A stretch of 64,000 bases of DNA from a plasmid, in the sequence record NZ_CP028351.1; one strand, written 5' to 3'. Positions 1 through 64,000 of this stretch are shown here, piece after piece. The notes below the pieces were generated by a model. That model saw only the letters and a program-made list of their open reading frames with translations. It was not told the DNA's origin and did no database searches. How positions within the stretch are numbered: position 1 is the first letter of the stretch; the number at the start of each line of letters is the position of its first letter. A program made the translations under genes and the position numbers.

Positions 1-143
1 CTCGTGAGGTAGTTCACTCTGTTACAGACGCAAGGAAAATAAAAAAATATATCCTCAACGATTGATTAAAGCCCTGCAGACGAAAGCCGATAAAAATAAT
101 CCAGTTCAAACCAGGTTCACACTTATTCTCTCCAGGGACGTTT

Positions 144-1798
144 ATGACTATTACACAGCGTCTGGTATTGATTTTCTCACTGCTTGCAATGTCACTGATT
201 GCACTGGTGATTATTCTTTATCAGTGATTTCGGGCTTTCAATCCGTTTTGAATACGTACAGGTGAATGCGATACCCAGCATTCGCGATCTCAACAAATCG
301 ATCAGTGTGACCAATCAGATAGGGATTGCTCTTTATCGCCACCAGAGCACTAACGATGCGACAAAACTCCCTGCTGCGGAAGAGCGCATTGAAAATCTGC
401 TTCAGCAGGTTAAGTCATTGAATGATTATTACATGGCGAATGACATCTCCAGTGATGAAGATAAGGCGATGACCGAGCAGGCCTATAAAAATCTGGATGC
501 GGTTCGCAGCGCATTGCCAGCTTTTCTTGCCGCATCACGCGCCATAATGATGCTGTCACGCTTCCGTTACTCCAGAGTGATAATGGTGTGGGTGCTGCTG
601 CCCGTAAAATGGAAGCGGATTTCACCCGTCAGATTCAGCTGAATATTGATATTGGCGAACAGCTCAGGGCTGAGAACAAGCGCATTTATTCGCAGACGCT
701 GTGGGCGATGTCTGGTGGTTCGCTGCTGCTTGTTCTGCTGCTGGCCGGTTTCTCCGCTAAGGTGATCCTTGGCATTAAAAGGAGCCTCTCAGGCATCGTC
801 AACACCATGACGCAGGTGAGTCATACGCTTGACCTGACCCATACCGCGGAAGTCAGCAGTAAGGATGAGATCGGCAAAACGGCGATGGCGTTTAACCAGT
901 TGCTGTCACGCGTTTCCGGCACGCTGCTTTCGGTCAGTCACGCCGCGCAATCGGTCAGTGCCGGATCCACGCAAATTGCTGCAGGTAACGAAGATCTTTC
1001 CGCGCGTACTGAAGAGCAGGCGGCATCACTGGAGCAGACAGCAGCCAGCATGGCGACGCTGAGCGAAACGGTTCGTCAGAACTCAGAAGGCGCGCATCAG
1101 GCCAGCAGCCTGGCGAATAACGCCAATGACATGTCGATCCAGAATGGCACGTCAGTGAAGCAGATGCTCAACACCATGGATGAAATCCGCGCCAGCTCTG
1201 CCAAAATTTCTGAAATCACCGGGCTGATCGAAGGCATCGCCTTCCAGACCAATATTCTGGCACTGAATGCGGCAGTCGAAGCAGCACGTGCAGGTGAACA
1301 TGGTCGCGGCTTTGCTGTGGTCGCGTCTGAAGTGCGTAATCTGGCGCAGCGTTCCTCGTCTGCCGCACGTGAAATCAAAGACCTTATCTCAACGTCGGTT
1401 TCACAGGTGGAGCACGGTTTAGAGCAGGCCAGCGGCGTGGGATCAAACAGTGAAAATGTCCGTCAGGCGATTCAGCAGGTAGCCGATCTGGTCAATGAAA
1501 TTGCCGCGGCGACGTCTGAGCAGAGCAAGGGCATTGAGCAGGTTCATCAGGCGATTGGCCAGATGGATGAGGTGACGCAACAGAACGCCTCGCTGGTTGA
1601 AGAGGCTTCATCCGCCTCTAAATCCCTGCAGGAGCAGGCAGAGACGCTGTCAGGCTGGTGGCGACCTTTACACTGGAGAGCAACCAGCGTGCCGCGCAGT
1701 CGCAACAAACTGCTGGTGTACGTCGTCCGGTATTGCAGGCGAAGCAGCCTGATCGCCACACCGTCGACATGACTCAGGCGAACTGGGAAAGTTTCTAA
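144..1798 (+). pseudogene. Methyl-accepting chemotaxis protein (Tar/Tsr-like, 4HB periplasmic sensor + HAMP + MCP signalling domain), disrupted by >=4 frameshifts
   Basis: ATG at 144 with AGGGA RBS. Opens with TM1 (MTITQRLVLIFSLLAMSLIALVIILYQ) then an in-frame TGA at 225. The reading frame hops 0->2->1->0 between 225 and 642 and shifts again near 1657. The body carries the MCP signalling signature ([40 protein letters not shown]) and ends in the CheR-docking pentapeptide NWESF* at 1781-1798, in a different frame from the body. Confidence 0.8.
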
Positions 1799-1819
1799 TC
1801 GCTGAGCAGTAAAATCCTG

Positions 1820-1847
1820 GCCTCCACACTGTGGGGGCTTTTTTTAT
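1820..1847 (+). terminator. Rho-independent terminator after the MCP pseudogene
   Basis: GCCTCCAC / GTGGGGGC stem of about 8 bp (one G-U pair), loop ACT, followed by TTTTTTTATCTTTT. Confidence 0.5.
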
Positions 1848-2351
1848 CTTTTATGAGCGAAATAAGAATAATTTTTATTTAAATAAAAATGAAATGAAAT
1901 CGATTTCATTTTTAAAATATGCTGATCAAATTAACTCTTTAGAGTGAGGTGAGACTGTATCGATATATACAAGAAAAGAGTTCGTCAGGGTTAATAGCGT
2001 AATGGAGATTGATTCGATACAGTGCGGATGTCTGTTATCGGCGATAGATGCATTAACTTGAATTTCTTTATTTTCATAACGGTGATGCTGAAGTCAGGCT
2101 TACGACTAAAAATGCTGATATGTGCATTATTATTTTATGTTATTGATATTTATAAATATTTTGAGATTTAGCTTAGGTGAAACTTGCAGTAAATATCGTC
2201 ATTTTATTCACTGTAAAATAACGTACCGCAATCTATACTCCTTTCTGCTGCGATATGCATTTCTGAAATTTCATACCAAACCCCTTTCTTCATAGCGTTA
2301 TTGCGCTGCATGAGGCGTCTCTGGCTATGTCAAAGAAAGGGTAAAAATAAT

Positions 2352-4336
2352 ATGACACGAGCAATTTTGTGCACTACTCACCTGCACGCCCCACACATCA
2401 GAGCGGAAAAGAATGAAAAAATACTCGACCGGATTAATTTGCCAGCAAAATTCCTGTTACTGGGAGCCTTTGCACTGGTGTTATTTATTTTACCTACCTT
2501 TCTGTTTATTCAGACAGGCAACCAGCTTATTGATACCAAAAAAGTCGAACTCACCGGTATTCCGGTTGAGAAAAAAGTCCTGCAGTTGCTGAACCTGCTG
2601 CAGCGCCATCGGGCGGAAAGCGCTATAGCGATTGGCCAGAACAAAATGGATAATCCGCCGCGCCTGTCCCTGGTCTCACAGATCAATAGCTTATCTGACA
2701 GCATTGCTGCCGATTTGCGTCAGAGCGATGAGCAGGCTCAGCCATTAAAGCGCCTTGAGCAGGTTAATCAGGAGTGGCGTCAACTGCAGGAAGATCTCAA
2801 TGGCGGCCGGCTGACCCTGGCGAGCAGCCTGACGCGGCATACTCATCTGATCCAGGTGCTCCTGGACACCAGTCAGGATGTACTGGATTTTTATCAGCTC
2901 TCGCTGGATGCCGATTTAAACACCTATCAGTTGATCGTCAGTATTTACAGCCGTCTGCCGCTGCTCACTGAAACCCTGGGTCAGATTCGCGGCAATGGTG
3001 CTTCGCTAATTGCCAGCGGTAAAGCATCGGATGCCGATCGCAGTCGTCTGGCATTTCAGATAGATAATGGCAAAACGGCCTTATCACAGTTCAGCGGCAA
3101 TATGGATAAGGTGTTCATGATTGAACCCGATCTTAAGACGACCTTTGGTGACCTGGCGGAGAATGCGAAACAGCAGGCCCTGAGTGCATTACAGCTGGCT
3201 GAGGGTGCCATTGTAACCGGACAGGTCAGCATTACCCGGTTGAATATGTACGGGTCTTAACTGAGGCGATCAACCGCTACGGCATGCTGAGTACCCAGAG
3301 CAGCGCCCGTTTGCAGGCGTTACTGCAATCGCAGATTGATACGCGTCGTCAGGCACAGTATCTGCTGCTGGCGGGTTTGCTGGCGATTGCCGTGCTGTCC
3401 ATCCTGCTGGCAGCTATGATCACCCGCTCTGTGACCCGCCCGGTCAAAGAAGCGGTCGAAGTGGCCAGTCGCGTCGCGGCGGGCGATCTGACAGCACAGC
3501 TGACGATTTCCGGCAGTAATGAAATGGCTGAACTGCTGAATGCGCTGATGCGGATGCAGCAGCGTCTTGCCCAGCTGGTTTCGGATATCAAAGGTAACGC
3601 CGCCACCATTGCCAACTCTTCAGAAGAGATTGCCCGAGGCAATGGTGATCTTTCGTCGCGCACCGAACAGCAGGCGGCTTCACTGGCTGAAACAGCGGCC
3701 AGTATGGAACAGCTGGCATCAATTATTCAGCAGAATGCGGATAACACCCGCTTTGCTTCTGATCGCGCAGAATCAGCGACGCAGGCGGCACTGTTAAGCG
3801 GCGCGGCGATGGATTCCGTGATGCAGACCATGCACAAAATCCGCGGCAGTTCGGGTCAGATTGAAGAGATCACCTCCGTGATCGACAGCATCGCTTTCCA
3901 GACCAATATTCTGGCACTAAACGCAGCGGTTGAAGCAGCGCGCGCCGGTGAGCAGGGCAAAGGTTTTGCGGTTGTCGCATCCGAAGTGCGGGCGCTGGCC
4001 CAGCGTTCAGCCAGTGCAGCAAAAGAGATCAAGAGCCTGATTGAGCAGTCGGTCTGTCACGCGCAGGAAGGGATTGCGATGGCGCAGAACGCAGGCGACA
4101 AAGTGAAGCAGAGCGTCAGTGCCATTGAACAGACCTCTCAGCTGATGCGTGATATCTCTTCTTCATCTGAGGAGCAGAGCAGTGGCATTTCGCAGGTCAA
4201 TATTGCGGTGAACCAGATGGATCAGGTGACGCAGCAGAACGCCGTGCTGGTGGAAGAGTCGGCCTCCTCTGCTGATGAGCTTGCCGCACGCGCAGGGCAG
4301 TTACGTACCATGGTTGCGGTGTTCCAGACAGCATAA
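2352..4336 (+). pseudogene. Second methyl-accepting chemotaxis protein (TM + 4HB sensor + HAMP + MCP domain), split by a frameshift near 3235-3285
   Basis: ORFs 2301..3260 (frame 0: TM1 plus ligand-binding domain, ending ITRLNMYGS*) and 3284..4336 (frame 2: TM2 [85 protein letters not shown]). Frame 2 reads on upstream as ...[17 protein letters not shown], so one gene is broken by an indel. ATG at 2352. Confidence 0.75.
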
Positions 4337-4346
4337 TAGTGTTAAA

Positions 4347-4371
4347 ACAGCCGCCACCTGTGGGCGGCTGT
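4347..4371. terminator. Bidirectional hairpin terminator between the convergent MCP and MBL pseudogenes
   Basis: ACAGCCGCC / GGCGGCTGT 9-bp stem with a 7-nt loop. T-rich on the plus side (TATTCTCTC) and TTTTAAC on the minus side. Confidence 0.5.
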
Positions 4372-4388
4372 TATTCTCTCAACGCCTG

Positions 4389-5188
4389 CTACGCCTGATG
4401 ATCCTGCAGACAGGCCAGATAAGTTTCTCCCGACCGCATCACTTTCTCTTTCGCCTGCTCACGAATTTCCTGACCTTCAAACGCGCCATAAAGCTGCCTG
4501 AATGTTACGTCATCAAGCCGATGCAGGATGTCGCCTACTGTGGCGGCTGACAGTGGCAGCATATTTGGGTAGCTCCACATAAACGACACGCCATGCGCAC
4601 CCGGCGTGACCTGAATGATATCACCCGCCAGCATCACCCCTTCGCCCTCGTCCCAGTGCAGCACGCTGCCACCTGGAAAGTGGCCGCCCAGCCGTAACAA
4701 CGTTACACCCGGCATCAGCGCCAGTGAATCCCCCTCCCAGAACCGGATATACGGGCTTTCCCGGACAATCCATTGCCGATCTCGGGCATGCAGATGCAGG
4801 GGCGCATTAAACGCCTCTGCCCACTCCTGCATGGTGGTGTAGTAGTGCGGATGAGAAATTGCGATAGCATCAATGCCGCCCAGCGCCGCGATTAGCGTGT
4901 ACGTGGCGTCATCAAGGTTAGCGATGCAATCCCAGAGCACGTTGCCGTGCGGCGTACGCAGCAAAAAGGCACGCTGATTAATGGCAAATTCAGGCACCGT
5001 TTTAAGACTTAACAACGCATCGCTGTGGGCCGTCCACTTATTCGCGTGGCTGGTGCGCAGCGCGTCAAACGCGATCCAGCCCTGACCCGCAGCCGGAACG
5101 TACTGACGTTCATCCTCACAGATTTTACAGTGCTGATTCGGGCATCAGAGGGATAAGCCGTCCCGCAGGCGGTACATACCATCGTCAT
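4389..5188 (-). pseudogene. MBL-fold metallo-hydrolase with N-terminal Cys-rich zinc-ribbon motif; single frameshift near 5135-5150
   Basis: ATG at 5188 with AAGGAG RBS. It encodes MTMVCTACGTAYP, then an in-frame stop. The +1 frame continues CPNQHCKICEDERQYVPAAGQGWIAFDAL... into ORF 4389..5015, which carries the HPHYY metal-binding motif and the MBL fold. Confidence 0.7.
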
Positions 5189-5265
5189 GGTGATCTCCTT
5201 TGTCTCACTCAAGCTTATGCACACCTGCGAAAACCGCACTTTCCTGACGTAATTTCGTCACGCGA

Positions 5266-6381
5266 TTACCGCTGGCGGCGCAGCGTAATCCGCGTCAGTT
5301 CGGAGGGGCGGCCCAGCCTGACCGCCATGCCCGGCCAGAGTGCCGTGCCGTTATTCACATAGAGCTGCATTCCGCCAACCTGATAAAGCCCGGACACAAA
5401 CCCGGCGTTGGGTTTAGCAAACAGCCGGTCCAGTCCGATAATCAGCCCGCCATGCGTATGCCCTGAAAGCTGCACATCCACGCCCTGCGCCGCGTTCTGA
5501 CGGGCATTGCGCGGCTGATGATCCAGCAGGATCACCGGTGCGTTTTCAGGTGCCTGCGCCAGCGCGCGGGTCAGGTCGGGGCCGGTTGCATTTCTGCCGG
5601 GTGCGGAGGCATCTGGCAGACCGGCAATCACCAGCTTTTCCGCACCGCGCTGGATGACGGTATGGCTGTTGAGCAGCGGCTGCAGCCCCAGTGACGCCAG
5701 GTGGGCCGTCCAGACTGTCTGATGGAAGAAATATTCGTGGTTACCGGTAATCGCCCATACGCCATCACGGGCTGCCAGCCCACGCAGCGGCGCGACGTCA
5801 TGCCGCCTGTGTTCCAGGCTGCCATCGATCACATCGCCCGTTACCACAATCAGATCGGCGTTGAGAGACATCGCGCGCTCAACCATCGCGGCGGTCCAGG
5901 CCGCATTAAACAACCGGGTGATATGCAGGTCAGTCAGCTGCAACAACTGATAGCCCTCGAACTCAGCGGGCAGGTTGGGCAGGACTAGTGTTACCTCTTT
6001 GACTGGCGGCACGCGTATCGCCTGCTGTACCCCAACGGCAGCCAGCACCATCGCCAGCACCACAGCCAGATAGCGAACACCGGGCACCAGCTCCAGCGGA
6101 TGCCGCAACAGCAGCGCGATCAGCATTACCGCATCCATCAGCATCTGGAGCAGCGCCAGCAGCAGCACGGTGCTGTACGCCCAGTTAAACAGGATGATAA
6201 TAATGCGAGGCATTTCGGCGGAGAAAATACCGCCCGACGTAAAGCGGCTTACCAGCAGATATTGTGAGGCCAGTAAAACCAGTGCGGAGAGCAGGATCTT
6301 GATGGCCAGTGGCAGGGATAAGGGAATGATGACGCGCGCAATAACATACCAGCTGGGTAAGCTGAAAATCAGGTGAAACAT
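5266..6381 (-). CDS. Membrane-anchored metallophosphoesterase (calcineurin-like phosphoesterase, 4 N-terminal TM helices)
   Basis: 371 aa. GGAAG RBS 6 nt before the ATG. Motifs TDLHI, VVTGDVIDG, GNHEY and GHTHGG are typical of the metallophosphoesterase family. Confidence 0.7.
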   Translation of the reverse strand: MFHLIFSLPSWYVIARVIIPLSLPLAIKILLSALVLLASQYLLVSRFTSGGIFSAEMPRIIIILFNWAYSTVLLLALLQMLMDAVMLIALLLRHPLELVPGVRYLAVVLAMVLAAVGVQQAIRVPPVKEVTLVLPNLPAEFEGYQLLQLTDLHITRLFNAAWTAAMVERAMSLNADLIVVTGDVIDGSLEHRRHDVAPLRGLAARDGVWAITGNHEYFFHQTVWTAHLASLGLQPLLNSHTVIQRGAEKLVIAGLPDASAPGRNATGPDLTRALAQAPENAPVILLDHQPRNARQNAAQGVDVQLSGHTHGGLIIGLDRLFAKPNAGFVSGLYQVGGMQLYVNNGTALWPGMAVRLGRPSELTRITLRRQR

Positions 6382-6621
6382 GGCAGTCTTCCGGTAGGGC
6401 GCTGAACGTCAGCGCAGGCAAAAAAGAGACGATCGTTTATAGAGCTGTTTTCAGCACATCAGTGTATACGATGCTGCCGTTCGGGTTACTTCGCGCGGGG
6501 TGCTTTACGGGTGATAAAACAGCTGGAGGGCCGAAAAAAGGGTGCCGGCAGGCCGACAAGCAAAAACAGCGTGACCGGAACACCGGCCACGCTGGCAATA
6601 TTAACTCTCTTGCAAGTCAGA

Positions 6622-8956
6622 CTAGCGAAGAATACCTGAGGTGGTGTGCGTCTCGTCGGTTACGCGCGTCATAGCAATCGGAATACTTTTATAGGCGGGA
6701 ATGCCGCTTTTGGTATCGTGGCTATCGAGCGGAACCATCACATTGGCCTCCGGGTAGTAAGCGCCGACTGAACCAGGTGCCATATCAATAATCACGATGG
6801 TCAGGTTTTTCATCTGACGCGAGGTGGATTACCCTCCGGATCCAGCGCCATGAGATCGACACGGTCACCCACCCGCAGCTCTCGTTTCTCCGCCTCTTCC
6901 GCATTGATAAACAGCACATCGCGGCGGCCGTCACGCCACGATAGCGGTCATTCAGTCCGTACAGCGTGGTGTTGTACTGATCGTGACTGCGCAGGGTGGT
7001 GAGCACCAGATCATGGCACTTCAGCGAGCGGGGATCTTCGTTGATGCCCTGCATTACTTTAAATTGCGCACGACCGGAAGGCGTGAGCCAGACGCGTTCT
7101 GATGCGGCGTTATGGAGCCGGAAACCACCCGGATGCTTAATCCGCTCGTTGAAGTTTTCGAAAGCCGGGAACACGGCTTCAATGGCATCACGGATAAGGC
7201 TGTAATCGGCGACCATGGCTGACCAGTCAACCACGCTGTCTGGCAGGGTTGCCTTAGCGAGTGAGGCGACCAGCGCCGGTTCAGATTTCAGATGGGGTGA
7301 AGCCGGGTTCAGCGAACCGCGCGAGGCGTGTACCATCGACATGGAATCTTCAACGGTCACACTTTGCGCGCCGGTCGCCTGAACATCGGTCTCAGTCCGG
7401 CCCAGCACCGGCAGCAGATAGTTATGTTTTCCGAGTAACAGGTGTGAGCGATTCAGCTTGGTGGCCATATGCACTACCAGATCTAAATTACGCATGGCCG
7501 GGAATGTCACCTGTGGATCGGAGATTGCCTCTGCCAGGTTACCGCCCAGACAGAGCAGCGCTTTGGCTTTACCATCGCGCATCGCCTTGATCGCCTCGAC
7601 AGCGCCGTGACCATGTTCCTGTGGCGGACGGAAACCAAAGACCTTTTCAATGCTATCCAGCAGCGACTGCGGCGGGATCTCAGTGATGCCCACTGTGCGG
7701 TCACCCTGAACATTGGAGTGACCGCGTAACGGACAGATCCCGCACCCGGCTTACCGATGTTGCCGCGCATCAGCAGCAGGTTCGCGATTTGCTGGACGTT
7801 CTGCGTGCCGTACTGATGCTGGGTAATTCCCATGCCATAACAGATGATGGTCCGTTCAGCGCTGGCGTAGAGCCGGGCGATATGCTGGATCTCCTCACGC
7901 GCCATGCCGGAGACTTTGAGGATGTGCGCCCAGTCGGTGCTTTCCAGGTCAGCTTTCAGGGCATCAAAGCCTTCGGTGTGCTCGTTAATAAACGCTTCAT
8001 CGATGACGCCGGGTTTGCCATGGCTCAATGCTCCTCGTGCAGGGTGAGCAGGATCTTCATCACGCCTTTGAGCATCGCCGCGTCGCCGCCCACCCGCACT
8101 TTGTAATAGGTCGAAGCCAGCTCAGTAGAGCTCATTGAGAGCATCTCAATCGGACTCTGCGGCGAGGTAAAGCGTTCCAGCCCGCGCTCACGCAGCGGGT
8201 TGATCGCCACAATGGTGGCACCGCGCTTAGAGACTTCCCGCAGCGTGCCGAGCATGCGTGGATGGTTGGTGCCAGGGTTATGACCGATGCAGAGCACCAG
8301 ATCGCAGTGGTCAAAATCCTCCAGCTCTACCGTACCTTTGCCGACGCCAATCGACTCCGGCAGTCCGACGCTGGTCGGTTCATGACACATGTTTGAGCAG
8401 TCGGGGAAATTGTTGGTGCCATATTCGCGGGCGAAGAGCTGCCACAGAAACGCCGCTTCATTTGAGGCGCGGCCCGACGTATAAAACTCCACGCTATCGG
8501 ATCCTCATAGCTACGCAGATGCTCACCAATCTCCTGGAACGCCGTCTCCCACTCGATGGGCTGATAGGTGTCGGTAGTGGGATCGTACTTCATGGGATGG
8601 GTCAGCCGTCCCTCGCCCTCCAGATGCAGTGCGCTGCGCTCCCACAGTTCGGTCACGGTATGAGCAGCAAAAAATTCCGGAGTGGTGCGCTTGCTGGTGG
8701 CTTCCCACGAGACGGCTTTTGCGCCGTTTTCGCAGAACTCAAAGGATGAGGCATGCTGCGGGTCGGGCCAGGCACAGCCCGGACAGTCAAAGCCCTGCGG
8801 CTGATTAACTTTAAACAGGGCAATCACATCCTGCTTTACTGACATCTGGCCACGGATCGCATCGGCAACCGCCTTTAGTGCGCCCCAGCCACCGGCGGCA
8901 CCACCATAAGGGGCGATGCCATTTGTGCGATTTTGCTCTTTCATAATGCTCCACAT
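6622..8956 (-). pseudogene. ydeP: FdhF/YdeP-family molybdopterin oxidoreductase, decayed by at least 6 frameshifts
   Basis: Five ORF fragments (8327..8956, 8025..8492, 7507..8028, 6785..7693, 6622..6813) run colinear with E. coli YdeP. Recalled matching segments: [146 protein letters not shown] further frame hop near 6940 recovers FGRRDVLFINAEEAEKRELRVGDRVDLMALDPEGNPPRV. Confidence 0.85.
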
Positions 8957-9470
8957 TGTCTCTATTGTTATTGGCTAAGCCTGGTACATAAAAAGGAACA
9001 GCAACGTGGATTCTGGCTATTATTCAGCGAAATTTTTTCTCAAAATGTTTCGGTGTGGCCGTGCGCTCTGTTTTTCTGGTATGAAATAAGCGTGAGGGTC
9101 ACGCAATAATAAACGAGACGGCCGTGTGCGATCCCCTGGGAAATTTATCAGGAACAGCAAAGCTGTTATGACTGGCAATAAATGGATTTTAAGTAACGTA
9201 TTGTTATAAAAGAATAATAATGCGGTGGTGATTCTGTGGTATCTAAATAATTTGATTTCTTGCAGGTAAAGTCATTACGGTTAATATTTCCATCTGTACG
9301 CTAAAAAAAAGAATATTCACAACGGTATTATTAGCGTAGCGGGAGTCGGGTAAATATAACGGGTCGTTATTACCGCACAAATTAATAAGCCGTTCTGGTA
9401 TTTAAACTATCGTTCAGCCGGTATCTGTACACATCATGAGACAGCGCCATTGCCCGTCGCTGCTGGCCGA

Positions 9471-9812
9471 TCAGGAGAGGTCAGTACGATCGCCTCGTGT
9501 TGTCGGATGAGAAATTACAATAAATTCTACTGGCGCATCGCTGTTATTTCTGGCCTGGTGTTTAGCGTGTGGCGGAATTTCGATTCCCTGTTGCGCACTG
9601 ATATCATGCACTTCGCCCTCCAGTTCCATCGACAGCACGCCCTGAAGAACAAAGAAAAACTGCCGGGATGAAGCATGATAGTGTCTTTTTTCACGGGTGC
9701 CGGGCGGCATTTTTTCATGAATGACTAACATATCTTTGCGGTTCATCAGATACCAGCCATCACACCCGTCCCCCCAGCTATAGTGTTCTGCATTCTCTTT
9801 TGAAATCATCAT
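9471..9812 (-). CDS. Cupin domain protein
   Basis: 113 aa. A two-His cupin motif (HYHASSRQFFFVLQG ... HAKH) and size typical of small cupins. Confidence 0.55.
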   Translation of the reverse strand: MMISKENAEHYSWGDGCDGWYLMNRKDMLVIHEKMPPGTREKRHYHASSRQFFFVLQGVLSMELEGEVHDISAQQGIEIPPHAKHQARNNSDAPVEFIVISHPTTRGDRTDLS

Positions 9813-10010
9813 TCTGCGCTCTGGTTATTATTGAAAAGTCTGAAGCCCTGACTAACTATACAAGGCCAGGTTACTGGCCCTCAATTTTTAGTGTCGGTAA
9901 TAACTTTAATGTACTTTAACTCTGCTGATAACTTAACTGGGGATGACCCGCCAATGGCGTGTCGTGGATTGAGCGGCGCACACCTGACAGGCTGTAACGG
10001 AGGATGAGAT

Positions 10011-10749
10011 ATGCAATGGTGGGATCAGGAGAGATTTAACGTTCGTCTTGAGTGGGGCGATGCTGCTGTCCGCTACGCGGCAAAAGACGTGGAGTGCATC
10101 ATTATCGTCGATGTGATGTCCTTCTCTACCTGTGTCAGCCTGGCGGTCGATAACGGAGCACAGGTTTATCCTTATCCATGGAAAGATGCATCTGCCATCG
10201 GTTTTGCAAACAACATCGGCGCACGACTCGCCAGCTACGACAGACTGTCTGACGCAGGCGGTTTTAGTCTCTCTCCGGCCTCGATTCAGAAAATAGAACA
10301 GGGCGAGAAGCTGGTTCTGCCGTCTCCCAATGGATCAGCGATTTCATTCCTGGCCCGTGATAGGGTTGCGGGCGTCACTGTATTCAGCGGCTGTTTCAGG
10401 AATCTCACGCAGACAGCAAAGGCCTGTCGCAACTTCGGGCGTATTCTGGTTATCCCCCTGTGGAGAGCGCTGGCCCGATGGCACGCTTCGCCCGGCCATA
10501 GAGGACTATGCTGCAGCCGGTGGCATTATTGCAGCCATCGGGCATGACCGTTGCTCCCCTGAAGCAGCAGGCGCGGTTGCCGCCTGGCAGCAGCTGAATC
10601 TGTTATCTCTTCGCGAATGCGCTTCAGCCCTGGAACTTCAACAGCGCGGATTTCAGGAGGATGTCGATCTCTGTCTGGATCTGGATAGCGCAACGCGGGC
10701 CTGCCAGTTGCAGGGCGATTTTTATGCGGCAGGTCCGGAACGGGGCTGA
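10011..10749 (+). pseudogene. 2-phosphosulfolactate phosphatase (ComB)-family protein, one frameshift near 10430-10470
   Basis: ATG at 10011 behind a GGAGG RBS. ORF 10011..10547 reads ...IIIVDVMSFSTCVSLAVDNGAQVYP...LPSPNGSAISF. The C-terminal half continues in ORF 10330..10749 (frame +1: ...GGIIAAIGHDRCSPEAAGAVAAW...). Confidence 0.5.
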
Positions 10750-10793
10750 GCCTGTCAGCTCGTTGTTGTCCTGACAGGCTCAACATTCAGCGG

Positions 10794-11141
10794 TTACTTC
10801 TTCTTATTCAGCATCGACTTCAGGTCAGCAAACGGATTGTAGGTCGCTTCACCCACATCTTTTTGTGCATCCTCGCCAGCCACCACGCGGGTGCCATACT
10901 GGTCAGCCTCAGTGTACTTTGAGTGCTCGTGATCGTGACAATAGAGACACAACAATTCCCAGTTGCTGCCATCTTCCGGATTATTAGTGTGGTCGTGATC
11001 GATATGGTGAACCGTCAGCTCGCGCAGATTTGAATAAACAAATTCTCGTGAGCAGCGCCCACACACCCACGGATAGATTTTAAGTGCTTTCTCACGGTAG
11101 CCGCTTTCCAGCCGCGAATAGTTTTTGGGGATCAGAGCCAT
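10794..11141 (-). CDS. yajD: HNH nuclease family protein YajD
   Basis: 115 aa, near-identical to recalled E. coli YajD (MA.IPKNY.RLESGYREKALKIYPWVCGRCSREFVYSNLRELTVHHIDHDHTNNPEDGSNWELLCLYCHDHEHSKYTEADQYG...). Confidence 0.9.
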   Translation of the reverse strand: MALIPKNYSRLESGYREKALKIYPWVCGRCSREFVYSNLRELTVHHIDHDHTNNPEDGSNWELLCLYCHDHEHSKYTEADQYGTRVVAGEDAQKDVGEATYNPFADLKSMLNKKK

Positions 11142-11375
11142 TGCCGTTATTACCTGTTTTGCAGAGGTGTGTTCACGATAGTGCAGCCACTATATCCCAC
11201 AACGGAACCCGAGGAGAAATACTCCTGTTACGTGGGAAGAAAGGCTGACAAGCTTAAAGCGATCACCGGCAACTACCCGCGACTGAAAACTTATCCTGTT
11301 GCCCGCGCCAGCCTTACCTATCAGCAGCATGGCGTAAGAAACATGATTATTTACCGCTTTGCTTTAAATTCCACG

Positions 11376-11543
11376 CTAAATGTAGTGCCGCACGCCATAA
11401 ACCGCCCAGAAAATCGCGTTAGCTCCCAGATAAATCCAGCATCCCCAGTAGGCAATAGGTTCACGGCGGGTGCGGAGTTTGGGCAGGAAGATCAGTAAAT
11501 AGAGAGCAGAGGCGATAAGTGAAACGAAGTAGAAAAATTTCAT
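11376..11543 (-). CDS. Small hydrophobic membrane protein (55 aa), function unknown
   Basis: ATG at 11543 behind GGAGAGAACA. MKFFYFVSLIASALYLLIFLPKLRTRREPIAYWGCWIYLGANAIFWAVYGVRHYI has two predicted TM helices. The ORF track only shows it inside a longer alternative-start ORF. Confidence 0.4.
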   Translation of the reverse strand: MKFFYFVSLIASALYLLIFLPKLRTRREPIAYWGCWIYLGANAIFWAVYGVRHYI

Positions 11544-11828
11544 TGTTCTCTCCTGGTTAATATCCTTTATTTCAGGATAGTCAGGGATGACCATTTTGCT
11601 CAGTGCATCATCAGATGCATTCCACACCGAGGTTTTTGGCAACCACGCCGGAAGTGACCCGTTCTGGCTGCTACAAAGCGAACTGGCGGCACAATGTCGC
11701 GATCGGCCCGGTTCAGGAAAAGATAACGTCAGGATGTTTAACCGGATGTAACAACCTATAATCAACGCAGTTTGTTGACCTGCAGGAATGCAGGTCTTGC
11801 ACCCGCCCCAAAGGAAGAGATCCCGCTG

Positions 11829-14800
11829 ATGTTTTCTCGCTTTTTTATTTATCGCCCCGTCTTCGCATGGGTTGTTGCCATTTTAATTATGTTGCTTGGC
11901 GCGCTCTCTATTACGCTGCTGCCGGTTGAACAATATCCCGATGTTGCACCGCCCTCGGTGAATATTAGTGCAACTTACACCGGTGCCTCTGCGGAGACGC
12001 TGGAGAACAGCGTCACTCAGGTGATTGAGCAGCAGCTGACCGGGCTGGATAATCTGCTCTATTTTACCTCCAGCAGCAGCTCGCAGGGGAATGTGTCGGT
12101 CACCGTCACCTTCAGTCAGGGCACCGATCCGGACACCGCGCAGGTGCAGGTGCAGAACAAGGTACAGCAGGCGCTCTCCCGTCTGCCCAGCGAGGTGCAG
12201 CAGCTTGGCGTCACCGTGACCAAATCGCAGTCGAACTTCCTGTTGGTGATGGGGCTGTATGACACGACAGGCAAAAGCAACAGCACCGATATCGGCGACT
12301 GGCTGGTCAGCAATATGCAGGAGCCGCTGGCCAGGACCGAAGGCGTCGGTGACATCCAGGTGTTCGGCGGCCAGTATGCGATGCGCATCTGGCTCGATCC
12401 CTTCAAACTTAACGCCTTTGCGTTGCAGCCCTCCGACGTGTCTGCGGCGATACGCTCGCAGAACATTCAGGTTTCAGCCGGTAAAATTGGTGGCCTGCCA
12501 TCGCCCGACAATCAGCAACTTACCGCCACGGTCAGAGCGCAGTCGCGACTGCAGACACCTGAGCAATTCCGCAACATCATTGTTAAAAGTGATAAAAGCG
12601 GTGCCATCGTGCGGGTAGGGGATGTGGCGCGGGTGGAGCTGGGCGGCGAATCTTATGACATGACCACCCGACTCAACGGGCATCCTGCGGCGGGGGTCGG
12701 CGTAATGCTGGCTCCGGGTGCGAATGCGCTGGCCACGGCGACGCTGGTCAAAAACAAAGTTGAAGAATATCGCCATTCTATGCCGGAAGGTTACGAAGTG
12801 GCCTATGCCCTCGATAGCACCGATTTCATCAAAATCTCCGTTGAGGATGTGGTCATCACCCTGATCGAGGCGATCGCACTGGTGGTGGTGGTGATGTACT
12901 TGTTCCTGCAGAACATCCGCGCCACGCTGATACCGGCGCTGGCGGTGCCGGTCGTTCTGCTTGGCACCTTTGGCGTGCTGGCGCTGTGCGGCTATACCAT
13001 CAATACTCTGACGCTGTTTGCGATGGTGCTGGCCATCGGCCTGCTGGTGGATGATGCGATCGTGGTGGTGGAAAACGTCGAGCGCATTATGCATGACGAA
13101 GGTCTGCCGGCGCGTGAGGCAACGGAAAAGTCGATGAAAGAGATCTCCGGTGCGCTGGTGGCTATTGCGCTGGTGCTTTCCGCTGTCTTTCTGCCTATGG
13201 CCTTTTTCGCAGGCTCAACTGGCGTGATCTACCGGCAGTTCTCCGTGACTATCATAGCCGCCATGACCTTCTCTGTGGTGGTGGCGCTGACCCTGACGCC
13301 TGCGCTATGTGGCATGCTGCTGCGGCCAACAGCACCCCATCGCAAAGGCTTCTTTGGCGGATTTAACCGCTTTTATGCTGCCACCGAGCGTCAGTATCGT
13401 CACAAAGTGGTGAGAACGTTGCGTCGTCCGCTCATCATGGTGTCACTCTACGCCGCAATGGGCGTGGTACTGTTTGTCATGTTCACCCGACTGCCGGGTA
13501 GTTTCCTGCCGACTGAAGATCAGGGCAGCATTATGCTTCAGGCGACGTTGCCGGCGGGCGCTACGGCCAGCCGCACCGAGGCCGTCAATAAGCAGATCGT
13601 TGACTGGTTTCTGATGGAGGAGAAACAGAACATTGATGTGGTCTTTACCATCAACGGCTTTAACTTCAGCGGCGCAGCGCAGAATGCCGGTATGGCGTTT
13701 ATCAAGCTTAAAAACTGGGACCAGCGACCCGGCAGTGAGAACTCTGCTGAAGCGATTGCCGGACGCGCCACCTATGCACTTGCATCGATTCGGGATGCAC
13801 AGATCTTTGCGCTGACGCCGCCGTCGGTGCCGGGGCTGGGGCAGAATAATGGTTTCACCTATGAGCTGCTGGCCAGTGGTGGCACTACGCGTGAGCAGCT
13901 GGGCAGCCTGCGCGATCAGCTGTTACAGAGCGCCGCACAAAGCCCGGATCTGATCGGTGTGCGGGCGAATATCCTGCCACAGACACCGCAGCTGCAGATT
14001 GATATCGATACCAGCAAAGCGGTGGCGCTTGGACTTCAGCTGGATGATGTGACCGACACGCTGACCAGCGCCTGGGGCGGAGCCTACATTAATGACTTTA
14101 TCGATCGTGGCCGGGTGAAACGCGTTTATCTGCAGGGCGATGGTCAGTATCGCTCTGCGCCATCGGATCTGGATAAGTGGTACATCCGTAACAGTGAGGG
14201 CACCATGACGCCGTTCTCCGCATTTGCTTCGACCCGCTGGACCATGGGGCCGGAAAGTCTTAACCGCTACAACGGTTCTGCCTCCTATGAAATCCAGGGA
14301 CAAAACGCCGAAGGCTTCAGCTCTGGTGATGCCATGAACACCATTGAGCGGCTGGCGAATGAACTACCGGCAGGCACGACGGGTGCGTGGAGCGGACTTT
14401 CGCTGCAGGAGAAGCAGGCCGGCGGGCAGTCGACCACGCTTTATGCGATCTCGATTCTGGTGGTTTTCCTCTGTCTGGCGGCGCTGTATGAGAGCTGGAC
14501 GGTGCCGTTCTCCGTGCTGTTAGCGGTGCCACTCGGTGTACTGGGTACGGTGCTGGCCGTGGCGCTGCGCGGATTAAGCAACGATATCTACTTCCAGGTG
14601 GCGTTACTGACCACGGTCGGGCTGACGTCCAAAAATGCGATACTGATTATCGAATTTGCCGAGGATGCGGTGCGTCGGGGCAGTTCGCTGAGTGCTGCGG
14701 CGTTGCTGGCGGCGCGAACCCGCCTGCGACCGATTATGATGACCTCACTGGCCTTTATCGCCGGGGTGATCCCGCTGGCGGTGGCGACCGGTGCCGGTGC

Positions 14801-14933
14801 CAACAGCCGCATCGCCATCGGTACCGGTATCATTGGCGGCACGCTGGCGGGTACCGTGCTGGCTCTGTTTTTCGTTCCGCTGTTCTTTGTGCTGGTGAAG
14901 CACTACCTGACCCGGCATCGTGACGCAAAATAA
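11829..14933 (+). CDS. acrD: RND multidrug/aminoglycoside efflux permease, AcrD/AcrB family
   Basis: 1034 aa from MFSRFFIYRPVFAWVVAIL (AAGGAAGAGA RBS). Colinear with recalled E. coli AcrD across its length (LPVEQYPDVAPP, TVTQVIEQ, VVVVENVERIM, final ...LFFVLVKHYL). No membrane-fusion-protein gene upstream, as for E. coli acrD. Confidence 0.85.
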   Translation: MFSRFFIYRPVFAWVVAILIMLLGALSITLLPVEQYPDVAPPSVNISATYTGASAETLENSVTQVIEQQLTGLDNLLYFTSSSSSQGNVSVTVTFSQGTDPDTAQVQVQNKVQQALSRLPSEVQQLGVTVTKSQSNFLLVMGLYDTTGKSNSTDIGDWLVSNMQEPLARTEGVGDIQVFGGQYAMRIWLDPFKLNAFALQPSDVSAAIRSQNIQVSAGKIGGLPSPDNQQLTATVRAQSRLQTPEQFRNIIVKSDKSGAIVRVGDVARVELGGESYDMTTRLNGHPAAGVGVMLAPGANALATATLVKNKVEEYRHSMPEGYEVAYALDSTDFIKISVEDVVITLIEAIALVVVVMYLFLQNIRATLIPALAVPVVLLGTFGVLALCGYTINTLTLFAMVLAIGLLVDDAIVVVENVERIMHDEGLPAREATEKSMKEISGALVAIALVLSAVFLPMAFFAGSTGVIYRQFSVTIIAAMTFSVVVALTLTPALCGMLLRPTAPHRKGFFGGFNRFYAATERQYRHKVVRTLRRPLIMVSLYAAMGVVLFVMFTRLPGSFLPTEDQGSIMLQATLPAGATASRTEAVNKQIVDWFLMEEKQNIDVVFTINGFNFSGAAQNAGMAFIKLKNWDQRPGSENSAEAIAGRATYALASIRDAQIFALTPPSVPGLGQNNGFTYELLASGGTTREQLGSLRDQLLQSAAQSPDLIGVRANILPQTPQLQIDIDTSKAVALGLQLDDVTDTLTSAWGGAYINDFIDRGRVKRVYLQGDGQYRSAPSDLDKWYIRNSEGTMTPFSAFASTRWTMGPESLNRYNGSASYEIQGQNAEGFSSGDAMNTIERLANELPAGTTGAWSGLSLQEKQAGGQSTTLYAISILVVFLCLAALYESWTVPFSVLLAVPLGVLGTVLAVALRGLSNDIYFQVALLTTVGLTSKNAILIIEFAEDAVRRGSSLSAAALLAARTRLRPIMMTSLAFIAGVIPLAVATGAGANSRIAIGTGIIGGTLAGTVLALFFVPLFFVLVKHYLTRHRDAK

Positions 14934-15162
14934 CCCTCTCAGCTCGTCTGTCGGACAGGACCGGCGGGCTGAAATTACGGCTCCTGCGACTGAAAATAAA
15001 GCGTTCCGTCAGACCTGCTATTCGGGTCACGAATAACGGAGAGGTGAAATAGCGTAAAAGTATTTAATGGCAGAGAGAGATAAGGGATGAACATCGTCGT
15101 GAATTCATTCAGAAGAGATGCCACTCCATGGCGTAAAACGTCCTAAAGCGCTTTATTCAGAA

Positions 15163-15339
15163 TTACTTAGAAGGACGGCGACTAATCTTGCCTCCTTTCC
15201 GACCGGCTTCCCTGGCTTTTTCATGATCGTTTTTGAAATTGCCCCCACTGACCTTGCCTCCTGCACTGCCAGCTTCACTCGCACGTTCTGGATCGTTGGC
15301 AAAATTACCGGCACCACCTCTGTATTTCTGTTGTGTCAT
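15163..15339 (-). CDS. yciG: YciG-like KGG-repeat general stress protein (58 aa), absent from the ORF track
   Basis: Reverse complement of 15163..15339 translates MTQQKYRGGAGNFANDPERASEAGSAGGKVSGGNFKNDHEKAREAGRKGGKISRRPSK*. It carries GG-NF / KGG repeats like recalled E. coli YciG, with a GAGG RBS 7 nt upstream. It was missed only because it falls under 60 aa. Confidence 0.7.
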   Translation of the reverse strand: MTQQKYRGGAGNFANDPERASEAGSAGGKVSGGNFKNDHEKAREAGRKGGKISRRPSK

Positions 15340-15540
15340 AGGAAGACCTCATATCAATGTTCCATTAGATAAAAAGGACTAGCTAGTCACACCAGGAAGC
15401 TTAGTCGACCGCTTCGTTTATGCAAATGCACAGCGTTAATACCTTGATAAGTCAGAGATTAAACTTCGGCTGCCCGTTCGCCGCAGCAGGGCAAAGACCG
15501 ATGAACTACGCTTAAAGGCCTGACGAAAAAGGAGAATGCT

Positions 15541-15834
15541 ATGAGCGACGCGACATTAATCGACACGCTTGAGTTTGGTTCTGACGAGCAGAAGCAGAAA
15601 TATGAAATCTACGGCGATGATGCACAGACGCCCACTTTTGCTGTGATCTCACGACAGCAGGGCGATGGCTGGCAGAAACTGGAGGAAAAAATCAGCTTCG
15701 CCGCGCAGGATGAACAGCAGGAAGCGACGGGATCAATGGGCTACGGTTCCGGCGATACGCTGCCCGATTTACGCGATTTGCCTGCGGAAGCACGGGAGCG
15801 CTGCGAGCGGCACTGGCAGGAGCAGAGTGCATAA
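15541..15834 (+). CDS. Acidic hypothetical protein (97 aa)
   Basis: Strong RBS AAAAAGGAGAATGCT before the ATG. Very acidic (D/E/Q-rich) and I recognise no family. Confidence 0.45.
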   Translation: MSDATLIDTLEFGSDEQKQKYEIYGDDAQTPTFAVISRQQGDGWQKLEEKISFAAQDEQQEATGSMGYGSGDTLPDLRDLPAEARERCERHWQEQSA

Positions 15835-16280
15835 TGAGTAGAGCGCTGCTCATTTTTTAGCGGTGAAGTGGCCTGATGAAGAGAGACGCGTGAAGGCGGC
15901 AGAATAACCTTCTGAGCGCTCTCTTTTTCCGACAGCCACAATAAAAGAGACCCAGGTCCTTAAAAACGGATGAGTCTGCATCGCAAAAAGTAATCATCAG
16001 TCACCAGCACAGCTTTACATCTGCCCGCCACAGTCCTGTCCCGGCTTATTTTATGCTACTAAAATGTAACAACTTCATTCATTAAACCAACTGCAGCAAT
16101 CGCTAAAGGTTTTCCCGCTGGTGGCGATAACCCAATGGCGTTGAGCGCGCCACTCAATGATGAACCCGGCACTCAGCGACGAGTTCTGAACGCGAACGGA
16201 CCTGCATTTAGCCCTCCTTCTACGCACCAGAAAGCGCGAATTTAAGCGCAAATTACTCATATAAAAGTGAAAATAATAAT

Positions 16281-18254
16281 ATGTCGATCATTAAGACGAT
16301 CAAAAGACGCCTGCCTGTTGCCCGTCTTAGGCGTAGCAGCCAGCCAGCGAATGGCACCTGGGATTGTCGTGCATTGCCAGATTCACTCTCCTCCATTGGT
16401 TTAAGCTCGCGCGCGGGCGGCATTCTGATGACATTTGTTCCGCCTGAAGCCGATTTTCAGCGGGTCAGCCAGGCCTGGCAGCGCTTTAACACCCCCGATC
16501 TGACGGTACTGACGCTTTCCTCCAATGGTGCGCTGAGCAGCAGCCGATCGCAAAGCACCTACTGTGATGGCAATGGCCCGGAAGGAAGCTATCTCTGGCT
16601 GCCCGACACGTTGATCGCCAGCCATGAAACGCACATTGTCGATCTGCATGTTGCCGATACGCAGACCGCCAGTCAGCGTATCACCGCCATCCAGCAGGAG
16701 CTTATGCGGTTACAGGTGCGGATGCCGCTCTCGGCCGATCGGACTTTTGCGATGATTTACTGCGACGGCCTGTCGGCGTCAGAAGGCTTTCTGATGCAGG
16801 CCTGGTATAACAGCGGGCGCTTCCCGTGCCTGGCGATTGGCGGTTCAGCCGGTGGCAAAATTACCTTTGATGGCACCTGGATTGGTGTGGGTGGCAGGGT
16901 GCTGCAGGGCAAGGCCGTCATCGTGTTCTGCCAGATGGCAGCAGGAAAATCCTTTGCACCGTTTAAAAGCCAGAACTTCACGCCACGCGAACAGAGCTGG
17001 CTGATTGCTGAAGCCGATCCGATTGCGCGTACGGTCACTTCCGTGTTTAACCGCCAGGGGCAGCAGCAGCCGTTTGTGGCGTCGCTGTGTGAGCATCTTA
17101 ACTGCACCGAGGCGCAACTGACTGAACGCCTGAAGGGGCTGACCTTTGGTGTCAAAGTCGGCGGCGAATATTTTATTCGCTCAATCGCCAAAATTGAGTC
17201 GGGTGGCGTGCAGTTTTTCTGTGACCTTGAGTTTGGCGATCGGCTGTTCCTGATGGAAGAAAAAGACTTTAAACAGGCGACACAGCAGGAGTGGCAGGCT
17301 TTTACCGCCCGGCACGGCAAACCCGCGGCGATTCTGATGAACGACTGCATCCTGCGTCGTGTCGGTAATGCCGATAAGCTGCACAATGCTCATTTCTTCA
17401 AAGGGATTGCCGCCGCCGGTTTTTCCAGCTTTGGTGAAATCCTGGGCGTGCCTATCAACCAGACGCTTTCTGCGCTGGTGTTTTTCAATCATGACGTCAA
17501 AGCGATGAGCCAGTTCCCGGTGGAGTATGCCGGCTATGCGGCCCATTACGCGCAGCGCGCGTTACGCCGCTGGGAAGCGCTGAACACCATTCAGACGCGG
17601 GTGCTGGATCGGGTTATCAACTATCAGCAGGCGCTGACGCCGCTGATGGAGGCGCTACCAGTACTCGAAACGGCGACGCACAGCCAGGGAGAAACGCTGA
17701 GCCTTGCAGAAAGCAGTATCCGTAACATCAGCAACATCGCCACTGAGAGTCAGCAGGCGCAGGGCCGGCTGGATGAAGGGCTGGACGATCTGGAAAAAAT
17801 CTCGAATGGCATTAATGAGATTACACATGGCATCAGCAATATTGCTTTCCAGACCAACATCCTGGCGCTGAATGCCGCCGTCGAAGCAGCACGCGCAGGC
17901 GAGGCTGGCCGCGGCTTTGCGGTAGTCGCGGGTGAAGTTCGTCGTCTGGCACATTCGTCGAAAGAGCAGGCCGAAGCCACGGCGAGTAACATTGGCGAGG
18001 CGGTCACCACCATCTCACGTATCCGGCTGGTGGCGAGTGACTCGGCGCAGACGGCTGCACAGATGGCGGAGCGCAGTATCAGCGCGGCCGATACTCTGGC
18101 GGCCATGAATCAGCAGACCCGACATGAGCGCGCCGACATTGCGAAGCATCTCGGCAGCCTGCGTGAACTGACGCAGGGAATGGATGCGATGCAGGAAGCG
18201 GTCGCGCAGCTCAAAGTGTTACAAACGCTTTCCGGGGCGCAGGTTAAAGGCTGA
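16281..18254 (+). CDS. Cytoplasmic methyl-accepting chemotaxis protein with N-terminal FIST sensor domains
   Basis: 657 aa with no predicted TM segment. The N-terminal ~400 aa look like FIST_N/FIST_C. The C-terminus is an MCP signalling domain ([43 protein letters not shown]). The true start may be the internal ATG at 16428 ([10 protein letters not shown]). Confidence 0.75.
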
Positions 18255-18358
18255 TTTATCAGCATAAAAGACAAAAAAGTGCGGTGTAAGCGTAACGGCC
18301 AGGCAAGGCAGGCTTTCAGTTGTTACACTTGTCGGTGATTAACCACGCAGAGGTACTA

Positions 18359-19375
18359 ATGAAAATCAAAAGTTATGCAGCCATGCAGGCTGGCCAGGCC
18401 CTTGAACTCTATGAGTACGATGCCGCCGAACTGGCAGCCGAAGAAGTCGAAGTCCAGGTCGAATATTGTGGCGTCTGCCACTCAGATCTGTCGATGATCG
18501 ATAACGAGTGGGGCATCTCTCAGTTCCCGGTGATTGCAGGACATGAAGTGATTGGCCGCGTCTCTGCCCTTGGCGAAGCGGCTAAAAGCAAAGGTCTCTC
18601 AATCGGCCAGCGTGTAGGAATCGGCTGGACAGCTAAAAGCTGTCAGCACTGCGATGCCTGTATCAACGGCGAGCAGGTTAACTGTCAGCAGGGCAGCATC
18701 CCGACCATCATGAATAAGGGTGGTTTTGCCGAGAAGTTGCGCGCCGACTGGCAATGGGTTATCCCGCTGCCGGAAAAACTGGATGCGGCCAGCGCCGGTC
18801 CGCTGCTGTGCGGCGGTATTACCGTATTCAAACCGCTGCTGATGAGCAACATCACTGCGACCAGCCGTGTTGGCGTGATTGGTATCGGCGGTCTGGGCCA
18901 TATCGCGATCAAACTCCTGCACGCGATGGGTGCCGAAGTCGTGGCCTTCAGCTCAACGCCGGATAAGAAGCAGTCGATTCTGGATATGGGTGCGGATGAA
19001 GTGGTTAACAGCCGTGATCCTGAAGCCCTGAAGAAACAGGCGGGTCGTTTTGATCTGATCCTGAGCACCGTGGCAGTCGACCTGGACTGGAAACCTTATT
19101 TCGCCGCGCTGGCGCCTCAGGGTAAATTCCACACCGTGGGTGCCGTGATGAAGCCAATTGAAGTCAGCGCGTTTGATCTGATCCTGGGCGACAAAGCGGT
19201 AACCGGTTCGTCAACCGGCTCACCAGGTCAGCTGCGCTCGCTGCTGCGACTCGCTTCGCGTGCAGATATTGCGCCACAGGTTGAGTTCTTCCCGATGTCA
19301 GACATCAATAAAGCGCTGGATCACGTCCGCGCCGGCAAAGCTAATTACCGTGTAGTTCTGAAAGCCGATTTCTGA
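18359..19375 (+). CDS. ahr: NADPH-dependent aldehyde reductase Ahr (YjgB), Zn-dependent alcohol dehydrogenase family
   Basis: 339 aa from MKIKSYAA (AGAGG RBS). Near-colinear with recalled E. coli Ahr ([61 protein letters not shown], final YRVVLKADF). Confidence 0.85.
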
Positions 19376-19647
19376 TGCGAACCTGAAATGAACATGCCGC
19401 AGCCTGCTGCGGCATTTTTTTGTCCTCATGTTGTCAGCCCTGATACTGAAAATTCGTTTCACACTCAGGTCATGCCCATTTTTCCATCACCCTCAGACTC
19501 CATTCAGCGATACATTCAAAAGTGGCCCGAATCCATCGAACACTGTCCTGTGAGCCTGTCACGCGCAGGTCAGAGAGTACCGTAAAGTGAACTTATCGCA
19601 GCCTGTAAGCCTGCCTGATGTTAAAGAGACCCTTTGCGGAGCACAAA

Positions 19648-20427
19648 ATGAAACTGACCCAGATTCGTAATGCCACACTGCTGCTGGAGTATGCAGGCAA
19701 AAAATTCCTGATCGATCCGATGCTGGCAGATAAAGACGCGTGGCCTGGCTTTGCCGGTAATGCCCGTCACCATCTGCGCAATCCCATGGCTGAACTGCCT
19801 CTCCCGGTTGAGGCACTGCTGGCGGTAGACGCAGTGATTGTCACCCATACACATATGGACCACTGGGACGAGGCCGCGCAGCAGCTGATACCAAAGACGA
19901 TGATGATCTACAGCCAGAATGAACGTGATGCAGCGCTGATTCGTTCGCAGGGTTTTGCACATGTTCGGGTGCTGCAGGATGAAAATCCGTTTGTTGACGG
20001 CCTGACGATCCACAAAACGGAGGGTCAGCATGGCAGCAATGCGTTGTATGCCGACAAAGTCATGGGCGATATTCTGGGCGATGCCTGCGGTCTGGTGTTT
20101 ACCCATCCGTCCGAAAAAACGCTCTACATTGCCGGGGATACCGTCTGGGTTAAACCTTATGTCAGAACGCTGCAACGTTTTCAGCCGCAGGTCGTGGTAA
20201 TCAATGCCGGCAATGCGACTAACGATCTCTATGGCCCCATTATTATGGGAAAGGAGGATACGCTGCGCACCCTCAATATTCTGCCTGAAACGACTCTGGT
20301 GACTTCGCACATGGAAGCGATTAACCATTGTCTGTTGACACGCGCTGAACTGCGCGCTTACACCCTGGAACAGGGTATTGCTGACCGGGTACTAATCCCG
20401 GAAGATGGTGAAGCAATGACATTCTGA
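19648..20427 (+). CDS. MBL-fold metallo-hydrolase
   Basis: 259 aa from MKLTQIRNATL. HTHMDHWD motif. Confidence 0.7.
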   Translation: MKLTQIRNATLLLEYAGKKFLIDPMLADKDAWPGFAGNARHHLRNPMAELPLPVEALLAVDAVIVTHTHMDHWDEAAQQLIPKTMMIYSQNERDAALIRSQGFAHVRVLQDENPFVDGLTIHKTEGQHGSNALYADKVMGDILGDACGLVFTHPSEKTLYIAGDTVWVKPYVRTLQRFQPQVVVINAGNATNDLYGPIIMGKEDTLRTLNILPETTLVTSHMEAINHCLLTRAELRAYTLEQGIADRVLIPEDGEAMTF

Positions 20428-20498
20428 GCATCGTCGTCCTGAACCGGCACAGCTACGCGGTAAGGGCTAAATCATGCGTTTCATAAAAAGGGGATAAG

Positions 20499-21491
20499 AT
20501 GACTGCTCTGAACGTCGCGGTGCTGGCAACGGCCGGTTTTAGTCCGTTTCATTTTTCAGTTCCCTGCATTCTGTTCGGCTCTGCTCTCCCGCAGCAGGGT
20601 CTGTTTCAGATTGATATCTGCGCAGAAAAAAAAGGCCCGGTGATCTCAGATATGGGGCTGTCAATCATGGAGGCAAACGGGCTCGGCCTGCTCGATCGGG
20701 CCGATATCATTATTGTGCCATACTGGCATAATCCGGCTGAAAAACCGTCGCAGGCGCTGCTGGATAAGCTGGTAGCTGCCTGGCAGCGTGGCGCAGAGGT
20801 GGTCGGACTTTGTCTGGGGACTTACGTACTGGCTTATGCAGGCCTGCTTGATCAGCATCGTGCTGCTACTCACTGGGAATTTGAGCGCGATTTCAGCGAA
20901 CGCTTTCCACAGGTTCACCTCGACAGCAATGCCCTTTATACCCGGGACGATCGTCTGATCACCTCTGCCGGCACCGCGGCGGGTATCGACTGCTGTCTGG
21001 ACATCATTCGTCAGCACTATGGCAGCGCTGTAGCGAATCGGGTAGCCAGGCGTATGGTGGTGCCGCCTTACCGTGAAGGTGGGCAGGCGCAGTTTATTGA
21101 GCGGCCGGTTCCGGAAACGACCCGCGACGGCAGGATCAATGCGCTGCTGGCCTCCCTGCGAGAGACTATCCATCAGCCGCAGGATCTCGACACCCTGTCA
21201 CAGTCGCTTGGTATGAGCCGGCGGACGCTGACGCGCCATTTTCACAAGGCGACGGGCATGTCACTGGGTGAGTGGCTGACGGCTGAGCGTCTGCAGCATA
21301 GTCAGCAGTTACTCGAAACCACCGGTATCAGTATTGAAAGCGTGGCAGCAAGGGCAGGTTTTGATTCGCCTGTTTCATTCCGTCAGCGTTTCAAATCCCG
21401 GTTTGGCGTCACTCCCAGCGAGTGGCGCCGGACGTTTCGCGGTCCACAGCCGGAGATGAACAACGCGAGAGTGGCGGAAGATAATGTGTGA
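20499..21491 (+). CDS. GlxA-family transcriptional regulator (DJ-1/PfpI domain + AraC-type HTH)
   Basis: 330 aa. The N-terminal half has the DJ-1/PfpI class-I glutamine amidotransferase-like fold. The C-terminal AraC HTH reads LSQSLGMSRRTLTRHFHKATGMSLGEWLTAERLQHSQQLL...SVAARAGFDSPVSFRQRFKSRFGVTPSEWRR. Confidence 0.8.
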   Translation: MTALNVAVLATAGFSPFHFSVPCILFGSALPQQGLFQIDICAEKKGPVISDMGLSIMEANGLGLLDRADIIIVPYWHNPAEKPSQALLDKLVAAWQRGAEVVGLCLGTYVLAYAGLLDQHRAATHWEFERDFSERFPQVHLDSNALYTRDDRLITSAGTAAGIDCCLDIIRQHYGSAVANRVARRMVVPPYREGGQAQFIERPVPETTRDGRINALLASLRETIHQPQDLDTLSQSLGMSRRTLTRHFHKATGMSLGEWLTAERLQHSQQLLETTGISIESVAARAGFDSPVSFRQRFKSRFGVTPSEWRRTFRGPQPEMNNARVAEDNV

Positions 21492-21583
21492 TCCGGCAGG
21501 GATGACTACCGGCATCGCGGGGATGTCCAGGCCGGCATAGTGCCCCACCATAGCGGTCACTATTCCGGCAGCAATGCTTGCGA

Positions 21584-21985
21584 CTAAAGCAGGAAATCAT
21601 CCAGCGACTGGCCATTTTCAATCGCCGCCTTAATGACCGAGGGAGTTCGCCCCTGACCTGTCCAGTCGCGAACCTGACCATTTTCATCGGTGTAACGATA
21701 TTTCGCCGGACGTTTCGCGCGTTTCTTTTTCCCGGATACCGCGAGAGCATCGCTATTCACCAGTTCCGCCGGATTGATTCCTTCCTCCATCAACAGCTCA
21801 TGATAAAAAGCCAGCTTCTCCGCTTTTTCGCGGGCTTCTGCCGCTCGTGCGTTTTCCTCATCACGACGCTCATTTACCACGGTCTCTAATTTCTGGCGCA
21901 ACTCTTCGAGCATATCCAGAGCCATATTGCGCGCCTCTGCACGAAGCGTGCGGATATTATTCAGGCTGCTCAGGTTCTTAGTCAT
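21584..21985 (-). CDS. H-NS family nucleoid-associated protein (paralog 1)
   Basis: 133 aa from [19 protein letters not shown] (GAGGA RBS). The C-terminus has the H-NS DNA-binding core [27 protein letters not shown]. Roughly 55-60% identical to recalled E. coli H-NS by eye. Confidence 0.85.
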
Positions 21986-22259
21986 AAAATTCCTCAAATA
22001 CTCAAGTTAATCAATAAAGTGCAAATTATTCAGCCAGCAAGGGTAACATTTACCTGCCTGAGAATTGAAGCTTAAATGTGGGTTAATTCGCTATAAATCC
22101 TGCATTATGGATACTGGTTGAGCCATTTGAGGAGAAGATTTAAGCGAATTCTGCTGGTTTAATAGGGATTGTCATTATCGAAGTGGGATTGCGGTGATTT
22201 GCATTCGTGCTTTTGACTAACCGTGCTGAAATCAGTCAACAGGGATTATCAAGGAAGGC

Positions 22260-22747
22260 ATGAAGTTTCGCCGTAAAAATAATGGTTCTGCGCCAGAAAT
22301 TTCGCCGCTGCTGAGAAGCATTATGCTCTCAGGCGTATTGCTCACCGTGGCGGTAATTGGATTGAATCTTTGGACGCTGCGGGAAGACTGGAATGAAACC
22401 GTCCGTAAAGCTGAGGATACGGCCGTGAATCTTTCACTGTCGCAGGCGCGTCAGGCTGACGATACGTTTCTGCAAACCGAACTTTCATTGCGCGAAGTGC
22501 AACGCGAGCTTGAAAAGCAGCTCGCCACCACATCGCAGCCGTTAATCGGCTCGCTATTCCGCATATGACTACTGAGCTGCCGCAAAAGCACGTCACCCTG
22601 AGTGCTGGCTGTGCCATGTATTTCGCTACTGATTTACAGCATGGGAAACAGGGGCTTATAAAGCGCGCGGATGAGGCTTTGTATCGTGCGAAACGGGCAG
22701 GGCGCAATCGGGTAATGTGTGAAGAACGTCCGGCTAAGCACGCATGA
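22260..22747 (+). pseudogene. Diguanylate cyclase remnant: N-terminal signal/TM segment and the last ~55 aa of a GGDEF domain, with the middle deleted
   Basis: ORF 22260..22568 has a TM helix (LLRSIMLSGVLLTVAVIGLNLW) then a short periplasmic-like stretch. ORF 22565..22747 reads VTLSAGCA...ADEALYRAKRAGRNRV, which is a GGDEF C-terminus (compare DgcQ ISASLGVS...ADRRLYLAKQAGRNRV). The A-site and GGDEF motif are missing. Confidence 0.55.
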
Positions 22748-22804
22748 TGAAATTCTGAACTGCCCTGTGGCACGATGATCGCTCAACTTCAACAGGGAGC
22801 GATC

Positions 22805-23237
22805 ATGTCAGACGATACCGGTTCCACTCATCTTGCACTGGTACGCGATTCAGTAAAGAGCGTGGATTTTTATCGCCGTTATGCCGGATGCGGGTAATAC
22901 ATCGGCGAGAACCGGGCGTTGCGGACGCGCAGAAAATCGCATGGCTGTCAGAACTGACCGGACCTTTTGCTCTGGTGCTGGTGCAATCAGATAACAGTAA
23001 CAGTACGCCGCTGGGGCCTTTTGGTCGTATTGGCTTAGCCTGCGGCCGTCGCGAAGAGATAGATGAACAGGTGGCAATTTCGCGTCGCGAAGGGGTATTA
23101 CGCAGCAGTCTGAAATAACCGTTAGTTACCGGGCATTCTTTGGCGATCCTGATGGTAATACGCCCGAACTTTCATTTGGCCAGCAGAACGGGTTGGAAAT
23201 CATCATCGCACGTGTTTCCCGGTCTGTTGTAAATTGA
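22805..23237 (+). pseudogene. VOC (glyoxalase/bleomycin-resistance/dioxygenase) family protein with two frameshifts
   Basis: ATG at 22805 behind GGGAG. Frame 1: MSDDTGSTHLALVRDSVKSVDFYRRYAGCG*. Frame 2 is ORF 22888..23118 (...GPFALVLVQSDNS...GRIGLACGRREEIDEQV...). Frame 3: ...YRAFFGDPDGNTPELSF... to the stop at 23235-23237. Together they rebuild a ~144-aa VOC fold. Confidence 0.5.
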
Positions 23238-23411
23238 TAAAACGGCTAAGGTAAGTGAATGAAACCTTTTATCTGCAACGAAATTGCGCAGAGCATTTCG
23301 GAAATTACATTCAGGTTAGTGTCTGTGCATGATTGTGTATAAAGATGGATAAGCATCGTATGTACAGGCAGGGGAAGTATGAAGTTAGTGTTTTTCGTCT
23401 GTTGCTGATAA

Positions 23412-23439
23412 AGAACCGCCTGAGCAACGTCAGGCGGTT
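23412..23439 (-). terminator. Hairpin downstream of the H-NS paralog 2 stop
   Basis: GAACCGCCTGA / TCAGGCGGTTC perfect 11-bp stem with a 6-nt loop, followed on the minus strand by TTTATCAGC. Confidence 0.4.
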
Positions 23440-23458
23440 CTCATCGAGACATCCTGAA

Positions 23459-23860
23459 TTAGATCAGAAAATCGTCCAGCGATTTACCTGCATCGATGGC
23501 TGATTTAATCGCCGAAGGGGTACGGCCCTGACCTGTCCACTGCTTAACGTCACCATTCTCGTCGGTATACTGATATTTAGCCGGACGAGGGGCACGTTTT
23601 TTCTTCTCAGCGGGAGTAGTCGGCATACCATTTAACAGTTCGTTAGGGTCGATACCTTCCTGCAGCAGTAATTCACGGTATTTTGCCAGCTTCTCAGCTT
23701 TTTCACGATTAGCCGCTTCAGAAGCCTGAGCTTCTTCACGTCGCTCACTGACCACAACCGACAGTTTTTCCAGCATTTCTTCCAGGGCAGCAAGGTCAAG
23801 CTCGCGAGCATTTGCGCGGAGGGTACGGATATTATTCAAGCTGTTGAGAGTGTCACTCAT
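23459..23860 (-). CDS. H-NS family nucleoid-associated protein (paralog 2)
   Basis: 133 aa from [20 protein letters not shown]-terminus ...[27 protein letters not shown]. About 60% identical to paralog 1. Confidence 0.85.
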
Positions 23861-25074
23861 CAAAGTCACCATAGTCATGTTCAGATAATAAAAATACAGA
23901 GCGGATTCACGCTGATGCTTTTCGTCGGACCTGCTTTTTTTAAAATGCTTGCCTTCGAAGAATCATAATACAGAACCAATAGTTCAACCTTAACATATTA
24001 ATCTGTTTCTGAGAGAGTTGAAACTCTATTTAACGCATGCTGGTTAAACAAAAGTAAATTTACGCCATTTTTTTACTCACTTCACTCAAAATGGCTAAAA
24101 CCCGTATTACCTGAGACGTGGGGTGTAATTTAGCAGGGTTATGGATTAATCGTGCTGGTTTTTGTGCAGTGGCAGCGGAGTCGCTTCGCTATTCGCATGG
24201 TTGTCCTGAGAAAGAGGATAACGTCAGCTGCAAAGCTCACACGCAGCTACTGCTCAGAGCAATGATGCTGTGCGTAATTTCGCTGTAAAAATCCTGCTAT
24301 GAATTATTTCGCTAATTTATTGTCAAAAAAGCTGATTCAGCATCATAGTGGTAAGTTCATGATAATATTTTAATTTATTTATACCTCCCTGTTTTTTTCA
24401 GGAACGTAACATAACGCATAGCAGTGCTGCGAAATTGTCTGCCGATTGGTTTAAATATGCGTGAAAAATGCCGTGCACTCACACAGATGGATACGGGTTA
24501 AGCAGAATCATCGCCTGCCTGCTGCCATTAAAATGATTATTTACGGTAATAATTACCCTTTGTTCATTCAGCGTCTGCAGCTAATAAGCCCACGACAGGC
24601 TGTGGATTCAAGCCTGAATGCCATTTTTCTCCAGGATTATTGCTTAAGTCTCATTAAATCAAGCATTTATTTGCACAATCCCCGCCAGTTTGATAAGTGG
24701 TTTGACAACCTCTTCTTTTTTCAAGTCCACCACGTAACGTATAGATGAACAGAGTAATCAATAACCGGCCTGACCAGTGCGGGTATGAACTGCGCTGGAC
24801 TGTTGCCTGGTGTAATTAACCCTGTGGATTTTCACTTATGCAGGGTTCATTCTGAGGTTGCAGAGCAACGCAAGTTTAAATAGTTGCTAATGATAAATTT
24901 GCACTGTAAATCCGTTCTGGGGTTGGGCGGGTAAGGACAGGCATCCGCATTACCTGATCTGAACACCATGCACGTAGCTATCGCAGAGATGGGGAGGAAT
25001 TACCGCAGGCTGAGCTACACTTAACGACTGATGCGTTAACGTCAGCGCGATGATTACTTCTGCAGAGGTCTGAA

Positions 25075-25260
25075 GTGTTTAAAGGTATTAAAAAGTCATT
25101 ACCGGTTCGTTACTGTAAAACCTGTAACAAACCGATGTCATGGCGTAAAAAGTGGGAGAAGTGCTGGAATGAGGTTTTGTATTGCTCAGAGCGTTGCCGG
25201 CGTCAGCGTTCTGCGCAACATAAAGATGATGCAGAAATAAACGTTGAGCGGAACAAGTAA
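25075..25260 (+). CDS. DUF2256-family small zinc-ribbon protein
   Basis: GTG start at 25075 behind GAGG. Reads KTCNKPMSWRKKWEKCWNEVLYCSERCRRQR, the C-x2-C ... WRKKWEKNW...YCS.RCR signature as recalled. Confidence 0.55.
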   Translation: MFKGIKKSLPVRYCKTCNKPMSWRKKWEKCWNEVLYCSERCRRQRSAQHKDDAEINVERNK

Positions 25261-25304
25261 AACTCACAGGAAAAGGCCAGGTTTTGACCTGACCTCACAG
25301 ACCG

Positions 25305-25610
25305 CTATTGCTGAACCTCAATCTGTTGCCAGCCTTTTTTAAACATACAGTCTTTCACCAGTATCTCGCGCTGACTTTCATTGGCGTCACTGGTTGAGTA
25401 GTCGGTATCGGTCGTTTTATATTTACTGTCTTTCGAGGTGTATTTACCGCTGACGATATTATCAGGCGGTAAATCCCGCAGCGCCTGAGCCTGACAGGCT
25501 GTTTCCGCTACGGTTTCCTGCTGTTCAGATGCATTGGGTTTGACCCATTTGTATTGCACGCATCCGGTCAGACAAAGAGTGAACAACATCAGTATTAGAG
25601 GTTTCATCAT
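25305..25610 (-). CDS. Lipoprotein of unknown function (about 100 aa)
   Basis: Signal peptide plus lipobox MMKPLILMLFTLCLTGC. The ORF track extends it 37 aa upstream to an ATG that overlaps the yfaZ stop (TAATG at 25719-25723). That extension would bury the signal peptide. Confidence 0.5.
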   Translation of the reverse strand: MMKPLILMLFTLCLTGCVQYKWVKPNASEQQETVAETACQAQALRDLPPDNIVSGKYTSKDSKYKTTDTDYSTSDANESQREILVKDCMFKKGWQQIEVQQ

Positions 25611-25720
25611 CTGTTTCTCAGCGATACCCGCCAGCATTGAGGCAAGTTGTTCAGTAAGGAAGCCAGTCTGATTATCTGAATAGGCTTCCTCATCAGCCAA
25701 AAAGAAATTTTTATCTGACA

Positions 25721-26263
25721 TTAAAATGTCAGACCGCCACCGATGTAGGGACCATCGATCAGCGTATGACCCGGACGTCCATCTTTACCGTCGACACCCG
25801 CGTAACGGTAGCCCACTTTTAAAACCAGCGGACCCAGAGGTGACCAGCTGACGCCGGCGTTTGCTTCCACAAAATTCTTAACGCTGTTGGTCAGCTGTTC
25901 CGGCGCGGAATACCCTTCACCATAAATCGCAAAATCGGCAGGCAGATTGAGTTTCACACCGCCGCCGACAGGAAATGCGACGCCGTTATCCCCTTTTTTG
26001 CCACCGATGTAAGTCGCTTTCACGCCAGCGGTCAGCATCACCGGACCGATTTCCAGGTTATAACCGGTACCCGCCTGACCAATCTGCACACCATCTGCCG
26101 TATTTTTGATCCACTGGCTGTCCAGATAGAGTCCGCCGGATGAACGGCCAATTTCAGCATCCAGTGCAGAGGTGTTTTTACCTTGTTCAGCATTCAGGCC
26201 AATGGCCATTGCAGATGAAGAGATACACAGCAGTAAGCCAAGGCTAATTAAGGAAATTTTCAT
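25721..26263 (-). CDS. yfaZ: YfaZ-family outer-membrane protein
   Basis: 180 aa. Signal peptide MKISLISLGLLLCISSSAMA and a Gly/Tyr-rich beta-barrel-like body ending in F, resembling E. coli YfaZ. Confidence 0.75.
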   Translation of the reverse strand: MKISLISLGLLLCISSSAMAIGLNAEQGKNTSALDAEIGRSSGGLYLDSQWIKNTADGVQIGQAGTGYNLEIGPVMLTAGVKATYIGGKKGDNGVAFPVGGGVKLNLPADFAIYGEGYSAPEQLTNSVKNFVEANAGVSWSPLGPLVLKVGYRYAGVDGKDGRPGHTLIDGPYIGGGLTF

Positions 26264-26326
26264 TGCTTATTTCTTCCACATCAGGAGATTTTCAGGAAAT
26301 TAATCAGGATCGTTGCTTAAAAGGAT

Positions 26327-26563
26327 TTACTTTTGCACCATTTCTTTAACATCGCGCTGCTGCAACTGATGTATGTTTCCGTCTGCATCTTTATAGGAGA
26401 GCATGCCGGTTTCTTTATCTCTGACGGGTTTACCCTGCGTCGTTATCATGTGGCCGTCATTGGTCGAGATGATATAATTGCCAGAGCAGGCGGAAATGGA
26501 CATAACTGCAGCCATCATCACGAAAGCATTGGCGAATTTTCTGCCATGTTTGAAAGAGGTCAT
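26327..26563 (-). CDS. ygdI: YgdI/YgdR-family (DUF903) lipoprotein
   Basis: 78 aa from MTSFKHGRKF. Lipobox ISAC. Body NYIISTNDGHMITTQGKPVRDKETGMLSYKDADGNIHQLQQRDVKEMV matches recalled E. coli YgdI almost motif for motif. Confidence 0.8.
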   Translation of the reverse strand: MTSFKHGRKFANAFVMMAAVMSISACSGNYIISTNDGHMITTQGKPVRDKETGMLSYKDADGNIHQLQQRDVKEMVQK

Positions 26564-26940
26564 TTTACTTTCCAGTCGTTGTTCTTTAAGAAGATGCGGC
26601 ATTATTAGCTGTGTTTGTTAAACGATATGATAACAATCAGGGAGTCCCGCGCCGAATGCGTAAAAAAATGATCTGGATCATTTTCACAGGATACTCAGGG
26701 GATTGTTAAAATTTTTCTCGTTATTTGAAAGGTTAAGGCATTAAAAAGCTGCGCTGCAATGCTGGATTTTTAATGATGCCATTTCCGCTGAAGTTATTGA
26801 GATTTAAACCGCAATTTAACAACGACTCCCTGATGACGTGATAATTTCATGTTTCAAATTATATGTTGTGGCTTTGGATCGCTTCGCTATAGTAAACCGG
26901 CAATATCACTCTGATTAGTCTGTTTTAACAAGGATTTAAT

Positions 26941-27366
26941 ATGGCTATGAAAAAAGCAGTTGTTGCTTTATTGTTTATCACGTCACCATTAACAGTATTT
27001 GCTGCAACTGATTCCTGCAAAGATCAGCTGGCAGATATTTCAGCAAAAACTGAGGTGGCCAAAAGCCGGGGGAATAGCGCTGAATCAGCACGACTCGATA
27101 TTGCCCGCGACAAAATTGAGACCTATTGCACTGATGAACGTCAGGCAACGCGTGCCTCTCATGAGGTCAGTAAACGCGAGATGAAGGTCAAAAAGGCAGA
27201 ACTTGAACTTCAGAAAGCTCAGCAGGAGCTGGCTGAAGCCGAAGCGGATGGCCGCAGCGATAAGATCAGGAAAAAAACTACAAGGGTAGACGAGAAGAAG
27301 CTGAAGCTTGAATCTGAAAAAATGGAGTTAAAAGAAGCTGAGGCTGATGCTCAGAGACTGAACTAA
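26941..27366 (+). CDS. DUF1090 (YqjC-like) periplasmic protein
   Basis: Signal peptide, two Cys (CKDQL...YCT) and a coiled-coil K/E-rich C-terminus as in YqjC. Confidence 0.65.
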   Translation: MAMKKAVVALLFITSPLTVFAATDSCKDQLADISAKTEVAKSRGNSAESARLDIARDKIETYCTDERQATRASHEVSKREMKVKKAELELQKAQQELAEAEADGRSDKIRKKTTRVDEKKLKLESEKMELKEAEADAQRLN

Positions 27367-27627
27367 GATCCGTTAATTCTCAGGCTTACACTGTGAGCCT
27401 GAGAAAATTGCATTCATCGCTGCCTGTATTACTGGCAGGCGCTTACAACCACGTTGTTGATAAGCGTCGCAATGCGATACATGGCGATTAACTCTTTAAT
27501 ATTCTGCTTATGCAGGCAGGTCCTGACGCCATTAACGGCTTCGGTTACCTGTACCTTTGGGTGGAAAGGTTATGAAAAACTGATTAGGTGGTGTACTGCA
27601 GTTGCTTTACACCGCCGTCCATGAGGC

Positions 27628-27654
27628 ATAAAAAAACCACTCAAAAGAGTGGTT
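27628..27654 (-). terminator. Rho-independent terminator on the minus strand with no annotated gene upstream
   Basis: Minus strand reads AACCACTC-TTTT-GAGTGGTT then TTTTTTTAT. The plus strand has no U-tract after the hairpin. Confidence 0.45.
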
Positions 27655-28027
27655 ATAAGTAGTACAAAATACTTCATGAGCAAAGCTGCGATACAGAATA
27701 AATTAATACTGGGACATATCTATGCCAGCAAAGGATAGCCGCTAATATGCAGGCGGGCTAAGTAATTTGTGCGGAAGGATGAATGGATTAATTATAGACA
27801 TTGTCATATTGCATAAGGTGTTAATTACAGCGAGTTCGTTAAAAGGTTTTTTGATGGCTATTTTTTGAAAGCAACATTAATTTAACTTTGGTTGCTACTT
27901 TGATAGTTTTATAGTGTGCTCACATTACTGGTGATATTTTCAAAACACGTGCAGACAATAAAGCTTCTTAAGATCCCGTTAAGATCTGCGATGTAAATTA
28001 CCCTGGAAATTTAACGGAGATAAAAAT

Positions 28028-28408
28028 ATGAAAAAGATTATATTAGCGGTGTTATTAGCAGGTATGAGTCTGGGTGTTTCTGCGCAGGAAGGATTTATTA
28101 ATCCGGCAGGGCAGGGTTCTTCACAGGGTGGTTTTAAAGGCCCGACACCGGGTGTTGTTTCAGTCGCCCAGGCTAAAACACTGCGGGATGATGCATGGGT
28201 TGTTCTGGAAGGCAATATCATCAGACAGGTTGGGCATGAGCTTTACGAATTTAAAGATAGTACCGGAACAATTTATGTCGATATCGACGATAAGCGCTGG
28301 ATGGGACAATCATTGTCACCCGCTGACAAAGTGCGCATTGAAGGCGAAGTCGACAAAGACTGGAACAGCGTTGAAATTGATGTGAAAACTGTTCGTGTCA
28401 TGAAGTAA
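28028..28408 (+). CDS. ygiW: YgiW/YdeI-family (BOF, OB-fold) periplasmic stress-tolerance protein
   Basis: 126 aa. Signal peptide and LRDDAWVVLEGNII...GTIYVDIDDKRW...EGEVDKDWNSVEIDVKTVR, nearly colinear with recalled E. coli YgiW. Confidence 0.85.
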   Translation: MKKIILAVLLAGMSLGVSAQEGFINPAGQGSSQGGFKGPTPGVVSVAQAKTLRDDAWVVLEGNIIRQVGHELYEFKDSTGTIYVDIDDKRWMGQSLSPADKVRIEGEVDKDWNSVEIDVKTVRVMK

Positions 28409-28430
28409 CCTGTATTTACCACTGATATGG

Positions 28431-28462
28431 CAGTGACCTGAAGCCGGGTCACTGTCTTTTCT
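28431..28462 (+). terminator. Rho-independent terminator of ygiW
   Basis: CAGTGACC / GGTCACTG stem, loop TGAAGCCG, then TCTTTTCT. Confidence 0.5.
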
Positions 28463-29074
28463 ATAATGCACATTCCCAGGCGGATATTCTAAGGTAAGCG
28501 ATAAATATCTACGGAACCTGCCCGGCAAGATAGCGATGACAAAATCTTCAAGGCTTAACACCGGATTAGACAGTGGATTCACGGCTTAAAAAAGCTGGTG
28601 CAGAGTCAGTTCTGGAAAAATTATATATTAGTTACAACACACTTCTATGCTGTCAGCTGAATCGCCGATTTTCCTGTGAAGTATGCGCGTTTTAGTCAAA
28701 ACTAACCGAGCTGTTCTGAAAATTCGAGTGCTCATTGGCAAGCTGCCCCGCACGGCCCAAAGGGCCGTAATTGTTGTTTTAGCTTAATTGAATGATGTAA
28801 CTAAAAAGCTATTCTGTTACGGGCTTTATAAACACCAAAACAGAATGACATCCCTTCTGCTGACCAGCTCGCTTTTCGTCTGAGCTCGTATCGAATGAAC
28901 ACACCGGCAGGCGAGGCGTCAGATGGTGAAAATATTGCTCTCACCCGGGTACAAGACAAAGACGGACTTCTGAACCCTCTCCGGTAATCCACGAGTTAAC
29001 TGCCTGTTGAGCTGTTGTTGACAATAACAGCGGTTTTCACCTGCCTGTGCGATCCCAGATCAAAAACCGAAACG

Positions 29075-29097
29075 CTTATCATTTATAAAATGATAGC
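29075..29097. promoter_or_regulatory. Fur-box-like palindrome upstream of feoA
   Basis: CTTATCATTTATAAAATGATAGC is a near-palindromic AT-rich hexamer array (TTATCA / AAATGA) resembling the Fur consensus GATAATGATAATCATTATC, 25 bp before the feoA start. Confidence 0.45.
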
Positions 29098-29122
29098 TTC
29101 TTTATCAGAGGCAGAGCGTCGT

Positions 29123-29347
29123 ATGGCAATTAACATGGGTAGCACTTACCGGATTCTTGGTTATCAGCCATCGGTAAATTCCGCCTGGCGGCAGAAATTA
29201 CTGACAATGGGCATGCTGCCTGGGGCAGTGGTGGAGGTTATTCGCGTGGCACCTATGGGCGATCCGGTTCAGATTCGTACCCGCCGTGTCAGCCTGGCGG
29301 TGCGACAGCGTGATCTGGCCGACATCATTCTGGAGGAGATCGTCTGA
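29123..29347 (+). CDS. feoA: Ferrous iron transport protein FeoA
   Basis: 74 aa from MAINMGSTYRILGY...AWRQKLLTMGMLPGAVVEVIRVAPMGDPVQIRTRRVSLAVRQRDLADI. Colinear with E. coli FeoA. Its stop overlaps the feoB ATG (ATGA). Confidence 0.8.
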   Translation: MAINMGSTYRILGYQPSVNSAWRQKLLTMGMLPGAVVEVIRVAPMGDPVQIRTRRVSLAVRQRDLADIILEEIV

Positions 29348-31674
29348 TGAAAAAGATCACCATCGGGTTGATAGGCAATCCCAACACCGGCAAAACCACG
29401 CTGTTTAATCAGCTGACCGGTGCCCGCCAGCGGGTCGGTAACTGGGCTGGTGTCACGGTTGAACGTAAAGAGGGCCAGTTCTTTACTGCACAGTCTGACG
29501 TCCGGCTCATCGACCTGCCTGGCACTCGCTCTCTGACTACGCTATCCGCTGAAAGCTCGATTGATGAGAGCATCGCCTGTCAGTATCTCTATCAGGATCA
29601 CGCCGATGTGGTGATTAACGTCGTCGATGCCTCCAGTCTGGAAAGTAATCTGTTCCTGACCTTTCAGCTGCTTGAGCTCGGCGTACCCTGTATTATCGTC
29701 CTGAACATGCAGGATATTGCCGCAAGCCAGAACATCACTATTGATGCCGCAGCGCTGTCAGCCCGCCTGGGATGTCCGGTGGTTTCACTGACCTCAACCA
29801 AAGGCGACGGTATCGCTCAGCTAAAAGCACTGATTGACCAGCCGCATATTTATCGCGCTCCGGAAAGGGTGCAATATCCGGCCGCGATTGAAACTGCGAT
29901 TGAGCAGCTCAGCCTGCAGATGTCCGCGACGCTGGCTCCGCAGAAAAGATACTGGCTGGCATTGCAGTTGCTTGAAGGCGATATCAACAGCCAGAAACTT
30001 TGCCCGGAACTGCTTCCATCCCTGCCTGAGATTATGCAGCGGGCGGGCGGCGATACGGGTGTACAGATTGCCGATTATCGCTATCGTGCCATTAACGCGG
30101 TCTGCGCAGCCGTCAGTAACATTCATCAGGCCATCCCGGCCAGTCTTACCCGCCAGATTGATAACATTGTGCTGGACCGCTGGCTGGGCATTCCGATATT
30201 TCTGGCAGTGATGTATGTAATGTTTGTGCTCTCAATTAACATCGGAGCCGCACTTCAGCCACTGTTCGACGGCAGTTCGGTGGCGATATTCATTCATGGC
30301 GCACAATGGCTGGGATATGTCTGTCACTTCCCGGCCTGGCTGACGGTGTTTCTGGCGCAGGGTCTCGGCGCCGGCATCAATACCGTGCTGCCAATCATTC
30401 CACAGATTGGCCTGATGTTCCTGTTCCTCTCTTTCCTTGAGGATTCAGGTTATATGGCGCGCGCCGCCTTTGTGATGGATCGGCTGATGCAGTCACTGGG
30501 CCTGCCGGGAAAATCTTTTGTGCCGCTGATTGTCGGCTTTGGCTGTAATGTGCCGGCGGTGATGGGTACAAGGACGCTGGACACGCCGCGTGAGCGTCTG
30601 CTTACAGTACTGATTGCGCCCTTTATGTCCTGCGGCGCGCGGCTGGCAATCTTCGCGGTGTTCGCTGCGGCATTCTTCGATGCTCACAGTTCCAGCCTGG
30701 TATTCTCCCTCTATCTGCTGGGCATTGTAGTGGCGATTGCGACCGGACTGGTGCTCAAACATACCCTGCTGGGTGGCGAAGCTTCGTCTTTTATCATGGA
30801 GTTGCCGGTCTATCACCGGCCTCATCTTAAAAGCCTGCTGCTGCAGACCTGGCAACGGCTGAAAATGTTTGTAGTGCGTGCCGGTCAGGTCATCATCCTG
30901 GTAAGTATGCTGATTGGTGTGCTGAGCAGCTTTGCATTCAATGGCCAGCTGGTTGATGACATAAACCACTCAGCGCTGGCGGCGACCAGTAAAGCCATCA
31001 CGCCTGTGCTTCTGCCAATCGGAGTGACGCAGGATAACTGGCAGGCGACAGTGGGGCTGGTGAGCGGCATTATGGCAAAAGAGGTCGTGGTCGGTACGCT
31101 TAACAGCCTTTACACCACGGAGGCGATTCAGAGCAGCGTATTTGATCCGCAGGCTTTTAACCTGGCGGACGAATTGAAAGAGGCGCTGACAGAGACTTGG
31201 GCGGGCCTGACGGCTGCATTCAGAATTGATGCGCTGGCCCATCCCATCGATGCCAGTAAAGGCGATGGTGAGATGGCATCCGGTTCGATGGGCGTGATGT
31301 CAGCCAAGTTTGGCAGCGGCTTTGCCGCTTACAGCTACTTAATCTTTGTCCTGCTCTACGTTCCCTGTGTCTCAGTCATGGGTGCGATCGCGCGAGAGGC
31401 CGGGAAAAAATGGATGATGTTCTCATTCTTATGGGGGCTTAATATCGCCTATACCATGGCGACACTCTTTTATCAGACCGTCACGTTTAACGAGCATCCT
31501 GCATTCAGTGCAGTCTGCCTGATAAGTGTGCTGGTGCTGAATGGAATCATCCTGCTGACACTGCGTAAAGCGGGAAACAGGGTGCAGGCAATACCGGTTA
31601 TGCTCACAGAGGAAAATAGGGGTTGTCGCGGCTGCCACGGAAGCTGTGATAAACAGAAAGGCTTCGCGCAGTAA
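29347..31674 (+). CDS. feoB: Fe(2+) transporter permease FeoB
   Basis: 775 aa. N-terminal G-domain (GNPNTGKTTLFNQLTG, DLPG) and a polytopic membrane domain. Same length class as E. coli FeoB. Confidence 0.95.
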   Translation: MKKITIGLIGNPNTGKTTLFNQLTGARQRVGNWAGVTVERKEGQFFTAQSDVRLIDLPGTRSLTTLSAESSIDESIACQYLYQDHADVVINVVDASSLESNLFLTFQLLELGVPCIIVLNMQDIAASQNITIDAAALSARLGCPVVSLTSTKGDGIAQLKALIDQPHIYRAPERVQYPAAIETAIEQLSLQMSATLAPQKRYWLALQLLEGDINSQKLCPELLPSLPEIMQRAGGDTGVQIADYRYRAINAVCAAVSNIHQAIPASLTRQIDNIVLDRWLGIPIFLAVMYVMFVLSINIGAALQPLFDGSSVAIFIHGAQWLGYVCHFPAWLTVFLAQGLGAGINTVLPIIPQIGLMFLFLSFLEDSGYMARAAFVMDRLMQSLGLPGKSFVPLIVGFGCNVPAVMGTRTLDTPRERLLTVLIAPFMSCGARLAIFAVFAAAFFDAHSSSLVFSLYLLGIVVAIATGLVLKHTLLGGEASSFIMELPVYHRPHLKSLLLQTWQRLKMFVVRAGQVIILVSMLIGVLSSFAFNGQLVDDINHSALAATSKAITPVLLPIGVTQDNWQATVGLVSGIMAKEVVVGTLNSLYTTEAIQSSVFDPQAFNLADELKEALTETWAGLTAAFRIDALAHPIDASKGDGEMASGSMGVMSAKFGSGFAAYSYLIFVLLYVPCVSVMGAIAREAGKKWMMFSFLWGLNIAYTMATLFYQTVTFNEHPAFSAVCLISVLVLNGIILLTLRKAGNRVQAIPVMLTEENRGCRGCHGSCDKQKGFAQ

Positions 31675-32029
31675 CGATAAGCACCGATGCTATCCGTTGC
31701 GATGCTGATTTATCAGCGACGCTGCGGATAGTTACGCGATCGTCCTGTAACTGACAGTGATCGATCAGAAACATCAGTGAAGGGTGTTGGTTAATCTCGC
31801 CTGGCACACCGCGCGTTTCGGCCATTCCTTTTAAACTGGCAGCGGCTGCCACAGAGACAGATTCGCAGCAGGTGGTATGGCAGCACCAAGAAAGCAATGA
31901 AATCAGCCACCTGAACCCGGCACAGACTTACAGCAGCGATAATCCGTACCGGCTTACACACAGGCTGTCCACTTTTTCTGTGGATAACTCTGGCCTGAAA
32001 ACCGACAAAAATCGCGCTTTATGAAGCCA

Positions 32030-33067
32030 TCAGCCGGGAATATCGGGTTCCGCATATTGTTCCATGAACTCCACCATAGCGCCTTTATGCGCATCCACAT
32101 GACGGATATAACGCATTAGTGTCTCCGGTTTTTTCCAGGTGCCTTCCTGCATGATGCGGGCGACAGGATAGCCTTTATCTGCCATATCCTGAGCTGCGCC
32201 CACCCTGGCACTGTGGCCACTCCAGCCGGTATAGCGATTCTTGTTAGCCTTTATTGCACTGCCTTTTCCAGCCGTTCGCCAGGCTCGATTAAAAATCTGT
32301 TCCAGTGCCCGGGTACTCATCGGTTTTTCTGTAATCAGCACCCGGCCTGAGCGGTGTACTGCATTGAACAGCCAGGCATCAGGCTGACTGGAAAGGCCGG
32401 ACGCCTCGATCCACTCTTCAAGTCGCCGGGTTGAATGAGCGCTGAGCGCCTTGATCAATCCGCCAGTCTGCACAAGGGTTTTTGTCCACGCCACATCCAG
32501 AATGATACGACCATCACCGGCACGCATCACATCACGCACCCGCAACCGTGACAGTTCACTGATACGCAGTAGCGTTGCATAGGCGACATGCAAAAAAGCC
32601 AGATCACGAAGCACCTGGAGATTGTCAGAACCTGACCACTGTTTATCCAGCACCATCAGGTCTGTCAGCCTGAAGGGCACGGCCTGGCCTGCACGCTCGC
32701 CATTCACAACGGCAACCCGGTTAATCTTCTTCATGGTACGGAAAACCAGCGGAGAACCATTCGGCACAGGCAAGCCGGCGTTACGGTGTAACATCGAAAT
32801 CAACGCTGCATGGGACGTGACGGTCGAAGAAGCCCGTCCGCTTTCAGCCAGAAAAGAGAGATAGTCACGCAAATCCTCTGCGCTCATCGGCAGAAAAGTA
32901 CGCTGGTTATCTTCTGACCACTGATTGCAGATTCGCATGACGCTAAGCAGCTGTCGCCAGGTATTGGGGGAAAAGGCCTCTTTGTCCTGGACGAACTGTC
33001 TGAGCCGTTCGGTGATATCACTGTTCCGGTTCACCGTCAGACGGGTTAACGGCACTATCTCACTCAT
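32030..33067 (-). CDS. Cre-like tyrosine site-specific recombinase
   Basis: 345 aa, alignable end to end with P1 Cre from memory: AFSPNTWRQLLSV vs AFSEHTWKMLLSV; VNGERAGQAVPF vs DAGERAKQALAF; DLAFLHVAYATLLRISELSRLRVRD vs NLAFLGIAYNTLLRIAEIARIRVKD; WTKTLVQTGG vs RTKTLVSTAG; STRALEQIF vs STRALEGIF; GWSGHSARVGAAQDMA vs AWSGHSARVGAARDMA; KGAMVEFME vs TGAMVRLLE. The catalytic R..K..H..R..W..Y pattern fits. About 45-50% identity by eye. Confidence 0.9.
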   Translation of the reverse strand: MSEIVPLTRLTVNRNSDITERLRQFVQDKEAFSPNTWRQLLSVMRICNQWSEDNQRTFLPMSAEDLRDYLSFLAESGRASSTVTSHAALISMLHRNAGLPVPNGSPLVFRTMKKINRVAVVNGERAGQAVPFRLTDLMVLDKQWSGSDNLQVLRDLAFLHVAYATLLRISELSRLRVRDVMRAGDGRIILDVAWTKTLVQTGGLIKALSAHSTRRLEEWIEASGLSSQPDAWLFNAVHRSGRVLITEKPMSTRALEQIFNRAWRTAGKGSAIKANKNRYTGWSGHSARVGAAQDMADKGYPVARIMQEGTWKKPETLMRYIRHVDAHKGAMVEFMEQYAEPDIPG

Positions 33068-33103
33068 CTTTGCTCGCTTATTAATCAGAAAACGCGATGA
33101 TCG

Positions 33104-33160
33104 CGCTACGTGAATTCTGAGAATTCAGCAGGGGGATTACCGGTCAGAATTTACGTAGCG
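33104..33160. repeat. 17-bp inverted repeat (1 mismatch) with a 23-bp spacer in the Cre-like gene promoter / 5' region
   Basis: CGCTACGTGAATTCTGA (33104-33120) and its reverse complement TCAGAATTTACGTAGCG (33144-33160) flank GAATTCAGCAGGGGGATTACCGG. They lie 37-93 bp upstream of the recombinase ATG. Confidence 0.5.
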
Positions 33161-33221
33161 TTGCCATTTTGCAGCCTTACCTTTGCTGCCCATTATCATA
33201 ACCCGTCAATTTTCCTGTGTC

Positions 33222-33255
33222 ATGACTTCGTATAAGAACAATTATACGAAGTTAT
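33222..33255. other. 34-bp lox-type recombination site: loxP-like 13-bp inverted arms around a novel 8-bp spacer
   Basis: ATGACTTCGTATA-AGAACAAT-TATACGAAGTTAT. The right arm is identical to the loxP arm. The left arm differs from ATAACTTCGTATA at one position (A3G). The spacer differs from loxP ATGTATGC / GCATACAT. It sits 155 bp upstream of the Cre-like gene, as loxP sits upstream of cre in P1. Confidence 0.8.
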
Positions 33256-33956
33256 AATTCCATAGCCTTTCTGCAAGATTTTTGCCAACCGGTCTGGCGC
33301 AGAATCGTGTGGAGTAGGGTGTCATCCTGACCACGCATTTACCGGTTGCGTTAGCATAAGGACACAGGCTGTGCAGAGCATGAGATTTGAACCAGACGTC
33401 TGAATAACCCTTCTCAACTTCAGCTTAATAAAATTACTCACTTAAATAATGGCAATAGTGAATTGAATTGATAAGACGATTTTCAATGGCTCATAAATAA
33501 TCGAACACGAAGCTCGCCTGAAAATAAGCCAGAAAAGATCCCAAATGATATTCACGTTCCGGACGACCATGACCATTATTTATCGTTAGCCTGTAAGTTG
33601 AGCAGATTTTCCCACCATTATCTTTATTGTCACGAACTGATAACCCCACATTCCTACTACCAAAAAGTGTTCTGAAAGCATTTGTCAGAATAAAAAACTA
33701 AATATCAATATTTTAAAGATTTAAATATCACCCGGCAATGACAAGCCGCTATCCTGCACTCCTGAATATGGGAAGCAGTGACACCCTTTTATCCGCTTTT
33801 AATCAAAATAAGACGGACAGTTAATGAACTGACCGAAGCAGATTAATAATGAATAAGATGATATTGGGGTCATTGAGAACTAATCAATTATGCGCATTTT
33901 TATGCCGGCGTCTGAAGTAACACCGGCATTCATCAGGGTAAAAAGAGGATTTTTTC

Positions 33957-34424
33957 ATGAAGAAAAGTTTATTATCGCTGTGTCTTTTAGGTCTTTCCTG
34001 CGCGCCGGCTATTACACTGGCACAACAGCCGGTTAGCTGTGTCAAAGCGTCTGAACAGGATGTAGCCAGCCTGTTTGATACCTGGAATAATACGCTGGCA
34101 ACCGGCGATGCGACTAAAGTCTCTGAGTTATATGTCAGCGATGCCGTGCTGCTGCCAACTATTTCAAACCATGTGCGCCTGACAGACCAGGAACGCATTG
34201 ACTATTTCAAAGACTTCCTGAAAAAAGGTCCGAGCGGTAAAATTGATTCCCGCACTATCCGGATTGGCTGTAATAAAGCGATTGATGCCGGCGTTTATAC
34301 CTTTACCTTCAAAGATAACACGCACGTCACTGCACGTTATACCTTCACTTACGTCTGGGATGGCAAGGGCTGGAAAATCTCAACGCATCACTCTTCAGCT
34401 ATGCCAGAGCCAGTGAGCAAGTAA
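33957..34424 (+). CDS. Secreted NTF2-like / DUF4440 (SgcJ/EcaC-type) family protein
   Basis: 155 aa. Signal peptide MKKSLLSLCLLGLSCAPAITLA. Body shows the SnoaL/NTF2-like pattern (FDTWNNTLATGDATKVSELYVSDAVLLPTIS...). Confidence 0.55.
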   Translation: MKKSLLSLCLLGLSCAPAITLAQQPVSCVKASEQDVASLFDTWNNTLATGDATKVSELYVSDAVLLPTISNHVRLTDQERIDYFKDFLKKGPSGKIDSRTIRIGCNKAIDAGVYTFTFKDNTHVTARYTFTYVWDGKGWKISTHHSSAMPEPVSK

Positions 34425-34695
34425 TATTCTTTCACATTAGTACCGACTTTTTAAAATCAGCCTCTGAATATTTCAGGGGCTAATTTTTATGGTCAAAAAA
34501 TATTTTTATTGCCTCAGCCAGAAATACCTGAAAAAGCCAAAGCCATATTATGAATTAGCTTTGCGAATATTGTAATAACCACGCTATTTACTTCGTTCTG
34601 ACCAACTGCCTATTATCGCTTTCATCGTAAATAAATGTGACGCGCTCAATATCAGCCAATCTGCTTTGACGCCTGTCTCTTTTTCCGGAAGCGCT

Positions 34696-35907
34696 ATGAA
34701 ACTCATCTCAGATCCTCCCGAGACTTGCCTGGCAGCCGTCATTACCCGACGCGATCAGGCTATTCAGGCTGCCCATTCGCTGGCTGAACAGGCGAAACCT
34801 GGTGCCATTGAACGCGATCAGCAACGACTTTACCCCCGCGACCTTCTCGACAGGTTTACCCGGCTCGGACTGGGCAGCATCAGTGTTCCACGCCACTTTG
34901 GTGGTGGGGGACTGGATTTTCAGACAGTGGCGGAGGTATTCCGCATCATCTCAGCCAGCGATCCCTCTCTGGGCCAGATTCCGCAAAATCACTTTGGTCT
35001 GATTCAGTTCATTCTTGGCGAAGGCAACCCGCAACAACAGACAACATTGCTGCAGGCGGTGGTCAGTGGCAAACGGCTGGGCAATGGGGGCCCCGAGAAG
35101 AACACCCGCCATACGCGGGACATTCAGGCACGGCTGGTCAGTGACGGTCCGGAACACCGTCTGACCGGAGAGAAATTCTATTCTACCGGTGCATTGTTCG
35201 CAGACATTCTGGTGACCACCGCTCTGCAGGAGAGTGACCAGCCTGCAATGGCTTTTATCCCGCTGCCTGCCAACGGCGCAGAGATTATTGATGACTGGTC
35301 AGGCATGGGTCAGCGTACCACGGCCAGCGGCACAGTAAGGCTTGATCGGGTTGCCGTAGATCCTGCATTGCTTATCCCCTTGCCGCCAGAAGAAAAACCG
35401 ACCCTGCGCGGGGCTGTCTCGCAACTGATTCAGGCGGCGATCGATGCTGGTATCGCTCAGGGCGCGCTGGACGATGCGCTGGAGTTTGTCCGCAGCAGCT
35501 CACGCCCCTGGGTGGACGCAGGCGTGGAGCGCAACGCTGACGATCCCTACATCCTTGCTGACATCGGTCGTATCAGTACTGAACTGAGCGCCGCAAATGC
35601 CCTACTGCGCCGGGCCGCAAACGTGCTTGATTCACTCGATCAGCAGGCACTGACAGCAGAAAACAGCGCAGCCGCCTCTATTGCCGTAGCGGAAGCCAAA
35701 GTGCTGACCACTGACATCGCGCTGCGTGCCAGTGAAAAACTGTTGGAGTGGGGCGGCAGTCGCGCCACGCTCCTGCAGCATGGGCTGGATCGCCACTGGC
35801 GCAATGCGCGCACTCACACGCTGCACGACCCGGTGCGGTGGAAAACACACGCTATCGGCAATTACTACCTCAATGCGATCTACCCCGCGCGTCATGCATG
35901 GATTTAA
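34696..35907 (+). CDS. SfnB/DszC-like acyl-CoA-dehydrogenase-fold sulfur-acquisition oxidoreductase (paralog 1)
   Basis: 403 aa. ACAD-type fold with the family C-terminus LDRHWRNARTHTLHDPVRWKTHAIGNYYLN. Confidence 0.75.
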   Translation: MKLISDPPETCLAAVITRRDQAIQAAHSLAEQAKPGAIERDQQRLYPRDLLDRFTRLGLGSISVPRHFGGGGLDFQTVAEVFRIISASDPSLGQIPQNHFGLIQFILGEGNPQQQTTLLQAVVSGKRLGNGGPEKNTRHTRDIQARLVSDGPEHRLTGEKFYSTGALFADILVTTALQESDQPAMAFIPLPANGAEIIDDWSGMGQRTTASGTVRLDRVAVDPALLIPLPPEEKPTLRGAVSQLIQAAIDAGIAQGALDDALEFVRSSSRPWVDAGVERNADDPYILADIGRISTELSAANALLRRAANVLDSLDQQALTAENSAAASIAVAEAKVLTTDIALRASEKLLEWGGSRATLLQHGLDRHWRNARTHTLHDPVRWKTHAIGNYYLNAIYPARHAWI

Positions 35908-35916
35908 GGAGAAAGA

Positions 35917-37107
35917 ATGAGTCAGGTTCAGCCCAAACAGCACGCTTCCCCTATTCGCAGCGAGCAGCATGCGCTGGAAGTGGCTGCGCAACTGGCGCAG
36001 CAGTTCCGTGAGGGGGCCGCAGCGCGAGATCGTGAACGTGAACTGCCGCATTCCCCTCTGCAGACCCTGTTTCAATCAGGATTAGGGGGGATTACCGTGC
36101 CGCAGGCGTACGGAGGCATTGCCGTATCAACCGCCACACTCGTCTCTGTGATCACGCTAATTAGCGAGGCTGATGCAGCGATTGGTCAGGTTCCGCAAAA
36201 TCACTACTACGCGCTGGAAGTGCTGCGCGTTAACGGCAGTGAATCACAAAAACAACGGTTGTATCGGGAAGTCCTGACAGGCGTGCATCTGGGCAATGCG
36301 CTGGCAGAGTTCTCCTCCCGTGCCGCACATCAGCGGACCACGCAGATTCGGTGCAATATTCTCAACGGCAGCAAGTTCTACGCTACCGGTGCGCTGTTTG
36401 CTGACCGCATTCCCACGGCTGCGCGCGATGAAGAGGATAAAGAGCAACTGGTATTTGTGCCACGTCATCAGGCGGGTGTGACCGTTATTGATGACTGGAG
36501 CGGGTTTGGTCAGCGCACCACAGGCAGCGGCAGCGTCCTCTTCGAAAACGTCACGGTGGATGCTGCAGATGTGGTGCCGTTTCAGACAGCATTTGAGCGG
36601 CCGACGACCGTCGGTCCTTTTGCGCAGATTATGCACGCCGCTATCGATCAGGGAATTGCACGCGCCGCATTTAACGACATGCTCGATTTTCTGCGCCAGC
36701 GTGCCCGACCCTGGCCCGACAGCGGGGTAACGCGTGCCACTGATGACCCCTTAACGCTCGATCGCACCGGACGTCTGGCGGCGCGACTGAGCGCCGGTGA
36801 CGCCCTGTTAGCCGAGGCAGGGGCAGCCATCGACGCCGCGCAACAGCAGTCTGACGCCGCGACGGTGGCGCTGGCCTCGGTGGAGGTGGCCAGAGCGCGT
36901 GCCTGGACCACAGAAGTCTCACTGGAAGCGGCTAATTTGCTGTTTGAACTGGGCGGTTCACGCGCCAGCCTGCGTGAATATAACCTTGATCGCCACTGGC
37001 GTAACGCGCGCACCCATACCCTGCACGATCCGGTACGCTGGAAATATCCCGCGATAGGGAATTACCTGCTCAATGGCGTGCTGCCACCGCGCCGGGGCAC
37101 GCTATGA
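35917..37107 (+). CDS. SfnB/DszC-like sulfur-acquisition oxidoreductase (paralog 2)
   Basis: 396 aa behind a GGAGA RBS. Same family signature (LDRHWRNARTHTLHDPVRWKYPAIGNYLLNG). The stop overlaps the next ATG (ATGA). Confidence 0.75.
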   Translation: MSQVQPKQHASPIRSEQHALEVAAQLAQQFREGAAARDRERELPHSPLQTLFQSGLGGITVPQAYGGIAVSTATLVSVITLISEADAAIGQVPQNHYYALEVLRVNGSESQKQRLYREVLTGVHLGNALAEFSSRAAHQRTTQIRCNILNGSKFYATGALFADRIPTAARDEEDKEQLVFVPRHQAGVTVIDDWSGFGQRTTGSGSVLFENVTVDAADVVPFQTAFERPTTVGPFAQIMHAAIDQGIARAAFNDMLDFLRQRARPWPDSGVTRATDDPLTLDRTGRLAARLSAGDALLAEAGAAIDAAQQQSDAATVALASVEVARARAWTTEVSLEAANLLFELGGSRASLREYNLDRHWRNARTHTLHDPVRWKYPAIGNYLLNGVLPPRRGTL

Positions 37108-38453
37108 CTCAGAAACAGGTTCTGCTCAACGCGTTTAACATGAATTGTGTCGGCCATATTCATCACGGCATGTGGACGCACCCGGAAGACCGTTCAACCG
37201 AGTTCAATACGCTGGCCTACTGGACTGATCTGGCCCGCCTGCTGGAACGCGGACTGTTCGATGGACTCTTTATTGCGGATATTCTGGGCGTCTATGACGT
37301 TTATCAGCAGGGTATTACGCTAACGGCACGCGAGTCGATTCAGTTGCCGGTCAACGATCCGCTGATGCTGGTTTCGGCTATGGCGGGCGTCACGCAGCAT
37401 CTTGGCTTCGCCGTGACCGCGAATCTCAGTTATGAAGCACCTTTTCCTTTTGCCCGCCGTCTTTCCACACTCGACCATCTGACTCAGGGACGGATAGGCT
37501 GGAACATCGTCACCGGCTACCTGGACAGCGCCGCCCGTGCCATGGGAAACAAACAGCTGCTGGCACACGATGAGCGCTATGCACAGGCGGATGAGTTTCT
37601 CGATGTCAGTTATCAGCTATGGGAAGGAAGCTGGCAGGATGATGCGCTGGTTGTCGATCGCCCGAATCGTCTTTACGCAGACGCCACGAAAATTCATCCG
37701 GTCAGGCATCAGGGTGAATTTTATCAGGTTGAAGGCTATCACCTCAGCAGCCCGTCACCCCAGCGTACGCCGTTACTGTTTCAGGCCGGCACCTCTGCAC
37801 GCGGGATTCAGTTTGCTGCGCGTCATGCCGAATGCACTTTTGTTAACGCAGCGACACCCGCAGCGATGCACCAGCAGACTCAGCGGCTGCGACAGGCCGC
37901 AGTTGAAGCAGGTCGACGTGCAGATGATTTGCGCATCTTCATGGGTGTCGGCGTCATCGTCGCCCCGACAGAGCGTGAAGCACAGGAGAAACACCGCAGT
38001 TATCTTGAATATGCCAGCCCGGAAGCAGGCATTGCCCATTTCTCCAGTTCCATTGGTCTCGATCTGGCCGCCTTTGAGCTCGACGAGCCCATTATCAGCG
38101 GGGAGACCCGGGCTATTGAATCGGTCAGTAAAGCCTACAGCGGCTGGACTCGTCGCCGTCTGCTGGAGCAGCATGCGATGGGCAGTCGCTATCCACTCAT
38201 AATTGGTAATCCCGCGCAGGTCGCGGACGCGCTGCTGCACTGGATGGATGAAGGCGACATTGACGGCTTTAATCTGACCCGCATTCTGAACCCGCAGAGC
38301 TACCGCGACTTTATCGATTTAGTTGTACCTGAACTCCAGCAGCGCGGGCGCTATAAAACGGCTTATCAGCCCGGTTCACTACGCCACAAAATTTTCCAGC
38401 AGGATCGCCTGCCCGAACGTCACCCGGCGGCTCGCTGGCGTCATCCCGCCTGA
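37104..38453 (+). CDS. LLM-class flavin-dependent monooxygenase, NtaA/SnaA/DszA family
   Basis: 449 aa. N-terminus LLNAFNMNCVGHIHHGMWTHPEDRS...YWTDLARLLERGLFDGLFIADILG is diagnostic of the nitrilotriacetate-monooxygenase / DszA family. Translationally coupled to the preceding sfnB. Confidence 0.8.
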   Translation: MTQKQVLLNAFNMNCVGHIHHGMWTHPEDRSTEFNTLAYWTDLARLLERGLFDGLFIADILGVYDVYQQGITLTARESIQLPVNDPLMLVSAMAGVTQHLGFAVTANLSYEAPFPFARRLSTLDHLTQGRIGWNIVTGYLDSAARAMGNKQLLAHDERYAQADEFLDVSYQLWEGSWQDDALVVDRPNRLYADATKIHPVRHQGEFYQVEGYHLSSPSPQRTPLLFQAGTSARGIQFAARHAECTFVNAATPAAMHQQTQRLRQAAVEAGRRADDLRIFMGVGVIVAPTEREAQEKHRSYLEYASPEAGIAHFSSSIGLDLAAFELDEPIISGETRAIESVSKAYSGWTRRRLLEQHAMGSRYPLIIGNPAQVADALLHWMDEGDIDGFNLTRILNPQSYRDFIDLVVPELQQRGRYKTAYQPGSLRHKIFQQDRLPERHPAARWRHPA

Positions 38454-38486
38454 CCTCATTGATCTATTTAACCTCAAGGAATCACC

Positions 38487-39296
38487 ATGACACGCTCAAA
38501 AACACTACGCGCCGCACTGGGCGGCTTGCTGCTGACCCTCAGTGCCGCGGCGACCGCAGCGAACTATTCCGGCCCGCTCAAAGTGGGCACCACCGCCGCG
38601 TTTGCCCCGCCGCTGGAGACCGCCGTCGCTGAAGCAAAGAAGCAGGGACTGGATGTTGAACTTGTCGAATTTACCGACTGGACTGCCCCGAATGTCAGCG
38701 TGGAAAATGGCGATATCGACGTCAATCTGTTCCAGCACAAGCCGTTTCTGGAGAATGCTAATCAGTCCGGCGGCTTCCACCTGGTCGCTTATGCGCCAGC
38801 CATCATCAATAACATTGGTCTTTATTCCAAAAAACACAGCGCGATTGATCAGGTTCCCGAAGGCGGCACCGTTGCTATCGCCAACGATCCGATTAATGGC
38901 GCACGCGGATTATTGCTGCTGCAGAAGGCGGGGCTGATTACGCTCAAACCGGGTGTGGGACTGAAAGCAACCGTTGATGACATCGTCAGTAACCCTAAAA
39001 AGCTGAAAATTATCGAAGTAGAAGCGGTACAGCTCTCGCGCTCGCTTGAAGAAGTCGACCTGGCGCAGGGTTATCCACACTATCTGCGTCTGGCAAAAAC
39101 GATTGATCCCAATAAGGCACTGCTGTTCGACGGGCTGGAGCACCCGGAATATGTCATTCAGTTCGTAATCCGTCAGGGTCATCAGGACGATCCGCGACTG
39201 GCGAAGTTTGTTGATATCTATCAGCACTCTCCGGTAGTCCGCGCCAGCCTCGACAATTTCTATGGCAAACTCTATCAGCCAGGCTGGAGCCAGTAA
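38487..39296 (+). CDS. MetQ/NlpA-family ABC transporter substrate-binding protein
   Basis: 269 aa. Signal peptide with an Ala-rich cleavage site and no lipobox Cys. Fold looks like methionine-binding protein MetQ. Confidence 0.75.
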   Translation: MTRSKTLRAALGGLLLTLSAAATAANYSGPLKVGTTAAFAPPLETAVAEAKKQGLDVELVEFTDWTAPNVSVENGDIDVNLFQHKPFLENANQSGGFHLVAYAPAIINNIGLYSKKHSAIDQVPEGGTVAIANDPINGARGLLLLQKAGLITLKPGVGLKATVDDIVSNPKKLKIIEVEAVQLSRSLEEVDLAQGYPHYLRLAKTIDPNKALLFDGLEHPEYVIQFVIRQGHQDDPRLAKFVDIYQHSPVVRASLDNFYGKLYQPGWSQ

Positions 39297-39298
39297 TC

Positions 39299-40399
39299 AT
39301 GGTCAGCCTGAGCATCCCTGAGACGTCGGCATTGTCCGATGCCGCTACGCGCCATACCAGCGGTGCCTCACACGTCATCATTGAAGCATTAAGTAAACGC
39401 TATCCCGGCCAGTCTGTGGATGCCCTGCGCAATATTAATCTCGGGATCCATCGCGGAGAAATATTCGGCATCATTGGCCGCAGCGGCGCGGGAAAATCTA
39501 CGCTCATCCGCTGCCTTAATCGTCTGGAAGAACCGACTGCCGGACGCATCGTGATCGATGGCACCGATATCAGCGCGTTTAACGCGCGGCAGCTGGTCGA
39601 ATGGCGGCGCAGCACCGGCATGATTTTCCAGCACTTCAATCTGCTGTCGGCCAAAACCGTACGGCAGAATATTGAGCTACCGCTAAAAGTGGCAGGCGTG
39701 CCTGCTGCCGTGCGGGCGCGCAAAGTGGATGAGCTGCTGGCGCTGGTCGGGCTGGAGGCACGGCAACACGCCTGGCCCGCACAGCTTTCCGGTGGACAGA
39801 AACAGCGCGTCGGTATTGCGCGTGCGCTGGTCCACGATCCGGAACTACTGCTGTGCGATGAAGCGACATCAGCACTCGACCCCGAAACGACACGCTCAAT
39901 TCTGGCGCTGCTTAAAAAGATCAATCAGCAACACCATATTACCATTGTGCTGATCACCCATGAGATGGACGTCGTTCATGACCTCTGCCACAACGTTGCG
40001 GTAATCGATCAGGGTGAAATCATTGAGCGCGGCCCGGTCTGGCAGGTTTATAGCGATCCGCAGCAGGAGACAACGCGCCAGCTGCTGAACCCCAATCACC
40101 AGGCTCTGCCAGAGTCGGTCGGCACACGCCTGACTGCCCACCGGCAACATCATCAATCCCGTCTGTTGGTGCGGTTACGCTACACCGGGCAGGGTGCACA
40201 ACCCGATATCGGTGCGCTGAGTGCAGAGATCGCGGGCGAAATCACCCTGATTTACAGCGCTATCGAGTGGGTTGACAGCAAACCCACCGGCCAGTTGTTG
40301 CTCCTGCTGGATGCCCGACACGAGGCGCAATCCGTGACAACTCAACTGGCGCACATCGCCGATCGACTGGAGGTATTAGGTTATGTCACCGGCTATTGA
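39299..40399 (+). CDS. MetN-type ABC transporter ATP-binding protein (with C-terminal NIL/C2 regulatory domain)
   Basis: 366 aa. GRSGAGKSTLIRCLNRLE, LSGGQKQRVGIARAL, LLLCDEATSALDP. The C-terminal ~100 aa end in ...LEVLGYVTGY like MetN. Confidence 0.85.
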   Translation: MVSLSIPETSALSDAATRHTSGASHVIIEALSKRYPGQSVDALRNINLGIHRGEIFGIIGRSGAGKSTLIRCLNRLEEPTAGRIVIDGTDISAFNARQLVEWRRSTGMIFQHFNLLSAKTVRQNIELPLKVAGVPAAVRARKVDELLALVGLEARQHAWPAQLSGGQKQRVGIARALVHDPELLLCDEATSALDPETTRSILALLKKINQQHHITIVLITHEMDVVHDLCHNVAVIDQGEIIERGPVWQVYSDPQQETTRQLLNPNHQALPESVGTRLTAHRQHHQSRLLVRLRYTGQGAQPDIGALSAEIAGEITLIYSAIEWVDSKPTGQLLLLLDARHEAQSVTTQLAHIADRLEVLGYVTGY

Positions 40400-41033
40400 A
40401 CGTTTATGGGTCGCCTTTCTGGATACGCTGCTGATGGTAGGCGTCTCCTCTGCGCTCGCGCTTGCGCTGGGCTTACCAATGGCGGTGATTCTGGTGGTCA
40501 GCGGACGCGGCGATCTTTTTCCCAGCCCACTACTTAATCGGGTGCTGGGCTGGGTGGTTAACCTCTTTCGCTCCATCCCATTTCTGATCCTGATGGTGGC
40601 GTTAATTCCCTTTACCCGCTGGATTGTGGGAACCACCTATGGCGTTTGGGCAGCCGTCGTACCGCTTACCCTGGCGGCCACCCCGTTTTTTGCCCGTATT
40701 GCGGAGGTCAGCCTGCGTGAAGTTGATAAAGGACTGACCGAAGCGGCGCAGGCCATGGGATTTCATCGCTGGCATATTATCTGGCATGTGCTGCTGCCGG
40801 AAGCGCGGCCAGGCATCGTCAGCGGTTTTACCATCACGCTGGTGACGATGATTAACGCGTCAGCGATGGCCGGCGCCATCGGTGCAGGAGGATTAGGGGA
40901 TCTGGCGTATCGTTATGGTTATCAGCGGTTTGATATGCAGGTAATGGTGACAGTTATTGTGGTGCTGGTCGCGCTGGTGACGTTGCTTCAGTTGTGCGGT
41001 GACCGGCTGTCGCGACGGCTGAATCACCGCTAA
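40383..41033 (+). CDS. MetI-type ABC transporter permease
   Basis: 216 aa polytopic membrane protein with the EAA-loop region (AAQAMGFHRWHIIWHVLLPEARPGI). Overlaps the ATPase gene end. Confidence 0.85.
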   Translation: MSPAIERLWVAFLDTLLMVGVSSALALALGLPMAVILVVSGRGDLFPSPLLNRVLGWVVNLFRSIPFLILMVALIPFTRWIVGTTYGVWAAVVPLTLAATPFFARIAEVSLREVDKGLTEAAQAMGFHRWHIIWHVLLPEARPGIVSGFTITLVTMINASAMAGAIGAGGLGDLAYRYGYQRFDMQVMVTVIVVLVALVTLLQLCGDRLSRRLNHR

Positions 41034-41039
41034 ACGCGT

Positions 41040-41061
41040 AAGGCCGGGATCACCCGGCCTT
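41040..41061. terminator. Bidirectional terminator between the convergent metI-like and sfnB genes
   Basis: AAGGCCGGG-ATCA-CCCGGCCTT, a perfect 9-bp GC-rich hairpin in the 34-bp gap between convergent stop codons. Confidence 0.5.
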
Positions 41062-41067
41062 ACTGTA

Positions 41068-42285
41068 TTATGACGCTTCGCCGTTGCCGATCTGCCAGAT
41101 AAACGTCGGATCGTTGCCGTTTACCTCCCATTCACCCACATTGCGGATTTTGTAAATCACCGGGTTGTGTGATGACACCGTGCGGGCGTTGCGCCAGTGT
41201 CGGTCCAGCGCCTTGCTGACGCGGGTATCGGACGCGCCCAGCGCATTAAAGAACTCCGTGGCGGCTCGGGTTACTAACTCCACCGCGACCACCTGCGCCC
41301 GGGCAGACTCCACCTCTGCCTGAACGTTCGCCGCGTGAAGATCTGCTTCATTGGCACCGCTCAGTTGCAGTTCAAATGCCCGTTGCAGTGAGTGAGTCGC
41401 CCGATCAACGGCGGCTTCAGCGGCCCAGGTCCAGCTGCTGATCTGACCGACCACCTGCAGCACCTGCACATCCTGCTTAACCTGAGGCGCATTGCCGTGG
41501 CTGTAAATCCGTTTACGCTGCGCAACCCCCTGTGACGCATCACGCACTACGGCCCGGCCTATACCCGCCAGCGTGGCTAATAACACATGCTGATAAAATG
41601 CGGTCTGATAGCGAAAGCGCTCACTGAAATCATAAACGTGTGGCTGCTCCACACGGGCATGATGAAAGCGTGTGGTGCCACTGCCGGTCAGCCGCTGCCC
41701 GAAACCATCCCAGTCGTCATCACGTTCCACCTCATTCTGATGCGTGTTCACCAGCGCGATGACGTCGCGGCCGTTGTCCGTGCGCTGCGCATAGACATCA
41801 ATCCAGTCCGCATAGAGCGTGCCGGTGCTGTAAAACTTCTCACCGCTGATCCGCCATTCTCCCGCATCGGGTGAGACCTGGGTGTTGACCTCACCCAGCT
41901 TAACCGCCCCGATTTCACTCCAGCCACTGCCCACCAGCTCGCCATCCACAAAACGGCGGAACCAGCGCCGTCGATCCTCACTCTCCGGCTGGTTCAGACG
42001 GTCTTCGATAAAGGCGAAGTGCGCGCGCAGTGCCTGCGGCAGATTTGAATCCGCTTCGGCCAGCGTCGTCAGCAGGGAGAAGAGCTGCGGCAGCGAGACG
42101 CCGAAGCCGCCTTCTTCTTTGGGGATGCGCAGGGTGCCGAACCGCGCCTCTTTCAGCCAGCGGATCGGCTCATGCAGGAGAGTGCGATCAATTTCACGCG
42201 CGGCGGCGCCTTCAGCAATACGGTTAAAGAGTGGCCGGAACTGTTCGGTCAGCGCGGCAAATTCAGTACGGGTTAATTCAGACAT
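41068..42285 (-). CDS. SfnB/DszC-like sulfur-acquisition oxidoreductase (paralog 3)
   Basis: 405 aa from MSELTRTEF (AGGAG RBS). C-terminus LDRHWRNARTVSSHNPVIYKIRNVGEWEVNG. Confidence 0.75.
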   Translation of the reverse strand: MSELTRTEFAALTEQFRPLFNRIAEGAAAREIDRTLLHEPIRWLKEARFGTLRIPKEEGGFGVSLPQLFSLLTTLAEADSNLPQALRAHFAFIEDRLNQPESEDRRRWFRRFVDGELVGSGWSEIGAVKLGEVNTQVSPDAGEWRISGEKFYSTGTLYADWIDVYAQRTDNGRDVIALVNTHQNEVERDDDWDGFGQRLTGSGTTRFHHARVEQPHVYDFSERFRYQTAFYQHVLLATLAGIGRAVVRDASQGVAQRKRIYSHGNAPQVKQDVQVLQVVGQISSWTWAAEAAVDRATHSLQRAFELQLSGANEADLHAANVQAEVESARAQVVAVELVTRAATEFFNALGASDTRVSKALDRHWRNARTVSSHNPVIYKIRNVGEWEVNGNDPTFIWQIGNGEAS

Positions 42286-43738
42286 GATCTTCTCCTGTTG
42301 CAGGTTGTTCATCAATGTCCTGTCGGGTCGGTTCAAACCGGATAATCAACAGGAAAATAATCGGAATAAGGGCGGCGAGAGAGACGATCCAGAACATGTT
42401 GGTGCCATAACGGGCCTGCAAAATGGGCAGGATAAATAGCGCCAGTGCACTGCCGATACCAGAGAGCGAGCGACTGAAGCCAACACCGGTCGCGCGAATG
42501 TGGGTCGGATAGGAGAGCGCCGGATAGATCATCAACTGCGCGCCGGGACCGAACCCTTCGGCAAACAGCCAGAGTCCCAGCATCAGCACGGCAAACACCA
42601 CACCGGCAGTGGCCTGTGGATGACCGATCAGCGCCAGCGAGATCAGCGCGATAAATTGCAGGGCAAAACCCGCAATCGCCACATGCCTGGAAGGGAACTT
42701 CCATGCCAGTCGCATCCCCAGCAGGCCGCCGGTAAAGGCGAACAGTGCATTCAGCCCCAGTGAGGCGGAGATGGTTTCAAACACGCCCGCGCCCAGGAAT
42801 TGCGCCAGGATAGAGGGCAGGAAGAAAGCAATGGCGGTGTACTCAAATGCGATACAGACGTTCATTACTGCGCTGACGATCGTGCGTTCGAGGTAAGGCT
42901 TCTGAAACAGCACGCGGAAACTCACTTTCGGGGCCGCTTTCACGGTTTCGGTTTTTTCAGGCTGCTCTTCATGCGCAATAATGCCGTAGGAGTCGCGCAG
43001 GATACGAACTGCACCGCTCAGGTCTCCCTGATTGGCTGCCCACAGCGGTGACTCATTCATGAACTTGCGGCGCACCGCGATAATGAGCAGGGCCGGTACC
43101 GCGCCAAACAGCAGCGAGGCGCGCCATAACCAGTCGATGTGTTCAGCTGGCAGCAGGAAATAGAGCGCAAAAATAATAAAGAAGCAGGCAGATGATGCGG
43201 CATACCACATCGGGCACCAGGCCGCGAGGCGCGACGCTTTATTGCCTTTGCCGGAGAATTTAGAGAACTCCGCCAGGTAGGCCATGGCAACCGGCAGATC
43301 GATCCCGACCCCGATGCCCATCAGAAAACGCGCCCCAATCAACACCCAGACGTTGGGTGCGAGACCCGCCGCGATGGCAGAGACCACAAAGAACAGCATG
43401 TCCGCCATAAACACCGAGTAGCGGCCATATTTATCGGTGAGCCATCCGCCGACCAGATTGCCGACGATGGTGCCGATCATAATTGAAGAGGTCACCAGTC
43501 CGGTCAGTACCGGGGTTAAGCCAAACTCTTTCACCACATCGTCAATACCATAGGAGAGCGTGGTGAGATCGTAGGCGTCAAGAAATACACCGCCCAGCGC
43601 CAGGAACACAATCCAGCGGGCGTAGCTGTTTTTCTCCGTATTACTGTTGATTAGCCGGGCCACATCACTCACCGAACGAACCGGCGTGGAGTGAGGCGGC
43701 GGGGCGGTCAGGGTGTTGTCAATCTCTAATGTACTCAT
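42278..43738 (-). CDS. MFS transporter
   Basis: 486 aa from MSTLEI (GAGGA RBS). About 12 TM helices and MFS motifs (GWLTDKYGRY). The stop lies 4 nt before the sfnB3 start. Confidence 0.75.
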   Translation of the reverse strand: MSTLEIDNTLTAPPPHSTPVRSVSDVARLINSNTEKNSYARWIVFLALGGVFLDAYDLTTLSYGIDDVVKEFGLTPVLTGLVTSSIMIGTIVGNLVGGWLTDKYGRYSVFMADMLFFVVSAIAAGLAPNVWVLIGARFLMGIGVGIDLPVAMAYLAEFSKFSGKGNKASRLAAWCPMWYAASSACFFIIFALYFLLPAEHIDWLWRASLLFGAVPALLIIAVRRKFMNESPLWAANQGDLSGAVRILRDSYGIIAHEEQPEKTETVKAAPKVSFRVLFQKPYLERTIVSAVMNVCIAFEYTAIAFFLPSILAQFLGAGVFETISASLGLNALFAFTGGLLGMRLAWKFPSRHVAIAGFALQFIALISLALIGHPQATAGVVFAVLMLGLWLFAEGFGPGAQLMIYPALSYPTHIRATGVGFSRSLSGIGSALALFILPILQARYGTNMFWIVSLAALIPIIFLLIIRFEPTRQDIDEQPATGEDHV

Positions 43739-44001
43739 CATATCCTCGTTATTATATTCAGCAGGTAACGAGGTTTTTATAGGCATTTAAGGCATAGTTA
43801 ACAACCAACAAATAACGATAACTATTTCAATATATTCAATAAGTTAATCATTAAAAGATGACCACGACAGAAGCCGGATGAATAGCAGGATTCATCCGGT
43901 ACGAATTAAAGCATTTTTCTTTACCTGGCCTGAAACCGGCGCGCTTCTTTAGTCGTTAATAAATCTGTAAAGCGATGACTGAGACTATTAACCGGCAGAT
44001 T

Positions 44002-45414
44002 TCATCCTGATATTTCAGCGCTATATATCTGCGTTTCTGCGTCAGCATGGCGGCGGTAACCGGCACCCGGATGTGGCAACGCCAGCCGCGGTCCCTTTCC
44101 GAACAACTTTTCACGCAGCGTGCCGGGCTGATAGTTCTGCTTGTAGACGCCGCGCTTTTGCAGTTCCGGCACCAGCAGTTCCACCACGTCAGTGAAGGTT
44201 TCATGCGTCACAGCGTAGGCGAGGTTAAATCCGTCAACGTCGGTCTCTTCAACCCAGCTCTGCAGTTCATCCGCTACGGTTTCGGCGCTGCCCACCAGCA
44301 ACGGGCCAAAACCGCCAATGCCCACCCAGTCAGCCAGCCCCTGCACCGTCCACTGACGAGTGGGATCGGCGGTGGAGAAGGTCTCGACCGCCGACTGAAT
44401 GGCGTTGGTATGCAGATGCTTCAGTACCTGATCCGGCTGATACTGCCCGAAATCGATACCGGTCCAGCCCGAGATGAGCGCCAGCGCGCCTTCGTAACTG
44501 ACATAGCTTTTGTACTCCTGCCATTTCGCCTGCGCCGCCAGGTCGGTTTCACCCACAATCACCGTCTGCAGATTGAAGATCAGGATGGAACGCGGGTCAC
44601 GTCCCGCCTCAGCGGCCCTGCGGCGAATATCTGCCACAGTTTTCTTCAGCAGTACTTTCGACGGTGCCGCGACAAATACACATTCAGCATGCTCCGCTGC
44701 AAAGGCCTTACCGCGGCTGGAGGCACCGGCCTGGTATAGCACCGGCGTGCGCTGCGGTGACGGCTCGCAAAGATGAATACCCGGCACCTGGAAAAACGTT
44801 CCCTGATGGTTAATCGGATGGATTTTGTTGGGGTCGCTGAATATATGACGTTCACGATCGCGCAGGACAGCGTCGTCTTCCCAGCTTCCCTCCAGCAGCT
44901 TATAGATAACCTGCAGATACTCATCGGCGTAGTCGTAGCGCGCATCGTGATCGGTCTGAGCCTGATGCCCGATATTGCGTGCGCCACTTTCCAGGTAGGA
45001 GGTGACAATATTCCAGCCAATACGGCCTTTGGTCAGATGATCCAGGGTCGAGATCCGCCGCGCAAACGGGTAGGGGTGTTCAAACGACAGCGAGGCGGTC
45101 AGGCCAAAGCCCAGGTGTTCCGTCACCATGGCCATCGGCGTGATTAACGCCAGCGGATCGTTTACCGGTACCTGTGTAGCCTGACGGATGGCGGCATGGT
45201 TATTACCGTTGAGCACGTCATAGACACCCAGCACATCAGCAATAAACAGCCCATCAAATTTACCGCGTTCCAGCAGGCGCGCTAAATCGGTCCAGTACGC
45301 CAGATCTTTATACTGCCATGAGCGGTCACGCGGATGCGCCCACAAGCCGGGTGACTGATGACCAACACAGTTCATATCGAAAGCATTCAGGCGAATTTCA
45401 CGTTGCGATGACAT
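44002..45414 (-). CDS. LLM-class flavin-dependent monooxygenase, NtaA/SnaA/DszA family (second copy)
   Basis: 470 aa from MSSQREIRLNAFDMNCVGHQSPGLWAHPRDRS (AGGAG RBS). Paralog of 37104..38453. Confidence 0.8.
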   Translation of the reverse strand: MSSQREIRLNAFDMNCVGHQSPGLWAHPRDRSWQYKDLAYWTDLARLLERGKFDGLFIADVLGVYDVLNGNNHAAIRQATQVPVNDPLALITPMAMVTEHLGFGLTASLSFEHPYPFARRISTLDHLTKGRIGWNIVTSYLESGARNIGHQAQTDHDARYDYADEYLQVIYKLLEGSWEDDAVLRDRERHIFSDPNKIHPINHQGTFFQVPGIHLCEPSPQRTPVLYQAGASSRGKAFAAEHAECVFVAAPSKVLLKKTVADIRRRAAEAGRDPRSILIFNLQTVIVGETDLAAQAKWQEYKSYVSYEGALALISGWTGIDFGQYQPDQVLKHLHTNAIQSAVETFSTADPTRQWTVQGLADWVGIGGFGPLLVGSAETVADELQSWVEETDVDGFNLAYAVTHETFTDVVELLVPELQKRGVYKQNYQPGTLREKLFGKGPRLALPHPGAGYRRHADAETQIYSAEISG

Positions 45415-45482
45415 AGCGACTCCTGAGCGGATGCGGCAATCGCTTGCCGCCCACCTTTTAATATGTGTTTTATAAGGAAGAT

Positions 45483-46895
45483 TCAGTAAGTGAGTGAGCC
45501 GGGACATCGCTCGCTGACAGGCAGGGATAGGGCATTCAGCAGTTGCCGTGCAACAGACTCGGCATGTTCCGCCACCTGCGGTAATCCCATCAGCTCGCCA
45601 AAGCGACCCCGTGCGGCAGGCCCGGCAACATACAGTCCGGGATTCGCTTCATCGTTCACATTCAGCGTCTGAGACAGTGCATTAACCTGGATCCCCAGCG
45701 CCAGCGGGTCAGGCTGGATAACGCCATCGCCATGGAGCTGACGCAGCAGCGCATTGCTGTTAAGCAGCGCGTTGTGTGCAGGGCCGGTGGTGACAATAAC
45801 TTTCTCCACCTCCAGCCTGTGCGATTGCGCGCCACGCAGGCGCAGCGTTAGCCGGAGCGTTGCGCCATCCGATTCAGCGGCGATAAGGCGCGCCGCCAGC
45901 AGAGTCAGCTGACCGCTGGCCTGCTGTTGGCTGAGGATCTGGCTAACCTGCGGCGCAATCCGGTAGCGATGAACATCCCACCAGGGGCGCAGATGATGCA
46001 GAAAGCGCTGCTGCTCATGCAGCGACAGACTCTGCCAGATGCGCTGACCGTTACGGCGGATATCATCCAGCACCAGCTGCCAGGGCAGATTCAGCGCCGC
46101 CGCCTGTTTAACCTCCTGTCGCACACGATGTAGCCAGCCGCGCGCGGTGGCGGATTGCGGCTGACTGTAATCCAGAGCGTAGGTCTCATTGTTGCCACTC
46201 AGGTTGGCACGCGGCAGCTGGCCACGACGTGAGAAGACGGTAATCTTTCCACGGTGCTGCTGACGATGCAGCGACGCCACCATATCGGACATGGTCAGCC
46301 CTGAACCGATAATCGCCACCCGATCGTCAGGGACGACCTGCGCCAGCGCGTCGCGCTGCCAGGGATTGGCAATCAAACCCGGATGGCCCTGTAGCGGCCT
46401 CAGCAGAGCAGGCAGATCCGGCGGGGGATGGCTGGTCGCCAGCACCACCTGATCGGCATGAATCTGCTGCCCGGAGGCCGTGGTCACCACGCCATTCTTA
46501 AAGGCAACCGCACTGTCACGCAGATGGCTCAGTTTCACCGGTGAGTGCTGCTGCTGATGAACAAACTGCGCATTGACCCAGCGTCCGAACTCACCGCGTT
46601 GCGGGTAGACGTTGCCGTCATGCCACAGCGCTTCCGGATCGGCCCTGAAGTCGGCAGAGGCGCGATAGTCGCGATCGAAAACACCCTCTTCATCACCGGC
46701 GAGCTGCATTCTGCCGGCCGGCACATTAATGCGGTGGGCCGGATCGGTGGTACCGTATGCCACGCCCTGCGCCAGCTGTGCGCGAGGTTCAATCACCGTC
46801 ACCTGTAATCCCGCCTGGCCAGCGCGGGCCAGATGGATCGCCAGCGCAGTGCCGGTGAACCCGCCGCCGATAATGACAATCTGCTGTTGTGACAT
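45483..46895 (-). CDS. FAD/NAD(P)-binding oxidoreductase (YdhS-like)
   Basis: 470 aa from MSQQQIVIIGGGFTGTALA, a Rossmann GxGxxG dinucleotide-binding N-terminus. Confidence 0.65.
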   Translation of the reverse strand: MSQQQIVIIGGGFTGTALAIHLARAGQAGLQVTVIEPRAQLAQGVAYGTTDPAHRINVPAGRMQLAGDEEGVFDRDYRASADFRADPEALWHDGNVYPQRGEFGRWVNAQFVHQQQHSPVKLSHLRDSAVAFKNGVVTTASGQQIHADQVVLATSHPPPDLPALLRPLQGHPGLIANPWQRDALAQVVPDDRVAIIGSGLTMSDMVASLHRQQHRGKITVFSRRGQLPRANLSGNNETYALDYSQPQSATARGWLHRVRQEVKQAAALNLPWQLVLDDIRRNGQRIWQSLSLHEQQRFLHHLRPWWDVHRYRIAPQVSQILSQQQASGQLTLLAARLIAAESDGATLRLTLRLRGAQSHRLEVEKVIVTTGPAHNALLNSNALLRQLHGDGVIQPDPLALGIQVNALSQTLNVNDEANPGLYVAGPAARGRFGELMGLPQVAEHAESVARQLLNALSLPVSERCPGSLTY

Positions 46896-46920
46896 AAGCG
46901 AGCCTTTTTCTGTTAACTGA

Positions 46921-48093
46921 CTAGCTGGCGCTGGCCTGTTTAGCCGGGCGACGGTCGCCGCCGATGGTTTCACCAAACGGACCTGTATTGACGCTGCGCT
47001 GTTTCTTTTCGGCGTTGGCGGCCAGCGGCAACAACGGCATTACCAGCTCCGCAAAGCGGTGTGCCTCTTCAAGATGCGGATAGCCGGAGAAGATAAAGTT
47101 CTCAATGCCCAGTGCCTGATACTCCCGGATGCGATCGGCAACCTGCTGCGGATTGCCGACCAGCGCAGTCCCTGCACCGCCGCGCACCAGGCCAACGCCC
47201 GCCCAGAGATTGGGACCGATGCGCAGGCTCTCACGCGACCCCTGATGCAGGGCACTCATCCGCGCCTGACCGGCGGAGTCCATGCGGGCAAAGATTTTCT
47301 GCGCGGCGGCGATAGTCTCTTCATCCAGATGAGAAATCAGCCGATCGGCCGCCGCCCAGGCTTCCTCTTCCGTTTCACGTACAATGACATGTAAGCGGAT
47401 GCCATAAGAGAGCGTGCGGCCATTCTCCTGTGCTCGCTGACGAACCACCGCCAGCTTCTCCGCGACCTGTTCAACCGGCTCGCCCCACGTCAGATAGGTG
47501 TCGATCTGATTCGCCGCAACGTCGATAGCAGCCTCAGATGAGCCACCGAAATAGAGTGGCGGACCGTCTTCCTGAACCGGCGGGAAGAGGATCTCGGCAC
47601 CTTCCACGCGAATATGTTCGCCTTCAAAGTCTACCTTCTCGCCTTTCAGCAGGCGGGAGTAAACCTCAAGAAATTCTTTGGTCACCTGATAGCGCTCTTC
47701 ATGACTCAGGAAGATGCCGTCACCTTTGTTCTCTACCGGATCACCACCCGTGACCACGTTGATCAGCAACCGGCCGCCGGAGAGACGGTCCAGCGTCGCC
47801 GCCATCCGCGCCGCCAGGCTGGGCGGTTGCAGGCCGGGACGCACGGCCACTAAATAGCGCAGCTTTTTGGTGATCGGTGCCAGTGCCGAGGCGACCAGCC
47901 ATGAATCCTCGCAGCTTTTACCGGTCGGGATTAACACACCGTAGTAGCCCAGATTATCTGCCGCCAGCGCAACCTGCTGTAAATAGTGTAAATCGACTGC
48001 TCTGCCGCCTTCGGTGGTACCCAGATAGCGCCCGTCGCCGTGGGTAGGCAGAAACCAGAAGAGGTTGAGGTTTTCCTGTGTCGCATGACTCAT
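46921..48093 (-). CDS. ssuD: Alkanesulfonate monooxygenase-like LLM (SsuD family)
   Basis: 390 aa. Colinear with recalled E. coli SsuD: [114 protein letters not shown]. Confidence 0.85.
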
Positions 48094-48162
48094 TAGCAGA
48101 TTCCTTTATAACGATATTAAAATTTATCACATAGGGTTAATCCCTTTTGTTATATAGCCTCT

Positions 48163-48179
48163 AGCAGGATGCGTGCCAC
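48163..48179 (-). promoter_or_regulatory. Sigma-54 (-24/-12) promoter for the ssuD-like operon
   Basis: Minus strand reads GTGGCACG-CATC-CTGCT, against the consensus TGGCACG-N4-TTGCW. GG and GC are correctly spaced. The predicted TSS is about 55-60 nt before the ssuD-like ATG. Confidence 0.6.
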
Positions 48180-48241
48180 TGCGATGAAATATTTTTATTA
48201 TCAAAATTCAATAACTTATCGTTTTTGTGGCAGACGCTAAT

Positions 48242-48289
48242 CTGCTGCATTCGCAACAGGCATAGTTGCATCCTGCTGCATTGGCAACA
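48242..48289. repeat. Tandem 17-bp direct repeats (candidate enhancer-binding sites) between the sigma-54 promoter and the activator gene
   Basis: CTGCTGCATTCGCAACA (48242-48258) and CTGCTGCATTGGCAACA (48273-48289) sit 31 bp apart. Each embeds TTGC/GCAA half-palindromes (GCAAC-N7-GTTGC). They lie about 75-125 bp upstream of the sigma-54 -24 element. Confidence 0.4.
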
Positions 48290-48367
48290 ATCTGACTCGT
48301 TCCGCCTCTCGTTTCGGCGTTAGCGGCGCGGTATGGTCATGGTTTTCCCGTTCATCCGGTAAATGAG

Positions 48368-50257
48368 ATGCAGATATCCAGTCCTGAGTTAATTGACCCC
48401 GCATCGCGCGCCTTTAAAAGCGTGCTGGATCAGCTCGCGCCCACCGATGCGACGGTACTGATCATCGGTGAAACCGGCACCGGCAAAGAGGTGATGGCGC
48501 GCTATCTGCATCACCATAGCGCCCGCAGCCGGCAGCCTTTTCTGGCGGTTAACTGCGGCGCACTTACTGAGAGCCTGGCGGAGTCGGAGCTGTTTGGTCA
48601 TGAGAAGGGTGCCTTTACCGGCGCACAGGACAGGCATCGTGGCTGGTTTGAGGCGGCAGAGGGCGGCACGCTGCTGCTGGATGAGATTGGTGAGCTAAGC
48701 CCGTCGCTGCAGGTGAAGCTGCTACGCGTGTTGCAGGAGCGTGAGATTACCCGCGTCGGATCGTCCAGGCCGGTAAAAGTCAATGTGCGGGTCATTGCCG
48801 CGACCAACCGGGATCTGGCGGTGGCTATCCGTGAACGGCGATTCCGCGAAGATCTCTACTACCGGCTGAATGTGGCCAGCGTCACACTGCCGCCGCTGCG
48901 CCAGCGCTGCGAAGATATTCCGGTGCTGGCCAGTCACTTCCTGCAGATCTATGCGCGCCGTCTTGGTCGTCCTCAGCTGCGCCTCAGTGATGAAGCCATG
49001 ACAGTGCTGATGAACTACAGCTGGCCGGGCAACATCCGTGAACTGGAGAACACGCTGCACAACGCCGTGCTGCTCAGCAAAACCTCACTGGTCACGCCGC
49101 AGCAGCTGCGGCTAAGCCCTCTTGCGGGGAGCGACCTGCCGCAGGGAGAGGAGGCGCTTGATCAGTTTTTACGCCAGCAGATGCAGCAGAGTGATACACC
49201 GCTCTATCCCCGGGTAATTGCTGCGCTGGTGAAAAATGCGCTGGAACTCACCCAGGGTAATCAGTTACAGGCGGCCGCGCTGCTGGGTATCAGCCGACAT
49301 ACATTGCGCACACAGCTGGGACATCTGGGGGTGATTAAACCGCGCCGCGGTTCAGTGCGTCAGCGCGACATATCGACTGGTCAGCAGCCTGAGCGGGAGC
49401 GGGAACTGCGTATTGGTTATCAGAAATTTGGCAACCTTGGCATTCTGAAAGCCCGCCAGTCGCTGGAGCAGCAGCTGGCCGGGCAGGGTGTCAGCGTCAT
49501 GTGGAGTGAATTTCCTGCGGGTCCGCAGCTTCTGCATGCACTGAGCAATAAGGAGATCGATTTCGGGACCACCGGTGAAGTTCCCCCCTTGTTTGCGCAG
49601 GCCAGCAACAGTCCCATGGTCTATGTTGCCTGGGAACCTGCCGCCCCGCAAAGCGTGGCGCTGCTGGTGCCTAACAGCAGCCCGGTTAAGCAGATTGGCG
49701 ATCTCAGAGGCAAACGTATTGCCGTGAATCGCGGCTCCAACGTTCACTATCTGTTGTTGCAGATTCTGGATGAGGCGGGTTTAGCGCTGGATGATGTGCG
49801 CATTGTCTATGCCCCGCCTAAATATCCGCTGACGCCCAGCGATCTCAACGCGGTGGATGCCTGGATGATGTGGGATCCGTTACTCAGCGATGCGGAGAAC
49901 AGCGGAGAGTTCAGGGTGATTGCGGATGGCACAGGCCGGGTCAATAACCATCAGTTTTACCTGGCTGAGCGCGGATTTTCGACGCACTCTGGCGATCTGT
50001 TACAGGTTCTGCTTAGCGCACTGGGGCAGACCGGCCGCTACATTGATGCGCATCGTGCTGAAGCTGCCGGGCTGCTCTCAACGGAACTCGGCATCTCTGC
50101 AACCTCACTGATGCACGCCTTAGCCCGGCGCAGCCATCAGACCCAAAGAATGAACCTGGCCATCATCCGGGAACAGCAGACTATCGCCGACCGCTTCTAT
50201 GCGCTGGGGTTATTCAGTCGCGCTATTCGCGTACGCGAGTCGGTCTGGCATCCATAG
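48368..50257 (+). CDS. Sigma-54-dependent transcriptional activator (SfnR-like AAA+ and Fis-HTH, no N-terminal sensor) fused to a C-terminal SsuA/TauA-like solute-binding domain
   Basis: 629 aa. Residues 1-~250 are the sigma54-interaction AAA+ domain (GETGTGKEV, ESELFGHEKGAFTGA). The HTH is QAAALLGISRHTLRTQLGHLG. After a ~30-aa linker the last ~290 aa (from LRIGYQKFGNLGILKARQ...) are clearly paralogous to the adjacent periplasmic SsuA-like protein (compare VNIGFQKANIFALLKYRG / EFPAGPQ / DLKGKRVA / GSDVNYLL / VDAW.IWDP) but carry no signal peptide. Confidence 0.8.
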   Translation: MQISSPELIDPASRAFKSVLDQLAPTDATVLIIGETGTGKEVMARYLHHHSARSRQPFLAVNCGALTESLAESELFGHEKGAFTGAQDRHRGWFEAAEGGTLLLDEIGELSPSLQVKLLRVLQEREITRVGSSRPVKVNVRVIAATNRDLAVAIRERRFREDLYYRLNVASVTLPPLRQRCEDIPVLASHFLQIYARRLGRPQLRLSDEAMTVLMNYSWPGNIRELENTLHNAVLLSKTSLVTPQQLRLSPLAGSDLPQGEEALDQFLRQQMQQSDTPLYPRVIAALVKNALELTQGNQLQAAALLGISRHTLRTQLGHLGVIKPRRGSVRQRDISTGQQPERERELRIGYQKFGNLGILKARQSLEQQLAGQGVSVMWSEFPAGPQLLHALSNKEIDFGTTGEVPPLFAQASNSPMVYVAWEPAAPQSVALLVPNSSPVKQIGDLRGKRIAVNRGSNVHYLLLQILDEAGLALDDVRIVYAPPKYPLTPSDLNAVDAWMMWDPLLSDAENSGEFRVIADGTGRVNNHQFYLAERGFSTHSGDLLQVLLSALGQTGRYIDAHRAEAAGLLSTELGISATSLMHALARRSHQTQRMNLAIIREQQTIADRFYALGLFSRAIRVRESVWHP

Positions 50258-50352
50258 CGTTTTTTTAGCTAAGCATCGAACATTTCATCGCTAAGCGCTT
50301 CAAGCCGCGTTTGTTATGTTGCGCAGACAACAACCAGACTCAGGAACGAGAG

Positions 50353-51300
50353 ATGAAAAAAGTTTTACTCAGCGCTTTGATTATTGCCGCCCAGGCGGGT
50401 TTCGCGTTCAGCACCCAGGCAGCAGAAAAACCCGAGACAGTGAATATCGGTTTTCAGAAAGCCAATATTTTCGCGCTGCTGAAGTATCGCGGCACGCTGG
50501 ATCAGGAATTTAAAAAGCAGGGCATTGCGGTGCACTGGATTGAGTTCCCGGCCGGACCGCAGATGCTGGAGGGCTTAAACATCGGCAGTATCGATCTGGC
50601 CGCTACCGGCGACGCGCCACCGACGTTCGCGCAGGCCGCACAGGCCGATCTGGTTTATCTGGGACACTCGCCAGCTAACCCAAAAACCGAAGCGATTGTG
50701 GTGCCCGCTGACTCCCCGATTAAAAGCGTGGCGGATCTCAAAGGCAAGCGTGTGGCGCTGAACAAAGGCTCTGACGTTAACTATCTGCTGGTCACCGCGC
50801 TGGAGCAGGCAGGGCTGACCTATAAAGACATTACGCCGGTCTATCTCCCCCCTGCTGATGCGCGCGCCGCTTTCCAGCGCGGCGCGGTGGATGCCTGGGT
50901 CATCTGGGATCCCTACTACGCTGAAGTGGAAACTAATGCCCACGCGCGGCTGATTAAAAATGCTGAAGGGCTGGTGCCACACTACACCTTCTATCTTGCC
51001 AGTCGTAAGTTCGCGGAGCGCTATCCACACATCGCTTCTGAGGTGGTGGATGAGCTGGGTTCACTGAGTCAGTGGGCTAATCAAAATCAGGAAGAAGCCG
51101 CAAAAATCATGTCCACCTCAACCGGCCTGCCGCAGCCGATCTGGCAGCGCGCGCTGGCAAGGATGCCGTTTGGCGCGGAGCGGATGACGCCAGAAGTCTT
51201 CACCCAGCAGCAGGCGCTGGCAGATACCTTTACCCGGATTGGTCTGTTGCCGGTGAAAGTTGATATCCGCAGCGCGACATGGTCGCAGGATAAGAAGTAG
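50353..51300 (+). CDS. Periplasmic aliphatic sulfonate/NitT/TauA-family ABC substrate-binding protein (SsuA-like), orphan
   Basis: 315 aa from MKKVLLSALIIAAQAGFAFSTQA (AGGAACGAGAG RBS). SsuA/TauA-type SBP fold. No cognate permease or ATPase genes are adjacent. Confidence 0.8.
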   Translation: MKKVLLSALIIAAQAGFAFSTQAAEKPETVNIGFQKANIFALLKYRGTLDQEFKKQGIAVHWIEFPAGPQMLEGLNIGSIDLAATGDAPPTFAQAAQADLVYLGHSPANPKTEAIVVPADSPIKSVADLKGKRVALNKGSDVNYLLVTALEQAGLTYKDITPVYLPPADARAAFQRGAVDAWVIWDPYYAEVETNAHARLIKNAEGLVPHYTFYLASRKFAERYPHIASEVVDELGSLSQWANQNQEEAAKIMSTSTGLPQPIWQRALARMPFGAERMTPEVFTQQQALADTFTRIGLLPVKVDIRSATWSQDKK

Positions 51301-51659
51301 GCAAACATCAGTCGGATGTTTATCAGGATAAATGCCGCCTGACATCTGATGATAATCAGGCCCGGTAAATAGCAACAGGCGGCCTCGCTAATCCTGTTCC
51401 AGCATTAGCCCGGGACTTTACAGCAGGATGAGGATAAGCAGAACGGCAGAGAGAGATGAACGTTTTTTTAGCGAAGCGGTTTTACATTTCAGAGAGTTAC
51501 ATGATATTTCTTTTGACAGGCTGCGCCATAAGCTGTTCTACACTTACACTTTCAGTCACGCCGTTTGACTGAAAAAGCAGCATCACGAAGAAGGTGGTGA
51601 CGGCAATGCATCACGCAGTCGCCACCCTCAAAACTGATCATGCCTGTGAGGTAAACACT

Positions 51660-52793
51660 ATGAAAGCAGTTGTCTATAACGGACCTTTTGACGTTTCAGT
51701 CAAAGATGTCCCGGATCCGAAAATCGTTCGTCCCACCGATGTGATTGTCCGTATTACCACCACCAATATCTGCGGTTCTGACTTACATATGTACGAAGGG
51801 CGAACCAGCTTTGAGCAGGGTCGCATCTTCGGCCATGAGAATCTGGGCCAGGTTGTTGAAATTGGTAGCGGTGTAGATCGGATTAAAGTCGGTGATTATG
51901 TCTGCCTGCCCTTTAATGTCGGCTGCGGCTTCTGTGAAAACTGCGAGAAGGGGTTAACCGGTTACTGTCTTACGGCAAATCCGGGTACGGCCGGTGCCGC
52001 CTATGGCTTTGCGGAGATGGGCGAATGGGAGGGTGGACAGGCGGAGTTACTTCGTGTTCCTTTTGCTGACTTTAACTGCCTGGTACTGCCGCCGGATGCG
52101 GCAGAAAAGGAGGAAGACTACGTTATGCTGTCCGACATCTTCCCCACCGGCTGGCATGCCACTGAGCTGGCAGGCTTGCGCCCTGGCGAGAGTGTTGCCA
52201 TTTACGGCGCTGGCCCGGTCGGCTTAATGGCGGCGCACTCGGCCATGATTAAAGGCGCATCACAGGTCTTTGTGGTCGATACCCATCCGGACAGACTGGC
52301 GTTAGCCGAACAGCTTGGCGCTGTGGCAATTAATGGCGTGGGCGATGAGGCGGTCAATAAAATCCTCGAACTCACCGATGGACGCGGCACGGATTGCGGT
52401 TGCGAATGCGTGGGTTATCAGTGCTGCAATAAACATGGACACGAAGATAACTCCGCCACGCTGAACAGCCTTGTTGCATCAACTAAAGCCACGGGCGGTA
52501 TTGGTACGGTAGGCGTTTTTGTTCCTCAGGATCCGGGCGGGGCAACCGAACTGGCTAAAGAGGGCAAAGTGCCGTTCGATTTTGGTACGTTCTGGTTTAA
52601 AGGTCAGTCAATGAAGACCGGCCAGTGTAACGTGAAAGCCTACAACCGCCAGCTCGCAAGGCTTATCCATCAGGGCAGAGCCAATCCGTCGCAGATTATC
52701 TCGCATCGTCTTGCACTGACAGACGCTCCCGAAGGCTATAAGCATTTTGACAACCGGGATAATGGCTGGACAAAGGTTATCCTGAAACCCTGA
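51660..52793 (+). CDS. fdhA: Glutathione-independent formaldehyde dehydrogenase (Zn-dependent MDR family)
   Basis: 377 aa from MKAVVYNGPFD (GAGG RBS). TNICGSDLHMYEGR, GHENLGQVVE, PFNVGCGFCENCEKGLTGYCL, GGQAELLRVPFADFN and GAGPVGLMAAHSA are colinear with recalled P. putida FdhA. Confidence 0.8.
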   Translation: MKAVVYNGPFDVSVKDVPDPKIVRPTDVIVRITTTNICGSDLHMYEGRTSFEQGRIFGHENLGQVVEIGSGVDRIKVGDYVCLPFNVGCGFCENCEKGLTGYCLTANPGTAGAAYGFAEMGEWEGGQAELLRVPFADFNCLVLPPDAAEKEEDYVMLSDIFPTGWHATELAGLRPGESVAIYGAGPVGLMAAHSAMIKGASQVFVVDTHPDRLALAEQLGAVAINGVGDEAVNKILELTDGRGTDCGCECVGYQCCNKHGHEDNSATLNSLVASTKATGGIGTVGVFVPQDPGGATELAKEGKVPFDFGTFWFKGQSMKTGQCNVKAYNRQLARLIHQGRANPSQIISHRLALTDAPEGYKHFDNRDNGWTKVILKP

Positions 52794-53184
52794 GTCGTGA
52801 GGCATTGCGTATAAGCCACATTCAGGCGGAGATGAGAAGGAGAACTAAAAGCCTGTCTGTGGTTTGAAGCTTTATATCGCGTGTCATGACCTTGCCGAAG
52901 CTACCGGGTGTCGCGCACGTCATACTCAGCAGCTTTTTCTTAACTGAATTGGCGCTTTCCATTCCGGATAAACCGGCTTCTGTCAGTACGCCATGACTGG
53001 TTAACAGGTCTTATTACTCCAGCAACATCCCGGTCTTAATGGCGGTTTTCGCGGAGACGATGACGCTTTCCCATCGGGAATTCTGTCTGCCGGGTGTTGT
53101 GGGGTAAACTGACGGGGGTCGATAACTAAACCGCTTTCTGCTATATCTGTTGTGTTTCCAGGAGCATTTTAAGGACGAAAGGCA

Positions 53185-53499
53185 ATGAGAGTAAGTGAAG
53201 AAGCCCTGCTGCGCTCGGGCTTCAGCCCCGCAGACCTACGAAAAGTTAATAATAACCTTGCCAGCTATGGCGGCACCCTGGGAGATGCCATTCAGGATCT
53301 GTCCAGACGCTTCAGAATAGCGCTGACCGTGGTGCTGTGCTGTCTCGCTGTATTTATTTTTCTACTATTTGTTGGCTCCAGCGAAACGGTTTTTTCCGGG
53401 GGGATTGCGCTTCTCTGCGGTTGTGCGGTTGCCATTTTTGTTCAACCGCCAGTGTTGTCTTATAAGTCCTGGCGATACCAGAGAGCAAACAGAGATTAA
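53185..53499 (+). CDS. Small 2-TM membrane protein of unknown function
   Basis: 104 aa. Two hydrophobic helices (IALTVVLCCLAVFIFLLFVG; GIALLCGCAVAIFV). Convergent with the putative DUF4225-like gene, 8 bp between stop codons. Confidence 0.45.
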   Translation: MRVSEEALLRSGFSPADLRKVNNNLASYGGTLGDAIQDLSRRFRIALTVVLCCLAVFIFLLFVGSSETVFSGGIALLCGCAVAIFVQPPVLSYKSWRYQRANRD

Positions 53500-53507
53500 C
53501 GGCTACG

Positions 53508-54314
53508 TTAGTCGGTCGTGAGAAGGTCAAAAATCACTTTCGCTTTGACGCCATAATCCACGATTTTCATCGTTAATTTTGGTCTGCTCATGGTGTCAAC
53601 TTTCCGGTAGTAGTCACGGGGAAGCCACCGGAACAGACGCCACGCGCCGGGTTTTCTTGCCAGACCAAAAACACTGTAAACGCTGGCGCTCAGTGTTGCC
53701 GCATTGTAGAACGCCAGTCCTGTGTTCGGGCTGAATCCCATGAACTGCGCAGCTTCCATTGCCCCGTCTGCAAAAATTCCTTCAGAGTGTGACTCTGTGC
53801 CGTAACGGAGATGACTGACTTCCTTCGATATGCCATTTACGCCGTCAATGAACAGTGTGGCACCGGCCAGCATACCGATGGGAGTCATGGAAGAGATCAT
53901 GATCATCCCGCCGAACATGGCAACCCCGGACAAAACGATATGTACGGCAGAGATGACATACCCTACAATTTTGTTATTTTCTCGGATAAAATCCACTTTA
54001 GCGATGAGCTTTGCGGTCTGCATCCGTAGCAAGCGATCCTGCTCACGAAGGTTCTCAGTCTCTTCCCGAAGTTTTTTTATACAAGCTATACAGTCTTCAT
54101 CGGTCCTGGCCTGACGTGCTGCGGCAAATTGTTTCTCTACAACGTCCCTGATTTCCTGAACAAACTGAAGCCGGGTGAGGCTGTCGCGCAGATGAAAGCC
54201 TGAAATCACGTTAGCGGCTTCTATCAGCTTTCTCGCTTCCATATTGACCATCGTTTCGGCCCATGCCCGGTTACGGCCACCTGAACGCATCATTGAAAGT
54301 AACGCAGCATCCAT
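53508..54314 (-). CDS. Membrane protein with N-terminal coiled coil and Gly-rich TM hairpin (possibly DUF4225 family, from memory and unverified)
   Basis: 268 aa from MDAALLSMMRSGGRN (GGGAGAG RBS). Coiled-coil segment KLREETENLREQDRLLRMQTAKLIAKVDFIRENNK, then IVGYVISAVHIVLSGVAMFGGMIMISSMTPIGMLAGATLFIDGVNGI. The ORF track's longer 333-aa version lacks an RBS. Confidence 0.45.
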   Translation of the reverse strand: MDAALLSMMRSGGRNRAWAETMVNMEARKLIEAANVISGFHLRDSLTRLQFVQEIRDVVEKQFAAARQARTDEDCIACIKKLREETENLREQDRLLRMQTAKLIAKVDFIRENNKIVGYVISAVHIVLSGVAMFGGMIMISSMTPIGMLAGATLFIDGVNGISKEVSHLRYGTESHSEGIFADGAMEAAQFMGFSPNTGLAFYNAATLSASVYSVFGLARKPGAWRLFRWLPRDYYRKVDTMSRPKLTMKIVDYGVKAKVIFDLLTTD

Positions 54315-54660
54315 TTTTACTCTCCCTGTTGATTTTACCGTTCCAGAGGTAATAAACCATTCTCTTCGTGTGTAAACCATACACCAGGGAGGGAAGGAGC
54401 AGACGTTATAATGGGATATATCCAGATGCTGTTTAGCTGAGAATTGAGAAAAATAGTCCACCTTTGATGTATCTAATTGATATTTAACATAATTAGTATT
54501 GTGCGCCATACCTCCAGGCTTAAGTTATATTTGGTTTTGCCAATCTACCTTCAACCTATCGCTGCCCCCAAATCTTGAGTAAACCTCTTCAGTGTCCTAC
54601 CTTCAGATAGCGTCTGACAAAGCCTCACAATCACACCCAATACATCAGCCGGAGGCCCCC

Positions 54661-55362
54661 ATGACCCGCATTCATAACCCCGAACCCTGTAGCGGCACCC
54701 TGTTTTTCGATGTCAATGAAACCCTTCTGGACACCACCGAACTCAATCAGGTTGTTGCTCAGCGCCTCGGCAACCGGCCGGAGCGCGCCGAGGCCTGGTT
54801 TACCTCGCTGTTGCATCATTCACTGGTCGAGTCAGTGACGGGCAGCTGGCACAGCTTTGGTGATATTGCCGAAGCGGTACTGAAGATGACCGCTGCGCGT
54901 TACGGCGTCACTCTGCCAGCTGACGCGACGCCGCTGGCTGACATTATTGCAGCGATGCCCGCCCATCCGGACGTTGCCGCAGGACTGACTGCCCTGAAGC
55001 AGCAGGGATTTACGCTGGTTGCGCTGACCAACTCCTCAGCCGCGCTGGCAGAAAAACAGCTCAGTTCAGCCGGGCTGGCACCGCTGTTCACCCGCATCCT
55101 TAGCGTGGAACAGGTGCAGGTCTATAAGCCCGATCTCAGAGTCTATCAGTGGGCAATGAAAGAGATGGGCAAGCCCGCCGCAATGTGCATGATGGTAGCG
55201 GCGCATGGCTGGGATGTGGGCGGCGCAAAACGTTCAGGGATGAAAACCGCTTTTGTCAGCCGTCAGGGACAGGTACCTTATCCGCTGGCACCTGCACCCG
55301 ATTTGATTGTCAGCGATATCCAGGCGCTGGCCGCACAGCTCAAACCGCTCTGCGGAGCATAG
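54661..55362 (+). CDS. HAD-superfamily hydrolase, haloacid dehalogenase type II-like
   Basis: 233 aa from MTRIHNPEP (GGAGG RBS). HAD motif I FFDVNETLLD, motif II LTNSS, and a C-terminal K...G.D pattern (YKPDLRVYQWAMKEMG...VAAHGWDVGGAKRSGMKTAFV). Confidence 0.7.
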   Translation: MTRIHNPEPCSGTLFFDVNETLLDTTELNQVVAQRLGNRPERAEAWFTSLLHHSLVESVTGSWHSFGDIAEAVLKMTAARYGVTLPADATPLADIIAAMPAHPDVAAGLTALKQQGFTLVALTNSSAALAEKQLSSAGLAPLFTRILSVEQVQVYKPDLRVYQWAMKEMGKPAAMCMMVAAHGWDVGGAKRSGMKTAFVSRQGQVPYPLAPAPDLIVSDIQALAAQLKPLCGA

Positions 55363-55393
55363 TGCACAGGGATTCCCGGTGAAACCCAGGCAG

Positions 55394-56923
55394 TCAGTCT
55401 GCCTGAGACTCAAACGCCGATCTGACCGCTTCCACGATACGCCCGGACAGCGTCGCATCGTCCAGCAACGGGAACGTTTTTTTAAGCTTGCCGGAGATTT
55501 GCCAGCCATTTTCCTTCAGCGAACGAATAATGCGACTCGCGTCCTGATCGGGCATTTCAATGACTTCCTTCAGGCGCTGCTGTGCATGCTGAAATATCAC
55601 CAGTACGCGCGCTTCATCAGCCATCTCTTTTCGGACGGTGTGCTCTATAACTTTGCAGGTATAGAGCACATGCTCGGTTAAGTCGGGATAGCGCCAGGCG
55701 AAACGGGCATCCTCATAGTCGCTGAAACTGAAGTTGCTCAGCGTGCCATCTTCATAGGTTTTGAGCTCACTAAATCGATAGCAGCCTGCATAGCGCCGCA
55801 TCAGCCGTTTCGAGAACACGTCCAGCGTGCGGTCGTAGCCGACCCGAAAATCCATCGAGCTGGTGATGGTGGCTGAGACCGGCAGGATGACTCCATCCGG
55901 TATCGCCCCGTCACGAATCAGCGTGTCATTGATTAAAAACCGGTGGATGCGACCATTGCCATCACGCATCGGATGGATATAGACGAAGCCAAACGCAATA
56001 ACCGCGGCACGGGCCAGTGGCGCAGCGCCCTGTGTCGCCAGGTCAAAGGCTTTCAGGCCCTGCATGAAGCGAGGAACATCATCATAGTGTGGCGCAATAT
56101 AGTGGACGATATCTTCACGCATTGTCGACTGCCCGACAAACACGGGTGAGCGGCGCAGGCCCAGTCCCAGTGCGTCCTGGCCAAGAATGCCCTGCTGTAT
56201 GGTATGCAGGCTGCTATCACTGAGCGGATCGTCAAGCTGTCCGCAATACTGCGCAATAACGTGAGCAAAACGCTGAATGCGGTCGCCCTGATCCGACTCT
56301 TTCTCAATCAGAAAACTGGCGCGCGACTCTTTAAATGTCAGCCAGCTGGCAGTGCGCATCAGAATGTCTGCACCAAAGGCGTTATCCAGATCGTTTAAGG
56401 CATCATGGAGATCGAACGTAAGCGCCTGCTCAACGGCCGCGGTTCTGCGCACCAGAGGGCAGAAATCCACCGATCCCGGCAGGTTATCATTGATGCGCCA
56501 GCGTCTGACGCGCTTTACTGTTGTTCGGGTCAGACAGGCTTTGGATGAAATGGCCTCAATATAGCCTCCATTGGTGACATCCGGTACCTGCAGCGTGTTG
56601 CCGGTCAGCCATTCATAGAAAAAGCCCGCCCGCCGCGCATACTGTCCGAACGGCTCCTGACGGCACCACGCCTCCAGCGGTTCCGGGCCGACAGCGGTAA
56701 ACAGGCGGGCAAAAAACTCCAGGTGAATCTCTTCATACTTAAGACCAAAGGCAAAGTGACCGGCAAAATCATCTTCCGGTTGATAGCCAGGTGGATAATG
56801 ATTTTCCACCTGCCCCTGACTCTCATGATGAGAGCGTACCGTTCCGATAGCTGACTTAACGCGTAATGGCTGCGCCAGTTTGATAGCATAACGTTCGCGC
56901 AGTGCGCTGAAGCCGACCAGCAT
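55394..56923 (-). CDS. Fic/DOC family protein (509 aa)
   Basis: Canonical Fic active-site motif HPMRDGNGRIHR (HPFx[DE]GNGRxxR with F->M). It has a long N-terminal extension and a C-terminal region. No adjacent small antitoxin-like ORF. Confidence 0.85.
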   Translation of the reverse strand: MLVGFSALRERYAIKLAQPLRVKSAIGTVRSHHESQGQVENHYPPGYQPEDDFAGHFAFGLKYEEIHLEFFARLFTAVGPEPLEAWCRQEPFGQYARRAGFFYEWLTGNTLQVPDVTNGGYIEAISSKACLTRTTVKRVRRWRINDNLPGSVDFCPLVRRTAAVEQALTFDLHDALNDLDNAFGADILMRTASWLTFKESRASFLIEKESDQGDRIQRFAHVIAQYCGQLDDPLSDSSLHTIQQGILGQDALGLGLRRSPVFVGQSTMREDIVHYIAPHYDDVPRFMQGLKAFDLATQGAAPLARAAVIAFGFVYIHPMRDGNGRIHRFLINDTLIRDGAIPDGVILPVSATITSSMDFRVGYDRTLDVFSKRLMRRYAGCYRFSELKTYEDGTLSNFSFSDYEDARFAWRYPDLTEHVLYTCKVIEHTVRKEMADEARVLVIFQHAQQRLKEVIEMPDQDASRIIRSLKENGWQISGKLKKTFPLLDDATLSGRIVEAVRSAFESQAD

Positions 56924-57069
56924 AGTGAACCCTTTATCCGTTGCCCAAAAACGATAACAATAAGGATTTTTAACACTAAAACGCTAATATGCCTATTGTG
57001 TCAGCATTAATTTCTATCCGAAAAGGGTAATAAAAAGGATTTATGATGCGGAAACGTTAATTTATTTGT

Positions 57070-57435
57070 TCAGGGCTTAACCACAATGCATAGCAGCCCG
57101 ATAACAATAATCGCTACGCCTGCCAGACTATGCCAGCTGAACGCCTCATGAAATACCGGCACGCAGACCGCCACCAGCCAGACCAGCAAGTAACTCAGGC
57201 TGAGCAGCGGATAGACCCGATTCAGCGGAAAATAGTGCAACGCGCGAATCCAGCAAAGCATTGAGACACCATACGCGCCCAGCCCGGCCACCAACAGCAA
57301 GGCGGGCAGTATGGCAACAGCTGGCAGAGACATGATGCTGCTGGCATCGGGCAGCCGCGGCATCGCCCAGCGCATCATTAATTGTGCCACTGAAACCAGC
57401 AGCACGCTGCACGCGACCCATCCGTATCCTTTCAT
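57070..57435 (-). CDS. arnF: 4-amino-4-deoxy-L-arabinose-phosphoundecaprenol flippase subunit ArnF
   Basis: 121 aa, 4-TM SMR-like protein directly after arnE. Its start overlaps the arnE stop. Confidence 0.85.
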   Translation of the reverse strand: MKGYGWVACSVLLVSVAQLMMRWAMPRLPDASSIMSLPAVAILPALLLVAGLGAYGVSMLCWIRALHYFPLNRVYPLLSLSYLLVWLVAVCVPVFHEAFSWHSLAGVAIIVIGLLCIVVKP

Positions 57436-57752
57436 AGCTGACTCGCCATCAGCGCCACACCCGTCACCACCAGCAGCGTGCCGGCGATCTGACGCAGCGT
57501 CAGCCTTTCACGCCACAGGATGCGTCCGGCCAGCGCAACGAAGATGAAGTTCAGGCTCAGCATCGGATAGGCCTGGCTGACAGGCACCCGCTGCAGCACC
57601 AGCAGCCAGAGGAGCATCGCAACGCCTAACAGCAGCACGCTCAACCCAATCCAGCTCAGGCGAATCCGGCGCGATGCCGCATGAGTCGCCTGTTTCTGGC
57701 ACAGCTGCGCACTGCAACTGAGCAGACTCACCAGCACAATCAGCAGCAGCAT
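57432..57752 (-). CDS. arnE: Flippase subunit ArnE
   Basis: 106 aa, 4-TM EamA/SMR-like protein. Its start overlaps the arnT stop. Confidence 0.85.
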   Translation of the reverse strand: MLLLIVLVSLLSCSAQLCQKQATHAASRRIRLSWIGLSVLLLGVAMLLWLLVLQRVPVSQAYPMLSLNFIFVALAGRILWRERLTLRQIAGTLLVVTGVALMASQL

Positions 57753-59419
57753 TACTTCATCTGACCGTAGTAGAGGCAGACCAGCCTGCCCTGACGATAG
57801 ACCGCATCAGGCACCGGCACATCCTCCCCGATATCGCTGTGAACCGAGTCGACCAGCAACAGCAGCGACACGCTTCCGGTACGGCGATGATCGGCAAGCC
57901 AGCCGCCGAAGTCCGTCTGAGAGACAAAGCGGGACTGCGCATCCGGGTAGCTCAGCCCATATTCCAGCTCGCCTTTGGTGTCGTAGAAGCCAATATCGCT
58001 GCGCTGCAGATGCCAGGCGACGGCAGAAGCCACGCCGGGATTGTCCGCCAGGATAAAGCGGCTGGAGGCCAGACGTGCGCTGATCGTGGCAACAAAGTGC
58101 TGCGGCTGTTTAGCGTCGCGGATTTTGTCCGGGATCGCAGCGCCAATAAGCAGTGCGACGCCCAGCGGGCAAAGCGCGGCCGCCAGCCAGCGGCGCTGTG
58201 AAGATCGGCAGCTGTATGCGCCCACCAGCCCCCAAATAAGAAATGCCAGCGCGCCCAGTACCAGCTTCAGCATCTCGTGTGTGGCGAACAGCGGATGATG
58301 CGTCACGCTCCAGGGCGCCAGCACCAGCAGCACCGTTGCCAGGGTGAGAATGCCGAAAATCAGGTTAAGCCAGCCATTAACGGTTAATGCGCGTCCTGCC
58401 CGCTGCGCGGCGTTCAGCCCATAGTGCGCCATCAGCAGCGACAGCGGCACAAAACAGGGCAGGATATAAGTCGGCAGCTTGCCCTTTGCCAGGCTGAAAA
58501 ACAGCAGTGGCATAACCGTCCAGCTCAGCAGATAAAGCGCGCCCGGATGCTGCTGACGCTCGCGCCAGCCGGTCATTAACGCGCCCGGTAACAGCGCCAG
58601 CCACGGCAGTGTGCCCAGCAGCAGAACCGGCAGGTAATACCAGAAAGGCGCCTTGTGCTGTGCATTCTCTTCAGCAAAGCGCTGGATATGCTCAACCCAG
58701 AAGAAGTAGTGCCAGAAATCGGGAGCCTGATGATAGATCGCCAGCGCCCAGGGCACGCTGATCGCTGCGGCTGAAAGTACCGCCAGCGGCCCGAAGCAGA
58801 GCAGCTCCGGAAGTCTCTTGCGCCAGATCGCCCACGGCAGAATCGCCAGCACCGGAACCGCCAGTGCCAGAAAGCCTTTGGTCATAAATCCCATGCCGCA
58901 GGCGAGACCCAGCAGCAGATAACCGCCCACACGGCCAGTTCGTCCGGTAGCCTCTGTTGCCAGCCAGAAGCTGCACATCGCCGCCGCCAGCCAGAGCATC
59001 AGCATAGGATCGAGCACCGCATAGGTACCCACGCCATAGACCAGCAGCGAACTGAGGAAAATCAGGGTGCCGACCGCGGCGGTGCGCGCCGAACCAAACA
59101 GCCGGCGGCCAAGCCAGAAGATCAGCGCAGCGGTGATCGCCGTGGAGAATATCGAACCCGCCCGCACGCCAAAATTGTTGTGGCCAAACAGCCACTGACC
59201 CAGCGAGTTAATCCAGTAACCCGCAACTGGTTTTTCAAAATAGCGCAGGCCAAAGAAGTGCGGTGTAATCCAGTTACCGGTCGCCAGCATCTCCCGGCTG
59301 ATCTCCGCATAGCGGGTCTCATCCGGTTGCCAGAGATCGCGGAACACTGGTGGAATAAGGTAATAGAGAATAAAGAAGCTGAAAAAAAGCACCCACATCG
59401 TGTTGTTACGTATCCGCAC
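57752..59419 (-). CDS. arnT: Undecaprenyl phosphate-alpha-4-amino-4-deoxy-L-arabinose arabinosyl transferase ArnT
   Basis: 555 aa polytopic GT-C glycosyltransferase (DETRYAEISREML.TGNW, PHFFGLRYFEKP) in the arn operon position. Confidence 0.9.
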   Translation of the reverse strand: MRIRNNTMWVLFFSFFILYYLIPPVFRDLWQPDETRYAEISREMLATGNWITPHFFGLRYFEKPVAGYWINSLGQWLFGHNNFGVRAGSIFSTAITAALIFWLGRRLFGSARTAAVGTLIFLSSLLVYGVGTYAVLDPMLMLWLAAAMCSFWLATEATGRTGRVGGYLLLGLACGMGFMTKGFLALAVPVLAILPWAIWRKRLPELLCFGPLAVLSAAAISVPWALAIYHQAPDFWHYFFWVEHIQRFAEENAQHKAPFWYYLPVLLLGTLPWLALLPGALMTGWRERQQHPGALYLLSWTVMPLLFFSLAKGKLPTYILPCFVPLSLLMAHYGLNAAQRAGRALTVNGWLNLIFGILTLATVLLVLAPWSVTHHPLFATHEMLKLVLGALAFLIWGLVGAYSCRSSQRRWLAAALCPLGVALLIGAAIPDKIRDAKQPQHFVATISARLASSRFILADNPGVASAVAWHLQRSDIGFYDTKGELEYGLSYPDAQSRFVSQTDFGGWLADHRRTGSVSLLLLVDSVHSDIGEDVPVPDAVYRQGRLVCLYYGQMK

Positions 59420-60324
59420 TAGTTCGCCTCTTCAGTCAGTTGCTGGCAACCCAGCCACCCTTCCCGTCCGGGGATTTCGCCTCTGACGACCCTGCCCACC
59501 GGTAACGTACTGAGATCGTCGGGCAGCAGCTCGCCTAATGGACAGAACTGGATGCCGTTACGTTCTGCAGCATCCAGCAGCCGGTCAAAGTCCGGGTAGC
59601 CGATGATCCCCTCGACTTCGGCATGTATGGTGTAAACCGCGCCCTCATCAGACGCGAGCATCTTCGCCAGAATGTAGTCGTTATACCCTTCTGCGCTGAC
59701 CTCGCGGCCAACCACTTCATCCCATGTGGGCAGCGTTACCGGGATCTGCACCGTGCCGATCTGCCCATCTGGCAGCAGGGGCCGGAACGGGCCGCTGCCG
59801 CGACAGTCGCTGTTGTAGTGAAAGCCGAAGTCCTGCTTGGCGGCGATCACCCGGCCATCGGCGCGCCAGCCTGCAACGGCCGAGCAGCTGACAGGGTGAC
59901 CGAGGATTTCACTCAGCGTTTCGGTGCCACGGGCTATCTGCTCAACCAGCTTATCCTGCGGCCAGACGCCTGCCCAGGTTTGCCAGGCAAAGTGGTCCCA
60001 GGCGTGCAGACCAACTTCATGCTGACGTGTGGCGTCCTGCATGATTTGCCGCAGGCCGCGTCCCATCAGCTTTCCCGGCCAGGCCGTGCCGGCGAGCAGA
60101 ATGTCCCAGCCATAGAGCGATGCGGCGCGTGAGCGCAGCATCTTCATGAGAAATGCCGGTTTCACCAGCCGCCAGAGATGGCGGCCCATGTTGTCCGGTC
60201 CCACGCTGAAGAAAAAGCTGCCCCGCACCGCATGACGCCGGAACAGCTCAAGCAGCGCCGGCACCCCCTGCTTCGTGCCGCGCCAGGTATCTACGTCAAT
60301 CCGCAGACCGATCTTCTTCATCAC
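59419..60324 (-). CDS. arnD: 4-deoxy-4-formamido-L-arabinose-phosphoundecaprenol deformylase ArnD
   Basis: 301 aa polysaccharide-deacetylase fold ([16 protein letters not shown]...) sitting between arnA and arnT. Confidence 0.9.
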
Positions 60325-62300
60325 TTATCAGCCTGTTGCTCGACGGTGCGCAGGAAGAAGTCGAGCGTGTTGTCGATAGTGACATCCATCGTGACGGTCG
60401 GCGTCCAGCCCAGCAAACGACGCGCATTGCGGATAGCGGGTTTGCGGTGCTCTACATCCTGATAGCCTTTGCCGTAGTAGCTGCTGCTCTCCACTTCACG
60501 GAAACCGGCAAACGGCGGGAACTGGCTGCGCAGCGGATGACGCTCAAAGCTTTCCAGCAGCTGCTCGGCCAGCTCTTTGATACTGGCTTCATTGTCCGGG
60601 TTACCGATATTGATGATCTGACCATCACAATTCTGCTGCTTGTTTTCGATGATGCGGAACAGCGCTTCCACGCCATCCTGAATATCGGTAAAGCAGCGCT
60701 TCTGTTTGCCGCCGTCGATCAGCTTAATCGGCGAACCTTCTACCAGGTTGAGGATCAGCTGAGTGATCGCACGGGAGCTGCCGATGCGTGCCGCATTGAG
60801 GTTATCCAGACGCGGTCCCATCCAGTTGAAGGGACGGAACAGGGTAAAACGCAGCCCCTCTTTTTCGCCATATGCCCAGATCACGCGGTCCAGCAGCTGT
60901 TTGGATACGGAGTAGATCCAGCGCTGTTTGTTAATCGGCCCGACCACCAGGTTTGAGAAATCCTCATCGAAGCTGGCATCGGTACACATGCCGTAGACCT
61001 CAGAGGTAGACGGGAAAATGATGCGCTTCTGATACTTCACGCAGTCGCGAATGATTTTCAGGTTCTCTTCGAAATCGAGTTCAAACACGCGCAGTGGGTT
61101 GCGGGTGTACTCAATCGGCGTCGCGATCGCCACCAGCGGCAGGATGACGTCACATTTTTTGATGTGATACTCAATCCATTCGGAGTGAATAGCGATATCC
61201 CCTTCAACGAAATGGAAGCGCGGATGTTCCAGGAAGCGGCTGATAGCGTCTGAACTGATATCCAGGCCATAGACTTCAAAATGTTCATCCTGTAGCAACC
61301 GCTCGGTGAGATGGTTACCGATAAAGCCGTTAACGCCGAGGATCAGCACGCGGGTGCGGCGTTGCAGCACCGACTGCGGCTTTGAATAGAGCAATGCGCC
61401 AGGCACCATGCCCAGGCTCTGCGCCAGCTGACTGCCGTTCATGTAAACGCCATGCTCAGACTGTCCGGTCTGGATTTCCAGTGCGCCTTCGCCGCAGGCG
61501 ATCAGGAACGGCTGTTTAGAGATGACCGTACCCGGTTTCGCCTGCTGCTGCTGCGGATGAACCCGGCTCTTCCAGACGATAAATTTAACCGAACCGGCAA
61601 AGGCGAATGCGCCAGGCCAGGGATCGGTGACCGCTCTGACCAGATTGTGAATCGTCGCAGCAGGCTGATTCCAGTCAATGCGGCCATCTTCGGCCGTGCG
61701 ACCGCCCACGCGGGTTGCCTGGCTCTCATCCTGTGGCCACTCACTGACCTCACCCTGACGCAGGCGAGGCAATACGTCGCTCAGCAACTGCTCTGCGGCC
61801 TGAATCAGCTTGCGATGCAGCGTCAGCGCATTGTCCTGATCGTCAATGGCCACTTTCTGCTGCGCCAGAATATTACCGGCATCAGCGCGCTTCACCATGC
61901 GATGCAGCGTGACGCCGGTTTCTCGCTCGCCATTGACCAGCGCCCAGTTCAGCGGTGCCCGGCCGCGGTATTTAGGCAGCAGGGAGCCATGCAGGTTAAA
62001 GGCCCCTTTCTGAGCGCATTGCAGGATCTCATCGCTCAGCAGATGGCGATAGTAGAAGGAGAAGATCATCTCTGGTGCCATGGTACGGATGCGGTCAAGC
62101 CAGATCGGATGATTCGCCTCGTCCGGTGCATAAACCGGAATACCGTGCTCTGCCGCCAGGCGGGCTACCGAGCCGAAAAAGTTATTTTCGGTCGCCACGT
62201 CGTTGTGCGTGAAAATGGCGGTGATCTCATAGCCTGCATTCAGCAGGGCATTGATGCCGACACAGCCCATGTCGTGATAGGCGAAAACAACGGTCTTCAT
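60321..62300 (-). CDS. arnA: Bifunctional UDP-glucuronic acid decarboxylase / UDP-Ara4N formyltransferase ArnA
   Basis: 659 aa. N-terminal formyltransferase domain ([16 protein letters not shown]...[20 protein letters not shown]) plus a C-terminal NAD-dependent epimerase/decarboxylase domain ([15 protein letters not shown]). Confidence 0.95.
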
Positions 62301-63301
62301 GATTGAGTATCCTGTACTGAAGGCTCTTCAGGAGCCTGAACAATGCGTTGAACGAAATAGCGCGGACGCGCGCGAACATCGTTATAAATGCGCCCGATGT
62401 ACTCCCCGAGCAGTCCCATACCCACAAACTGGGCGCCGATAAACATGAACAGCACGGCGAACAACACGAAGACGCCGTCACCCGCCCAGGCCGCACCAAA
62501 AAAGAGTCGCAATACGATTAGCACCAGTGAGAAAGCAAAGCCGGAGAGCGCAATCAGGCTGCCGACCACGCTAAGCAGTCGCAGTGGCGTAGTGGTCAGG
62601 CAGGTCACCAGGTCGTACATCAGGTTGATCAGGCGCATAAAGCTGTATTTCGAATCGCCAAAAGCGCGTTCGGCGTGGATCACCGGCAGCTCGATGGTGT
62701 GACGGGCAAAGGTATTGGCCAGAATCGGAATAAAGGTGCTGCGTTCGTGGCAGTTGAGCATCGCCTCGACGATGTGGCGGCGGTAGGCGCGCAGCATGCA
62801 GCCATAATCCCCCATTGCTTTGCCGGTGACCCGCTGAATCAGGTGGTTGAGCGTGCGCGAAGCCTTGCGACGGAACCAGGTGTCCTGGCGCTGCTGCCGG
62901 ACGGTGCCCACCACGTCATACCCCTGACGCGCAGCCTCGACCAGCCGCGGGATCTCTTCCGGCGGGTTCTGCAGATCGGCATCAAGGGTAATAATCAGAT
63001 CGCCACGGACCTGGCTGAACCCGGCCATGATGGCCGAGTGCTGACCATAGTTGCGGTTGAGCAGCACGCCGGTTATCCGGCTGCCGGGAACGGTGGCGGC
63101 CTGTTCAATCAGTTCGGCAGAGCGGTCACTGCTGCCGTCATCCACCAGCAGAATTTCATATTCAAGGTTGATGGCGTCGCAGGCGGCGCTGGTGCGCTGC
63201 AGCAGCTCCGGCAAACTCTCCTGCTCGTTATAGACAGGGATCACCACGGACAGCATATTGATCGGTTTGATATCGCGCATCTCAGGCTCCGGCAATGTCA
63301 T
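62297..63301 (-). CDS. arnC: Undecaprenyl-phosphate 4-deoxy-4-formamido-L-arabinose transferase ArnC
   Basis: 334 aa GT2 glycosyltransferase ([25 protein letters not shown]) with two C-terminal TM helices. Confidence 0.95.
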
Positions 63302-64000
63302 GTAAAGCCTGAATCACGCGTTCAACATCCTGATCCGTCATGGATGGAAACAGCGGAATTGAACACATCTGCTGGCTGTTACGATCACTGGCGGGCAGAC
63401 GCAGATCGGGATAGCGCTCGCGGTAATATTTGTGGGTATGAGCTGCACGGAAATGCAGGCCGCTGCCGATGTCCCGCGTCTTCAGCGCCTGCATAAAGGC
63501 ATCACGGGACAGGCCGCAGTGTTGTTCATCAATGCGGATAATAAACAGGTGCCAGGCATGCTGATGCGGCCACTCTGGCCGTGAAAGTGGCGTAAAAGGC
63601 AGCGAGCACAGCGCCTCAAGATAGCGTTCAGCAATCTCACGGCGGCGGGCAATAAAACCTGGCAGTTTCTTTAACTGTACCAGCGCAATGGCTGCGCTGA
63701 TATCGGGCAGATTGTATTTGAAGCCCGGCATCATCACTTCCGCCTGCGGCAGACGCCCCTGGGTCTGACGATCAAATGCATCCACAGCAAGGCCATGAAA
63801 CTTCAGGCTGCGGATACGATCGGCGAGAGCGGCGTCATCGGTCACGACCAGGCCGCCTTCCGCGCAGGTGATGTTTTTGATGGCGTGAAACGAGAAGATT
63901 GCCGTGCCGCGATGTCCGACCGGCCTGTCGTGATAAGTCGTGCCCACCGCGTGAGCCGCATCTTCAATAATGGCAATGCCATGCTGCTCAGCCAGTTGAT
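63282..64000 (-). CDS. arnB: UDP-4-amino-4-deoxy-L-arabinose--oxoglutarate aminotransferase ArnB (C-terminal ~240 aa; N-terminus lies beyond the window edge)
   Basis: The reading frame continues upstream of the reported ORF (...[52 protein letters not shown]...). It matches ArnB (DegT/DnrJ/EryC1 aminotransferase) through to the C-terminus ...[11 protein letters not shown]. Confidence 0.9.

Follow-up and report, generated by a model that had tools for sequence, protein, structure and literature searches.

A gene for a Cre-like recombinase, preceded by a site with arms of the loxP type, lies just after feoB in the stretch of plasmid DNA analysed here (64,000 nt of sequence record NZ_CP028351.1; hereafter, the window). 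The locus raises the question of whether this module is a working component of its replicon, the relic of a phage, or a product of cloning. The gene (positions 32030..33067, minus strand) was taken from the list of open reading frames and encodes a protein of 345 amino acids. A phmmer search of all PDB chains with this protein returned only Cre and engineered Cre variants (E = 1e-76; residues 10-336 aligned to Cre 14-340), and the similarity covered both the N-terminal and the catalytic domains of Cre. All six catalytic residues of Cre (R173, K201, H289, R292, W315, and Y324) are present in the 345-aa protein, where they correspond to R168, K196, H285, R288, W311, and Y320. The PDB match and the six aligned residues bear out an earlier sequence-only reading of this DNA, which had described a full-length Cre homolog with conserved catalytic residues. 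Also conserved are T258, R259, and E262, which belong to helix J of Cre. The same reading had put identity to P1 Cre at ~45-50%, which proved too high. Global alignment gave 143 identities, i.e., 40.7% of 351 columns or 41.7% of the Cre length, with a similarity of 56 to 58%. Measured identities were thus ~41-42% to Cre and ~46% to Panto, and tblastn searches of P1-type plasmids with the 345-aa protein returned 42 to 43% identity. In the NCBIfam collection, the protein matched XerC/XerD only, weakly and below threshold, so the recombinase family has no dedicated model there.

Inspection of the upstream sequence and an inverted-repeat search delimited a lox-type site of 34 bp (33222..33255, not assigned to a strand) that lies 154 bp upstream of the recombinase ATG and has the 13-8-13 organization of Cre-type targets. 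It consists of a gene-proximal arm (33222-33234, ATGACTTCGTATA), an asymmetric 8-bp spacer (33235-33242, AGAACAAT), and a distal arm (33243-33255, TATACGAAGTTAT), hence ATGACTTCGTATA-AGAACAAT-TATACGAAGTTAT. The proximal arm matches the loxP arm at 12 of 13 positions and the distal arm at all 13 (25/26 together), whereas the spacer has only 3 of its 8 bases in common with that of loxP in the same orientation. The sequence thus upholds the earlier description of loxP arms around a different asymmetric spacer upstream of the gene. A like site occurs at an equal distance upstream in nearly all of 93 related loci, which argues that the 34-bp site is no chance palindrome, and we regard it as the cognate target of the adjoining recombinase. 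The window recombinase would be expected to catalyse recombination at this site. No second match to the loxP arm with up to 2 mismatches was found elsewhere in the 64-kb window, and matches with 3 mismatches were no commoner there than in shuffled sequence.

The replicon that carries the module was identified by blastn. The 2.1 kb around the module are 97.1% identical, over their full length, to pPag1 (167,983 bp) of Pantoea vagans C9-1. The first 25 kb of the window are colinear with this plasmid at 99.0% identity and the last 25 kb at 98.5%, and colinearity held at 97 to 99% in all tested parts. This colinearity places the locus on a plasmid and overturns its earlier description as chromosomal. 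The gene order is the same in the window and in pPag1: a YgiW-family gene, feoA, feoB, the recombinase gene, an SgcJ/EcaC gene, two SfnB genes, and an LLM oxidoreductase gene. The recombinase gene of the window therefore keeps company with feoAB and with stress-protein, sulfur-acquisition, and transporter genes. Its product is 98.6% identical to WP_041456348 of pPag1, the gene of which is annotated as 'tyrosine-type recombinase/integrase'. The module is thus real, intact, and conserved on a native Pantoea plasmid. The host replicon of the window module is a metabolic megaplasmid, whereas that of P1 Cre/loxP is a phage. Genes for parA/parB and toxin-antitoxin genes are present on pPag1; the module lies ~50 kb from the par/rep region and does not adjoin it, which counts against the main reading put forward below.

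Modules of this kind proved to be widespread. The recombinase gene was found in >100 Pantoea plasmids, and 289 relatives passed a cutoff of E <1e-30 in the protein database; their genera include Pantoea, Erwinia, Mixta, Rahnella, and Kalamiella. Most of these 289 are encoded on contigs of 0.1 to 0.7 Mb and a few on chromosome-sized contigs, such as P. alhagi CP019706 (4.24 Mb), whose homolog has an equal internal layout; a plasmid location is therefore not obligatory. In P. agglomerans FL1 and on p2 of P. alfalfae CQ10, the module sits between feoAB and the SgcJ/EcaC gene, as in pPag1, and the plasmids that share this synteny have one replicon type, rep_cluster_807. On other plasmid families, the module is found beside RelBE or YoeB/YefM toxin-antitoxin pairs. 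The parts that recur across this Erwiniaceae/Yersiniaceae family are the gene, its promoter, an inverted repeat (I1), and the lox-type site.

The 93 related loci were compiled from a single-protein scan of genome contigs, which contributed 8 close relatives only, and from an alignment-based metagenome scan, which supplied the wider sample. Nearly all of those with enough upstream sequence have a 13-8-13 lox-type site, at 144 to 234 nt before the start codon. Among relatives at least 84% identical to the window protein, the proximal arm is ATGACTTCGTATA or one base off it and thus differs from loxP at a single base, and the spacer, in the direction of the gene, reads ATTGTTCT or deviates slightly from it. 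The ACTTCGTATA core is limited to the clade whose members share at least 75% identity with the window protein; relatives at 61 to 71% identity have the arms ACTTCATATA, ACTTTATATA, ACTTTACATA, or GGACTTATATA. Other arms of the family that are one base from loxP are CTAACTTCGTATA and ATAACTTCATATA. The outer 2 to 4 bases of the distal arm vary or are degenerate in many relatives, a second observation that counts against the main reading, and the perfect loxP distal arm of the window is one of the variants seen among them. The match to loxP is accordingly one state among single-step arm variants and therefore no unique retention.

Variation in the arms is mirrored in the proteins. At the position of Cre R259, every one of the 64 proteins whose site carries C as the eighth base of the proximal arm has R, and every one of the 16 with T or A there has P; this residue thus tracks arm position 8 in 80/80 site-protein pairs. 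In Cre, R259 faces positions 8-10, three bases at which loxP differs from rox/pox, and R259P combined with K43R and G263K changes the specificity of Cre from loxP to rox (PMC4957104). The co-variation of R or P at 259 with arm position 8 agrees with these R259P experiments. The loxP-type arms of the window site are accounted for by T258, R259, and E262, which the window protein has in common with Cre. The family is thus a natural set of variants in which one arm base changes together with one residue, R or P at Cre position 259. In P. alfalfae CQ10, two plasmids each have such a module, and the two modules differ in arms, in spacers, and in the residue at the position of Cre 259, as fits replicon-specific, mutually nonreactive resolution systems.

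The stretch between site and gene holds two further predicted elements. A consensus scan placed the best promoter-like match of the region, a sigma-70-like promoter scoring 10/12, at 33195..33223 on the minus strand. The final 2 nt of the proximal arm belong also to its −35 hexamer (ATGACA, 33223-33218), and its −10 hexamer (TATGAT, 33200-33195) follows 17 nt beyond. This arrangement recurs: of 73 distinct homologous upstream regions, 65 have a best promoter-like match whose −35 element begins 1 to 7 nt inside the proximal arm, with 1 to 4 nt in 64 of those 65. Given the overlap of the predicted promoter with the gene-proximal arm, bound recombinase probably represses its own transcription by occluding the promoter.

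Between this promoter and the start codon of the recombinase gene, the inverted-repeat search also delimited I1, a conserved inverted repeat of 57 bp (33104..33160, not assigned to a strand), which ends 37 nt upstream of the ATG. Its arms, CGCTACGT-RAAWTCTG(A), are 17 nt each and lie 23 nt apart. I1 persists in relatives with as little as 60% protein identity, despite changes in the lox arms. As RNA, the repeat would fold stably (−34 kcal/mol; z = −3.1), and 89% of the cells in the helix count of 47 sequences pair. However, pair counts for covariation in these 47 sequences were no greater than those of the shuffled control, one pair is mismatched in 34/46 sequences, and I1 had no match in Rfam, so we rejected the structured RNA. 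Since covariation did not exceed the shuffled control, I1 was treated as a conserved DNA element with two inverted half-sites. We also rejected a frequent operator of the window, as exact matches there were restricted to the two I1 arms themselves and looser matches occurred at chance level. I1 is presumed to be an operator or regulatory element that would add further control of the recombinase gene. Outside the family, blastn showed that IncL/M resD, which lies beside parAB, has at its start 33 nt that match the 3′ half of I1 at 91% identity, and that a complete I1-like repeat occurs in one IncF plasmid, where no recombinase gene adjoins it. No match within 3 substitutions was found near resD of plasmid F, nor was I1 seen upstream of P1-type or D6-type genes. 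A literature search for the arm sequence and the I1 strings retrieved unrelated primers only, and neither the arm-overlapping promoter nor the conserved I1 is described in the searchable literature. I1 and its partial recurrence at IncL/M resD are the sole part of these results without a place in existing knowledge. They could be read as a new operator of plasmid resolvase genes, through which a common factor (a host protein or the recombinases themselves) would place the expression of resolvases from unrelated plasmid families under one signal; we hold this to be speculative and rather unlikely.

Dimer resolution of the P1 plasmid prophage is among the natural roles of Cre/loxP. We consider the window module to be a native Cre-type system of a large, low-copy plasmid of the pPag1 family that serves in multimer resolution and is probably autoregulated, and we assign this reading a probability of roughly 0.7. 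It builds on homology to P1 Cre, on the plasmid location, on the maintenance genes that adjoin the module elsewhere, and on the presence of one site per plasmid. The published activity of YR4, a relative with like identity to Cre, on its own predicted site (see below) also speaks for it. In pPag1, a single lox-type site was detected in the 164.9 kb searched out of 168 kb (98%), and each of 49 plasmids has one lox-type place per record; in the window, in pPag1, and in these 49 plasmids, this single cis site adjoins the recombinase gene. The one-site-per-plasmid pattern and the precedent of P1 Cre together point to dimer resolution as the likely role. Two recombinase monomers would bind the 13-bp arms of the single lox-type site upstream of their own gene. 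Homologous recombination between two plasmid copies would generate a dimer with two directly repeated sites; these would be synapsed, and strand exchange within the asymmetric 8-bp spacer would resolve the dimer into monomers again and so allow partition to work. Recombinase on the proximal arm would at the same time block its own promoter, with I1 as a second layer of control.

The most serious competitor of multimer resolution is that the module mainly fuses its plasmid with other lox-bearing plasmids, circles, or the chromosome, swapping the DNA beyond the site, and hence acts in integration or gene capture rather than as a resolvase. An alignment of nine loci lends it some substance, since similarity sets in abruptly among the outermost distal-arm bases and the sequences beyond them belong to several families unrelated to one another; likewise, blastn homology to P. 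agglomerans plasmids ends at the lox-type site. Homologs are also spread over at least four replicon types and over contigs of chromosomal size, and the functionally analogous rfsF-ResD system of IncR plasmids has been proposed to have captured foreign segments (PMC9412624). However, the gene order of the flanks, feoAB on one side and the SgcJ/EcaC gene on the other, is equal in the plasmids examined from P. agglomerans, P. alfalfae, and P. vagans, and the unalignable stretch beyond the distal arm is an AT-rich intergenic region. With gene order conserved on both sides, this stretch is better explained as an intergenic spacer than as swapped cargo. Moreover, neither a second site nor a pair of half-sites was present in the window or in the 164.9 kb of pPag1, where the search for a second copy of the 34-bp site therefore came up empty, and coresident plasmids with different arms and spacers run contrary to fusion. 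On balance, we judge replicon fusion as the main activity to be improbable.

An origin by decay is less probable still. The sequence-only reading took the locus for the remnant of a P1-like phage or plasmid sitting after feoB; the position stands, but the remnant does not. Cre and Dre are indeed products of phages (P1 and D6, respectively), and intermediate relatives at 45 to 48% identity reside in phage-plasmids, beside a terminase gene or a D6-like gene set. True phage-plasmid relatives have terminase or c1 genes nearby, whereas phage or P1-type maintenance genes are not found beside the window module: the pPag1 annotation lists no phage genes in the 20 kb to its left or right, and the sole match of the module in a phage database was 48 nt long, to the dre gene of phage D6. 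The GC content of the recombinase gene (0.52 to 0.55) equals that of its neighbours, the module is likewise found between feoAB and the SgcJ/EcaC gene in related replicons, and the open reading frame, site, promoter, and I1 remain intact, under selection, across >100 plasmids and 93 loci. The window clade is only 41 to 47% identical to the phage enzymes, which argues for an old sister lineage instead of a recent remnant, and decay of an integrated or recombined P1-like phage-plasmid appears very improbable to us. Contamination by a Cre/loxP cloning vector, or an assembly artefact, might be suspected from the 13/13 and 12/13 arm identity with loxP. We rejected it because the protein is only 41 to 42% identical to Cre, and thus not the ordinary P1/P7 enzyme of vectors, and because the locus lies within native plasmid DNA, with 64 kb colinear with an independent complete plasmid. 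The spacer is unlike that of loxP, and the locus is present in many independent assemblies and metagenomes; the probability that remains for an artefact is negligible.

We compared the module with known systems. It shares with P1 Cre/loxP the two-domain tyrosine recombinase fold, as judged by sequence, the catalytic and T258/R259/E262 residues, and an upstream 13-8-13 site; it differs in a protein identity of 41 to 42%, in the spacer, in the distance from site to ATG (154 nt in the window versus 419 nt in a P1-type plasmid), and in having I1, which is not seen upstream of the P1-type gene. The closest published counterpart comes from a survey that predicted ~500 Cre-type enzyme-site pairs and validated eight (Jelicic et al. 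2023, Nucleic Acids Res, PMC10250229). One of these enzymes, YR4, shares 42% identity and 58% similarity with Cre, and it recombines its predicted site efficiently in E. coli and in human cells without added factors; the lox4 half-sites depart from loxP by one nucleotide, and cross-recombination works both ways, by Cre on lox4 and by YR4 on loxP (PMC10250229). Compared by summary figures only, YR4/lox4 is like the window pair, with its 41 to 42% identity, its 56 to 58% similarity, and its arm ATGACTTCGTATA one base from loxP, and the window recombinase possibly belongs to this already tested lineage. The sequence-only reading had supposed that known Cre relatives use sites with diverged arms, which YR4/lox4 contradicts. 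Since this pair cross-recombines with Cre from half-sites one base away from loxP, the claim of novelty fails: enzymes of such kind, including a loxP-cross-reactive one, are already published. Given the match of the arms to loxP, Cre would probably act on the window site and the window enzyme on loxP, making the pair cross-reactive and not orthogonal; the spacer alone keeps the window site and loxP from recombining together. The value for genome engineering is consequently small, as enzymes of this family with mutual Cre cross-reactivity have been characterised. The biological value is modest but real, in that Cre/lox-type systems emerge as routine maintenance modules of large, plant-associated Pantoea plasmids.

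Two previously described systems from related bacteria and one functional analog complete the comparison. The literature search extended to a paper on P1 and Pantoea (PMC10999674), in which resident lox-like sites are not discussed. The F-plasmid ResD/rfsF and IncL/M ResD systems resemble the window module as plasmid-borne tyrosine recombinases for multimer resolution located among maintenance genes (ccdAB, parAB). The resemblance does not extend to the proteins: IncL/M ResD has no detectable similarity to the window recombinase (blastp E = 1.3), the ResD proteins are shorter (242 to 268 aa versus 345 aa), and the site types differ. Panto/pox of Pantoea sp. aB (Karimova et al. 2016, PMC4957104) likewise pairs a Pantoea Cre-type enzyme, ~41% identical to Cre, with a 34-bp site close to its gene, and Panto, like YR4, recombines its site without accessory proteins (PMC4957104). 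Panto is ~46% identical to the window protein, a value obtained with a machine-read supplement sequence, and is nearer to the D6/Dre branch; the pox arms (GAAACTTTAAATA) are rox-like, and its residue aligned to Cre 259 is P, versus R in the window protein. The recombinase of Rahnella pRAHAQ02 and its site were listed as a predicted candidate pair only (Karimova et al. 2016, Supplementary Figure 1, PMC4957104). At 64 to 69% identity to the window protein, this recombinase belongs with it to one Erwiniaceae/Yersiniaceae plasmid family. The Rahnella module has arms CTAACWTTATATA, the spacer ATGGGACT, and P as the residue aligned with Cre 259, all unlike the window, whereas its layout of site, promoter, I1, and gene is the same, and the Rahnella copy adjoins a toxin-antitoxin pair.

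Comparison of the recombinases with their lox-type sites at the related loci L002-L097 unveiled a perfect covariation, across 80 site-protein pairs, between the residue aligned to Cre R259 and the base at position 8 of the 13-bp arms. This residue, which corresponds to R253 in the protein encoded in the window, is arginine in all 64 pairs with C at position 8 and proline in all 16 pairs with T or A. A tendency to differ was also seen for the residues aligned to Cre 263 and 90 when proteins associated with CG arms (positions 8-9) were compared with those associated with CA arms. Two Cre-type modules were found in Pantoea alfalfae CQ10, on plasmids p2 and p5. Their arms are ATGACTTCGTATA and CTGGACTTATATA, respectively, their spacers are also unlike, and the two recombinases are only 60% identical to each other. 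Judged from their sequences, the p2 and p5 modules look like naturally orthogonal systems sharing one cell.

The best sigma-70-like promoter upstream of the recombinase gene maps to 33195-33223 in the window and to homologous positions in L002-L097. Among 73 distinct upstream regions, 65 have the −35 hexamer of this predicted promoter starting 1 to 7 nt inside the gene-proximal lox arm, and in 64 of those 65 it starts 1 to 4 nt inside. This predicted overlap suggests that the recombinase may repress its own promoter.

The module also occurs on other replicons. The chromosome-sized replicon of Pantoea alhagi (CP019706; 4.24 Mb) encodes a recombinase homolog that is ∼70% identical, with the site, the promoter, and the 57-bp inverted repeat I1 arranged as in the window (L101, 7803-7965); a single lox-type site was found within 8 kb on either side. 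In Pantoea agglomerans L15, this lox-type site is located on the 179.6-kb plasmid pPagL15_2 (NZ_CP034150.1). L15 is the strain used in published work on P1 infection of Pantoea, in which cross talk of P1 Cre with the resident lox-type site was not considered (PMC10999674).

The inverted repeat I1 (33104-33160) lies upstream of the recombinase gene. Throughout the family, it is conserved at the sequence level rather than as an RNA helix. The 3′ half of I1 reads CCCCCTGC-N8-TCAGAATTCACGTAGCG, and a stretch 91% identical to this half is found at the start of resD in ∼380 IncL/M-type plasmids (L098, 2001-2033). A full I1 copy without an adjoining recombinase gene is present on an IncF plasmid (L099, 2001-2056). 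On the minus strand, I1 is immediately followed, 5′ of the recombinase start codon, by a small GC hairpin with a T-run after it (AGCGCGATCATCGCGTT TTCTG; 33091-33107). This element, which contains a GATC site, accompanies I1 in the closest relatives only.

The intergenic DNA directly past the distal arm (33256-33950) is AT-rich (GC content, 0.37 to 0.40) and unalignable among most relatives, whereas the genes flanking the unalignable stretch keep their synteny. Across nine loci compared, the DNA at this position falls into a few mutually unrelated sequence families.

Follow-up and report, generated by a model that had tools for sequence, protein, structure and literature searches.

The 274-bp gap between two divergent genes of a Pantoea plasmid (NZ_CP028351.1; positions 48094-48367) is very probably an enhancer-dependent, sigma-54 promoter region which drives a minus-strand organosulfur operon headed by an msuD/ssuD-like gene. 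The operon that it would switch on most likely serves the scavenging of methanesulfonate and other organosulfur compounds. The case is built on context and conservation; a match to the -24/-12 consensus is by itself not above chance in the window, i.e., the whole stretch of 64,000 nucleotides that was analysed. What the analysis establishes is the presence and geometry of the sequence elements, how selectively they are conserved and which genes flank them; the coordinates are collected in Table 1. The design of the promoter is conventional and corresponds to a textbook enhancer-dependent promoter; the unusual item is the neighbouring candidate activator with its built-in, putatively sulfonate-binding domain.

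Table 1. Features of the divergent region and of the genes around it (window coordinates)
Feature	Position	Strand	Remarks
Predicted sigma-54 (-24/-12) promoter TGGCACGcatcCTGCT	48163-48178	minus	GG 48176-77, GC 48164-65
Predicted transcription start, ~48152	48150-48154	minus	from -12 GC by standard sigma-54 numbering
Proximal putative enhancer, UAS1	48243-48258		dyad TGCTGCA-tt-cGCAaCA, centre ~-98; 9/16 columns invariant (TG..GCA...GC..CA), 8 loci
Distal putative enhancer, UAS2	48274-48289		dyad TGCTGCA-tt-gGCAaCA, centre ~-129; 9/16 columns invariant; 31 bp from UAS1
AT-rich spacer between promoter and enhancer	48179-48241		3/63 columns invariant
IHF-like site ATTCAATAACTTA	48206-48218		centre ~-60; weak, 1 mismatch to IHF consensus
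5' leader of the msuD/ssuD-like mRNA	48094-48152	minus	two conserved boxes, inverted CTWTATAAC pair
Candidate promoter boxes of the EBP gene, CCTCTCG (48305-48311) and GGTATGGT (48330-48337)	48305-48337	plus	TAnnnT -10 at 48332-48337
Candidate cognate activator, sigma-54 EBP, 629 aa	48368-50257	plus	AAA+ 13-250 (GAFTGA), HTH_8 287-314, SsuA-family domain 343-629
FMNH2-dependent alkanesulfonate monooxygenase, MsuD-like, first operon gene	46921-48093	minus	NCBIfam models NF001939 (659 bits) and TIGR03565 (620 bits), each exceeding its cut-off
FAD/NAD(P)-binding oxidoreductase	45483-46976	minus	probable operon member
NtaA/DmoA-family LLM monooxygenase	44002-45507	minus	probable operon member
MFS transporter	42278-43786	minus	probable operon member
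SfnB-like ACAD-fold oxidoreductase	41068-42336	minus	probable operon member
Secreted SsuA paralogue	50311-51300	plus	downstream of EBP gene; 38% identical to EBP C-domain
Formaldehyde-dehydrogenase-like Zn-ADH	51594-52793	plus	TIGR02819 354 bits, below 637-bit cut-off
Plus-strand sfnB operon	34666-41033	plus	two TIGR04022 SfnB genes, NtaA/DmoA LLM, MetQNI-type transporter

The -24/-12 element and its conservation

The near-consensus -24/-12 element with correct spacing that a first-pass annotation had reported on the minus strand is present as TGGCACGCATCCTGCT at 48163-48178. It departs by one mismatch from TGGCACG-N4-TTGCW; its -12 element reads CTGC, not TTGC, and its GG and GC lie at the canonical 10 bp. 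The motif is intergenic, has the same orientation as the monooxygenase gene and ends 70 nt before the ATG at 48093. If the C of the GC is taken as -12, transcription is predicted to start near 48152 with a leader of 59 nt, in agreement with the 55-60 nt to the ssuD-like start given in the same annotation. In the 64-kb window three sequences match the -24/-12 consensus with at most one mismatch while 1.09 are expected, and 10 of 100 shuffles reach three, i.e., the motif alone is within chance for the window and hence non-diagnostic. Neither of the remaining two matches is positioned upstream of a gene.

Within the island, no further sigma-54 promoter or dyad was found upstream of 34666, the MFS gene, ssuA or the ADH gene. 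The plus-strand sfnB operon was correctly described as lacking an upstream sigma-54 promoter, and no dyad match precedes it either. This operon is real but lies at 34666-41033 and does not flank the intergenic region; the plus-strand gene which does encodes an enhancer-binding protein (EBP) whose role as the likely activator had gone unnoticed.

Evidence for a functional promoter comes from a phylogenetic footprint of eight orthologous loci, the window locus included, which represent five genera (Pantoea, Erwinia, Tatumella, Rouxiella and Serratia) and were obtained from contigs encoding orthologues of the EBP. All four columns of the -24 TGGC and four of the five of the -12 CTGCT are invariant (CTGC without exception), against one of seven in the spacer that separates them and 73 of 300 overall. 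The two dyads located further upstream each keep nine columns, whereas none of the 15 between them is conserved and the AT-rich tract retains three of 63. The geometry is equally constant in all eight loci, with 70-71 nt from the -12 element to the ATG, 63-65 bp from UAS1 to the T of the -24 element and 31-32 bp from one UAS to the other. An EBP gene adjoins the dyads in all eight genomes, but the loci are syntenic and the co-occurrence of gene and dyads among them is therefore no independent evidence of who binds. Together, conservation, fixed geometry and the adjacent EBP gene support the sigma-54 promoter that had been proposed for the ssuD-like gene.

The first gene of the operon is an ssuD homologue, and an alternative is a sigma-70 promoter activated by the LysR-type proteins CysB or Cbl, as for E. 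coli ssuEADCB, with a fortuitous -24/-12 sequence and dyads that would be LysR-type operators. The chance-level number of -24/-12 matches in the window would fit this explanation, as would the A/T-rich, TATAAC-like conserved boxes near the predicted start. We nevertheless consider it very unlikely. Across five genera the spacer has drifted but the GG and GC have not changed, the dyads at -98 and -129 are too distant for class I or class II activation, and similar dyads are found beside EBP homologues of 46-54% identity. Moreover, a consensus sigma-70 scan of 48094-48367 detects no sigma-70-type promoter on the minus strand. On the plus strand, the sigma-70-like GTGCCA-17-TATTAT at 48173-48201 was dismissed, as it consists of unconserved sequence and occurs at chance frequency.

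Poised or cryptic sigma-54 sites are common, as in E. coli, where many have been located within genes (PMC4591121), and the EBP gene too contains a sigma-54-like sequence (48495-48510). That the element at 48163-48178 is likewise a poised or cryptic site devoid of regulatory output is highly improbable, given that its intergenic location, correct orientation and fixed distance to the start codon, the two phased dyads and the adjacent EBP gene are all conserved.

Paired dyads, spacer and leader

Two 17-bp direct repeats 31 bp apart had been noted upstream of the promoter, and they are indeed found as CTGCTGCATTCGCAACA (48242-48258) and CTGCTGCATTGGCAACA (48273-48289), identical at 16 of 17 positions, 31 bp from start to start and 64-111 bp upstream of the -24 T. 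The pair is unusual: in the window the 17-mer occurs in two perfect copies and has no other match closer than two mismatches (0.76 expected at up to three mismatches). Each repeat holds a 16-bp dyad, TGYTGCA-WW-TGCARCA, for which TGYTGCAWWTGCARCA is the family consensus at UAS1; both dyads of the window are imperfect in the right half, which reads GCAACA, not GCAGCA. The relevant symmetry is accordingly inside each repeat (TGCTGCA/TGCAaCA) and not between the GCAAC/GTTGC half-palindromes suggested earlier. As a half-site, GTTGC (48265-48269) falls in the 15 inter-site columns and was rejected because these are not conserved; the same reason disposes of a perfect 10-nt inverted repeat (48163-48172/48268-48277) as a functional element.

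The idea that the repeats act as upstream activator sequences (UAS) of an EBP is favoured by their geometry, their conservation and the adjacent EBP gene, while their description as direct repeats has to be replaced by that of putative dyad operators. At least two dyads of about 16-18 bp, in helical phase and some 80-150 bp upstream of -24/-12, as is typical of UAS, are present. A single such pair is found in every 18-kb orthologous locus, and likewise in the whole 64-kb window, always between the EBP and monooxygenase genes. With 16 of 17 positions identical in the window, the repeats could superficially pass for a recent local duplication without function. The alignment already contradicts this reading, which we regard as practically negligible: both sites are kept in all orthologues, the intervening DNA is not conserved, and in other genera the two sites have diverged further from each other without losing the shared invariant positions.

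Scanning contigs with an EBP alignment (back-translated GETGTGKE pattern) returned 80 generic EBP loci (L001-L080) and no orthologues. A metagenome scan with the degenerate dyad pair, a pattern so loose that CAG-type repeats or unrelated palindromes account for most of its 80 loci, revealed six further loci flanked by EBP-family sequence (63-81% identity) and MsuD-like genes (80-88%). Four of the six include the SsuA domain and the contigs of the other two end before it; in each of the three loci whose upstream sequence was inspected, both the -24/-12 element and the leader boxes recur. At a more distant locus (L092), a fusion EBP of 50% identity lies beside an MsuD homologue of 62% identity, and the intergenic region upstream of the latter contains a CGGCGCG-N4-TTGCG element and one TGTTGCTGGAGCAGCA dyad, with 0.13 expected per locus. 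Dyad pairs phased at 32 bp also adjoin the genes of three further, distant EBP relatives (46-54% identity). The distant loci that bear on the pairing of EBP and dyad are few in number. A Sorangium locus (L093) carries a good TGGCACGGGCTGTGCT upstream of ribBA and no dyad of the same spacing; it is neutral with respect to the motif.

Between enhancer and promoter, the composition of the spacer is conserved and its sequence is not. The 47 nt adjoining the -24 element are 79% AT, as compared with 46% for the window, and the orthologues range from 65 to 89%. The weak IHF-like match is found at the same alignment position with one mismatch in three other loci and is perfect only in S. marcescens, whereas in three of the eight loci no match within one mismatch is present.

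Two conserved boxes mark the leader, one at 48146-48157 around +1 (9 of 12 columns invariant) and one at 48104-48117 just 5' of the AGGAA Shine-Dalgarno sequence (10 of 14). The sigma-54 enhancer model leaves both of them unaccounted for. An RNA hairpin formed by the boxes was discarded, as its consensus energy is -0.54 kcal/mol, covariation is absent and the single-sequence z-score is -0.24. An Rfam search of the leader matched no family.

On the other side of the dyads, five of seven columns of CCTCTCG and three of five of the second box are invariant, against 0 of the 18 between them. The consensus sigma-70 scan does not detect this candidate promoter, from which the EBP gene may be transcribed. 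Counted from its conserved candidate -10 sequence, the dyads are about 45-90 bp further upstream and might thus be mainly autoregulatory operators of the EBP gene rather than an enhancer. At glnAp1, NtrC enhancer sites also function as operators, and the two roles are compatible. A mainly autoregulatory function is nonetheless unlikely, since the candidate -35/-10 region lies clear of the dyads and all loci keep them 63-65 bp from the sigma-54 promoter, a sign that their position is constrained with respect to that promoter.

The fusion activator and the genes it may control

The product of the flanking plus-strand gene has the hallmarks of a sigma-54 activator. Its translation shows a Walker A motif (GETGTGKE), GAFTGA, a Walker B motif (LLLDEIGE) and a Fis-type HTH, and it matches PF00158 (Sigma54_activat, 2.6e-69), PF25601 (AAA lid) and PF02954 (HTH_8, 2.4e-07). 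An N-terminal sensor is lacking: the AAA+ domain begins as early as residue 13, the ATG is conserved and an upstream extension of the ORF is impossible. Instead, the HTH is followed by an SsuA-family domain without signal peptide. This domain aligns end-to-end with 3E4R and with E. coli SsuA 2X26, the latter match covering residues 4-287 with E 9e-55, and scores 164.4 bits on TIGR01728, for which the cut-off is 163.5. In X. citri SsuA the sulfonate is coordinated by Gln36, Gly68, Gly86, Ser141 and Trp185 (PMC3839906). The EBP keeps the Q, G, G and W of this set and has Asn458 in place of Ser141, an Asn conserved throughout 12 orthologues.

Full-length orthologues exist in Pantoea, Erwinia, Serratia, Rouxiella and Tatumella, and the complete EBP-SsuA architecture is also encountered in Methylocystis and Myxococcota. 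In the distant loci examined, the fusion EBP lies beside MsuD-like, ACAD-fold, FMN-reductase or riboflavin-synthesis genes, and several of these distant members are accompanied by a dyad of this class. Among relatives that lack the fusion, the nearest are short EBPs (371-396 aa) with about 53% identity and generic names only. A literature search retrieved no description or characterised example of an EBP-SsuA fusion.

It is conceivable, if still somewhat doubtful, that the activator is a one-component sulfonate sensor of a kind undescribed for proteobacterial EBPs, in which a cytoplasmic SsuA-type domain after the HTH replaces the N-terminal sensor. Methanesulfonate, another alkanesulfonate or a product such as sulfite bound to this domain would then gate the assembly of the AAA+ ring or its ATPase. 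The promoter would in that case respond to the substrate itself and not merely to sulfate starvation.

The monooxygenase encoded by the first gene of the operon scores 595 bits with Pseudomonas MsuD (7JV3) and 527 bits with E. coli SsuD (1M41), which places it nearer to the former. The monooxygenase and EBP genes of P. vagans C9-1 carry the locus tags PVAG_RS00240 and PVAG_RS00245, respectively. In the window, co-transcription of the monooxygenase gene with the genes of 41068-46976 is suggested by their shared strand and by the lack of intergenic terminator-like hairpins within this stretch before a bidirectional one at 41038-41063. Of these genes, the one for the FAD/NAD(P) oxidoreductase alone has stayed beside the monooxygenase gene in all genera. 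Downstream of the EBP gene, the Zn-ADH has a counterpart in C9-1 that bears the RefSeq name glutathione-independent formaldehyde dehydrogenase. Methanesulfonate is cleaved to sulfite and formaldehyde according to PMC13352529, and a formaldehyde dehydrogenase function of the ADH would fit such a cleavage.

From the arrangement of these elements we infer EBP binding, DNA looping, rpoN dependence and the start site. RNA polymerase-sigma-54 would first occupy TGGC-N8-CTGC (48163-48178) as a closed complex. The two 16-bp dyads (about -98 and -129), which are three helical turns apart and therefore on the same face of the DNA, would be recognised by dimers of the EBP from the divergent gene, and these dimers would assemble into an active AAA+ ring. 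The AT-rich tract in between, perhaps with the help of IHF at about -60, would loop this ring onto the promoter, where the GAFTGA loop and ATP hydrolysis would open the complex and allow transcription to start near 48152. We put at close to even the odds that a sulfonate-type ligand, bound in the C-terminal SsuA-like domain, controls the activity of the EBP, and likewise the odds that the protein is expressed from the boxes at 48305-48337, possibly under sulfate-starvation control like sfnR. A copy of rpoN is absent from the 64-kb window; as in Enterobacterales generally, the gene is expected in the host of the plasmid.

Existing annotation in Pantoea, Erwinia, Serratia and their relatives offers just 'ssuD' and 'sigma-54-dependent Fis family transcriptional regulator'. 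To this the present analysis adds a defined candidate sigma-54 promoter and an operator motif, TGYTGCA-WW-TGCARCA paired at 31-32 bp, that can be used for regulon prediction and for the design of reporters or biosensors. It indicates that part of the organosulfur scavenging in these Enterobacterales may be sigma-54-wired as in Pseudomonas and not according to the CysB/Cbl sigma-70 scheme of E. coli. The EBP subfamily with the SsuA fusion, as yet uncharacterised, is thereby linked to a precise putative DNA target and output, which makes the SBP fold as ligand sensor of an AAA+ transcriptional activator easily testable.

Relation to known regulatory systems

The closest functional analogue appears to be the control of the sfn and msu genes by SfnR and sigma-54 in Pseudomonas. 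According to PMC8234197 and PMC13352529, which cite Endoh 2003, 2005, Habe 2007 and Lundgren 2019, SfnR/sigma-54 controls sfnFG, sfnAB/sfnA and the msu genes (msuEDC) in P. putida/P. aeruginosa. As in that system, a sigma-54 EBP without N-terminal sensor is encoded beside genes of flavin-dependent organosulfur monooxygenases, which it is here predicted to regulate. The resemblance extends to the targets, as the first gene is MsuD-like and the cluster contains SfnB-family and NtaA/DmoA-family genes. SfnR is a two-domain protein which ends after the HTH. The EBP described here has an extra SsuA-type domain of about 290 residues at this point, which SfnR is not known to carry; with 629 aa and a full SsuA-family domain it is therefore not classed as SfnR. 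The locus also differs in being plasmid-borne and in belonging to an Enterobacterales host.

In E. coli, ssuEADCB and tauABCD are activated by CysB and Cbl at sigma-70 promoters. The homologous SsuD-family enzyme and the scavenging of sulfonate sulfur are common to both cases (for background on the E. coli genes, see PMC4501297). By contrast, the class of promoter and the family of the predicted activator are different in the plasmid locus, in keeping with the negative minus-strand sigma-70 scan.

The promoter architecture itself recalls glnAp2, where the NtrC enhancer consists of two dyads about three helical turns apart, some 100-140 bp upstream of -24/-12, and serves as a platform for AAA+ oligomerisation. 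Paired, phased dyads at a comparable distance are found here; the site is, however, TGYTGCA-N2-TGCARCA, compared with TGCACCA-N3-TGGTGCA for NtrC, and the putative activator is no response regulator. A second resemblance concerns NifA, whose UAS is TGT-N10-ACA and whose nif promoters carry an IHF site. This outline is perfect in the sites of P. eucrina, Tatumella and S. liquefaciens and reads TGC-N10-ACA in the window, and the spacer is AT-rich with a weak IHF-like match. NifA is also the best NCBIfam model for the AAA+ part of the EBP, albeit with 350 bits far below the 529-bit cut-off. In contrast to NifA sites, the inner GCA...TGC is invariant as well, and both a GAF domain and a nif context are lacking. 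We take the resemblance as a lead.

With regard to the activator, EBPs without a sensor domain are known from PspF and HrpR/S, and regulators of the LevR type carry their regulatory domains C-terminal to the AAA+ module. The fusion EBP shares the absence of an N-terminal regulatory domain with the former and the C-terminal position of a putative regulatory domain with the latter. What sets it apart from all of them is the SsuA fold, that of type II periplasmic binding proteins, which follows a Fis-type HTH.

Control region and genomic setting

The 274 bp from 48094 to 48367 make up the entire gap separating two divergent genes, one for an MsuD/SsuD-like monooxygenase and one for a sigma-54 enhancer-binding protein (EBP). 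The replicon is pPag1-like: pPag1 of Pantoea vagans C9-1 (NC_014561.1) is 98.5 % identical to the window, and its annotation calls the flanking genes only "ssuD" and "sigma-54-dependent Fis family transcriptional regulator". The monooxygenase scores 595 bits against Pseudomonas MsuD (7JV3) and 527 bits against E. coli SsuD (1M41), and so is nearer to MsuD. Four same-strand genes follow it, and no intergenic terminator-like hairpin interrupts this run before a perfect 11-bp-stem hairpin between two convergent operons, which is likely a bidirectional terminator. An island for organosulfur acquisition, about 18 kb long (32030-52793), comprises the plus-strand operon, the convergent putative sigma-54 operon and the EBP-ssuA-ADH genes, with a phage-type integrase gene at its left edge. 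The stretch 21500-29300 (about 8 kb) contains short ORFs only, none of at least 200 aa on either strand.

Features of the island and of the control region
Feature	Position	Strand	Details
Phage-type integrase gene	32030-33067		
sfnB operon	34666-41033	+	2 SfnB, NtaA/DmoA LLM, MetQNI-type transporter
Hairpin	41038-41063		GTAAGGCCGGG-ATCA-CCCGGCCTTAC
Four genes after monooxygenase		-	FAD/NAD(P)-binding oxidoreductase, NtaA/DmoA-family monooxygenase, MFS transporter, SfnB-like oxidoreductase
FMNH2-dependent alkanesulfonate monooxygenase, luciferase-like	46921-48093	-	NCBIfam NF001939 659 bits, TIGR03565 620 bits, both above cut-off
Leader box	48104-48117	-	10/14 columns invariant
Leader box	48146-48157	-	9/12 columns invariant
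-24/-12 motif	48163-48178	-	TGGCACGCATCCTGCT
IHF-like match	48206-48218		ATTCAATAACTTA, about -60
Proximal 17-mer	48242-48258		
Distal 17-mer	48273-48289		
Conserved box	48305-48311	+	CCTCTCG
Conserved box	48330-48337	+	GGTATGGT
EBP gene, sigma-54, 629 residues	48368-50257	+	Sigma54_activat AAA+ from residue 13; GETGTGKE, GAFTGA, LLLDEIGE
Intragenic sigma-54-like sequence	48495-48510	+	TGGCGCGCTATCTGCA
Secreted SsuA paralogue		+	after EBP gene
Sigma-70-like sequence	51481-51508		TTTACA-16-GATATT
Formaldehyde-dehydrogenase-like Zn-ADH	51594-52793	+	below TIGR02819 cut-off

The -24/-12 motif proposed in the first-pass annotation is present at its expected place, with canonical GG/GC spacing and a single mismatch to TGGCACG-N4-TTGCW. 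Setting the C of GC as -12, transcription is predicted to start near 48152, which would give a 59-nt leader. At up to one mismatch the window holds 3 matches against 1.09 expected, neither of the remaining two lies upstream of a gene, and the motif by itself is not beyond chance. Upstream of the sfnB operon there is neither a sigma-54 nor a dyad match, in agreement with the earlier observation that no such promoter precedes it. A sigma-54-like sequence within the EBP gene (codons for MARYLH) is unchanged in three orthologous loci and is probably a side effect of coding conservation, though binding of sigma-54 inside genes is known from E. coli (PMC4591121).

Conserved footprint and a proposed mechanism

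Full-length EBP orthologues occur in Pantoea, Erwinia, Serratia, Rouxiella, Tatumella and relatives. Loci were fetched from P. agglomerans, P. eucrina, E. amylovora, T. morbirosei, R. badensis, S. liquefaciens and S. marcescens, giving with the window eight aligned intergenic regions. The EBP and msuD/ssuD-like genes are divergent in all fetched loci, with a gap of 272-280 bp, and the FAD/NAD(P) oxidoreductase is the only monooxygenase neighbour retained in every one. The geometry is fixed across the eight loci: 70-71 nt from the end of the -12 element to the ATG, 63-65 bp from the T of -24 to the start of the proximal site, and 31-32 bp from site to site. Conservation is selective, with invariant columns at 4/4 positions of the -24 TGGC, 4/5 of the -12 CTGCT and 1/7 of the promoter spacer, at 9 of 16 in each repeat and at none of the 15 separating them. 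The 63-bp tract from promoter to repeats has three invariant columns and keeps its composition, not its sequence (65-89 % AT versus 46 % for the window). Within it lies an IHF-like match whose place in the alignment is constant: S. marcescens alone has a perfect copy, three other loci deviate at one base, and three lack it at that stringency.

The two 17-mers, 31 bp apart, are an unusual pair in themselves. Their size and spacing had been correctly described, but the family consensus TGYTGCA-WW-TGCARCA and the invariant positions TG..GCA...GC..CA show that these "direct repeats" are a single dyad-symmetric operator present twice. Tatumella, Rouxiella and S. liquefaciens have perfect TGCTGCA/TGCAGCA dyads; the right half of both dyads in the window is slightly degenerate (GCAACA). 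The GCAAC...GTTGC symmetry between the repeats, also noted at first, is not conserved in the eight-locus alignment. Each 18-kb orthologous locus, like the 64-kb window, has a single dyad pair. Two other good -24/-12 matches in the fetched loci, unrelated to the dyad motif, are TGGCACGTCGGTTGCT (S. liquefaciens locus L089, 10149-10164), which precedes amidase and biotin-carboxylase-type genes, and TGGCACAGTTATTGCT (T. morbirosei locus L088, 12370-12385), which precedes a CN-hydrolase/amino-acid permease pair.

At the sequence level the region has the hallmarks of a sigma-54 promoter plus enhancer, and it is an ordinary, well-built case of a familiar type that had not been annotated before. Footprint, geometry and the flanking EBP gene support the original reading of a promoter with activator sites for the EBP, and very probably this is a standard enhancer-dependent sigma-54 promoter driving the organosulfur operon. 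E-sigma-54 would form a closed complex on the -24/-12 element, and the two dyads, centred near -98 and -129 on the same helix face, would be occupied by dimers of the EBP. Bending of the AT-rich tract, in which IHF involvement is plausible, would let the dyad-bound EBP meet the promoter complex. The AAA+ ring, acting through GAFTGA, would then open the complex in an ATP-dependent manner, and transcription of the operon would start, presumably in an rpoN-dependent way.

In the leader of the monooxygenase mRNA, two strongly conserved boxes contain an inverted CTWTATAAC pair. One box surrounds the predicted +1 and the other directly precedes the Shine-Dalgarno sequence; Pantoea differs from the other genera in that the third-position A/T is swapped between the arms. 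Since RNA structure found no support for these boxes, they are possibly a protein-binding pair.

Architecture and control of the activator

The interest of the locus rests mainly on the unusual architecture of the EBP, outside the interval flagged at first (48094-48367). A Fis-type HTH (residues 287-314) is followed by a complete SsuA-family substrate-binding domain (residues 343-629), and the protein has neither an N-terminal sensor nor a signal peptide. This C-terminal domain can be aligned over its full length with the SsuA proteins of E. coli and X. citri, and it shares 38 % identity with the SsuA product of the adjacent gene. In X. citri SsuA, five residues contact the sulfonate group: Gln36, Gly68, Gly86, Ser141 and Trp185 (PMC3839906). 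Four of the five are kept (Gln36, Gly68, Gly86, Trp185); the Ser141 equivalent is Asn, invariant across the family. Given the missing N-terminal sensor and the retained residues, a role of the C-terminal domain as a cytoplasmic ligand sensor is reasonable, if still tentative.

The gene content, with an MsuD-like enzyme and a downstream formaldehyde-dehydrogenase-like gene, would be in keeping with direct induction by the substrate. MsuD-like enzymes convert methanesulfonate to sulfite and formaldehyde (PMC13352529). RefSeq gives the C9-1 counterpart of the ADH the name glutathione-independent formaldehyde dehydrogenase, and such a function would fit detoxification of the formaldehyde from methanesulfonate cleavage. 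A sigma-70-like sequence lies near the ADH gene.

Two conserved boxes about 19 bp apart, in the stretch from the dyads to the start codon of the EBP gene, make a candidate promoter for that gene, of activator-dependent type (TAnnnT -10, poor -35). In P. putida, sfnR is CysB-dependent, and this promoter may be too. We found no description in the literature of an EBP-SsuA fusion, nor of sigma-54 control of sulfonate genes in Pantoea, Erwinia, Serratia and relatives.

Distant relatives and known systems

The fusion family extends to Myxococcota (Sorangium, Pendulispora), Methylocystis and uncultured lineages, where the AAA+ - HTH - SsuA-type order recurs at 39-50 % identity under generic names throughout. 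At two such loci examined, the neighbours are MsuD-like LLM, ACAD-fold, riboflavin-synthesis (ribBA) and FMN-reductase genes. In locus L092, a distant fusion EBP (50 % identical over the AAA+ part) accompanies an MsuD homologue (62 %) divergent from an SfnB-like gene; their gap holds one TGTTGCTGGAGCAGCA dyad, and CGGCGCG-N4-TTGCG lies 32 nt before the msuD start. In three further distant relatives (46-54 % identity), 32-bp-phased dyad pairs adjoin the EBP gene. These cases, few in number, are the sole synteny-independent evidence and link the dyad class to the EBP lineage. In Sorangium cellulosum, locus L093 carries tandem GGCACGGGCTGTGC repeats (10730-10773) close to a distant EBP-SsuA gene. 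Their end is TGGCACGGGCTGTGCT, only 15 nt upstream of the start codon of ribBA; it may be a sigma-54 promoter yielding an almost leaderless transcript.

A metagenome scan with a deliberately degenerate dyad pair returned mostly unrelated sequence. In six loci the pair lies between EBP-family sequence (63-81 % identity) on one side and MsuD-like genes (80-88 %) on the other; the SsuA domain is present in four, the other two contigs ending before it, and the -24/-12 element and leader boxes recur in all three whose upstream sequence was inspected. TGTAGC-N4-GCTACA dyad pairs with the same 32-bp phasing, some carrying a GCGATCGC core, occur on many unrelated contigs (L111, L117, L121, L124, L138, L145, L147, L155, L160, L170, L172) and look like operators of another regulator.

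SfnR has a two-domain layout, from which the EBP departs, and in this comparison of layouts the EBP is therefore not classed as an SfnR. The likeness to Pseudomonas is functional: there, SfnR and sigma-54 control the sfn and msu genes (works cited in PMC8234197 and PMC13352529), as proposed here for the EBP. In architecture, the region resembles NtrC-glnAp2 and NifA-nifH, and the dyad follows the TGT-N10-ACA outline, which reads TGC-N10-ACA in the window.

Follow-up and report, generated by a model that had tools for sequence, protein, structure and literature searches.

Enhancer-binding proteins are a textbook case of N-terminal sensor control, an N-terminal regulatory domain being typical of these bacterial activators, though not universal. 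SfnR of Pseudomonas putida and P. aeruginosa is reportedly a sigma-54 activator of sfnFG and the msu genes in the use of dimethylsulfone and methanesulfonate. Pseudomonas SfnR works without a sensor domain, control being exerted at the level of its expression by CysB, and the protein ends after its helix-turn-helix (HTH) domain; ligand input is thus not strictly needed for such an activator. Binding-protein folds, for their part, have been recruited as sensors in other regulatory systems: NasS of NasS-NasT and AmiC of AmiC-AmiR are cytoplasmic sensors of this fold that control transcription regulators, NasS belonging to the NrtA/SsuA-like group. The LysR-type regulators CysB and Cbl, which serve sulfur-starvation physiology, consist of an HTH followed by an effector domain with a type 2 periplasmic-binding-protein fold, and Firmicutes have enhancer-binding proteins of the LevR type, whose regulatory domains follow the AAA+ module.

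Within a 64,000-nucleotide stretch of Pantoea plasmid DNA (NZ_CP028351.1; hereafter, the window), a single open reading frame on the plus strand (48368..50257) encodes a 629-aa fusion of a sigma-54 activator and an SsuA-like domain. Like SfnR, this protein starts directly at the AAA+ module, and its probable regulon comprises flavin-dependent organosulfur monooxygenases; unlike SfnR, compared here by description, it adds about 305 residues of linker and SsuA-like domain. The AAA+ sigma-54 interaction domain (residues 13-172; 48404..48883, plus strand) matches Pfam PF00158 (Sigma54_activat) with 232.7 bits against a cut-off of 20.2 (E 2.6e-69), and it is followed by an AAA+ lid domain (residues 178-249; 48899..49114, plus strand; PF25601 AAA_lid_14, E 6e-24) and a DNA-binding, Fis-type HTH that is conserved in the orthologues (residues 287-314; 49226..49309, plus strand; HTH_8, 30.8 bits, cut-off 22). 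Across an alignment of 15 orthologues, the Walker A motif GETGTGKE (residues 34-41; 48467-48490, plus strand), the Walker B motif LLLDEIGE and the GAFTGA loop (residues 81-86; 48608-48625, plus strand) show no variation. With an AAA+ domain that carries all three motifs, and with an HTH, the protein is an enhancer-binding protein. As the sequence-only reading had proposed, the N-terminal sensor is missing: neither Pfam nor the orthologue alignment places a regulatory domain ahead of the AAA+ domain, which begins at residue 13.

The same reading had the activator run on through HTH and linker into a binding-protein domain, and this, too, holds in the translated window, where the frame contains neither an internal stop nor a frame change; Pfam and NCBIfam matches return the expected order of Sigma54_activat, HTH_8 and an NMT1/SsuA-like domain. 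The linker (approximately residues 324-343; 49337..49396, plus strand) comprises about 20 aa rich in R, S, P and Q, and both indels and near-zero conservation in the 15-orthologue alignment are confined to its columns. A low-confidence AlphaFold2 model renders it as coil. This full-length model, calculated from an input alignment of 15 sequences that are all at least 71% identical, reached a mean pLDDT of 48 and a pTM of 0.31 and is unusable for judging how the binding domain might touch the AAA+ ring.

An assembly or sequencing artefact, in which a short activator gene became joined to an ssuA gene, would be the trivial explanation for such an architecture, and we give it practically no chance. 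No point in its favour was found. A protein search yielded collinear full-length orthologues with 71-93% identity from many genera, among them Pantoea, Serratia, Erwinia, Rouxiella, Tatumella, Lonsdalea, Raoultella and Pseudocitrobacter, and hundreds of independent assemblies, complete genomes and plasmids included, show the same collinear frame, which excludes an artefact and establishes the fusion as genuine. Moreover, the junction sits exactly where the signal peptide would be expected, varying in length while the frame remains intact. The same 629-aa gene is present on pPag1 of P. vagans C9-1, and 72 plasmid records encode at least 80% of the fusion protein in one place.

Surveying the spread of the fused architecture, we found genome loci in eight Enterobacterales lineages and in Azospirillum, with more distant orthologues in Azospirillum, Methylocystis and one Myxococcota metagenome-assembled genome (MAG). 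About nine clusters at 50% identity share the order of AAA+, HTH and solute-binding protein, the named members being from Methylocystis and Myxococcota. The family occurs in plant-associated as well as clinical Enterobacterales, including Pantoea biocontrol strains, Erwinia amylovora and Serratia marcescens. Matches on Rhizobium plasmids from a DNA search were discarded, the protein search showing separate components only.

What, then, is the C-terminal domain? Residues 344-629 (49397..50254, plus strand) constitute an SsuA-family domain of the type 2 periplasmic-binding-protein fold. Its match to TIGR01728 (SsuA_fam, residues 347-627) is marginal at 164.4 bits against a cut-off of 163.5, that to PRK11553 (residues 343-629) stays under the cut-off with 233 versus 299 bits, and Pfam NMT1 covers residues 374-482. 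Nevertheless, homology to solved SsuA structures is decisive and settles the fold, as the domain aligns over the whole of mature SsuA from both Escherichia coli (2X26, E 9e-55) and Xanthomonas citri (3E4R, E 1.1e-54). Being internal, after HTH and linker, the domain has no signal peptide or lipoprotein anchor and is thus cytoplasmic; nor do ssuBC genes adjoin the fusion gene in the P. vagans C9-1 annotation or at the orthologous loci, leaving it without a partner permease or ATPase. In these respects, and in being covalently attached to a transcription factor, it differs from periplasmic SsuA, and in a rough neighbor-joining tree the fused domains form a clade of their own, separate from the transport SsuAs.

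The sulfonate-pocket residues are retained. X. citri SsuA coordinates sulfonates through Gln36, Gly68, Gly86, Ser141 and Trp185 (PMC3839906). The corresponding pocket residues of the fused domain are Q352, G385, G403, S457-N458 and W502, with Q352, G385, G403 and W502 aligning to Gln36, Gly68, Gly86 and Trp185, respectively, and Asn458 occupying the position of Ser141. This asparagine is no peculiarity of the fusion, since the stand-alone SsuAs of canonical ssuA-ssuD-ssuCB operons share GSNVH; indeed, the whole pocket signature of the fused domain (TTGE / GSNVH / HQ) is identical to theirs. The conservation of pocket residues could in part come from constraints of the fold.

The domain might still serve as a structural or oligomerization module, or be a relic, in a regulator that is constitutively active once made, as proposed for SfnR and other sensor-less activators. 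Control would then be exerted on how the regulator gene is transcribed, in response to sulfate starvation and CysB/Cbl, or by a second DNA-binding protein. The nearest non-fused relatives speak for this reading, for they are short activators of 371-401 aa without a sensor, 52-54% identical over residues 7-328, one of which, in Ca. Sulfotelmatobacter, adjoins a sigma-54-driven ssuD operon. Yet the full-length domain matches the AAA+ module in its conservation across genera (cross-genus identities are 70-96% for AAA+ plus HTH and 64-95% for the binding domain), and it keeps both the residues that coordinate sulfonates and the pocket signature seen in transport SsuAs. A pocket kept from Enterobacterales to Azospirillum is not expected of a mere scaffold, and we judge a role without sensing to be unlikely.

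Less likely still is that the domain reads sulfur sufficiency, binding sulfate, sulfite, thiosulfate or a similar product as an anti-inducer that switches the activator off. Anti-inducers are the usual means of control in sulfate-starvation regulons, with APS acting on Cbl and sulfide or thiosulfate on CysB, which would fit. The positive dipole in the SsuA pocket, shared with oxyanion-binding proteins, would agree as well, but X. citri SsuA is reported not to bind sulfate (PMC3839906), and the pocket signature is that of SsuAs transporting organosulfonates. We consider it more probable that the domain senses an organosulfonate-type ligand, as these pocket residues suggest.

A second SsuA-family protein is encoded immediately downstream (50353..51300, or with a start at 50311, plus strand; TIGR01728, 234 bits). 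With its signal-peptide-like N-terminus, it is an orphan periplasmic protein, as described earlier: no transporter genes flank it, the next gene encoding a formaldehyde-dehydrogenase-like protein. The sequence-only reading had taken regulator domain and periplasmic protein for a matched pair of paralogues that bind the same ligand inside and outside the cell. The two genes do lie adjacent and share a strand, with 95 bp between them, and their products belong to the same family (E 1e-77 over 291 aa); the identity, however, is 37% and not the 40-45% estimated by eye. Furthermore, both are closer to canonical SsuAs (41-47% for the fused domain, 45-52% for the neighbor) than to each other, and they fall into different clades of the tree, findings on which we also reject a recent tandem duplication of the neighbor as the origin of the fused domain. 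Their pockets differ as well: where the fused domain has N458/H460 and HQ, the neighbor has D/N and YT (full signature, ATGD / GSDVN / YT). Finally, the neighbor adjoins the fusion gene only in some Pantoea-type loci, is missing at most orthologous ones and is frameshifted in P. vagans C9-1. Hence, the claim that the fused domain mirrors its neighbor is not supported by the comparison; a matched pair now seems highly improbable, and the periplasmic protein is an accessory outside the conserved core of the locus.

The partner that is conserved lies on the other side. At every Enterobacterales locus compared, the fusion gene is divergent from the genes for SsuD, an FAD oxidoreductase and a DmoA-like protein. 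In the window, the first gene of this operon encodes an ssuD/msuD-type FMNH2-dependent alkanesulfonate monooxygenase (46921..48093, minus strand; TIGR03565, 619.6 bits, cut-off 518). It is followed by an FAD/NAD(P)-binding oxidoreductase (45483..46976, minus strand, with a likely start at 46895 per the C9-1 annotation; Pfam NAD_binding_9), which has no relative in the PDB, and by a DmoA-like flavin monooxygenase of the NtaA/DmoA family (44002..45507, minus strand, likely start 45414 per the same annotation; TIGR03860, 572 bits), which matches dimethyl-sulfide monooxygenase 6AK1 with an E value of 8.9e-169. Both of these genes are conserved in the operon at orthologous loci.

The fusion gene adjoins sfnG-, msuE- and msuD-like genes in Azospirillum, Serratia and Lonsdalea. 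In the latter two, sfnG is located inside the divergent operon, while in Azospirillum, the fusion gene is flanked on one side by an msuE-sfnG-like pair (TIGR03566, 216.9/212.5; TIGR04021, 620/383) and on the other by a gene of unknown function, followed by msuD/ssuD-like and SfnB/DszC-like genes. These genes lie behind sigma-54 promoters, and by position and regulon the fusion protein would be SfnR-like. The linked genes agree with the reported SfnR regulon (sfnFG, msu). The operon in the window, however, contains ssuD and the DmoA-like gene but lacks sfnG, so that its physiological substrate may not be the one used in Azospirillum or Serratia. Downstream of the periplasmic gene, and only at close Pantoea loci, lies the gene for a glutathione-independent formaldehyde-dehydrogenase-like protein (51594..52793, plus strand, probable start at 51660 by annotation; TIGR02819, E 5.5e-106, below the cut-off), which fits a release of formaldehyde from C1 organosulfur compounds. 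The same island carries an MFS gene and a MetNIQ-like ABC system 5-15 kb upstream.

That the ssuD operon is the target of the regulator, as had been suggested, fits with the 274-bp intergenic region between the two, where a sigma-54 promoter is conserved together with a pair of palindromes upstream of it. The promoter, TGGCACGCATCCTGCT (48163..48178, minus strand), faces ssuD and is an exact match to TGGCA[CT]-N5-[TC]TGC[TA], a pattern found exactly only twice in the 64-kb window, the second time within the feoB coding region. Its GG and GC elements vary neither in sequence nor in position across 10 orthologous intergenic regions, and transcription is predicted to start near 48152, about 59 nt ahead of the ssuD ATG. 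Note that the looser pattern, TGGCAC-N5-TTGC allowing 2 mismatches, shows no enrichment across the window (89 observed versus 96 expected), such that only the stricter pattern in combination with cross-species conservation is informative. A scan of 48000-51700 for sigma-70 promoters and terminators gave none exceeding shuffled controls.

The putative upstream activator sites, TGCTGCATTCGCAACA (48243..48258; direct-repeat family D1) and TGCTGCATTGGCAACA (48274..48289), are spaced by 31 bp, i.e., three helical turns, and follow the palindrome consensus TGCTGCA-N2-TGCAGCA. Both are conserved in the 10 intergenic regions, and in Serratia and Pantoea sp. B65 the palindrome of the first is perfect. 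The motif recurs in Azospirillum, where it stands ahead of sigma-54 promoters to either side of the fusion gene. In the AT-rich tract between upstream sites and promoter, ATTCAATAACTTA (48206..48218) may represent an IHF-like site, with one mismatch to WATCAANNNNTTR and with TCA and TTA columns that are conserved in the orthologous intergenic alignment.

A second conserved inverted repeat at the ssuD promoter (48104-48157) overlaps the predicted start site. As an RNA element in the leader it is not convincing, having no Rfam match and a fold no different from that of shuffled sequences (z = 0.06); we prefer a DNA site, which suggests an additional regulator at this promoter. This would suit a constitutively active fusion protein whose SsuA-like domain does not sense, the unlikely case considered above.

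From the observed architecture and its conservation, the promoter with its upstream sites, the gene linkage and the retained pocket, we arrive at a view that we regard as probable: the fusion protein is a one-component, SfnR-like enhancer-binding protein that controls the ssuD operon, with the SsuA-like domain as its likely input. The Fis-type HTH would bind the two palindromes, and with bending assisted by IHF, the AAA+ domain would act over a distance of 65-110 bp to remodel sigma-54 RNA polymerase at the promoter, switching on the divergent ssuD/FAD-oxidoreductase/DmoA-like operon so that sulfur can be scavenged from sulfonates and C1 organosulfur compounds. Regulatory input would most likely come from the signal-peptide-less SsuA-like domain, held to the HTH by its flexible linker and binding, in the cytoplasm, an imported alkanesulfonate-type ligand, the foremost candidates being methanesulfonate and other short sulfonates. 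Its open-to-closed change would then control oligomerization or activity of the AAA+ domain, whether by relief of inhibition or by promotion of assembly. That the domain, from its place after the HTH, gates assembly of the AAA+ ring as a small-molecule switch is a more tentative proposal, one we rate slightly short of even.

Set against the systems described at the outset, the protein combines familiar parts in a different manner. NasS and AmiC likewise use a solute-binding-protein fold as a cytoplasmic sensor, but they are separate proteins that sequester ANTAR antiterminators, whereas here the sensor would be joined in cis to the enhancer-binding protein that it controls. LevR-type proteins have an N-terminal DNA-binding domain and PTS-phosphorylated PRD/EII domains, with no binding-protein fold. 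The resemblance to LysR-type regulators is one of domain logic only, an analogy and not membership: these have a winged HTH, a rigid linker helix, sigma-70 promoters and no ATPase, in contrast to the Fis-type HTH, variable linker and preceding AAA+ motor of the fusion protein, and no LysR model, PF00126 included, was among the Pfam and NCBIfam matches of the latter. A literature search found no paper describing a sigma-54 activator with a C-terminal binding-protein domain, in keeping with the notion of an uncharacterized architecture, though this is absence of evidence only.

The fusion family probably governs the use of sulfonates and C1 organosulfur compounds under sulfate scarcity. If our proposal is correct, it would join a LysR-like module of HTH plus binding-fold effector to an AAA+ motor and provide the first direct organosulfonate/sulfone sensor in a sigma-54 sulfur-scavenging regulon. 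We know of no characterized precedent for gating of AAA+ assembly by a C-terminal switch behind the DNA-binding domain; this would be a new control mode for enhancer-binding proteins, and a widespread family whose sensor follows the HTH would enlarge the range of control geometries by a new one. The family also bears on whether SfnR-type regulators respond to a signal besides CysB-driven expression, and to which one, and it would offer a naturally compact sigma-54 switch, responsive to sulfonates, that might find use as a biosensor.

In the window, the regulator is encoded by one unbroken ORF of 629 aa (48368..50257, + strand; ORF listing) which combines all elements of the architecture proposed in the sequence-only reading, as judged by ORF listing, Pfam, NCBIfam and alignment to solved SsuA structures (2X26/3E4R). 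Pfam places a Sigma54_activat domain at residues 13-172 (E 2.6e-69), followed by AAA_lid_14 (178-249), HTH_8 (287-314) and NMT1 (374-482), and NCBIfam assigns the C-terminal part to SsuA_fam (TIGR01728; 347-627) and PRK11553 (343-629), so that both upheld the order AAA+, HTH, SsuA-like. The last 295 aa match the SsuA proteins of E. coli (2X26, E 9e-55) and X. citri (3E4R, E 1.1e-54) from the mature start to the C-terminus. By sequence, the protein has all the features of an enhancer-binding protein except an N-terminal regulatory domain, which is not universal; its fused domain has the sequence and pocket of the SsuA family but neither the export nor the transporter partnership. This architecture is well supported.

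The fusion is not an assembly artefact. In a search of 5.8 billion proteins, the best 120 matches (120/120) were collinear, agreeing with the regulator in length (about 627-639 aa) and in Pfam string. They come from Pantoea (at 93% identity), Serratia, Rouxiella, Erwinia (including E. amylovora), Tatumella and Gibbsiella, and several of their clusters comprise hundreds of member sequences each, from complete chromosomes. In addition, plasmid pPag1 of P. vagans C9-1, which shares 98.5% identity with the window, contains the same 629-aa gene in its RefSeq annotation, and at least 80% of the protein is found undivided in 72 plasmid records. Together, the collinear matches, the plasmid records and pPag1 exclude an artefact and bear out the unbroken fusion. 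The sole hypervariable, indel-bearing stretch in a 15-sequence alignment was the linker (about residues 324-343), which occupies the position of the signal peptide in transport SsuA.

As for how far the architecture has spread, domain mapping of the matches among 1.84 billion 50%-identity representatives recovered about nine clusters in which AAA+, HTH and SsuA-like domains follow one another in this order, at identities down to 39% and including members from Methylocystis and one Myxococcota MAG. Genome scanning extended the survey to Pseudocitrobacter, Lonsdalea, Raoultella, Pantoea dispersa and two Azospirillum species. Such proteins are visible in databases, because JGI automatic names already label them regulator/binding-protein hybrids; full-text literature searching for the AAA+/HTH/SsuA-like fusion found no experimental or comparative description. 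One metagenomic protein, P0159 (341 aa), consists of the HTH end and the SsuA-like domain only, and may owe its shortness to a truncated gene call, or may be a stand-alone HTH-binding-protein form.

The adjoining SsuA-family gene (probable ATG at 50353, end at 51300, + strand) encodes a protein whose N-terminus, MKKVLLSALIIAAQAGFAFSTQA/AEK, resembles a signal peptide by inspection. It is indeed a paralogue of the fused domain, as the sequence-only reading had it, albeit at a slightly lower identity than estimated there (BLASTP, 37% over 291 aa, E 1e-77). In a rough neighbour-joining tree without bootstrap, fused domains group separately from stand-alone SsuAs, among which the periplasmic paralogue falls. 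This split argues that the fusion is old, and the separate placement rules out a recent duplication of the neighbour as source of the fused domain. In P. vagans C9-1, the paralogue is split into two ORFs (pPag1 locus L001, 21312-22302, equivalent to window 50311-51300) through a frameshift or possibly an old sequencing error, and the pPag1 gene table lacks it; the window copy is intact.

In X. citri SsuA, Gln36, Gly68, Gly86 and Ser141 coordinate the sulfonate group, and Trp185 lies against the alkyl part (PMC3839906). The fused-domain equivalents, Q352, G385, G403, N458 and W502, are invariant across the Enterobacterales set. The nearest stand-alone SsuA relatives share the domain's TTGE / GSNVH / WDP / HQ signature, and 41 of about 67 of them reside in ssuA-ssuD-(ssuC)-ssuB operons of Pseudomonas, Acinetobacter, Betaproteobacteria and Paenibacillus. 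We considered the Ser-to-Asn exchange (Ser141 to N458) as a fusion-specific change and excluded it, since these stand-alone relatives carry the same signature. The periplasmic paralogue, unlike the fused domain, has ATGD / GSDVN / YT in the pocket columns; given this and the different clades, the proposed correspondence between the regulator's ligand and that of its periplasmic neighbour is not supported.

The binding domain and the AAA+/HTH half are about equally conserved. From this, the pocket residues and the signature, we infer that the fused domain binds an alkanesulfonate-type ligand, and a sensing function seems reasonably probable. The domain might instead be structural or a relic, for which the main argument is that, among non-fused proteins, the AAA+/HTH half is most closely related to short activators without a sensor, one of them beside an ssuD operon, so that this lineage does not strictly require one. 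In an acidobacterial MAG (Ca. Sulfotelmatobacter, L074 1555-6472), such a sensor-less activator, which shares 54% identity with the AAA+/HTH half, adjoins an ssuD / SsuA-like / ABC operon that is preceded by TGGCACGAGAATTGCC and predicted to be sigma-54-driven. Here the system may have a counterpart without the fusion. As a sensor, the C-terminal domain would still bind its alkanesulfonate-type ligand, now inside the cytoplasm, and would provide regulatory input in place of the missing N-terminal domain. It could hold the ring in check as long as no ligand is bound, or could promote dimer-to-hexamer assembly on the two palindromic sites; the AF2 model was too poor to inform this coupling.

Among known systems, SfnR resembles the fusion protein in sigma-54 control of organosulfur monooxygenases, but the latter has an extra domain. 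Its layout also echoes the LysR-type regulators CysB and Cbl, in which an HTH is followed by a type 2 binding fold; NasS, an SsuA/NrtA-like fold serving as cytoplasmic sensor; and LevR, an enhancer-binding protein with C-terminal regulatory domains. These latter likenesses are analogies only.

The regulon assignment is likewise well supported. In 10/10 Enterobacterales loci, the fusion gene lies in divergent orientation to an operon of ssuD (46921..48093, - strand, in the window), an FAD-oxidoreductase (45483..46976, -) and an NtaA/DmoA-family monooxygenase (44002-45507, -). The operon of Serratia quinivorans (L004) comprises ssuD, sfnG and the oxidoreductase, and no DmoA-like match was found there. 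Beyond the operon lie MFS plus monooxygenase genes in the P. vagans/agglomerans group or, alternatively, a MetNIQ-like ABC system. The window SsuD scores at equivalog level as an alkanesulfonate monooxygenase (619.6 bits), and the third enzyme is near the dimethyl-sulfide monooxygenase DmoA (PDB 6AK1, E 8.9e-169); a search for relatives of the FAD-oxidoreductase with a solved structure returned none.

Alignment of the ten intergenic regions revealed a predicted -24/-12 element facing ssuD (TGGCACGCATCCTGCT, 48163-48178, - strand) with invariant GG and GC, a conserved AT-rich tract with an IHF-like site, and two conserved copies, 31 bp apart, of the 16-bp palindrome TGCTGCA-N2-TGCAGCA (48243-48258 and 48274-48289), which are perfect in Serratia and Pantoea sp. 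B65. A loose sigma-54 promoter pattern by itself was not enriched in the window; the putative promoter draws its weight from position and conservation. The same region contains an inverted repeat, CTTTATAAC / GTTATATAG (48104-48112 and 48149-48157, arms separated by 36 nt and essentially invariant across the 10 loci), which overlaps the predicted sigma-54 transcription start and is situated immediately upstream of the ribosome-binding site of ssuD. It had no Rfam match and, as RNA, folded no better than shuffled sequence, and is probably the binding site of a second regulator.

The strongest cross-check of the predicted regulon is given by Azospirillum cavernae (L012 5012-12398), where sigma-54 promoters to either side of the fusion gene have the same palindrome upstream. 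Behind one promoter lie an MsuE-type FMN reductase and the dimethylsulfone monooxygenase SfnG (620 bits, cut-off 383). On the other side, a pair of palindromes with the same 31-bp spacing is followed by a gene of about 285-334 aa without a match among NCBIfam models, an msuD/ssuD-type monooxygenase and an SfnB/DszC-like oxidoreductase. Similarly, sfnG lies within the divergent operon in S. quinivorans and Lonsdalea; in Pseudomonas, SfnR is reported to control an msuE/sfnG/msuD-type gene set. The organosulfur pathway proceeds from DMS via DMSO, DMSO2, methanesulfinate and methanesulfonate to sulfite (PMC13352529, PMC8234197). The Serratia locus has a second perfect sigma-54 promoter match, TGGCACGCTGGTTGCT (L004 11794-11809), about 2.7 kb downstream of the fusion gene.

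Elsewhere in the window, positions 32030-41033 contain a tyrosine recombinase gene and, after it, a second cluster for sulfur scavenging, made up of two SfnB-family oxidoreductases, an LLM monooxygenase and a MetQNI-like ABC transporter. Because neither a sigma-54 promoter nor the palindromic site was seen upstream, this cluster is probably under other control. Taken as a whole, the region has the look of an acquired organosulfur island. Just downstream of the regulator lies a glutathione-independent formaldehyde-dehydrogenase-like gene (51594-52793, +), which, with the DmoA-like gene, suggests a plasmid-borne C1 organosulfur metabolism that releases formaldehyde.
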